In this document: piece by piece, positions 1 to 20,000 of the stretch | How the letters are laid out: the number at the start of each line of letters is the position of its first letter | Position numbering within the stretch: position 1 is the stretch's first letter | Origin: an uncultured virus (IMG/VR IMGVR_UViG_3300027126_000148) | Taxonomy: Duplodnaviria > Heunggongvirae > Uroviricota > Caudoviricetes | IMG/VR virus record: IMGVR_UViG_3300027126_000148 | DNA length: 20,000 bases | Direction: 5' to 3' (one strand) | The notes under the pieces: generated by a model | What the model was told of the DNA's origin: nothing | Seen by the model: only the letters and a program-made list of their open reading frames with translations | Databases searched by the model: none | Position numbers and translations under genes: made by a program

Positions 1-499
1 AGCTATGATATATTTGAGAATTTTGATTGGCGACAGCATTTCCTAACTGTATGCCGCCATTATAAGCAGGATTTCCAGCGAACGATTGAAATATTGCAGT
101 TATAACTGCATCATCTGCTCCTTTAACTTCTAGTTTAGCAGCAGGGCTTGTTGTTCCTATCCCAATGCCTGTTCCTAAATCATAAATACTTCCAGTAAGT
201 AATTCTTTTGTATTACTCCAGCGAGCAACATAATTTGCTACTCCAGATCCAGAAACAAAATTTCCATTAACATACCCACTAAGAGAATCGATCCTATTAT
301 TTAATAAAGTTCCAGTAGCCGCAATTTGCCCACTTAATAAAGAAAGATCAGCATTGTTTGAATCCGCTTGCCACATTACGCCAGAAGACGTAGATGTCAG
401 CACATAACCATTTGCGCCTATGTTATTGCTAACATCAAATACAAATCCAGAAATTGCAATTCCCGTCGTGAGAATTTCATCTATAGCGAATTGAGCCAT
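1..499 (-). CDS. Tail fibre / receptor-binding-like protein, N-terminal part (runs off the window start; absent from the ORF track)
   Basis: Manual translation from ATG at 499: MAQFAIDEILTTGIAISGFVFD...GYVLTSTSSGVMWQ...SGSGVANYVARWS...GTGIGIGTTSPAAKLEVKG... open to base 1. GIGTTSP..KLEV is typical of phage fibre-like repeats; GTGTA motif upstream. Confidence 0.7.
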   Translation of the reverse strand, partial: MAQFAIDEILTTGIAISGFVFDVSNNIGANGYVLTSTSSGVMWQADSNNADLSLLSGQIAATGTLLNNRIDSLSGYVNGNFVSGSGVANYVARWSNTKELLTGSIYDLGTGIGIGTTSPAAKLEVKGADDAVITAIFQSFAGNPAYNGGIQLGNAVANQNSQIYHS

Positions 500-513
500 T
501 TGAAAACCTTAAA

Positions 514-531
514 CCTTATTATTAATTACAC
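514..531 (-). promoter_or_regulatory. Candidate late promoter GTGTAATTAATAATAAGG
   Basis: Recurrent RTGTA+AT-rich motif starting 32 nt before the ATG at 499, immediately after a terminator. Confidence 0.55.
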
Positions 532-572
532 AAAAAAATCTTTAGCCCCCTAAAAATCGAGAGCTAAAGATT
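532..572 (-). terminator. Rho-independent terminator after 599..823
   Basis: AATCTTTAGC (537-546) / GCTAAAGATT (563-572) stem followed by a T-run on the minus strand. Confidence 0.7.
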
Positions 573-598
573 GCGTTTCTAATATTTTATCTGATATT

Positions 599-823
599 TC
601 AGACCTGCATCTTTGGGAATGGAGGAATCTCAGGAGCTTGAGTATTATTGAGTACACCCTGAAGAGCCGCAGTACACTTATCAAGGTACACATGCTCATC
701 ATAACTCAATCGGCTCTGACGAGCTAGACCTACAAAAGTGTTTAGCGCAATTTGCGGCGTAGGATCTGGCAAGTCCTTGACGGATGGAGGCTGCTGTGGT
801 GGCTGTTGATTAGTCTGTTCCAT
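599..823 (-). CDS. Hypothetical protein (74 aa, Q/P-rich termini)
   Basis: ORF co-oriented with and tightly packed against neighbours; AT-rich leader; terminator downstream. Confidence 0.7.
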   Translation of the reverse strand: MEQTNQQPPQQPPSVKDLPDPTPQIALNTFVGLARQSRLSYDEHVYLDKCTAALQGVLNNTQAPEIPPFPKMQV

Positions 824-834
824 ATGATTATATA

Positions 835-1191
835 TTATCTTCCTTCGGCTAAAATTCTTTTGGCTGCATCAGAAATGTCGTTGTCCAAAACTTTCTTTGT
901 ACCGGATACTTTTAAATAAGAATTATTATGGCGTCGAAATTCATTCAAAAGTCTTTCTCTCAGCATTTTCATATTATCAACTGGGAGAAGATTCATTTTG
1001 ACTGCATGACTTTGAAGATCGCTCTTAGTCATAGCATTTAGTTGACTCCAATATTCATCCTCGTTAAAAGTACCGTACTTGTCTGAACCAGCATCACCAA
1101 GAATCTGGTCAAGAGTTTGGTATTGCTTTTCTTCAACTTGAGCATGAGTTTGACTCATGTCTTCTAATGCTTGCTTCTTCTTTTTAGCCAT
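835..1191 (-). CDS. Hypothetical protein next to the capsid gene, possible small helical (Rho-N/SAP-like) domain
   Basis: 118 aa ORF; LNAMTKSDLQSHAVKMNL resembles helix-extension-helix motifs (inference). Confidence 0.7.
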   Translation of the reverse strand: MAKKKKQALEDMSQTHAQVEEKQYQTLDQILGDAGSDKYGTFNEDEYWSQLNAMTKSDLQSHAVKMNLLPVDNMKMLRERLLNEFRRHNNSYLKVSGTKKVLDNDISDAAKRILAEGR

Positions 1192-1196
1192 ACCTT

Positions 1197-1225
1197 ATAA
1201 TACTATATATAAATAAAAATGTAAA
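1197..1225 (-). promoter_or_regulatory. Sigma70-like promoter TTTACA-N17-TATTAT, probably giving a leaderless transcript of 835..1191
   Basis: Plus strand TGTAAA 1220-1225 and ATAATA 1197-1202, 17-bp spacer, just past the capsid terminator. Confidence 0.45.
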
Positions 1226-1227
1226 AT

Positions 1228-1258
1228 AAAAAACCCCAGAGGGGTTACCTCTGGGGTT
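1228..1258 (-). terminator. Rho-independent terminator after the major capsid gene
   Basis: Perfect 11-bp stem AACCCCAGAGG / CCTCTGGGGTT with a 5-nt loop and a T-run on the minus strand. Confidence 0.85.
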
Positions 1259-1275
1259 AAAACTGCGATAGTTTT

Positions 1276-2427
1276 TTAGTTGGTGATTACACCACCGATA
1301 GCGCGAGCGTCGATACAAATACGACCCTCTTCCAAGAAGCCGTAGAAGCCAGTCTTCTCGGCGCGAGAAACGAATTGATCATCAGGTAGAACGCTGAGTT
1401 GTCCACCGCTCTCAGCGTTTGTAGCGACTGGGCGGATAAATGCATCACGGCTCAAGTCAAGACCAATTGAGAGGTCATGAGAAGCAGTGGCGAATGTAAT
1501 GGCGTTAGCACCATTGATGTCAGGATATGTAGTTACGTCGAAAGAGTCAAACAAGGTGTTATACTTTTGACTCTTACCGAGTTCAACGAGTTCGATAATA
1601 TTAATACCGAACAAGCTCTCCATTCCGCCGCCTCTATAGATCTCAGTACGAACATCTTCAGACAATTGGGTTTGATAAGTTGTAGAAGAACCTGTCGCAA
1701 AGAGAGGATTGAATGAGAAAGAACGAATCTTAGCCTTAATTTCTGGGCTAATAAAGAGATCGGTCAATCCGCGAGCAGAAGCATCAGAAGGAGTACCACC
1801 AGCGAATGAAACGTTAATTCTCTTAAAGCGGAGAATTAGATCGTTCAAGCATCCCATATCGAAAGCTCTTGCACCACCAGTTGGGGCGATAAGATGCTTA
1901 AGGGCACCTGAAGCGGAGTAAGAAACTGAACGGCCATCCTTGGTAGCAGCAGCACCAAGAGCCTTTAGAATAACAGCCCAAGCATTGCGCTCTTGCTTAA
2001 CAAGAACCTCTTGAGCCATACGATCCAAAGCTCCGCTAACTACGTCGAGACGAGCCTTACGGGCGTACTTCTTATTGAAGGAAACGGCAGAGTCAAGACG
2101 ATAGGTAGCGATCTTCAACTCTTGAACTGGTTGATCCATGTAGTTGGAGGGCAAGCCACCAGCGACATTTTGAGCCCAGACGGAAACTAGACCAGCAGCC
2201 TCGTTGTAATAGAGGTCAAGAGGATAAGAAGGACTATCGTCTTCGTTATACTCCATGTCTCTATAAATCATGCTGGCAGTACCAGCTTGAGCGAGAACCT
2301 TTTGAATTACTGGTCCGACGAAAGCGGCCAAAGCTTCCATAGCCTCGGCAGACTCAACGACATTGCGAGAACCAACCTTTTTGATTAGCTCTACTTGTTC
2401 TGGCGTATTTTTTAATTTAAGTCTCAT
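1276..2427 (-). CDS. Major capsid protein (probably HK97 fold)
   Basis: 383 aa; follows protease/scaffold and decoration genes and precedes a strong terminator; composition fits a highly expressed gene; C-terminal GFYGFLEEGRICIDARAI resembles capsid ends. Confidence 0.8.
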   Translation of the reverse strand: MRLKLKNTPEQVELIKKVGSRNVVESAEAMEALAAFVGPVIQKVLAQAGTASMIYRDMEYNEDDSPSYPLDLYYNEAAGLVSVWAQNVAGGLPSNYMDQPVQELKIATYRLDSAVSFNKKYARKARLDVVSGALDRMAQEVLVKQERNAWAVILKALGAAATKDGRSVSYSASGALKHLIAPTGGARAFDMGCLNDLILRFKRINVSFAGGTPSDASARGLTDLFISPEIKAKIRSFSFNPLFATGSSTTYQTQLSEDVRTEIYRGGGMESLFGINIIELVELGKSQKYNTLFDSFDVTTYPDINGANAITFATASHDLSIGLDLSRDAFIRPVATNAESGGQLSVLPDDQFVSRAEKTGFYGFLEEGRICIDARAIGGVITN

Positions 2428-2463
2428 ATTAGTATATTAATTAGTTAGTTAAGTTATTGGTTA

Positions 2464-3027
2464 TTATAGGTCGAGGTTTAGTAATGCATAACCATCATCA
2501 TCAGCAGAACCTAGATAAGTTCCAACTTTAACGTAAGAACCGTGGATAGCAGCATTTGACTCCAACTCTCCGAGGGTATTAATATAAGCAGCGTTACCGG
2601 CAGAAGCACCAGTAGCGTAAGCCAATACAATACCACGCTTGAGAATAGGAACAGTTTGTCCAGAGACAACTGCACTCAATTCAGCAGCCTTACGAGGATT
2701 GAAGATTAGCTTCTCGCCGTTTTCGTCTGTTTCACGAACGTCATTAAGAAGCATTCCAACGACCTTGTTAGCATCGCCAGTACCAGCGGTAGTGACGCGA
2801 GCAGTGGTTGAATAACGATCAGAAACTACGTTAGAGTAAGAAGCTCCAACAGCAGTAGCTGAAGTAATGTTTAGAGCGTCATCGGTATTTTTCCAACCGG
2901 CTCCAAGAACTTTAACGAAAGTTCCCTTGTTTACAGTTTCGAGATCAAAAGCGAACATGTTAATAACTTCATGCTCACCATAACCGCGAAATGGTTTAAT
3001 TAATCTTTTAGTAGATGAATATGCCAT
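2464..3027 (-). CDS. Capsid decoration / cement protein
   Basis: 187 aa, G/A/T/V-rich, between scaffold and capsid genes; VVGMLLNDV..D.NGEKL...VVSGQTVPILKRG pattern. Confidence 0.6.
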   Translation of the reverse strand: MAYSSTKRLIKPFRGYGEHEVINMFAFDLETVNKGTFVKVLGAGWKNTDDALNITSATAVGASYSNVVSDRYSTTARVTTAGTGDANKVVGMLLNDVRETDENGEKLIFNPRKAAELSAVVSGQTVPILKRGIVLAYATGASAGNAAYINTLGELESNAAIHGSYVKVGTYLGSADDDGYALLNLDL

Positions 3028-3056
3028 AGTATTTTCCTATTATTTATTTGTTTTGT

Positions 3057-3707
3057 TTATTTTGTAATAACGAAGCCTTCGTCATTAAAAGCTGATTGAT
3101 ATTTTTGCTTTAAAGTCTTTGAAGGATTAACAACGCCAGCAGTGATTACATCATTTTGCTGAGTTCCGTTGCTAATAGCGTCATCAACGACAGTAGCATT
3201 TTCGGTAGAAGCGACAGTCTCTTGAATCTCAGTAGCCATAGTCTCTTTCTTCTCTTCTTTTGGCATCTTTGAGGCTTTATAAGACTTGTTCTTCTCCTTC
3301 ATTAAAACGCCCATCTTTTTCTTGTAGGCGGCGAAAGAATCTTCATCCAAATCTCTGATATCGTTAGCAATTACTTCCCTATCTTCGGTATCAAGATCGA
3401 ACTCTTCATCTAGTCCAGCCATTCTGGAAGAGAATAGTTCTTGCTTCTCCTTAGAAGCTTTTTCTTGTTGTAGGGTTTCTAAAGATTGCTTGAGAGCCTC
3501 AAGTTCTTTCTTTAGGTTTTCAGAATCAGAAGAGAGACTAGCGAACTTCTCTTCGGCGTTCTTGATTGCGTCTTCTTTAGCTTTTTGTTCAGCAGCGAAT
3601 TTCTCAGAGGCATCTTTGAGTTGCTCTCCAATAAAATCTCTGATGGAAGAAGCGGTTGCTTCTTTAAGCAACTCATCAGTAATTTGAGATACTTCAGATA
3701 TTTTCAT
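3057..3707 (-). CDS. Putative nested in-frame scaffold protein (216 aa, MKISEVSQ...)
   Basis: In-frame ATG at 3707 at the start of the coiled-coil region, preceded by ATGTAATTATCGAAAGAAAGAAT, which matches the candidate late promoter motif. Confidence 0.45.
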   Translation of the reverse strand: MKISEVSQITDELLKEATASSIRDFIGEQLKDASEKFAAEQKAKEDAIKNAEEKFASLSSDSENLKKELEALKQSLETLQQEKASKEKQELFSSRMAGLDEEFDLDTEDREVIANDIRDLDEDSFAAYKKKMGVLMKEKNKSYKASKMPKEEKKETMATEIQETVASTENATVVDDAISNGTQQNDVITAGVVNPSKTLKQKYQSAFNDEGFVITK

Positions 3708-4526
3708 ATTCTTTCTTTCGATAATTACATTAGATTCCAATGTTTGTGAAATTTCTTCTGCTTTTTGCTCAATAATTTGTTCAGACTCCGGTTTTTTAAC
3801 GCTAACACCGACAACATCGGCGGCAGGATTAGCAGTTAGTCCAACTCCAAGAGGGAGAACTCGACCCTTAATTTTACGGTAAATTAATTGGTTTTCATTG
3901 AGTCTTCCGCTGCCACCAAATCCGGTTAGTTTTCCTTTAATTTTTTCAATCTCTTCTTTGTCAGAAATGATAGTAGCATTTTCAATATTCTTTTCGCTTC
4001 CTTCTAGGACAGCTACTTCAAAATCATTATAACCCAATTCCCAAGAAGCACTGACCTTCATGTAATTGTTAGAAGTGGGGTCATTTGACTCTTCGATTGT
4101 ATTGGCGAGATCTTTATTAACGATCTTCCAAACAACACCGCCAAGAGTAATATTATAAGGCTCTTTTTTATCTTTGACTTGCTCTTCAGTAAGGGGAACA
4201 TCAGTTCCAAACTCAGAAAATCCTGCTGACAAAATAACACCAACAACATTTGCGCGATTGTGTTCAATATTAATTGGCTTATTAATGAAGTTTTTATATA
4301 CTTCAGTAGCAATAGACGAATCAATTACATCACCATTTTTATTAACACGATTTACGACACAAGCATTAAAAGCAATTGGCAAAAGATCCATATTAGACTC
4401 AGCATTGACTTCAGGAATAAAATTCCCTACATCAATTAGACTGGCTAATGATAGATACTTGTCTTTTTCTTCAGAGACTAATGGTCTGATTGAAGAACTA
4501 AATGTTGTAGAGAAGTCAAATTTCAT
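3057..4526 (-). CDS. Prohead maturation protease fused to a C-terminal coiled-coil scaffold
   Basis: N-terminal NKNGD, FINKPINIEH, SASWELG and GVGLTANPA motifs like HK97/herpes-type prohead proteases; E/K-rich coiled-coil C-terminal half; position before the capsid genes. Confidence 0.75.
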   Translation of the reverse strand: MKFDFSTTFSSSIRPLVSEEKDKYLSLASLIDVGNFIPEVNAESNMDLLPIAFNACVVNRVNKNGDVIDSSIATEVYKNFINKPINIEHNRANVVGVILSAGFSEFGTDVPLTEEQVKDKKEPYNITLGGVVWKIVNKDLANTIEESNDPTSNNYMKVSASWELGYNDFEVAVLEGSEKNIENATIISDKEEIEKIKGKLTGFGGSGRLNENQLIYRKIKGRVLPLGVGLTANPAADVVGVSVKKPESEQIIEQKAEEISQTLESNVIIERKNMKISEVSQITDELLKEATASSIRDFIGEQLKDASEKFAAEQKAKEDAIKNAEEKFASLSSDSENLKKELEALKQSLETLQQEKASKEKQELFSSRMAGLDEEFDLDTEDREVIANDIRDLDEDSFAAYKKKMGVLMKEKNKSYKASKMPKEEKKETMATEIQETVASTENATVVDDAISNGTQQNDVITAGVVNPSKTLKQKYQSAFNDEGFVITK

Positions 4527-4527
4527 G

Positions 4528-4824
4528 TTATTCTAGAAAATATGTAATACTACCTACGGTTGCGGTTGCAATAGCTATTCCAGAACTATCTGGAACTCTC
4601 AAAGGAGCAGAATAGTTGCAATTCCCTTGAGCTACATAAGCAAATATACTTCCACTTGCTGTAGCACTAGCATTTGCCAAAGTAAGATTAGCTTGAGTAC
4701 TTATATCAGTAATAAAAATTCTTGAATTGCCATTATTGGGTGGCTGAATCAAAACACCTGTTGTTGTAAAATTAACAGTTGTTGTTGGTACGGACGCAAT
4801 ACCATTTTGAATAAAAGATTTCAT
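4528..4824 (-). CDS. Small beta-rich hypothetical protein, possibly virion-associated
   Basis: 98 aa, T/S/A/G-rich; start overlaps the upstream stop (TAATG). Confidence 0.65.
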   Translation of the reverse strand: MKSFIQNGIASVPTTTVNFTTTGVLIQPPNNGNSRIFITDISTQANLTLANASATASGSIFAYVAQGNCNYSAPLRVPDSSGIAIATATVGSITYFLE

Positions 4825-5189
4825 TATTTTAAAGTTGTTAAATATTTAGTCTTATTTACACTTGCTAAAATTTCATCTCTAATATTAAGCAAGTCTGTAT
4901 CTTTTGCAGCATCCAATTGAGATGGTAAATCATTGCTCAAAAAGCCAATAAAAGCATCCATTGCTTGAACTGGACTAATAGATTTATAATTTTGCAAAGT
5001 TAAAACAAAAGAATCCTTAGCAATAATTCGACCATATTTACCCATGAAAACCTCTACAAATTCATCAATATAACCAGACAAAGAATCATAAAGCTCTCCA
5101 AAAGCTTCATGCTCAGAGAATCCATAGGTTTGCCAATGGAATATCTTTACTTGGTTTTGAAACTGTAACATTGAAGATAGAATATTCAT
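4824..5189 (-). CDS. Ferritin/Dps-like four-helix protein (DUF5856-like)
   Basis: FHWQT..FSEHEAFGELYD...IDEFVEVFMGKYGR...LLNIRDEIL...KYL matches the Dps-like HW...H...ELY...D...E pattern. Confidence 0.7.
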   Translation of the reverse strand: MNILSSMLQFQNQVKIFHWQTYGFSEHEAFGELYDSLSGYIDEFVEVFMGKYGRIIAKDSFVLTLQNYKSISPVQAMDAFIGFLSNDLPSQLDAAKDTDLLNIRDEILASVNKTKYLTTLK

Positions 5190-5190
5190 A

Positions 5191-6366
5191 TTATTTCCCT
5201 TTCTTATATTGCAGCAAGCAAGATTGGAATTTTTCTTTGTCAGTTCCCTCTTTAGAAGGGATGCATTTTTGAAGGAAGTCTTTGAAATTTTGACCTTCTG
5301 TTTCGCACATTGACTTATACTCTTCCTCTTCTTCGTAAGAAGCGTAGACTTGAGCGCGAGAGAGTTGGTCCATTGTTTTTGTTAGGACTTCTCCCTTTTT
5401 ATAAGTTGGGCCTTCGTTAGTTACTTCATATGAAATAACTTTACCCATTTGATTTGGCAAGTCTTTGATCTCTTTTACGATTCCTTCGCTGCCATAATGA
5501 TAACAGTTCTTATTTACATTTCGAACCTTCTGACCAACCATAAACATTGGTTCAGAACTCATATAATTAGCGTCAGACTCTTCGGCAAACATTACATAGT
5601 TATGAATCATTACCATGTAATCTTCAGTAATAGCAATCTTGCCTTGTAAGAATGACTCAGTTAAATTTTCTTTAACCTTTTCATCATTTAAAGCATTGAG
5701 AATGTTCTCTGCATGAGTTTTAATAGAATTTAAAGAGCCAACTGACATTTCTAAATATTCATTCTTGTACTCTTCCATTTCGCTCTCTTCGGATTCCATC
5801 TCGTCTTCAGGCTCCATCATTTCTTCGGCTTTTGATAAATCAGGCCAAATTTTTAAGAGTTCGCTTTGATCCCAAAGAGTCAAACCATCCCACTCTTCTT
5901 CGTTAGCTTGAGCTTTCTTTAAAGCGTCTTGCTTTGGATAGTCTTTTTCTCCGGGCTTTGCTGGCTTATAGTTCTTGCCGAGACGATCTTTCTTCTTTTG
6001 AATATTGTGCCAAAGACCTTTTCCAGCTTCTGTTTCTAAACTAAAGACCTCTTCTGAAGCTTTAACTGGAGAACCCGCCCTCCATTGATAGCATGACCAG
6101 TATTTGGCTTTCCATTTTGGTCCGGGGTTTTTGTCGCAGCCATGTCTTGCTCTAAAACTTTTTCTTCTAGCAGGATCATCTCTCTTGATCTCCATGTTAG
6201 GATCACCAAAGTTAACCTTTACAACATTTCCTTTGTCATTTTTGACATAAACAGAAAACTTTTTAGGCCCATCAGGAGTCCTGAATGGCTTATTTAATGT
6301 TTTCTTTTCTTTGTCTGCGGCGACGATTTTAGAAGAAATATCGATTTCTAATTCTTTGGTTTTCAT
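5191..6366 (-). CDS. Multidomain head-region protein (DUF6321-like basic N-terminus, acidic linker, SH3/KOW-like segment)
   Basis: KTLNKPFRTPDGPKKFSVYVK...VNFGDPNMEIKRDDPARRKSFRARHGC...YWSC; GLWHNIQKKK...PGEKDYP; FMVGQKVRNVN..CYHYGSEGIVKEI. Confidence 0.65.
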   Translation of the reverse strand: MKTKELEIDISSKIVAADKEKKTLNKPFRTPDGPKKFSVYVKNDKGNVVKVNFGDPNMEIKRDDPARRKSFRARHGCDKNPGPKWKAKYWSCYQWRAGSPVKASEEVFSLETEAGKGLWHNIQKKKDRLGKNYKPAKPGEKDYPKQDALKKAQANEEEWDGLTLWDQSELLKIWPDLSKAEEMMEPEDEMESEESEMEEYKNEYLEMSVGSLNSIKTHAENILNALNDEKVKENLTESFLQGKIAITEDYMVMIHNYVMFAEESDANYMSSEPMFMVGQKVRNVNKNCYHYGSEGIVKEIKDLPNQMGKVISYEVTNEGPTYKKGEVLTKTMDQLSRAQVYASYEEEEEYKSMCETEGQNFKDFLQKCIPSKEGTDKEKFQSCLLQYKKGK

Positions 6367-6367
6367 G

Positions 6368-6937
6368 TTAAATATATTCTAGCCAGTTTGCTTTTTCTTG
6401 TTCTGTATCCAAGTATAGATCATTCTCATCTTCAAAATCATAATCAAGATTATAGTCTTGAATATCATTATCTGCTTGAGAGAAATCACCATCATTTGGT
6501 TCCCAAGAACCTGTAACATCAATTTCTGAAGCTCTAGCTACATCACTATCAGCTTTGCGATAAGCATCTTTAACAGTTTTACCAGCCATCATTCTTAAGA
6601 AAGTATTCACACGGGCCATTGCCCATTGTCCTCTTGTTTTTCCGGGTCTATGGCTAGAACTAAAAGCTCCAGCGCCTCTACGATAAACTTTTTTTAGTTG
6701 ACTTAAGCTTACTTTCTTAGAATATTTGCTATTATGCTCTCTAACTTTAGACTTTAAAGCTTCAACTACTTTAGCAGAAAACTCTATTGCTTTATCGCTT
6801 TTTGTTCCTGCGCTACCAGAAGGATTTTTAGCAGAACCGCTGCGCTTTTCAGAAGGTTTGGCAGGGGTCTGAGCAGAGCTTTTAGGCCCAGACCTCTTTG
6901 ATTCTATAATTTCTATTTCTAAACCTTGTAGGTTCAT
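6368..6937 (-). CDS. Basic head-region protein with acidic tail (DUF5824-like core)
   Basis: LKKVYRRGAGAFSSSHRPGKTRGQWAMARVNTF motif; family name recalled, not searched. Confidence 0.6.
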   Translation of the reverse strand: MNLQGLEIEIIESKRSGPKSSAQTPAKPSEKRSGSAKNPSGSAGTKSDKAIEFSAKVVEALKSKVREHNSKYSKKVSLSQLKKVYRRGAGAFSSSHRPGKTRGQWAMARVNTFLRMMAGKTVKDAYRKADSDVARASEIDVTGSWEPNDGDFSQADNDIQDYNLDYDFEDENDLYLDTEQEKANWLEYI

Positions 6938-6945
6938 AATTTGTA

Positions 6946-6962
6946 GCTTATTATTTATACAC
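6946..6962 (-). promoter_or_regulatory. Candidate late promoter GTGTATAAATAATAAGC
   Basis: Motif starts 25 nt before the ATG at 6937 in a short intergenic gap. Confidence 0.55.
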
Positions 6963-6984
6963 TAAAAATTAACTATTAAGGAAA

Positions 6985-8259
6985 TTATAATGGCCCATTT
7001 GTATTAAAGTTTGTGTAACTTAATCCTTTTAACAATCCACTCATAAATAAACCATTAGGATGAGGATAAGAATTCATGTCCATATCACAGTAAAAACTAA
7101 AATCTAAAACAGCATTTGAACCGATTGAAGAGTCATAAGATAGGTCTTTAAATTTAGCTCCTCTAATATCGTAGCGAATAATAGTTTCGGAACTCTTATT
7201 CATCTTGATTGAGATGTCGTATTTAGATTCTGATTTTATATCTGACAAAAGATTTCCTGAATAGTTTAAGTTTCTATATATTGTAGAGAAAGAGCCTTCT
7301 ACAGTAATTGGAGTGTTTATTTGGCGATCTACTGGGTAAACATAGCCCAATGTTTTTAATGGTTCCCTTTCTAAAGGAATGTTAAAATTAAAACTTTGTA
7401 TAGCGGCATCTTGGATTATTAGATTAGACTTGTTTTTAGATGTTGAATTAGCGTCATAAATGTCAATCACGATATCGCCGGGGAGCAAAACAGAAATTGC
7501 ATTTCCAGTTTCCTCAAAAGCTGTATTATAAGTTGGAATATTAAACGTTATGCCGGTATTTAATGTTCCGCTCTTTGGTTCTAAATACGGAGAAACTACG
7601 TTTATTCCAGAAGAGTAATACAACACATTGTGTGCTGCATAATTTACTGTAGCTTTAGGGAAATCGTTAACTTGAGCTTGAACTCCATAAGAAGTAATAT
7701 AACAATTACCGAAAGCTAAGACCGGAAACCCAGAAATACTGTTACCAATTGCATCTGTATTATTTGGAGTAATTGTTAAAAATAGATTGCGCTGATCTCT
7801 GTATTTAAAAGGATACTTAAATGTATTATTTGTGGCTTGAGTTAAATCAGAGTTGAATGAATAGTTCTGGTCTCCAAAAGAAAACCCAGACAATAAATTA
7901 CCACTAGGAAAAACTTGCCCACCATCAAATTGATCTAAATTAGGAGGCCCAAGATTAACATAGAAGCCCATTCTGGCTTCGTTTCGCAGATCTTTAATGT
8001 TGTAATTGAAACTAAGGCTAATATCAGGAGGATTTAAAGTATAATCATAAATAGTAGAAGCATTTCCTATCTCTGAGAACCTAGAAGATTGAGTATTTAT
8101 CTGATAACTAAATTGATTAATTCTTTTAAGGGGCTGAATTAAATTATAAACCCCAGTTCTGAGCAGGTTGCCGTTAGGGTCAGAGAAAAAATAGCCACTC
8201 GCTGGAGCAGGTCCAACGAATAGCAATTCGTTATTATATATTACTCTGTTTGTAGCCAT
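6985..8259 (-). CDS. Virion structural protein, tail-tube-like
   Basis: 424 aa, N/S/F/Y-rich beta-type protein with two similar strand-loop segments (INQFSYQINTQSSRFSEIG...PPDISLSFNY and IQSFNFNIPLEREPLKTLG...PITVEGSFS); coupled to the portal gene by TAATG. Confidence 0.5.
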   Translation of the reverse strand: MATNRVIYNNELLFVGPAPASGYFFSDPNGNLLRTGVYNLIQPLKRINQFSYQINTQSSRFSEIGNASTIYDYTLNPPDISLSFNYNIKDLRNEARMGFYVNLGPPNLDQFDGGQVFPSGNLLSGFSFGDQNYSFNSDLTQATNNTFKYPFKYRDQRNLFLTITPNNTDAIGNSISGFPVLAFGNCYITSYGVQAQVNDFPKATVNYAAHNVLYYSSGINVVSPYLEPKSGTLNTGITFNIPTYNTAFEETGNAISVLLPGDIVIDIYDANSTSKNKSNLIIQDAAIQSFNFNIPLEREPLKTLGYVYPVDRQINTPITVEGSFSTIYRNLNYSGNLLSDIKSESKYDISIKMNKSSETIIRYDIRGAKFKDLSYDSSIGSNAVLDFSFYCDMDMNSYPHPNGLFMSGLLKGLSYTNFNTNGPL

Positions 8260-10148
8260 TAGATTTTGCTATGATAGAGCAAACTAGCCATGTAAGAATC
8301 AACTTGATGCTCGCAAGCGATATTATGAATCTCTTCTATTCTCTTTGGGTTTTTATCTACAGGAGTTTCAATGTATTCTCCTATTTTAGAGACCCAATTA
8401 GATTGATCTTCGTTTGCGACAATAACTTTAGTGATATCAAGGACTACTTCTTTTTGTCTTTCATTTAATTTCTTAAGTTTATGTTTTTTCTTTAAGAAAC
8501 CCTCTACTTCTGCTCCTAATTTACTTGTAGCTTCTACAATGTCTTTTAATTTCATGACACTGTAATTAGCTTTAGAAGAGGTGCCGATTGGCTTTACATT
8601 TTTTGTAGTTTGCTTGATGCCTGTGCTTCCTGCTGGTCTACCGGCTGCATCTATTTTTGGTCCACCGATTAAAGGCTGATAATATCCTTTATCTTTTAAG
8701 TCAACAAAAGCTGTTTGAGATTGCACTGACTCATCTGGAGTAGGCAATACTCCAGTTTCAATAGCTTTAAGACCTTCTTCAGGAGTAAGAACCCCAAGCT
8801 CAATAAGGCGAGTATAAATTCTGTTAAGATTTTGATCGCTCTTAAGATCCATATCTTCAAAGAATGGAGTTGGGAATACTTTGAATCCTATTTCTTTAGA
8901 AATCCTCTTAACTTCTGGCAATAAGAAGTCAGTAATAAAAGCTTGGCGAGCCTGTAATAATTTCTGCCCTAATAGAGATACTTTTGTACTAGCATTAGCG
9001 AATTTTTCATTACCAACAAGCACATTATTTAAGCCAATATTAATATCTTTATCGATGATCTCGTATTTCTTTGGATCTAAGATGTCAGCAATTTGAGGAA
9101 TGACGAATTCGGCTTTTGTAGTATAGTCAGCAATCAAGACTCTTCCAATAGACTGATTCGCAAATAAATTTTGCATCGTCTTTAAGTTCTCTTGGTTTAC
9201 TCCACCTTTATCTGGCTCTGCGCCCATTGTGACAAGAAGGATTACTTGCTGAATTGTTCTTGTAAGAGCCATGTCCATACGGCGCATTTCTATTTTTGCG
9301 CTAATATCTTCAAGAACAGGAAAACCCATTGGTACAGCGAAGGGTTCGTAATCTTGTTTCTTGTAGAATACGGCGTAGAACTTCTTTGTGTCTAAATGGA
9401 GCAAAACTGCCGTAGCTTTTCCTTTTAGAACTTGCTCTTTAACTAACGGATCAAGAGAATCCAATATCTCTTTGTCTTCTTCTGTTCTTGGATTTCTAAT
9501 TTGCTCAAGCTCGTAGTCAGTTAGAACCTTATAATACTGTCCTCTATTAAAAGACAAATTACCATTAACCTGAACGTCTGCTGGATTAATGATTATGTAT
9601 CTAGCAGGTAAAGAAACTCTTGCCGCCAAAGCTTGAGAACCGAAAACTTGGCTAATTTTAGACACATCCTCTTCTCTAATGGTAGTATCATATCTATAAA
9701 TAAAAACATTACCAGAACGATAATACTCTCTAAAGAACTTGTCTTGTAATGCAGTAATGTTTATCTTATTAAATAAGGCTTGGAAGAAATCTCTTGCGCT
9801 TTTATTCCCACCTTTAAGATGAATATTGCCGCAAGAAAGCTCTGACATTAGATCAATAGTATTTCTAAATAAACCAAAGTTATAGTAGGCTTTTTGGCAA
9901 AGAATTACTGTATCTCTGACATCAATATTTGATTTATTATAATTATAACCAGTGGCATAGTTAAATGGCACCATGCCGTCATCAATATTGCGAAAACGAT
10001 CTGTTCTCTCAATGGTTGATGCGGCGTTTCTGCGGCTCCTCGTTTCGGTAACTCTGCTTGCTACTCCGCCATGAGCAGGAGTAGAGCCTTCTACCATCAT
10101 TGGGGCGAAAGAATTTTCCGCAACTTTGTCTTTTTTAACCTTTGCCAT
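8259..10148 (-). CDS. Portal protein
   Basis: 629 aa directly downstream of TerL; FRNTIDLMSE...FFREYYRSGNVFIY...YIIINPADV...KKQDYEPFAVP pattern typical of portals. Confidence 0.8.
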   Translation of the reverse strand: MAKVKKDKVAENSFAPMMVEGSTPAHGGVASRVTETRSRRNAASTIERTDRFRNIDDGMVPFNYATGYNYNKSNIDVRDTVILCQKAYYNFGLFRNTIDLMSELSCGNIHLKGGNKSARDFFQALFNKINITALQDKFFREYYRSGNVFIYRYDTTIREEDVSKISQVFGSQALAARVSLPARYIIINPADVQVNGNLSFNRGQYYKVLTDYELEQIRNPRTEEDKEILDSLDPLVKEQVLKGKATAVLLHLDTKKFYAVFYKKQDYEPFAVPMGFPVLEDISAKIEMRRMDMALTRTIQQVILLVTMGAEPDKGGVNQENLKTMQNLFANQSIGRVLIADYTTKAEFVIPQIADILDPKKYEIIDKDINIGLNNVLVGNEKFANASTKVSLLGQKLLQARQAFITDFLLPEVKRISKEIGFKVFPTPFFEDMDLKSDQNLNRIYTRLIELGVLTPEEGLKAIETGVLPTPDESVQSQTAFVDLKDKGYYQPLIGGPKIDAAGRPAGSTGIKQTTKNVKPIGTSSKANYSVMKLKDIVEATSKLGAEVEGFLKKKHKLKKLNERQKEVVLDITKVIVANEDQSNWVSKIGEYIETPVDKNPKRIEEIHNIACEHQVDSYMASLLYHSKI

Positions 10149-10151
10149 AAG

Positions 10152-10169
10152 CCTAATAATTAATTACAC
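10152..10169 (-). promoter_or_regulatory. Candidate late promoter GTGTAATTAATTATTAGG
   Basis: Fills the 24-bp TerL-portal gap; nearly identical to the 514-531 motif. Confidence 0.6.
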
Positions 10170-10172
10170 ATT

Positions 10173-12014
10173 TTAAATTAAAATTGGTGTAAATCCCGCA
10201 GCTACTATTTTATTTTCAGTAGTCATAATGTCATTATAGCATTTAGAGCCCCATTTAGCTAACATTAAAGCAGTATAATTATCTTTTCTTGCTCTATTAG
10301 GAGAATTGGAACGCTTTAAGTGTTGAGGAAGGTCAAAATTAACAGACCCACGGCTGCTGGTAGTGAACTCAACTAGTGAGCATTGCTTCTTAGTGTTATA
10401 GACAAGCAAATCTTGGTGTTCAATTAGGTCTAACTTGTTCCAGTCTTTGTTTTCTTCTACGAAGATTATGTCTTCTGGTATTCTTTTATTTATTTCTTCA
10501 TTAAAGAAGGTTTCGTTAGCTACTGTCTTTGAAGCAAACCAGATTTTCTTATAGTCAATTGCCGCTTGTAGATTTTCATTACCTCTTCTAATGAAGGTAG
10601 TAGTGAATACTTGAGTTACTGCTATTTGTTTATTTTCAAGGTTATATTGACTCTTGGCTTTCTGAACCATCTTTGTGTATTCAATGCCTTCAAGATCGGA
10701 ATCGAAGTCAATAAACTTAATCTTCTCAGACTCTGAGTTTACGAATTGAGATTCATTATAAGTGTTGAAGAAAATATCAGCACCAGCATTATCACATATG
10801 ATATAAACAATATTAAAGCTAGTCATTAAGTAATGAAAGTATTTAATGTGAGTATTTAAACTGCCAAGACCAGCATAAGCATGAACGAGAACGTCATTTT
10901 TGTTTTCTCTGTCTATTTCCAAAATAGCCATTGCAAAATAGTCAGCATTTGGACTGTCGCTCATGTTGGGGTCCATTGCTAAGATATATTGCTTGCCGCT
11001 ATCTCCTCTAATTTGGGAGTGAGGTCTCTCTTCAAACTTAAGAGTGCATTCTTCCATCTTCTTCATGCTGAAGTAAGAGTCGCTACCATCAGTAAATTGA
11101 GCGCAATACTCTCTCAAGAAAGAAGCGTGAGAAGATCCGCCGTTTTGCGCCTCTTCTGTAATTGAAGAATCTATCATCTCTGGAGGAAGAGACTCATAGC
11201 TTAATTGAGAAACGAAATAAGTAGCACTTGTTGGCTCCTTTGAATAAATATTATCGCACCACTCTTTATAAGTCTTATAGAGGTTCTCAAAAGTATAAGA
11301 AGCAGAAGACAGAGCGATCATTTTGGAAGTATTCTTGAACTCCATGCGGTCAGCTTCAGTCATTGCGCCTTGTGCAATTAATTCATTCTCTTGTTCGCGA
11401 ATACTAATACGTTCTTTAATGTCTTGAGGCACGATCAAGAAGGGCATTAATACATTTTTGATGATGTCTTCTGGCAATAAGAGAAACTCATCAAGCACAA
11501 GAACATTAGCGCGGAAACCGCGAATCTTTTCGCCGCTTAGAGGAATAGCTTTTATTGAACCTTCGTTAATTGACCAGTCGTATTCATCATTACGCTTTGA
11601 CTTTGCGCCGAATGCTTGCATCAAAAGGTCTGCGCCTTTAGATTCGGTAATCTTTTCTATTGAATTGAAAATGCTTCTTGCTGTTCTGAAGGTTGGGCCA
11701 GCAATTAAGATTTTGCTCTTAGGTTCAAAGATGCATTGTAGGAAACAAAACACCGCAGCAGAGAAAGATTTAGAAGCACCGCGACCCCACACGTTCATGC
11801 AGAAATTTCGGTTCAACATTCCTTTAATTACAATCTCTTGATAAGGCCATAATTTTATACCAGAAATTAGCTCTGTAGTTATCCCTATATTTGAACGCAA
11901 AAACTTAGCTAAAGTTATCTTAGCTTCCTTATCTTCAAGAGTATCTTTTAGTCTAGAATATTCATCATTTAGATTTGGGATTATTCTATTGTATTTCTCT
12001 GGGGTATACCACAT
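10173..12014 (-). CDS. terL: Terminase large subunit
   Basis: LWPYQ adenine-binding motif, Walker A WGRGASKS, IRGFRANVLVLDEF Walker B, FLREYCAQF, RNase H-like ILAMDPN..DYFA and terminal RKDNYTALMLA. Confidence 0.92.
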   Translation of the reverse strand: MWYTPEKYNRIIPNLNDEYSRLKDTLEDKEAKITLAKFLRSNIGITTELISGIKLWPYQEIVIKGMLNRNFCMNVWGRGASKSFSAAVFCFLQCIFEPKSKILIAGPTFRTARSIFNSIEKITESKGADLLMQAFGAKSKRNDEYDWSINEGSIKAIPLSGEKIRGFRANVLVLDEFLLLPEDIIKNVLMPFLIVPQDIKERISIREQENELIAQGAMTEADRMEFKNTSKMIALSSASYTFENLYKTYKEWCDNIYSKEPTSATYFVSQLSYESLPPEMIDSSITEEAQNGGSSHASFLREYCAQFTDGSDSYFSMKKMEECTLKFEERPHSQIRGDSGKQYILAMDPNMSDSPNADYFAMAILEIDRENKNDVLVHAYAGLGSLNTHIKYFHYLMTSFNIVYIICDNAGADIFFNTYNESQFVNSESEKIKFIDFDSDLEGIEYTKMVQKAKSQYNLENKQIAVTQVFTTTFIRRGNENLQAAIDYKKIWFASKTVANETFFNEEINKRIPEDIIFVEENKDWNKLDLIEHQDLLVYNTKKQCSLVEFTTSSRGSVNFDLPQHLKRSNSPNRARKDNYTALMLAKWGSKCYNDIMTTENKIVAAGFTPILI

Positions 12015-12015
12015 A

Positions 12016-12954
12016 TTATAGCATTTTTAGGTCGTAGCAAAGCTGGAGATCGTATTTAAAAAAGTTCTCATCAGTAGAGAACATCTTTTCTATGATTCGA
12101 ACAGACTCTTTGCGCCCTTTTGCAAATAAGAATTGCACATGGGGATATTTCTGAATCAACTCTCTGACATTATGGAATATAAACTCAGGGTTTACCTTTG
12201 TAGCTTTCTTGTATACATGAGGAAGATAATTAAAAGACAGAGCATTACTTAAACTCTCTTCTACAATGATAACCATGTTAGCTTTGGCTTCGCTGGCTTT
12301 CTCAATCTCTCGACAAAACCTTTCGTAACCGGCGCTTAGTGTTCCAATGAAATCAGAAATAGACTTTCTCTCAAAGTAAAGCTTGCCATCATAACTTGGA
12401 TGACTAAACCCATAGTCTCCAAACTTAAGAGTACGAACTTCAGATGCCATATTAAATATAAACGGCTTCTGCTCTCGCGTATCAATGTAAATGATTGACC
12501 CTTTGGTTTGTAATGGTGCTAAATTATCTAAACTCTCTGGGTATATGTATTTATTTTTAAATCCAAGATCTCCAGTGAACTGATAATAATCACCAAAAAT
12601 TTCTTGTAAGTAAATAACGCTCGGGCTCAAGACACTGCGAAGCTCAACTTGAGATGGAGTATATGCTAGACCTTTCTTTTCTTTTCTCTTGATGAGAAAG
12701 TCTTTGCAGTACTCTTTCTGTTTCTCTAGTGATTGAGCTTTGAGCCAGTTTTTTAGATTATTTTTATTGTTAAAGTCAGTATTAAAGTACTGCTCTTTAT
12801 TCTTGTAAATAATTATGGAGTTATCGAAAGCATCATAGCGAGGATGATGTTGTTGATAGTACTCTATTACTCTTAGTTTGTGAGCTTTGAGATGGCGATT
12901 AAAGTCTGCATCTACCTCATAAGCTTTTTGACATATTTTACATGTTTCAGCCAT
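12016..12954 (-). CDS. C2H2 zinc finger plus ERCC4 (XPF/Mus81-family) nuclease
   Basis: CKIC-x12-HLKAH at the N-terminus; IYIDTREQ...GDY...FERKSISDF...IIVEE is the ERCC4 GDxnERKxxxD signature. Confidence 0.85.
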   Translation of the reverse strand: MAETCKICQKAYEVDADFNRHLKAHKLRVIEYYQQHHPRYDAFDNSIIIYKNKEQYFNTDFNNKNNLKNWLKAQSLEKQKEYCKDFLIKRKEKKGLAYTPSQVELRSVLSPSVIYLQEIFGDYYQFTGDLGFKNKYIYPESLDNLAPLQTKGSIIYIDTREQKPFIFNMASEVRTLKFGDYGFSHPSYDGKLYFERKSISDFIGTLSAGYERFCREIEKASEAKANMVIIVEESLSNALSFNYLPHVYKKATKVNPEFIFHNVRELIQKYPHVQFLFAKGRKESVRIIEKMFSTDENFFKYDLQLCYDLKML

Positions 12955-14065
12955 TTAACACCTCGTCCTCTGAAATTCCTAAGATACGGCACTTGATTTC
13001 ATCCATTGTAGAGAGGCGATCTATTTCATTCTTTACCATCGCCTTTCTCCTTTCAGCAAGTTTTAATAATTGCATACGAGATTCTTCTTCTTTCCACATT
13101 TGAACTAGATTAAGGATGCTGGCGTTCTCTTTTATTTGCTTGCTAAGACGATCACTTCGCTTTACCTTAAGGTCATTAAGAAGTTTTTGTTGGCGAATGG
13201 TCGATTGGTTATATTCGTCTCTTGCTCCACTGATTGCTTCAATGAGAGCCATTGGCAATTTGCCGCCGCCATCAATTTCTACATCAATTTGATTTTGAAG
13301 AGTTTGAATTGTCTCTTGAATATTAGCAGAGATAACTACTTCAGTAGCTAGAACAATGTATTGATCTACTTCTTCTTGAGTGAGGTCTGGTTTATCAAAT
13401 GTATAACGAACAAAAGAGCTTTCAAATAACTCACGATCAATGTTAGAAGAGTAACTATTTATCTGATGCAAGAAACGATAAGTGTGCATGTATCCAATGA
13501 TAGCATTAACAGAAGCCTTCTGGCGTGAAGTGACTTTATCTTTATCAATACCTTCATGAACATACTTGTTGATTCGAAAAAGCATGCGCTCAAAAGTCTT
13601 TGGCGGCATGTATTGAGAATCTGCAAGACTCTCTGTATCTCTTTGTGAGACTGGACCTGCTTGAATTACTTTCTGGTCAAGAGTCTTAATGAAATCAATT
13701 ACAGTACGAGTTTCTTGACTGAGGCTAGTAAGGTTTTGATTATTGAAAATACTTTTAGTAATCTCAAGTGCGCCCATTGAACCTGCATTGTTAGCAGTAA
13801 ACTCTTTTTGTTCTGGAGATAGTTCAATCTTATCTTTTGCCAAGTACTCATACGAAGCCCTTGCTTTAATTTGTCTTGTGGATAAGAACTCTTTAACTTT
13901 CTTGCCGTGCCAACTTCTACCGTCTGCGCCTTCAATGTTAGGAAAAGCAACCCTAACAAGTTCAAGCAAAGAAGGAGGATTAGTAGGGCGATTGTTCCAC
14001 TCATTTAAAATTGCCAGTCGCTGTTGGTCATTAAGTTCTTGAGGTTGGTTTTCATTTTCAGCCAT
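12947..14065 (-). CDS. Probable terminase small subunit or packaging-associated helical protein
   Basis: 372 aa, helical/coiled-coil C-terminus, two genes upstream of TerL with 8-bp overlaps on both sides. Assignment is positional. Confidence 0.45.
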   Translation of the reverse strand: MAENENQPQELNDQQRLAILNEWNNRPTNPPSLLELVRVAFPNIEGADGRSWHGKKVKEFLSTRQIKARASYEYLAKDKIELSPEQKEFTANNAGSMGALEITKSIFNNQNLTSLSQETRTVIDFIKTLDQKVIQAGPVSQRDTESLADSQYMPPKTFERMLFRINKYVHEGIDKDKVTSRQKASVNAIIGYMHTYRFLHQINSYSSNIDRELFESSFVRYTFDKPDLTQEEVDQYIVLATEVVISANIQETIQTLQNQIDVEIDGGGKLPMALIEAISGARDEYNQSTIRQQKLLNDLKVKRSDRLSKQIKENASILNLVQMWKEEESRMQLLKLAERRKAMVKNEIDRLSTMDEIKCRILGISEDEVLNG

Positions 14066-14750
14066 AAATTTCTACTTCTCCATTCACAATGCACTTCTTA
14101 GCTTTTACAAGTATAGAACGCTTTAAGTTCTTTATTTGCTTGTATCCGGGGGAACGATTCTTTTCAGTGGTCTTGAATCCTAGAACTTTTGCAACTTCTT
14201 CTTCTCTCTGATTTCTCAAGCAAAGCATTTCATAAACTATCCACTCTGCTGGCTTTAATACTTTTCTTAATGCTGATGATAAACTCTGAGTACTTCTTAG
14301 AAGGTCAAAACCTTCGTTAGTCATGTCGTGAACTTCTTTAATATGATTCTCAAGAGGGAGGGTTACTTTTGTATTGAAAGCGTCTTTCTTATTGTTTTCC
14401 CAATGAGCATACAAGGGGCACTTCTTACACTGTTCTCCATATATTGAACAAGAATCATCCCACTCTGCCGCCGCACACTTCAAACAAGGTCTGGCATAAT
14501 TACCATAGTTGTTTCTTATAATGTTTTTTATTTGATTGGATATGATAATGTTTAACCAAGGGGCAAGGGGTTTTTTCTGATCGTATAGACTCCATTTTTT
14601 ATAAATATGAATCCTCAATATCTGCTCAACGTCCTCGAAATCAATCCAAGACAATGCGGCAAGGTTCCACTTGTTTTTGCGTTTGCGAATTTCTTCGTCT
14701 ACGATAGCAATGTTCTTTTCAAAGGTTTCTTTTTGGACTTTTTGAGCCAT
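14058..14750 (-). CDS. Phage sigma70-family (ECF-like) sigma factor with a Cys-rich insertion
   Basis: Region 2-like DFEDVEQILRIHIYKKWSLYD...LAPWLNIIISNQIKNIIR; region 4-like LKPAEWIVYEMLCLRNQREEEVAKVLG; CLKC...C...CKKC between them. Confidence 0.75.
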   Translation of the reverse strand: MAQKVQKETFEKNIAIVDEEIRKRKNKWNLAALSWIDFEDVEQILRIHIYKKWSLYDQKKPLAPWLNIIISNQIKNIIRNNYGNYARPCLKCAAAEWDDSCSIYGEQCKKCPLYAHWENNKKDAFNTKVTLPLENHIKEVHDMTNEGFDLLRSTQSLSSALRKVLKPAEWIVYEMLCLRNQREEEVAKVLGFKTTEKNRSPGYKQIKNLKRSILVKAKKCIVNGEVEIYG

Positions 14751-14751
14751 T

Positions 14752-15153
14752 TTATTTTTGCCTTAATGTACCGGCTTCTTTTTTAAACATTTTAAGAGTA
14801 TCTTTTACAGAGAGACCTTCTGCTCCTCTTGCTCCAAAACCTGCCATGCTGTCTGGCATTGTTGCGGCAATCTTTGCAAGAGATTCTTTTCTTGGGCCTT
14901 CCGCTTGATACTCAACTTCTAAACCATTTTTTAAATCAGGAATTGATGCATCATTTTCTTCATCATCGCTTTCATCATCGTCCTGCTCGTCATACTCTTC
15001 TTGAGCGCGAACTTTGTTTTCTCTTGCCTTTTTATCTTGTGGCTTTTCTACGATAACACCATAGAATGCTGTGCCACACGCAGAGCAAAACTTTGGCTTT
15101 GCTTGAGCGTACAAATTAGGATTTCCACATTGAGAGCAGTAAATTTTTTGCAT
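14752..15153 (-). CDS. Zinc-ribbon protein with an acidic tract
   Basis: YCSQCG...KFCSACG followed by a D/E run. Confidence 0.75.
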   Translation of the reverse strand: MQKIYCSQCGNPNLYAQAKPKFCSACGTAFYGVIVEKPQDKKARENKVRAQEEYDEQDDDESDDEENDASIPDLKNGLEVEYQAEGPRKESLAKIAATMPDSMAGFGARGAEGLSVKDTLKMFKKEAGTLRQK

Positions 15154-15166
15154 AATTCATTAATTT

Positions 15167-15195
15167 ATTATAGTTTAATAACGGTAAAAAAGCAA
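15167..15195 (-). promoter_or_regulatory. Sigma70 promoter TTGCTT-N17-TATAAT for the zinc-ribbon/sigma/terminase operon
   Basis: Plus strand AAGCAA 15190-15195 and ATTATA 15167-15172, 17-bp spacer. Confidence 0.65.
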
Positions 15196-15211
15196 GTGTA
15201 ATTGTAATAGA
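15196..15211 (+). promoter_or_regulatory. Candidate late promoter GTGTAATTGTAATAGA
   Basis: Motif starts 16 nt before the ATG at 15212 and abuts the divergent -35 box. Confidence 0.5.
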
Positions 15212-15487
15212 ATGAAGTATTCATTTAAGAATTACGAAAAAGTTGAATACACCATTAATTGGGTCAAACCCCCTAAAGGGTGCTACGGTATATGCGATTC
15301 CCCAGAGATGGAGAATCCAAAGATAAAGATTGACCCTAAATTAACCAAACAAAAGACAGTCAACATTCTAATACATGAAGTATTACACGCATTTTTCTGG
15401 CAAGAATCAGAAACAAAAGTAACTAAATGCGCGAACACTTTATCAAGACTCATCCACCAAAGGATGAAACAAAAGTTTAATGAATGA
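15212..15487 (+). CDS. Small HExxH zinc metallopeptidase-like protein
   Basis: YGIC...IKIDPKL...ILIHEVLHAFF...E. Confidence 0.7.
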   Translation: MKYSFKNYEKVEYTINWVKPPKGCYGICDSPEMENPKIKIDPKLTKQKTVNILIHEVLHAFFWQESETKVTKCANTLSRLIHQRMKQKFNE

Positions 15488-16199
15488 TTGACTTGTATTT
15501 AGTAATCTTATCAACAATAAAGCGAGTAATACCACTTCTCATAATATCTTCTTGCCCAAGCTTAAAGTATTGAATGCCATTGTCTCGGCTATCTTGGTCT
15601 TGGAAGATATCACAGAACTCTTTGAACCCAGACTTCTTGCCTAGGTCATTTTGCATAATAGTATCACCACAAATAAATAGCTTACTAAATTTACCCATTC
15701 GGGTTGCCGCCGTTACAAGAGAATCAAACATCATGTTCTGACCCTCATCCAAAATAACGGAATTAACGTTAAAGGTATAGCCGCGAAGCAGAGAAACAGG
15801 GTAAGTTTTGATCCTTTCTTGCTTATTTAGTAATTCGATGCTGGATTTATTTAGTAATTCTTCTAGCTTATCAAATAGAGGTACGTTATAGAAGAAAGTC
15901 TTTTCGTCTAAGTCGCCAGTTAAGAAGCCAGTTTGACCATCTGTGCTTTGAATTAGGGATCGGATATATACAATATCAGAAATCTTTTTAGCCTTTAGTA
16001 ATTCTAGCGAGCAATAAACACTCAGTAGAGTCTTGGCTGTGCCGGGAAGCCCATCTAGAATGATTATATTAGTAGACTTGTCTAAGGCCGCTTGAATAAT
16101 TTGTTCTTGTTTCGGGGTCCATTTTAATTTACGAATTTCAAAGTCATCTTTTACTTTGTCTTTTTGAGAAACGTGGGGGGAGTTATCTTTTTTTGACAT
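15477..16199 (-). CDS. phoH: PhoH family ATPase
   Basis: GLPGTAKT P-loop, GFLTGDLDEK, LRGYTF, ILDEGQN, TRMG, CGD..QNDL, DIMRS. Confidence 0.92.
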   Translation of the reverse strand: MSKKDNSPHVSQKDKVKDDFEIRKLKWTPKQEQIIQAALDKSTNIIILDGLPGTAKTLLSVYCSLELLKAKKISDIVYIRSLIQSTDGQTGFLTGDLDEKTFFYNVPLFDKLEELLNKSSIELLNKQERIKTYPVSLLRGYTFNVNSVILDEGQNMMFDSLVTAATRMGKFSKLFICGDTIMQNDLGKKSGFKEFCDIFQDQDSRDNGIQYFKLGQEDIMRSGITRFIVDKITKYKSIIH

Positions 16200-16208
16200 T
16201 TTAATTAG

Positions 16209-16240
16209 CCTTACTATTTTAATTACATGTATTATATATA
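16209..16240. promoter_or_regulatory. Overlapping divergent ATGTA motifs (palindrome TACATGTA 16224-16231)
   Basis: Minus strand ATGTAATTAAAATAGTAAGG before phoH; plus strand ATGTATTATATATA directly before the ATG at 16241. Confidence 0.45.
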
Positions 16241-16582
16241 ATGAGGAACAAATTTCAAGTTACAGTTGTGAACCCCAAGACTTGCAGGAAGAAGATTCGT
16301 TGTGAGGGGTGCGAACTGGCGTATAGTAAAGAGGATTATTTATTATTCTTCACTGTTCGTAAGCTTGTTTATTTTAATATGATTGCTGAAGATGGGAAGC
16401 AAATGAAGATTTGCGACTCTTGTTTAGTGTCTCTCGCTTCGATGACTTGCGCGAAATATGATTTACCATATATTACTATTATAATTAAAGGCGAGGAAAA
16501 TACAAAACAAATAAATATCGAGTATAGTGGAGACAAATCTTTTGAGCAAGAATTACTAAAAGTCTTTAACAAGATCAATTAA
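16241..16582 (+). CDS. Hypothetical Cys-rich protein (CEGC...CDSC)
   Basis: 113 aa ORF filling the gap; two CxxC motifs. Confidence 0.6.
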   Translation: MRNKFQVTVVNPKTCRKKIRCEGCELAYSKEDYLLFFTVRKLVYFNMIAEDGKQMKICDSCLVSLASMTCAKYDLPYITIIIKGEENTKQINIEYSGDKSFEQELLKVFNKIN

Positions 16583-17068
16583 TTTTTGCCGCGATTCTTC
16601 TGTTCTCTGATCTGGAGTAGTGATATTTTTATAATACTGCATTACTCCAATCATAGAATTAATATTGTTTTTATTTTTTAATGCATTACCTTCGAAAGAG
16701 ACAATCTTAACATTGTCTGGTACATAGCCCTTATTTGGGTCTATCCTATCTAATGATGCAGATCTTTTATTATCTACTCCTGACTTATATAGTATTTCGC
16801 AGCCCAAAATGGGGCAGATATTATTTTTAATCTTTATTAAATCCGCAAGAGTGAGGTTGAACTCTATATTTTTCTTTTTTGAACGCATCTTGGCGGCTCT
16901 CAATATTACTTTTCTTAAATAGTAATTTTCGCCATCCATAGGGTCTTCCATTTTTTCCTTTTGTCTCTCGTATTCTAGAGAATAACAACAAGTATTGCAC
17001 TTGTCTTTTGATCTACTGAATTCTGTATCTTCTTTCTCAGCTTGACACACAGAACATTTGATTAACAT
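16556..17068 (-). CDS. HNH-like endonuclease with an N-terminal zinc-binding region
   Basis: CSVC...CNTC, FNLT..DL...CPILG, SASLDRIDPNKGYVPDNVKIVS..N..K. Confidence 0.75.
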   Translation of the reverse strand: MLIKCSVCQAEKEDTEFSRSKDKCNTCCYSLEYERQKEKMEDPMDGENYYLRKVILRAAKMRSKKKNIEFNLTLADLIKIKNNICPILGCEILYKSGVDNKRSASLDRIDPNKGYVPDNVKIVSFEGNALKNKNNINSMIGVMQYYKNITTPDQRTEESRQKLIDLVKDF

Positions 17069-17083
17069 TAGATATATCTACAC
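17069..17083 (-). promoter_or_regulatory. Candidate late promoter GTGTAGATATATCTA
   Basis: Motif starts 15 nt before the ATG at 17068. Confidence 0.45.
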
Positions 17084-17415
17084 AAGCTATATCTAAAAAA
17101 GGTATTTTTTGGGAAGGGCTCCGGGGATTTTTTGACCTTGCAAACTCTTCAGGTCTTCCTTTTGGTCTTATTTTTTGAGAAATAGGGGGGTCTTATATAG
17201 GGATAGATATTAATACATAGACAGATAGAATAGTAAGTATTTAGTAATTAAGGATAGAATGATAGATTCTTTTAATTGGTATATTAATAAAAGAAGGTTT
17301 TATTGATTAAGGGCAGAATGATTTTTAGACCCCCCCGCCCCCGTATTTGAAAAGTCTCTGGCAATATTTTCATAAATTGGGGGCAATGTCAATAGCATTT
17401 TCTGGCAATCTTCGC

Positions 17416-17445
17416 AAAAAAAATCCCCCTCTTTCGAAGGGGATT
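17416..17445 (-). terminator. Rho-independent terminator of 17465..17890
   Basis: Minus strand AATCCCCTTC-GAAA-GAGGGGGATT followed by a T-run. Confidence 0.85.
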
Positions 17446-17464
17446 CGATTGACTTTCGCTCGCC

Positions 17465-17890
17465 TTAGTCGGCCAGATTGGCGACATCTTCAACGGGGAA
17501 CGTGAGGAACTTAGGCGGAGTCTTTGCCTTTTTGTAAAGGGTAATCGTCGCCAGTTCTTCAGCGGTAGCAGGACGACCGTCCACAAGATAGCCAATCGTC
17601 TTCATGGCAGAAGACGGAAGCGCGGCAACGTAGTGACGACCAGTAACAGGGTGCTTGACCAGTCCGGGCTTGACCCAGACGAACCACGGCTTGTCACCGG
17701 GTGCGTCTTCATGGCGATTCCCGTAGGAATCAGGACCGGCCAATGTCACAACCACGCGGTGATTCTTCATCACGCGGCCAAGTAAAGGGTTCAAAGGAAG
17801 GCCAGATCTGCCGCCTGTCTTCATGGAATGTTCCCCACGAAGGAGAACTGTGCAGATGCTACCTGCACGAATTTTATTGAGGTCAATCAT
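17465..17890 (-). CDS. Hypothetical protein, GC-rich paralogue of 18294..18740
   Basis: 141 aa; shares TGGRSGLPLN, GRV, TLAG, WF..VK.G.VKH..TG..Y.A.LP, LVDG and KFLT with 18294..18740; own terminator. Confidence 0.85.
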   Translation of the reverse strand: MIDLNKIRAGSICTVLLRGEHSMKTGGRSGLPLNPLLGRVMKNHRVVVTLAGPDSYGNRHEDAPGDKPWFVWVKPGLVKHPVTGRHYVAALPSSAMKTIGYLVDGRPATAEELATITLYKKAKTPPKFLTFPVEDVANLAD

Positions 17891-17931
17891 GATGCGTTGG
17901 TTTTTTAGTGCCGCTCACTCGCGACGGAAAG

Positions 17932-17960
17932 AGAGTCGCACGGTTCCCATTTGATTGCAA
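17932..17960 (-). promoter_or_regulatory. Possible sigma70-type promoter TTGCAA-N17-GACTCT for 17465..17890
   Basis: Good -35 and 17-bp spacing with a TG extension, weak -10; A/T tract upstream. Confidence 0.35.
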
Positions 17961-17986
17961 CCCACTTTCTCAAATAATTTTCGCCC

Positions 17987-18076
17987 CTAGGCTGGCACAC
18001 TCTTTGCTCCCCAGCACGTTTCATGCCAAGTCTAGGTTGGCACACTCTTTGCTCCCCAGCAAGTCCCATGCCAAGT
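17987..18076. repeat. Two tandem 45-bp repeats, each a head-to-head pair of sigma-54-type boxes
   Basis: CTAGGCTGGCACACTCTTTGCTCCCCAGCACGTTTCATGCCAAGT / CTAGGTTGGCACACTCTTTGCTCCCCAGCAAGTCCCATGCCAAGT. Confidence 0.9.
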
Positions 18077-18192
18077 CCGTGGAAAGGATAGTTTCCCAAT
18101 CTGGGGTCCCCAATTCGAAAAACTATCGTCGCCCATAGCTTGGCATGATTCCTGCTCTGGCATGGTTCCTGCTCCCAGCATAGACTATGCCA
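17993..18192. promoter_or_regulatory. Cluster of seven sigma-54 (RpoN) -24/-12 type boxes TGGCAY-N6-TGCT
   Basis: +17993-18008, -18013-18028, +18038-18053, -18058-18073, +18141-18156, +18158-18173, -18177-18192; all have exact GG-N10-GC spacing. Confidence 0.75.
18087..18127. repeat. Dyad element copy 1
   Basis: GATAGTTT-CCCAATC-TGGGGTCCCCA-ATTCGAA-AAACTATC, centred at 18107. Confidence 0.9.
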
Positions 18193-18257
18193 AGTGCCCG
18201 TTAACGTAGAAAATTAAAGTAGATTTACTTCTCGTATATATATAAGTACATGTTAAA

Positions 18258-18287
18258 TTGTCATAGTCAGTTTGGCTCTTATATAAA
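18258..18287 (+). promoter_or_regulatory. Possible sigma70-type promoter TTGTCA-N18-TATAAA for 18294..18740 (leaderless)
   Basis: -35 at 18258-18263, -10 at 18282-18287, ATG 7 nt later. Confidence 0.4.
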
Positions 18288-18293
18288 TACAAC

Positions 18294-18740
18294 ATGATTA
18301 ATATAAATACAATCAAGGCGGGGCATATTGCTACTGTTTTGATGCAGGGTGAATATAAATTAAACACTGGCGGTCGCTCCGGTCTTCCCTTGAATGAATA
18401 CAAGGGTCGTGTGACAAGAGCTTATCGTTTTGCGATAACGCTTGCGGGTGAGGAAACGTATAACAATAAATACCCTGATTCAGTCGGCAAACCTAATTGG
18501 TTTGAGTTTGTGAAGGATGGTGTTGTTAAACATAAGACTACCGGCCAATTGTATTTGGCTGGGCTTCCCACCAATAGCAAAAAGAATAGGTTTGACCTAT
18601 TGGTAGACGGTCAACCTATCACAGAAGAGCAGTATAACTATATACAAAAGTATCGGAGTGACAAAGAGGAAGCCAAGTTTCTCACTATTGCAATTGACAA
18701 TGTGATAAACGTAGAAGATCCTGCAACATACGTTGACTGA
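18294..18740 (+). CDS. Hypothetical protein, AT-rich paralogue of 17465..17890
   Basis: 148 aa; hand alignment gives 48/92 identities without gaps over the N-terminal part. Confidence 0.85.
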   Translation: MININTIKAGHIATVLMQGEYKLNTGGRSGLPLNEYKGRVTRAYRFAITLAGEETYNNKYPDSVGKPNWFEFVKDGVVKHKTTGQLYLAGLPTNSKKNRFDLLVDGQPITEEQYNYIQKYRSDKEEAKFLTIAIDNVINVEDPATYVD

Positions 18741-18752
18741 TTAAATAGTGGG

Positions 18753-18773
18753 GCGCGTATACTATAAACGCGC
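18753..18773 (+). other. Intergenic GC hairpin (pause, processing site or weak terminator)
   Basis: GCGCGT-N9-ACGCGC in an AT-rich spacer; no strong T-run. Confidence 0.4.
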
Positions 18774-18791
18774 ATTTAATAATAAAACACT

Positions 18792-18995
18792 ATGAATACC
18801 AAAATCACAGAAGCCGAAGCAATTGAAATTCGTCTCGCTCTTGAAGATCGTATCAATATTATCAACAAACATATAGCAGAATGCGGGGCTTTAAATGAAT
18901 TAGGACACGTTAATTACTGGCAAGATAAATTGCAAAAGGCGCAATCTGCACATAATAAATTGCGCCATTCAATTCTGTTTATGGCTGGTGAATAA
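18792..18995 (+). CDS. Small helical protein, paralogue of 19023..19217
   Basis: 67 aa; shared I(E/D)IR.A....I...NK.IAEC...N...DK......KL pattern. Confidence 0.75.
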   Translation: MNTKITEAEAIEIRLALEDRINIINKHIAECGALNELGHVNYWQDKLQKAQSAHNKLRHSILFMAGE

Positions 18996-19022
18996 ATAAT
19001 AAACCACTTATCCTAATACAAT

Positions 19023-19217
19023 ATGAATAACAAACTAGCTGTGATGGAAATGATTGATATACGAATAGCGATTCAGTCAAGTATAGACGATTGTAATAAG
19101 AGCATAGCAGAGTGTGACAAGTATAATTTAAACAAAGACATCTTTGTTGATAAAAGAGATAGCCTCATTAGCGGCTTATCTAAATTGAATAAGCAGTATA
19201 ATGATTTCATGCTATGA
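19023..19217 (+). CDS. Small helical protein, paralogue of 18792..18995
   Basis: 64 aa; same pattern and a similar AATAATAAA..ACT leader. Confidence 0.75.
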   Translation: MNNKLAVMEMIDIRIAIQSSIDDCNKSIAECDKYNLNKDIFVDKRDSLISGLSKLNKQYNDFML

Positions 19218-19264
19218 TAATATTATTGTTTGTCCTACTAATAGTAGGAATGGTATCTAAATAG
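19214..19264 (+). CDS. Possible 16-aa hydrophobic micropeptide MIILLFVLLIVGMVSK
   Basis: ATGA overlap with the upstream stop; ends 10 nt before the terminator. Confidence 0.35.
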   Translation: MIILLFVLLIVGMVSK

Positions 19265-19274
19265 CGCTATCAAC

Positions 19275-19309
19275 AAACCCTCTGTAGTAATACAGGGGGT
19301 TTCTTGTTT
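19275..19309 (+). terminator. Rho-independent terminator of the plus-strand AT-rich unit
   Basis: AAACCCTCTGTA-GTAA-TACAGGGGGTTT then CTTGTTT. Confidence 0.8.
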
Positions 19310-19334
19310 ATAAATAGCTGTTTATAAATAAGCG

Positions 19335-19373
19335 ATAGTTTTTGACTTTGGGGTCCCCAAAACTATAAACTAT
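19335..19373. repeat. Dyad element copy 2
   Basis: ATAGTTT-TTGACTT-TGGGGTCCCCA-AAACTAT-AAACTAT, centred at 19354. Confidence 0.9.
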
Positions 19374-19406
19374 GAAAACAGTGATAAATCACTAGTAATA
19401 CTATTA

Positions 19407-19458
19407 TTTGGCCTTTATTTGCGTAATATTTGCGTAATGTTTGATTAATATTTGACAC
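19407..19458. repeat. Degenerate 11-bp tandem repeat (TTTG every 11 bp)
   Basis: TTTGGCCTTTA TTTGCGTAATA TTTGCGTAATG TTTGATTAATA TTTGACAC. Confidence 0.7.
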
Positions 19459-19490
19459 AAAAAAACCCCACTGTTTATCACAGTAGGGCT
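19459..19490 (-). terminator. Rho-independent terminator of 19509..19718
   Basis: Minus strand GCCCTACTGT-GATAA-ACAGTGGGGT followed by a T-run. Confidence 0.8.
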
Positions 19491-19508
19491 ATTGTATTTG
19501 TTTAGGGT

Positions 19509-19718
19509 TTAATTGATAAAGCCGTCAGGATTGATTTCACGATACTCAGTGGAAAACCGAGTGGCGCGTTTGACCATCACGATGACGCCGAGATGCTCCG
19601 TTCCCTCTGCCGGTTGATTCTCAGCGTCCGGTTCAAAGGGGAGCCAACTGGAGAAACGGAATCCCTTTTTCTTAAGGGCGGTTTCGGATTTGCTCTGGGC
19701 TTCAGTGGTTTGATACAT
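19509..19718 (-). CDS. Hypothetical protein (69 aa, MYQTTEAQ...), GC-rich; start revised from 19868
   Basis: ATG at 19718 follows an A-rich leader and a TTGATC-N17-CACAAT promoter-like sequence; the longer ORF call runs through regulatory elements. Confidence 0.7.
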   Translation of the reverse strand: MYQTTEAQSKSETALKKKGFRFSSWLPFEPDAENQPAEGTEHLGVIVMVKRATRFSTEYREINPDGFIN

Positions 19719-19821
19719 AGTGATTTTTTTGTTGTTTCTTACCGTCGCGCAGATTGTGGCTGACTTTTCATCTGAGATCAACAGGAAAAGTGGTTTGTCA
19801 CCAGAATTTAACAAAGGGGTT

Positions 19822-19837
19822 TGGCACGGTCCTTGCT
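19822..19837 (+). promoter_or_regulatory. Sigma-54-type box TGGCACGGTCCTTGCT
   Basis: Essentially the RpoN consensus TGGCACG-N4-TTGCW, 5 bp from dyad copy 3. Confidence 0.75.
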
Positions 19838-19842
19838 TCGGC

Positions 19843-19881
19843 ATAGTTTCCAGATCTGGGCTCCCCAAAAGCCAAAACTAT
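19843..19881. repeat. Dyad element copy 3
   Basis: ATAGTTT-CCAGATC-TGGGCTCCCCA-AAAGCCA-AAACTAT, centred at 19862. Confidence 0.9.
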
Positions 19882-19914
19882 AAAAAAACCCCGTTATACT
19901 AATATAACGAGGTT
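19882..19914 (-). terminator. Rho-independent terminator of a minus-strand unit lying to the right
   Basis: Minus strand AACCTCGTTATA-TTAG-TATAACGGGGTT followed by a T-run. Confidence 0.8.
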
Positions 19915-20000
19915 GTGTTATTTGCTGACTATTTGACAATATTAGTCATTATGATCCGCCCATGTAGGGTCTTCATTTATATATCTATTGCGCCTAGTGT

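Follow-up and report, generated by a model that had tools for sequence, protein, structure and literature searches.

Genomic context of the array

The window, meaning the whole 20,000-nucleotide stretch of DNA that was analysed, is a fragment of a tailed-phage genome in which domain matches identified a large terminase, PhoH and an endonuclease VII-like protein, and in which positions 14058–14750 encode a protein with a sigma-70 region-2 match. Positions 1–17222 were 100 % identical to an IMG/VR record whose end precedes the array described here, and the DNA and RNA runs containing the stretch carry a riverine label. No isolate phage had a DNA match to the window; by protein comparison, the best relatives of the large terminase were Bacillus phage terminases, at no more than 24 % identity. 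Cluster names yielded no host, and the cellular-genome matches to the head-to-head box pair described below came with scattered MAG titles and short contigs. A Shine-Dalgarno-like motif was found in 0 of 23 gene starts in the window (40 nt upstream of each, on crude ORF calls), which together with the GC content of 37 % is no more than a hint of a Bacteroidota-like host. A tRNA scan of the window gave 0 matches.

The array occupies the spacer between two divergent paralogues, P0001 and P0002, which are 46 % identical to each other (Table 1). Homologous arrays in two related records (G002 and G003) are flanked by the same divergent gene pair, and the paralogue family comprises 70 clusters in public data. 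Searches of the family against Pfam, PHROG and PDB sequences returned no match, and its AlphaFold model (pLDDT 74) had no Foldseek match at E≤0.001; the best VIA-align score, Z 4.8 to small beta-barrels, was under the noise level of that tool. The DNA of the left paralogue is approximately 45–48 % GC, compared with approximately 34–36 % in its surroundings.

Table 1. Features of the array and its surroundings in the window. Predicted starts were placed 19 bp downstream of the motif centre, the rule given in an excerpt of Bonocora et al. (PMC4591121).
Feature	Position	Strand	Remarks
Left paralogue P0001, 141 aa	17465..17890	-	Own terminator 17446-17421; unnamed family
Sigma-54-type box 1	17993..18008	+	TGGCACACTCTTTGCT; predicted start 18019, rightward
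Sigma-54-type box 2	18013..18028	-	Head-to-head with box 1, gap CCCC; predicted start 18002, leftward
Sigma-54-type box 3	18038..18053	+	Identical to box 1; predicted start 18064
Sigma-54-type box 4	18058..18073	-	Partner of box 3, gap CCCC; predicted start 18047
39-bp double palindrome, copy 1	18088..18126	.	Outer arms ATAGTTT/AAACTAT, inner arms TGGGG-T-CCCCA; marks the dyad of the locus
Sigma-54-type box 5	18141..18156	+	14 nt from palindrome; predicted start 18167
Sigma-54-type box 6	18158..18173	+	17-nt tandem copy of box 5; predicted start 18184
Sigma-54-type box 7	18177..18192	-	Head-to-head with box 6, gap CCC; predicted start 18166
Conserved A+T-rich spacer	18193..18293	+	Ends in TATAAATA (18282-18289), 5 nt before ATG
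Right paralogue P0002, 148 aa	18294..18740	+	46 % identical to P0001; unnamed family
39-bp double palindrome, copy 2	19335..19373	.	Between two convergent terminators, without sigma-54 box
Sigma-54-type box 8, unpaired	19822..19837	+	TGGCACGGTCCTTGCT; predicted start 19848, within third palindrome copy
39-bp double palindrome, copy 3	19843..19881	.	5 nt after box 8
Terminator-like hairpin of minus-strand unit	19887..19914	-	Faced by box 8

Architecture of the locus

Exact matches to TGGCAY-N6-TGCT numbered 8 in the window against 0.07 expected, a count reached in 0 of 200 shuffles; seven of them lie within 17993–18192 and the eighth is isolated. When one mismatch was allowed, 18 boxes were found in the window against 11.0 expected, placing the 10 non-exact ones at chance level. 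The first-pass annotation had described seven sigma-54-type boxes in 200 bp, with three head-to-head pairs separated by 3–4 C and two boxes in tandem 1 nt apart, and this description was accurate throughout: all seven boxes are in place, the gaps within the pairs are 4, 4 and 3 C, and the tandem boxes have the spacing given. Part of the repetition stems from local duplication: a duplicated 45-nt unit makes box 3 a copy of box 1, and box 6 matches box 5 at 94 % over 17 nt. The variation among spacers is for that reason weaker than it appears when judged in the window alone.

The central palindrome is exactly 14 nt from the nearest box on either side (box 4 or box 5), which gives dyad symmetry to the entire locus. 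The predicted starts of boxes 4 and 5 each lie about 60 nt downstream of its centre, and the outermost outward starts are likewise symmetric, with 112 nt between that of box 2 and the left paralogue's ATG and 110 nt between that of box 6 and the ATG of the right one. A co-oriented gene is present downstream of boxes 2, 4, 5 and 6 (110–247 nt to the paralogue ATGs) and of none of boxes 1, 3, 7 and 8. Downstream of box 8, as of its homologues, come a minus-strand terminator and a convergent gene, so that a short RNA at most would be expected from these boxes.

In total, 64 distinct copies of the palindrome were found across 55 stretches, the window contributing three; copies are also present in loci L170–L224. 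A box lies 5–7 nt upstream in 7 of the 64, as at 19822/19843, and 33–51 nt away in a further 21; the other 36 have no box within 70 nt and often stand immediately 3′ of a terminator hairpin. The offset between the palindrome and an inward-facing box was 33–34 nt in 15 copies. Along record G002 the palindrome recurs about every 0.7–2.5 kb. Both outer and inner arms are constant, and the intervening stretches vary in sequence at fixed length. Since no consistent RNA pairing was seen in these stretches, the palindrome is likely to be a protein site, with a phage regulator as its likely ligand.

Beside the second palindrome copy, positions 19380–19458 hold a 14-bp palindrome (AGTGATAAATCACT) and five TATTTG-like motifs approximately 11 nt apart. 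This module lies between two convergent terminators, and the same module follows many palindrome copies in relatives.

Conservation and recognition of the boxes

The sigma-54 consensus is given as TGGCACN5-7TTGCT in an excerpt of PMC12316311, and the boxes of the array have GG and GC exactly 10 bp apart within TGGCAC-N5-TTGCW. A scan of IMG/VR (2.9 million viral contigs) for the head-to-head pair returned at least 131 stretches, with 613 strict boxes among those listed. Among the matches listed, 336 boxes lay outside any search seed, and at the positions left unconstrained these agree with the sigma-54 consensus, having C or T at position 6 in 95 % of cases, G at position 7 in 73 %, T at position 12 in 69 %, T or A at position 16 in 88 % and a T immediately ahead of the box in 64 %. 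The 617-box set from the matches listed agrees with these preferences.

Conservation was also assessed among homologous arrays. In 12 distinct copies of the left half, the blocks TTGGCA, TGCT, AGCA and TGCCAA are invariant and the spacers and linkers vary, a pattern repeated in an alignment of four genomes. Right of the palindrome, close relatives have 2, 3 or 4 boxes. Between the two boxes of a pair, the 7-nt spacers agree no better than between shuffled partners (2.36 against 2.71 of 7 positions), so that each box is maintained individually and not as one arm of a hairpin. The earlier argument that fixed blocks with varying spacers betray selection is thus upheld across relatives, and carries less force within the window, given the local duplication there. 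Taken with the exact counts and the consensus match of the 336 boxes, the invariant blocks of the 12 copies bear out the view that these are sigma-54-type boxes under selection in the phage.

The same motif recurs in several lineages that have no common neighbouring gene. The largest neighbouring family was present in 12 of 77 loci (76 from IMG/VR and the window; 748 ORFs in 484 clusters). A single motif across unrelated phages suggests a reader common to their hosts, and sigma-54 is the known reader of this motif. On these sequence grounds, the boxes are probably genuine docking sites for the host sigma-54 RNA polymerase. Actinomycetota are reported to be almost entirely without rpoN, and cyanobacteria are not known to have it.

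Genes for sigma-54 itself and for an activator were sought in five related records. Sigma54_DBD had no match, so that a sigma-54 gene was not recovered, and Sigma54_activat (PF00158) had a single match, scoring 12.6 bits alone and 23 with its frame neighbours, which is over the family cut-off. By eye, the matching protein resembles a RuvB-type ATPase and is without the GAFTGA loop, and the five records therefore appear to hold no convincing activator gene.

Distribution in viral and cellular genomes

The head-to-head pair was recovered from at least 131 viral stretches, compared with 46 matches in 596 billion bases of bacterial and archaeal genomes, and the reversed-pattern control gave 0 in the 2.9 million viral contigs. 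The cellular figure compares with about 11 expected by chance (our own arithmetic, with equal base frequencies), and several of the 46 matches are multi-box arrays on short MAG contigs. The density of seven boxes in 200 bp had no match in the scan of the 596 billion cellular bases. Head-to-head pairing is a phage trait, and the earlier impression that the arrangement is unusual was correct. The same two boxes in tandem at equal gaps occurred in 52 stretches, some of which are 18-nt periodic runs, so that this comparison is a loose one. L305 and other tandem loci have up to 12 boxes at an 18-nt period, and these are possibly coding repeats rather than sigma-54 sites.

Two complete relatives from a different lineage have their boxes concentrated in a single region of small genes, with 8 of 8 inside 3.6 kb of a 153-kb genome and 9 of 11 inside 3.7 kb of a 161-kb genome, and the reversed control gave 0 in each. 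A pair was situated within 300 nt of a contig end in 17 of 127 loci (L048, L005, L021, L046 and 13 more), reflecting either repeats that break assemblies or arrays near genome ends.

Array clusters among the matches listed were assigned to gene gaps using crude ORF calls, giving 27 divergent, 13 convergent and 35 tandem gaps; a further 9 clusters at the edges of loci were excluded. The baseline, taken from every pair of adjacent ORFs in these loci, was 110 divergent, 110 convergent and 349 tandem. The clusters thus favour divergent gaps (P=0.0005 against the baseline; P=0.019 for divergent over convergent). Unpaired boxes had no orientation bias on the same ORF calls, a co-oriented gene start being present for 16 of 127 and for 10 of 127 when flipped (P=0.30).

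Two arrangements depart from that of the window. At L026:3780-3990, five exact and two degenerate boxes, all co-oriented and 24–46 nt apart, are located upstream of one ORF; the exact ones come first, in steps of 26–46 nt. Where the window has the 39-bp palindrome, this relative has a different repeated element, and the ORF behind its boxes was considered as a member of the paralogue family and set aside at an hhalign probability of only 3 %. L165 (G004) and L166 (G005) belong to another lineage, in which a short hairpin of the CCTTACGAYATTGTAAGG type comes after every box and precedes a canonical, co-directional TTGACT-N17-TATAAT promoter, so that the boxes sit approximately 50 nt upstream of strong sigma-70-type promoters.

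Transcript evidence

Metatranscriptome contigs from four runs cover both paralogues (17459–17913 and 18296–18731) and the genes to the right. The assembled RNA contigs span neither 17914–18295 nor 16500–17440, and such contig gaps carry no evidential weight. The latter interval holds most of the endonuclease VII-like gene.

Contigs from two runs both end at 17913, having passed the left ATG by 23 nt and leaving 89 nt to the start predicted at 18002, and three contigs begin at 18296, 18302 and 18312, just past the right ATG and TATAAATA. That two contigs stop at 17913 hints, weakly, at expression of the paralogues from promoters near their start codons, and the message of the right paralogue, with a contig beginning at 18296, may be leaderless. 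The RNA contigs give no support for firing of the boxes. The sequence TATAAATA, which we take to be the T4 late-promoter motif, has entries at 18282–18289 and 18302–18309. The sigma-70-type promoters that the first-pass annotation had allowed for the flanking genes were not recovered: the window contains 7 consensus matches against 5.8 expected, and none is upstream of either gene in the right direction.

Possible functions of the array

From the motif, its conservation, its geometry and its phage-specific pairing we infer binding by sigma-54, the start sites, dependence on an activator and a role for the palindrome, and we tentatively favour, ahead of the alternatives below, a set of interleaved, activator-dependent bidirectional sigma-54 promoters. 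Each head-to-head pair would constitute one compact bidirectional promoter, on which a polymerase could face left or right and never both at once. The predicted starts within the three pairs are on opposite strands, 17, 17 and 18 bp apart, and transcription would proceed outward; because the leftward start is to the left of the rightward one, polymerases would depart in opposite directions and never meet, competing only for approximately 55 bp before firing. Pair gaps among the matches listed from other phages range over 2–8 nt, with 23, 40, 29 and 26 cases at 2, 3, 4 and 5 nt, and these four gaps predict starts 19–16 bp apart. The objection that the boxes are too crowded for ordinary promoters accordingly does not follow, since the predicted starts diverge in the topology of a bidirectional promoter and the members of a pair exclude one another at binding without colliding.

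At the level of the locus, the arrangement is an inverted duplication running from the leftward paralogue through two pairs, the palindrome, and one box with one pair to the rightward paralogue. Three leftward and four rightward promoters would result, the innermost outward ones symmetric about the palindrome and the outermost reaching the two ATGs at nearly equal distances, and a phage regulator would probably act at the palindrome. An enhancer-binding ATPase would be required for firing, whether supplied by the host or as a phage factor that our searches did not recognise. Several observations count against firing: no convincing activator or Sigma54_DBD was found in the five related records, single boxes are not oriented towards genes, box 8 and its homologues face a terminator, the RNA contigs end short of the predicted left start, and 13 clusters lie in convergent gaps and 35 in tandem ones. 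In cellular genomes sigma-54 sites serve as promoters, and the pairing is likewise taken not to exceed chance there, which also tells against a promoter function.

An unlikely but serious alternative is that the sites never fire, closed complexes of sigma-54 or its holoenzyme simply accumulating on them as the phage genome multiplies, so that the array would act as a sponge or decoy for scarce sigma-54 or would occlude neighbouring promoters. The phage-specificity of the pairing would suit such a function, as would the turnover of box number among close relatives, the co-oriented row of boxes in L026, the want of a convincing activator gene among related records and the indifference of single boxes to gene direction. 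Occlusion of overlapping promoters by sigma-54 is on record, in a reference cited in the excerpted text of PMC4591121, and a motive would exist if the host were Flavobacteriia-like, chaperone genes there being reported as sigma-54-dependent in the excerpt of PMC12316311. Against this, overlapping sites presumably cannot both carry holoenzyme, so that pairing would add little capacity. The arrays also favour divergent gaps, and a pure sink would have no use for their constant spacing from the palindrome or for their symmetric placement relative to the two ATGs. No earlier case of DNA acting as a decoy for a sigma factor turned up in our literature search. The roadblock that the first-pass annotation had also proposed is disfavoured, since repression by an RNAP:sigma-54 roadblock was tested and ruled out in E. 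coli (PMC4591121). In its strongest form, which we consider somewhat less probable still, the head-to-head arrays would be a DNA-encoded sink in which hundreds of near-consensus, self-occluding sites trap polymerase in dead-end closed complexes. The host sigma-54 regulon would then be shut off as the phage genome multiplies, and in a Bacteroidota-type host the affected regulon would include chaperones and proteases.

A reader other than sigma-54 is improbable. The array might serve a phage DNA-binding protein as a signal for packaging, replication or recombination, with the likeness to sigma-54 sites coincidental, and the pairs close to contig ends in 17 of 127 loci, the dyad-symmetric locus with its A+T-rich flank and the location of one lineage's arrays within 3 kb of an ORF read by eye as a terminase are all compatible with this. 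Repeats at contig ends are, however, also an assembly effect, and the GC skew of the window has no turning point at the array and no origin signal. Phage-specific readers normally have lineage-specific sites, whereas here the bipartite motif and six further consensus positions recur in lineages without a common neighbouring gene, and unpaired boxes retain both blocks at the same spacing. The remaining possibility, that the pairs matter as RNA or DNA structure (hairpins or cruciforms, for example as processing or termination signals) and not as protein sites, is the most remote of those considered. The 216-nt stretch does fold at −83.2 kcal/mol compared with a shuffle mean of −58.0 (z −5.8), but there is no covariation, because the stems consist only of the invariant blocks. 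The spacers of partner boxes, which resemble each other no more than in shuffled partners, the range of gaps within pairs, from 2 to 8 nt, and the 0 matches from an Rfam search of the window also speak against a structural role.

Significance and comparison with known systems

Phage transcription is taught as a takeover of sigma-70 polymerase or as the work of sigma factors or polymerases of the phage itself. That lytic phages might use the enhancer-dependent sigma-54 polymerase is essentially undescribed, judging from our literature search, which found no sigma-54 promoters or arrays in phages and returned instead phage proteins acting on the sigma-54 polymerase and an indirect effect of rpoN. 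The latter links rpoN to phage resistance through glutamine and RpoS and not through phage promoters (PMC8744999). What is seen here is a canonical sigma-54 motif that is conserved, confined to one control region and set in a non-cellular arrangement; the viral stretches concerned number at least 131 and come from several lineages. Should the sites fire, early expression would be coupled to a signal of a host ATPase, for instance starvation or stress affecting the envelope or RNA, and the pair would be a natural compact bidirectional sigma-54 promoter. If they are silent, the array would be the first sigma-factor decoy made of DNA.

With enhancer-dependent −24/−12 promoters the array shares the exact GG-N10-GC geometry and the extended consensus. 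It differs from them in belonging to a phage, in having neither an activator gene nor a known activator site in related records, and in that each outward box is interleaved with an inward partner. There is also a likeness to divergent sigma-54 pairs that share one upstream activator site, of which zraP/zraSR is presumably an example: here the innermost outward boxes flank a palindrome about 60 nt upstream of both predicted starts.

Phage engagement of the sigma-54 host polymerase, as proposed here, is described for the bEBP-like Htm of a Mosigvirus (bioRxiv 10.64898/2026.10.06.757011), and Xp10 P7 and T7 Ocr are reported as phage factors acting on the same polymerase. All three are proteins, unlike the DNA element described here, and the related records yielded none of this kind. 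The PeSL promoter/stem-loop cassettes of T4-type phages, as outlined in excerpts of PMC2839356 and PMC4122927, are likewise repeated regulatory cassettes between small genes in a variable region. The sequence of the array differs from that of PeSL, no sigma-70 early promoter was recognised in it, and a box precedes the palindrome at 5–7 nt in only the minority of copies noted above.

Bacterial sigma-70 bidirectional promoters offer a parallel in layout to the promoter reading that we favour. Their divergent starts are 7–25 bp apart with a mode of 18 according to the available excerpts of Warman et al. (bioRxiv 10.1101/2020.01.31.928960; PMC12825309), and the 17–18 bp predicted here falls within this range. 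In both cases elements on opposite strands stand side by side and binding at one excludes binding at the other. As described in those excerpts, the sigma-70 promoters arise from the symmetry of the −10 hexamer, whereas each pair in the array consists of two complete, non-symmetric sigma-54 boxes with 2–8 nt between them, and sigma-70 consensus matches are not above chance. A further difference is that firing at the array would need an ATPase.

Follow-up and report, generated by a model that had tools for sequence, protein, structure and literature searches.

What kind of element is a 39-bp dyad that recurs between the genes of an uncultured phage, and what might read it? The question is raised by a stretch of 20,000 nucleotides (IMG/VR IMGVR_UViG_3300027126_000148; here called the window, meaning the whole stretch that was analysed), in which a sequence-only reading had noted three exactly spaced dyads centred at 18107, 19354 and 19862. 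A pattern search finds the exact pattern on those centres, at 18088–18126, 19335–19373 and 19843–19881, with no fourth copy in the window at up to three mismatches, and the pattern has no match in 200 dinucleotide shuffles of the window. The three dyads, listed without strand, lie between transcription units, as had been claimed. Dyad 1, which is of type A (see below) and kept in relatives, forms the first array boundary between divergent units. Just outside it lies a 141-aa ORF (17465–17890, minus strand) with a terminator-like hairpin past its end (17421–17446, minus), and on the other side cassette 1 runs on the plus strand with a 148-aa ORF that is inverted in some relatives (18294–18740), a 67-aa ORF (18792–18995), a 64-aa ORF (19023–19217) and a terminator-like hairpin at its end (19275–19302). 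The 141-aa and 148-aa ORFs are paralogues, and the former is predicted to form an SH3-like barrel without a family name. Dyad 2 stands between two convergent units with a terminator on either side, the second being the hairpin that ends cassette 2 (19464–19490, minus), whose gene is a 69-aa ORF (19509–19718, minus; the start is the second ATG of the listed frame). Dyad 3 separates the promoter end of this cassette from the terminator-like hairpin of cassette 3 (19887–19914, minus), which is 5 bp off the dyad.

By its Pfam and PHROGs matches the window is tailed-phage DNA, with a large terminase, PhoH, an ERCC4-type nuclease and a sigma-70 region 2 protein. No cultured phage was found that matches the capsid protein or the DNA of 17900–20000, and terminase matches are about 24% identical. 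The DNA occurs in river metagenomes, where 14 of the 24 runs listed hold at least half of the window's words. A chromosomal site in a host was considered and rejected, as the search of 185,579 prokaryote genomes gave one lone match, without neighbours, on a 12-kb contig of an archaeal MAG, which was judged to be chance. The nearest record (G001) matches window positions 1–17222 at 99.98% and stops before the array, ending within an AT-rich, non-coding stretch (17060–17420) that contains homopolymer G and C runs, lies between the endonuclease gene and the array and is a candidate origin or terminus region.

A search beyond the window, which the sequence-only reading had proposed, places the three dyads at the start of a much longer array that is conserved in relatives. 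One metagenome locus (L053) is identical to window positions 15599–20000 (4402 of 4402 bases), extends beyond the window and carries 18 dyads across 12.8 kb. The exact pattern is present in 17 viral contigs, and at least 238 metagenome stretches carry a looser form; long relatives have 12–19 dyads per array, and in records of 61, 49, 34 and 35 kb all matches fall inside the array. The dyads follow one another at intervals of 0.3–1.8 kb in one early region, and each interval holds 1–4 small same-strand genes with a sigma-70-like promoter and a terminator-like hairpin, the units pointing both ways, a layout from which we infer an early region read by the host polymerase. Pfam gave no match for 21 of the 30 array-region proteins scanned, and several of the remaining matches are weak; a lytic transglycosylase, a deacetylase, GP88 and DUF932 are among the cargo that could be named, most genes being without a family. 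Past the far end of the array lie six tRNA genes (L053:15472–18448). A de novo scan of another relative (G008, 87% complete) found no dyad array, nor was one found within the 10 kb examined in distant relatives retrieved via the sigma-like gene, and the presence of the element throughout the family is therefore unsupported. No description of the dyad was found in the open-access literature.

The anatomy of the element points to a protein that reads duplex DNA. In 172 unique oriented dyads from relatives, a count that overstates independence since the sequences are related, arm positions are 95–100% invariant and the GG and CC at positions 16–17 and 23–24 are kept in 97–100%, around 7-bp spacers that vary even inside one genome. 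The centre is polar, with C at position 19 in 78% and C at position 21 in 88%. Of 242 arm pairs, 236 have a spacing of 25, and four of the six exceptions reflect a second arm-like heptamer within a normal dyad. The spacers had been described as mostly non-complementary, and the counts bear this out: spacer pairing lies below that of half-swapped controls on both strands (0.492 against 0.535 and 0.607 against 0.644), 2000 of 2000 shuffles equal or exceed the observed pairing, with or without G-U pairs, and real dyads fold less stably than half-swapped ones. Hairpin covariation was absent on either strand, also in type C dyads. That the dyad acts as an RNA or single-strand hairpin, for instance as an RNase III-type processing site or an attC-like substrate, is hence scarcely credible and largely refuted already; some copies do fold well on one strand, such as the minus strand of dyad 1 (-16 kcal/mol, z -3.8), but this is not general, as four of the six strands of the window dyads have z between -0.7 and -1.8, the majority of copies have a terminator on one side and a promoter on the other, and Rfam has no match except tRNAs. 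Invariant arms, fixed spacing and low spacer pairing together argue for a double-stranded protein-binding site and against a hairpin, in agreement with the preference of the sequence-only reading for a symmetric DNA-binding site. Position-specific invariance around variable spacers would be the mark of a protein reading duplex DNA, and gene conversion alone or a hairpin would be expected to leave a different pattern. The dyad is a real, strongly selected boundary site that a protein probably reads.

The site exists in four versions. Type B, with arms AGAGTTGC, makes up whole arrays in five contigs, and the 220 unique A/B sites divide into 191 A/A, 29 B/B and no hybrid. The phages that carry the two types are otherwise close: nine genes from endonuclease to terminase show no fixed difference between 16–18 A and five B contigs, and in a comparison of one A with one B contig the replication proteins are mostly 98–100% identical and tail and replication genes 88–100% identical. 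Between A and B, gene bodies are held in common at 93–97% and the sequence differs around the dyads. One array combines eight type A dyads with a single type B dyad that has type B flanks (L056:4372–4410) and is either a recombinant or a chimeric assembly. Type C has the form TTGGCACG-N6-GCWGC-N6-CGTGCCAA and, among the loci listed (80 of 97), makes up arrays in at least 19 contigs. Seven copies stand at cassette borders, beside DUF932 and GP88 genes, in a distant relative whose record is near complete (G007). Type D joins the arm GTAGTTGC to a type C centre and is present in eight copies in locus L293. When the four are aligned by their centres they fall into one 39-bp register, with arms that grade from C through D and B to A around a common GC-rich core. 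This common register is new here, and it suggests that type A descended from type C, a proposal that draws on the register itself and not on a tree.

Which protein reads the dyads? No reader was found among the array genes and records compared. All copies have changed between near-identical phages, which argues that the reader is phage-encoded or array-linked; the version with a sigma-54 consensus (type C, below) points instead to a host factor, and the array with eight A dyads and one B dyad weakens a strict matching of reader and site. The 141/148-aa paralogues were tried as candidates, as they are present in all 19 A and five B contigs and are the only universal array genes that separate all five B contigs, and were rejected because they are 33–100% variable within A and went undetected in the type C and D loci examined. 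Their model (pLDDT 86) is weakly SH3/Tudor-like (best Z 5.4, rmsd 6.6, 70 aligned residues), their viral fold matches are unnamed, no Pfam family scored above cut-off in the 37 of 137 homologues scanned, and an Atlas neighbour named motB (score 0.81) is a lead only. Outside the array, one A and one B contig differ only in a sugar-modification island, in a comparison that leaves out about 40–50 kb of genome. At that island a set of glycosyl-/methyltransferase-like genes is swapped (L537:1–7856 against L541:1–7856) beside replication genes that are 98–100% identical. A RuvB-like AAA+ protein with a winged helix (L363:4723–5670, in G007) adjoins the type C array; such proteins also lie near other type C arrays, and none was seen in the A/B loci examined.

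The sequence-only reading had offered an operator or enhancer as one role, and the spacing between dyads and promoters lends this partial support. Distances from the dyad end to the -35 hexamer cluster at 6–10, 16–19, 27, 37–41, 61–63 and 71–73, with those of 21–23, 33–34 and 54 falling off phase. For 24 placements in 18 promoter families, with hexamers called by pattern and families grouped by hand after the data had been seen, phasing at 10.5 bp gives R 0.46 and p ~0.005, or p 0.21 without the shortest class, and periods of 9 and 11 do equally well. Six families occur at two distances, and every one of them shifts by 9, 10, 10.5, 11, 21 or 23 bp. The implied dyad centres, at -61 to -64, -72/-73, -82 and -92 to -95, match class I activator positions (PMC4132738). 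As a sole role, however, promoter activation is contradicted by dyads that stand between two terminators (10 junction types and 22 dyads with junction ends classed by hand, among them window copy 2), which are as conserved as the others; activation alone therefore cannot explain the element. Compared with class I sites such as those of CRP, the dyad would share a symmetric site near -61, -72, -82 or -93 and whole-turn shifts, and it differs in being much longer, in having four blocks and in being kept without an adjacent promoter, any dependence of promoters on it being putative.

Gene content changes at the dyads, which is the part of the earlier suggestion of a site-specific recombination site that has stood. 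Among relatives, cassettes have been gained and lost at the protein level, two neighbouring cassettes occur in either order, one unit sits at two different places and is turned round in one of them relative to the other, six loci have the 148-aa unit inverted, and a dyad can be present or absent between one and the same gene pair. Across 342 pairs with just one flank in common, the spacer on that side is preserved (identity 0.63–0.88) and the far spacer drops to 0.32–0.83, towards the background of 0.29–0.60. In 14 junction trios, partly non-independent, the left spacer sides with the left parent by 33 to 13, and the right spacer with the right parent by 27 to 14. These patterns, the polarity of the dyad, the moved and flipped cassettes, the roughly half of the 14 trios that switch in or beside the core and the contigs that skip one cassette in both of two DNA runs would all suit a dedicated site at which an unrecognised recombinase cuts within the GGG-N3-CCC core to excise, insert or invert cassettes in the manner of an integron or shufflon. 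Such a site is nonetheless unlikely: the other trios take the whole dyad from one side, crossovers fall in core or arms without a single crossover point, the cassette-skipping joint (the one such joint among the assembled contigs listed, with no circle joint of the sort that PeSL-like cassette mini-circles would leave) has its crossover in the outer arm plus flank, core triplets are variable, genes are for the most part collinear, and exchange between types A and B has left no hybrid dyad among the 220, breaking instead in gene bodies or about 25 bp off the dyads. PF00589 (tyrosine recombinase) was absent from 12 distinct records and from both array flanks seen, and PF00239 (resolvase) from five, in a search with one near-complete record, a distant type C phage. 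The dedicated recombinase is thus the part of the suggestion that is not supported. A serine recombinase site has an even dyad with its axis on a central dinucleotide; here the dyad is centred on a single base, the 20th of 39. Integron attC and Xer/pdif sites are palindromes that delimit mobile gene cassettes, as the dyads do; an attC site is of variable length, folds as a single-strand hairpin and bounds promoterless cassettes next to an IntI tyrosine recombinase, whereas the dyad has a fixed length, no single-strand pairing, an odd 3-bp centre and cassettes with promoters of their own. RecA is encoded in near and distant relatives and is 100% identical between a type A and a type B phage, and unrelated cassettes share promoter and terminator flanks. 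Scattered crossovers, the absence of an integrase or resolvase from the records searched and the presence of RecA make PeSL-like homologous exchange likelier than site-specific recombination, and homologous exchange at conserved blocks, as proposed for PeSLs, fits best.

A second alternative starts from the likeness of the dyads to sigma-54 (RpoN) promoters. Type C halves carry TTGGCACG and GC(A/T) at -24/-12 spacing in 92–100% of 88 unique dyads, favouring G and not the usual TT ahead of GC. The window itself holds eight boxes of sigma-54 consensus where 0.10 would be expected, all beside dyads 1 and 3: two head-to-head pairs within 17992–18074 (17992–18008 plus, 18013–18029 minus, 18037–18053 plus and 18058–18074 minus), three boxes within 18140–18193 (18140–18156 plus, 18157–18173 plus and 18177–18193 minus) and a single box that faces dyad 3 from 5 bp away (19821–19837, plus). 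The boxes nearest dyad 1 point outward, 13 bp off on each side, and are constant in relatives too. The consensus elements and the stable closed complex of sigma-54 are described in PMC3844500, and by element and spacing the type C halves and the eight window boxes qualify and the type A dyad does not, its arm having TT where type C has GG. It is quite unlikely that the dyads are a dock or decoy for the host sigma-54 holoenzyme or a related factor, where a dead-end closed complex would titrate sigma-54 away from stress regulons or block read-through, and where A, B and D would have drifted and be recognised by a factor that is modified or different. The type C halves, the register that C, D, B and A share around a GC-rich core, the canonical boxes that persist beside A, B and D sites and the absence of a phage sigma-54 domain from four records speak for it; against it, type A arms lack the -24 GG, so that ordinary sigma-54 should not read them, type C has its unusual G, and the AAA+ neighbour of the type C array resembles RuvB and shows no GAFTGA. 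Type A halves keep the geometry of such promoters, from which the dyads differ in that head-to-head overlapping pairs stand at every gene border, A, B and D arms have lost GG and no enhancer-binding protein was identified here. The dyads had also been read as a possible injection or replication signal, and it is decidedly improbable that they mark the first-injected end or a long terminal repeat, with a protein that paces entry or protects or organises the leading DNA. They are indeed confined to one early region at their short intervals and conserved independently of promoter context, and array contigs in two DNA runs often have about twice the depth of their flanks (for example 23–42 against 17–20 and 9–13 against 3–5), but these depths come from assembled contigs and sum other strains, and are not copy number, some within-array contigs are at single depth, and all records are classed as linear without end repeats.

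The reading we prefer, to which we give even chances, is that the dyad is a putative docking site for a symmetric protein at cassette borders, coupled to the host RNA polymerase and serving as a passive crossover point. One symmetric protein, a dimer or a dimer of dimers, would dock on the double-stranded dyad and read in each half the outer 7–8-bp arm and the inner GGG block, about one helical turn apart, with one copy of the site at each border of self-contained early transcription units. The bound protein would stand in helical register with host RNA polymerase at an adjacent promoter and might act as activator, roadblock or both, keeping the units independent in either orientation, and the dyads together with the common promoter and terminator flanks would offer passive homology for RecA-type crossover, as in PeSLs. 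A more specific proposal, tentative and rather doubtful, is that the sites descend from two overlapping head-to-head sigma-54 sites and that a reader which was a host factor was replaced by a switching phage-linked protein that couples the units to polymerase and targets exchange. If it were true, this would be a modular early-gene system without an integrase, whose private code switches between otherwise identical phages.

Among the nearest known systems are the PeSL cassettes of the T4-type phages RB49/phi1, PST and nt-1 (PMC2839356, PMC4122927), whose describers even speculated on a protein reading GGGG...CCCC. Both systems have repeated intergenic elements in a hypervariable early region and ORFan units with their own sigma-70-like promoter and terminator, and both probably undergo homologous recombination at repeats without an integrase; in the dyad arrays, too, repeats lie in the early region and cassettes are gained, lost and swapped at them. 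The PeSL repeat, however, consists of promoter and stem-loop, the position of the stem being variable, whereas the dyad is a separate, fixed 39-bp bipartite site between terminator and promoter, with units that face both ways and with neighbouring promoters and terminators that differ between junctions. To judge from its pattern of conservation it would be kept as a binding site, not as a stem, and in lineage-specific versions. In its evolution the element resembles a PeSL array and in its geometry a class I or sigma-54-type docking site, but it belongs neither to PeSLs nor to attC sites nor, in its type A form, to sigma-54 promoters. It offers a concrete DNA element for how large phages keep host-takeover genes insulated yet exchangeable. 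The four versions, which share a register and include a textbook sigma-54 pair, form a natural series in which to look for the reader and to ask if phages dock with the sigma-54 machinery, titrate it or imitate it, and a symmetric, orientation-independent boundary site could serve synthetic gene arrays.

Several further observations concern the same genomes. The sigma-70 region 2 protein of the window (14058–14750, minus strand) lies upstream of the terminase operon, has at least 592 viral relatives and probably serves a large family of uncultured phages as late sigma factor; G007 encodes a second, fuller sigma-70 gene. Between the portal and the prohead region, 5191–6937 (minus) holds two genes with DUF5754/DUF5824-like segments and a ferritin-like DUF5856 gene, in a block whose length is variable among relatives. 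One distant relative has a 69-bp tandem repeat near its sigma-like gene (L312:9626–10290), and another has different spaced inverted repeats (CTGTTG...CAACAG; L296:11592–12200). Beside dyad 1, window positions 17987–18076 are a 45-bp tandem duplication in which each unit is a head-to-head pair of sigma-54 boxes; the half-to-half gap of these pairs varies in relatives (37-, 38-, 39- and 42-bp forms), unlike the gap of the type C dyad, which is fixed. Immediately to the right of dyad 2, at 19380–19393, lies the short palindrome AGTGATAAATCACT, which many minus-strand cassettes of relatives repeat at their terminator end and which is possibly a second binding site.
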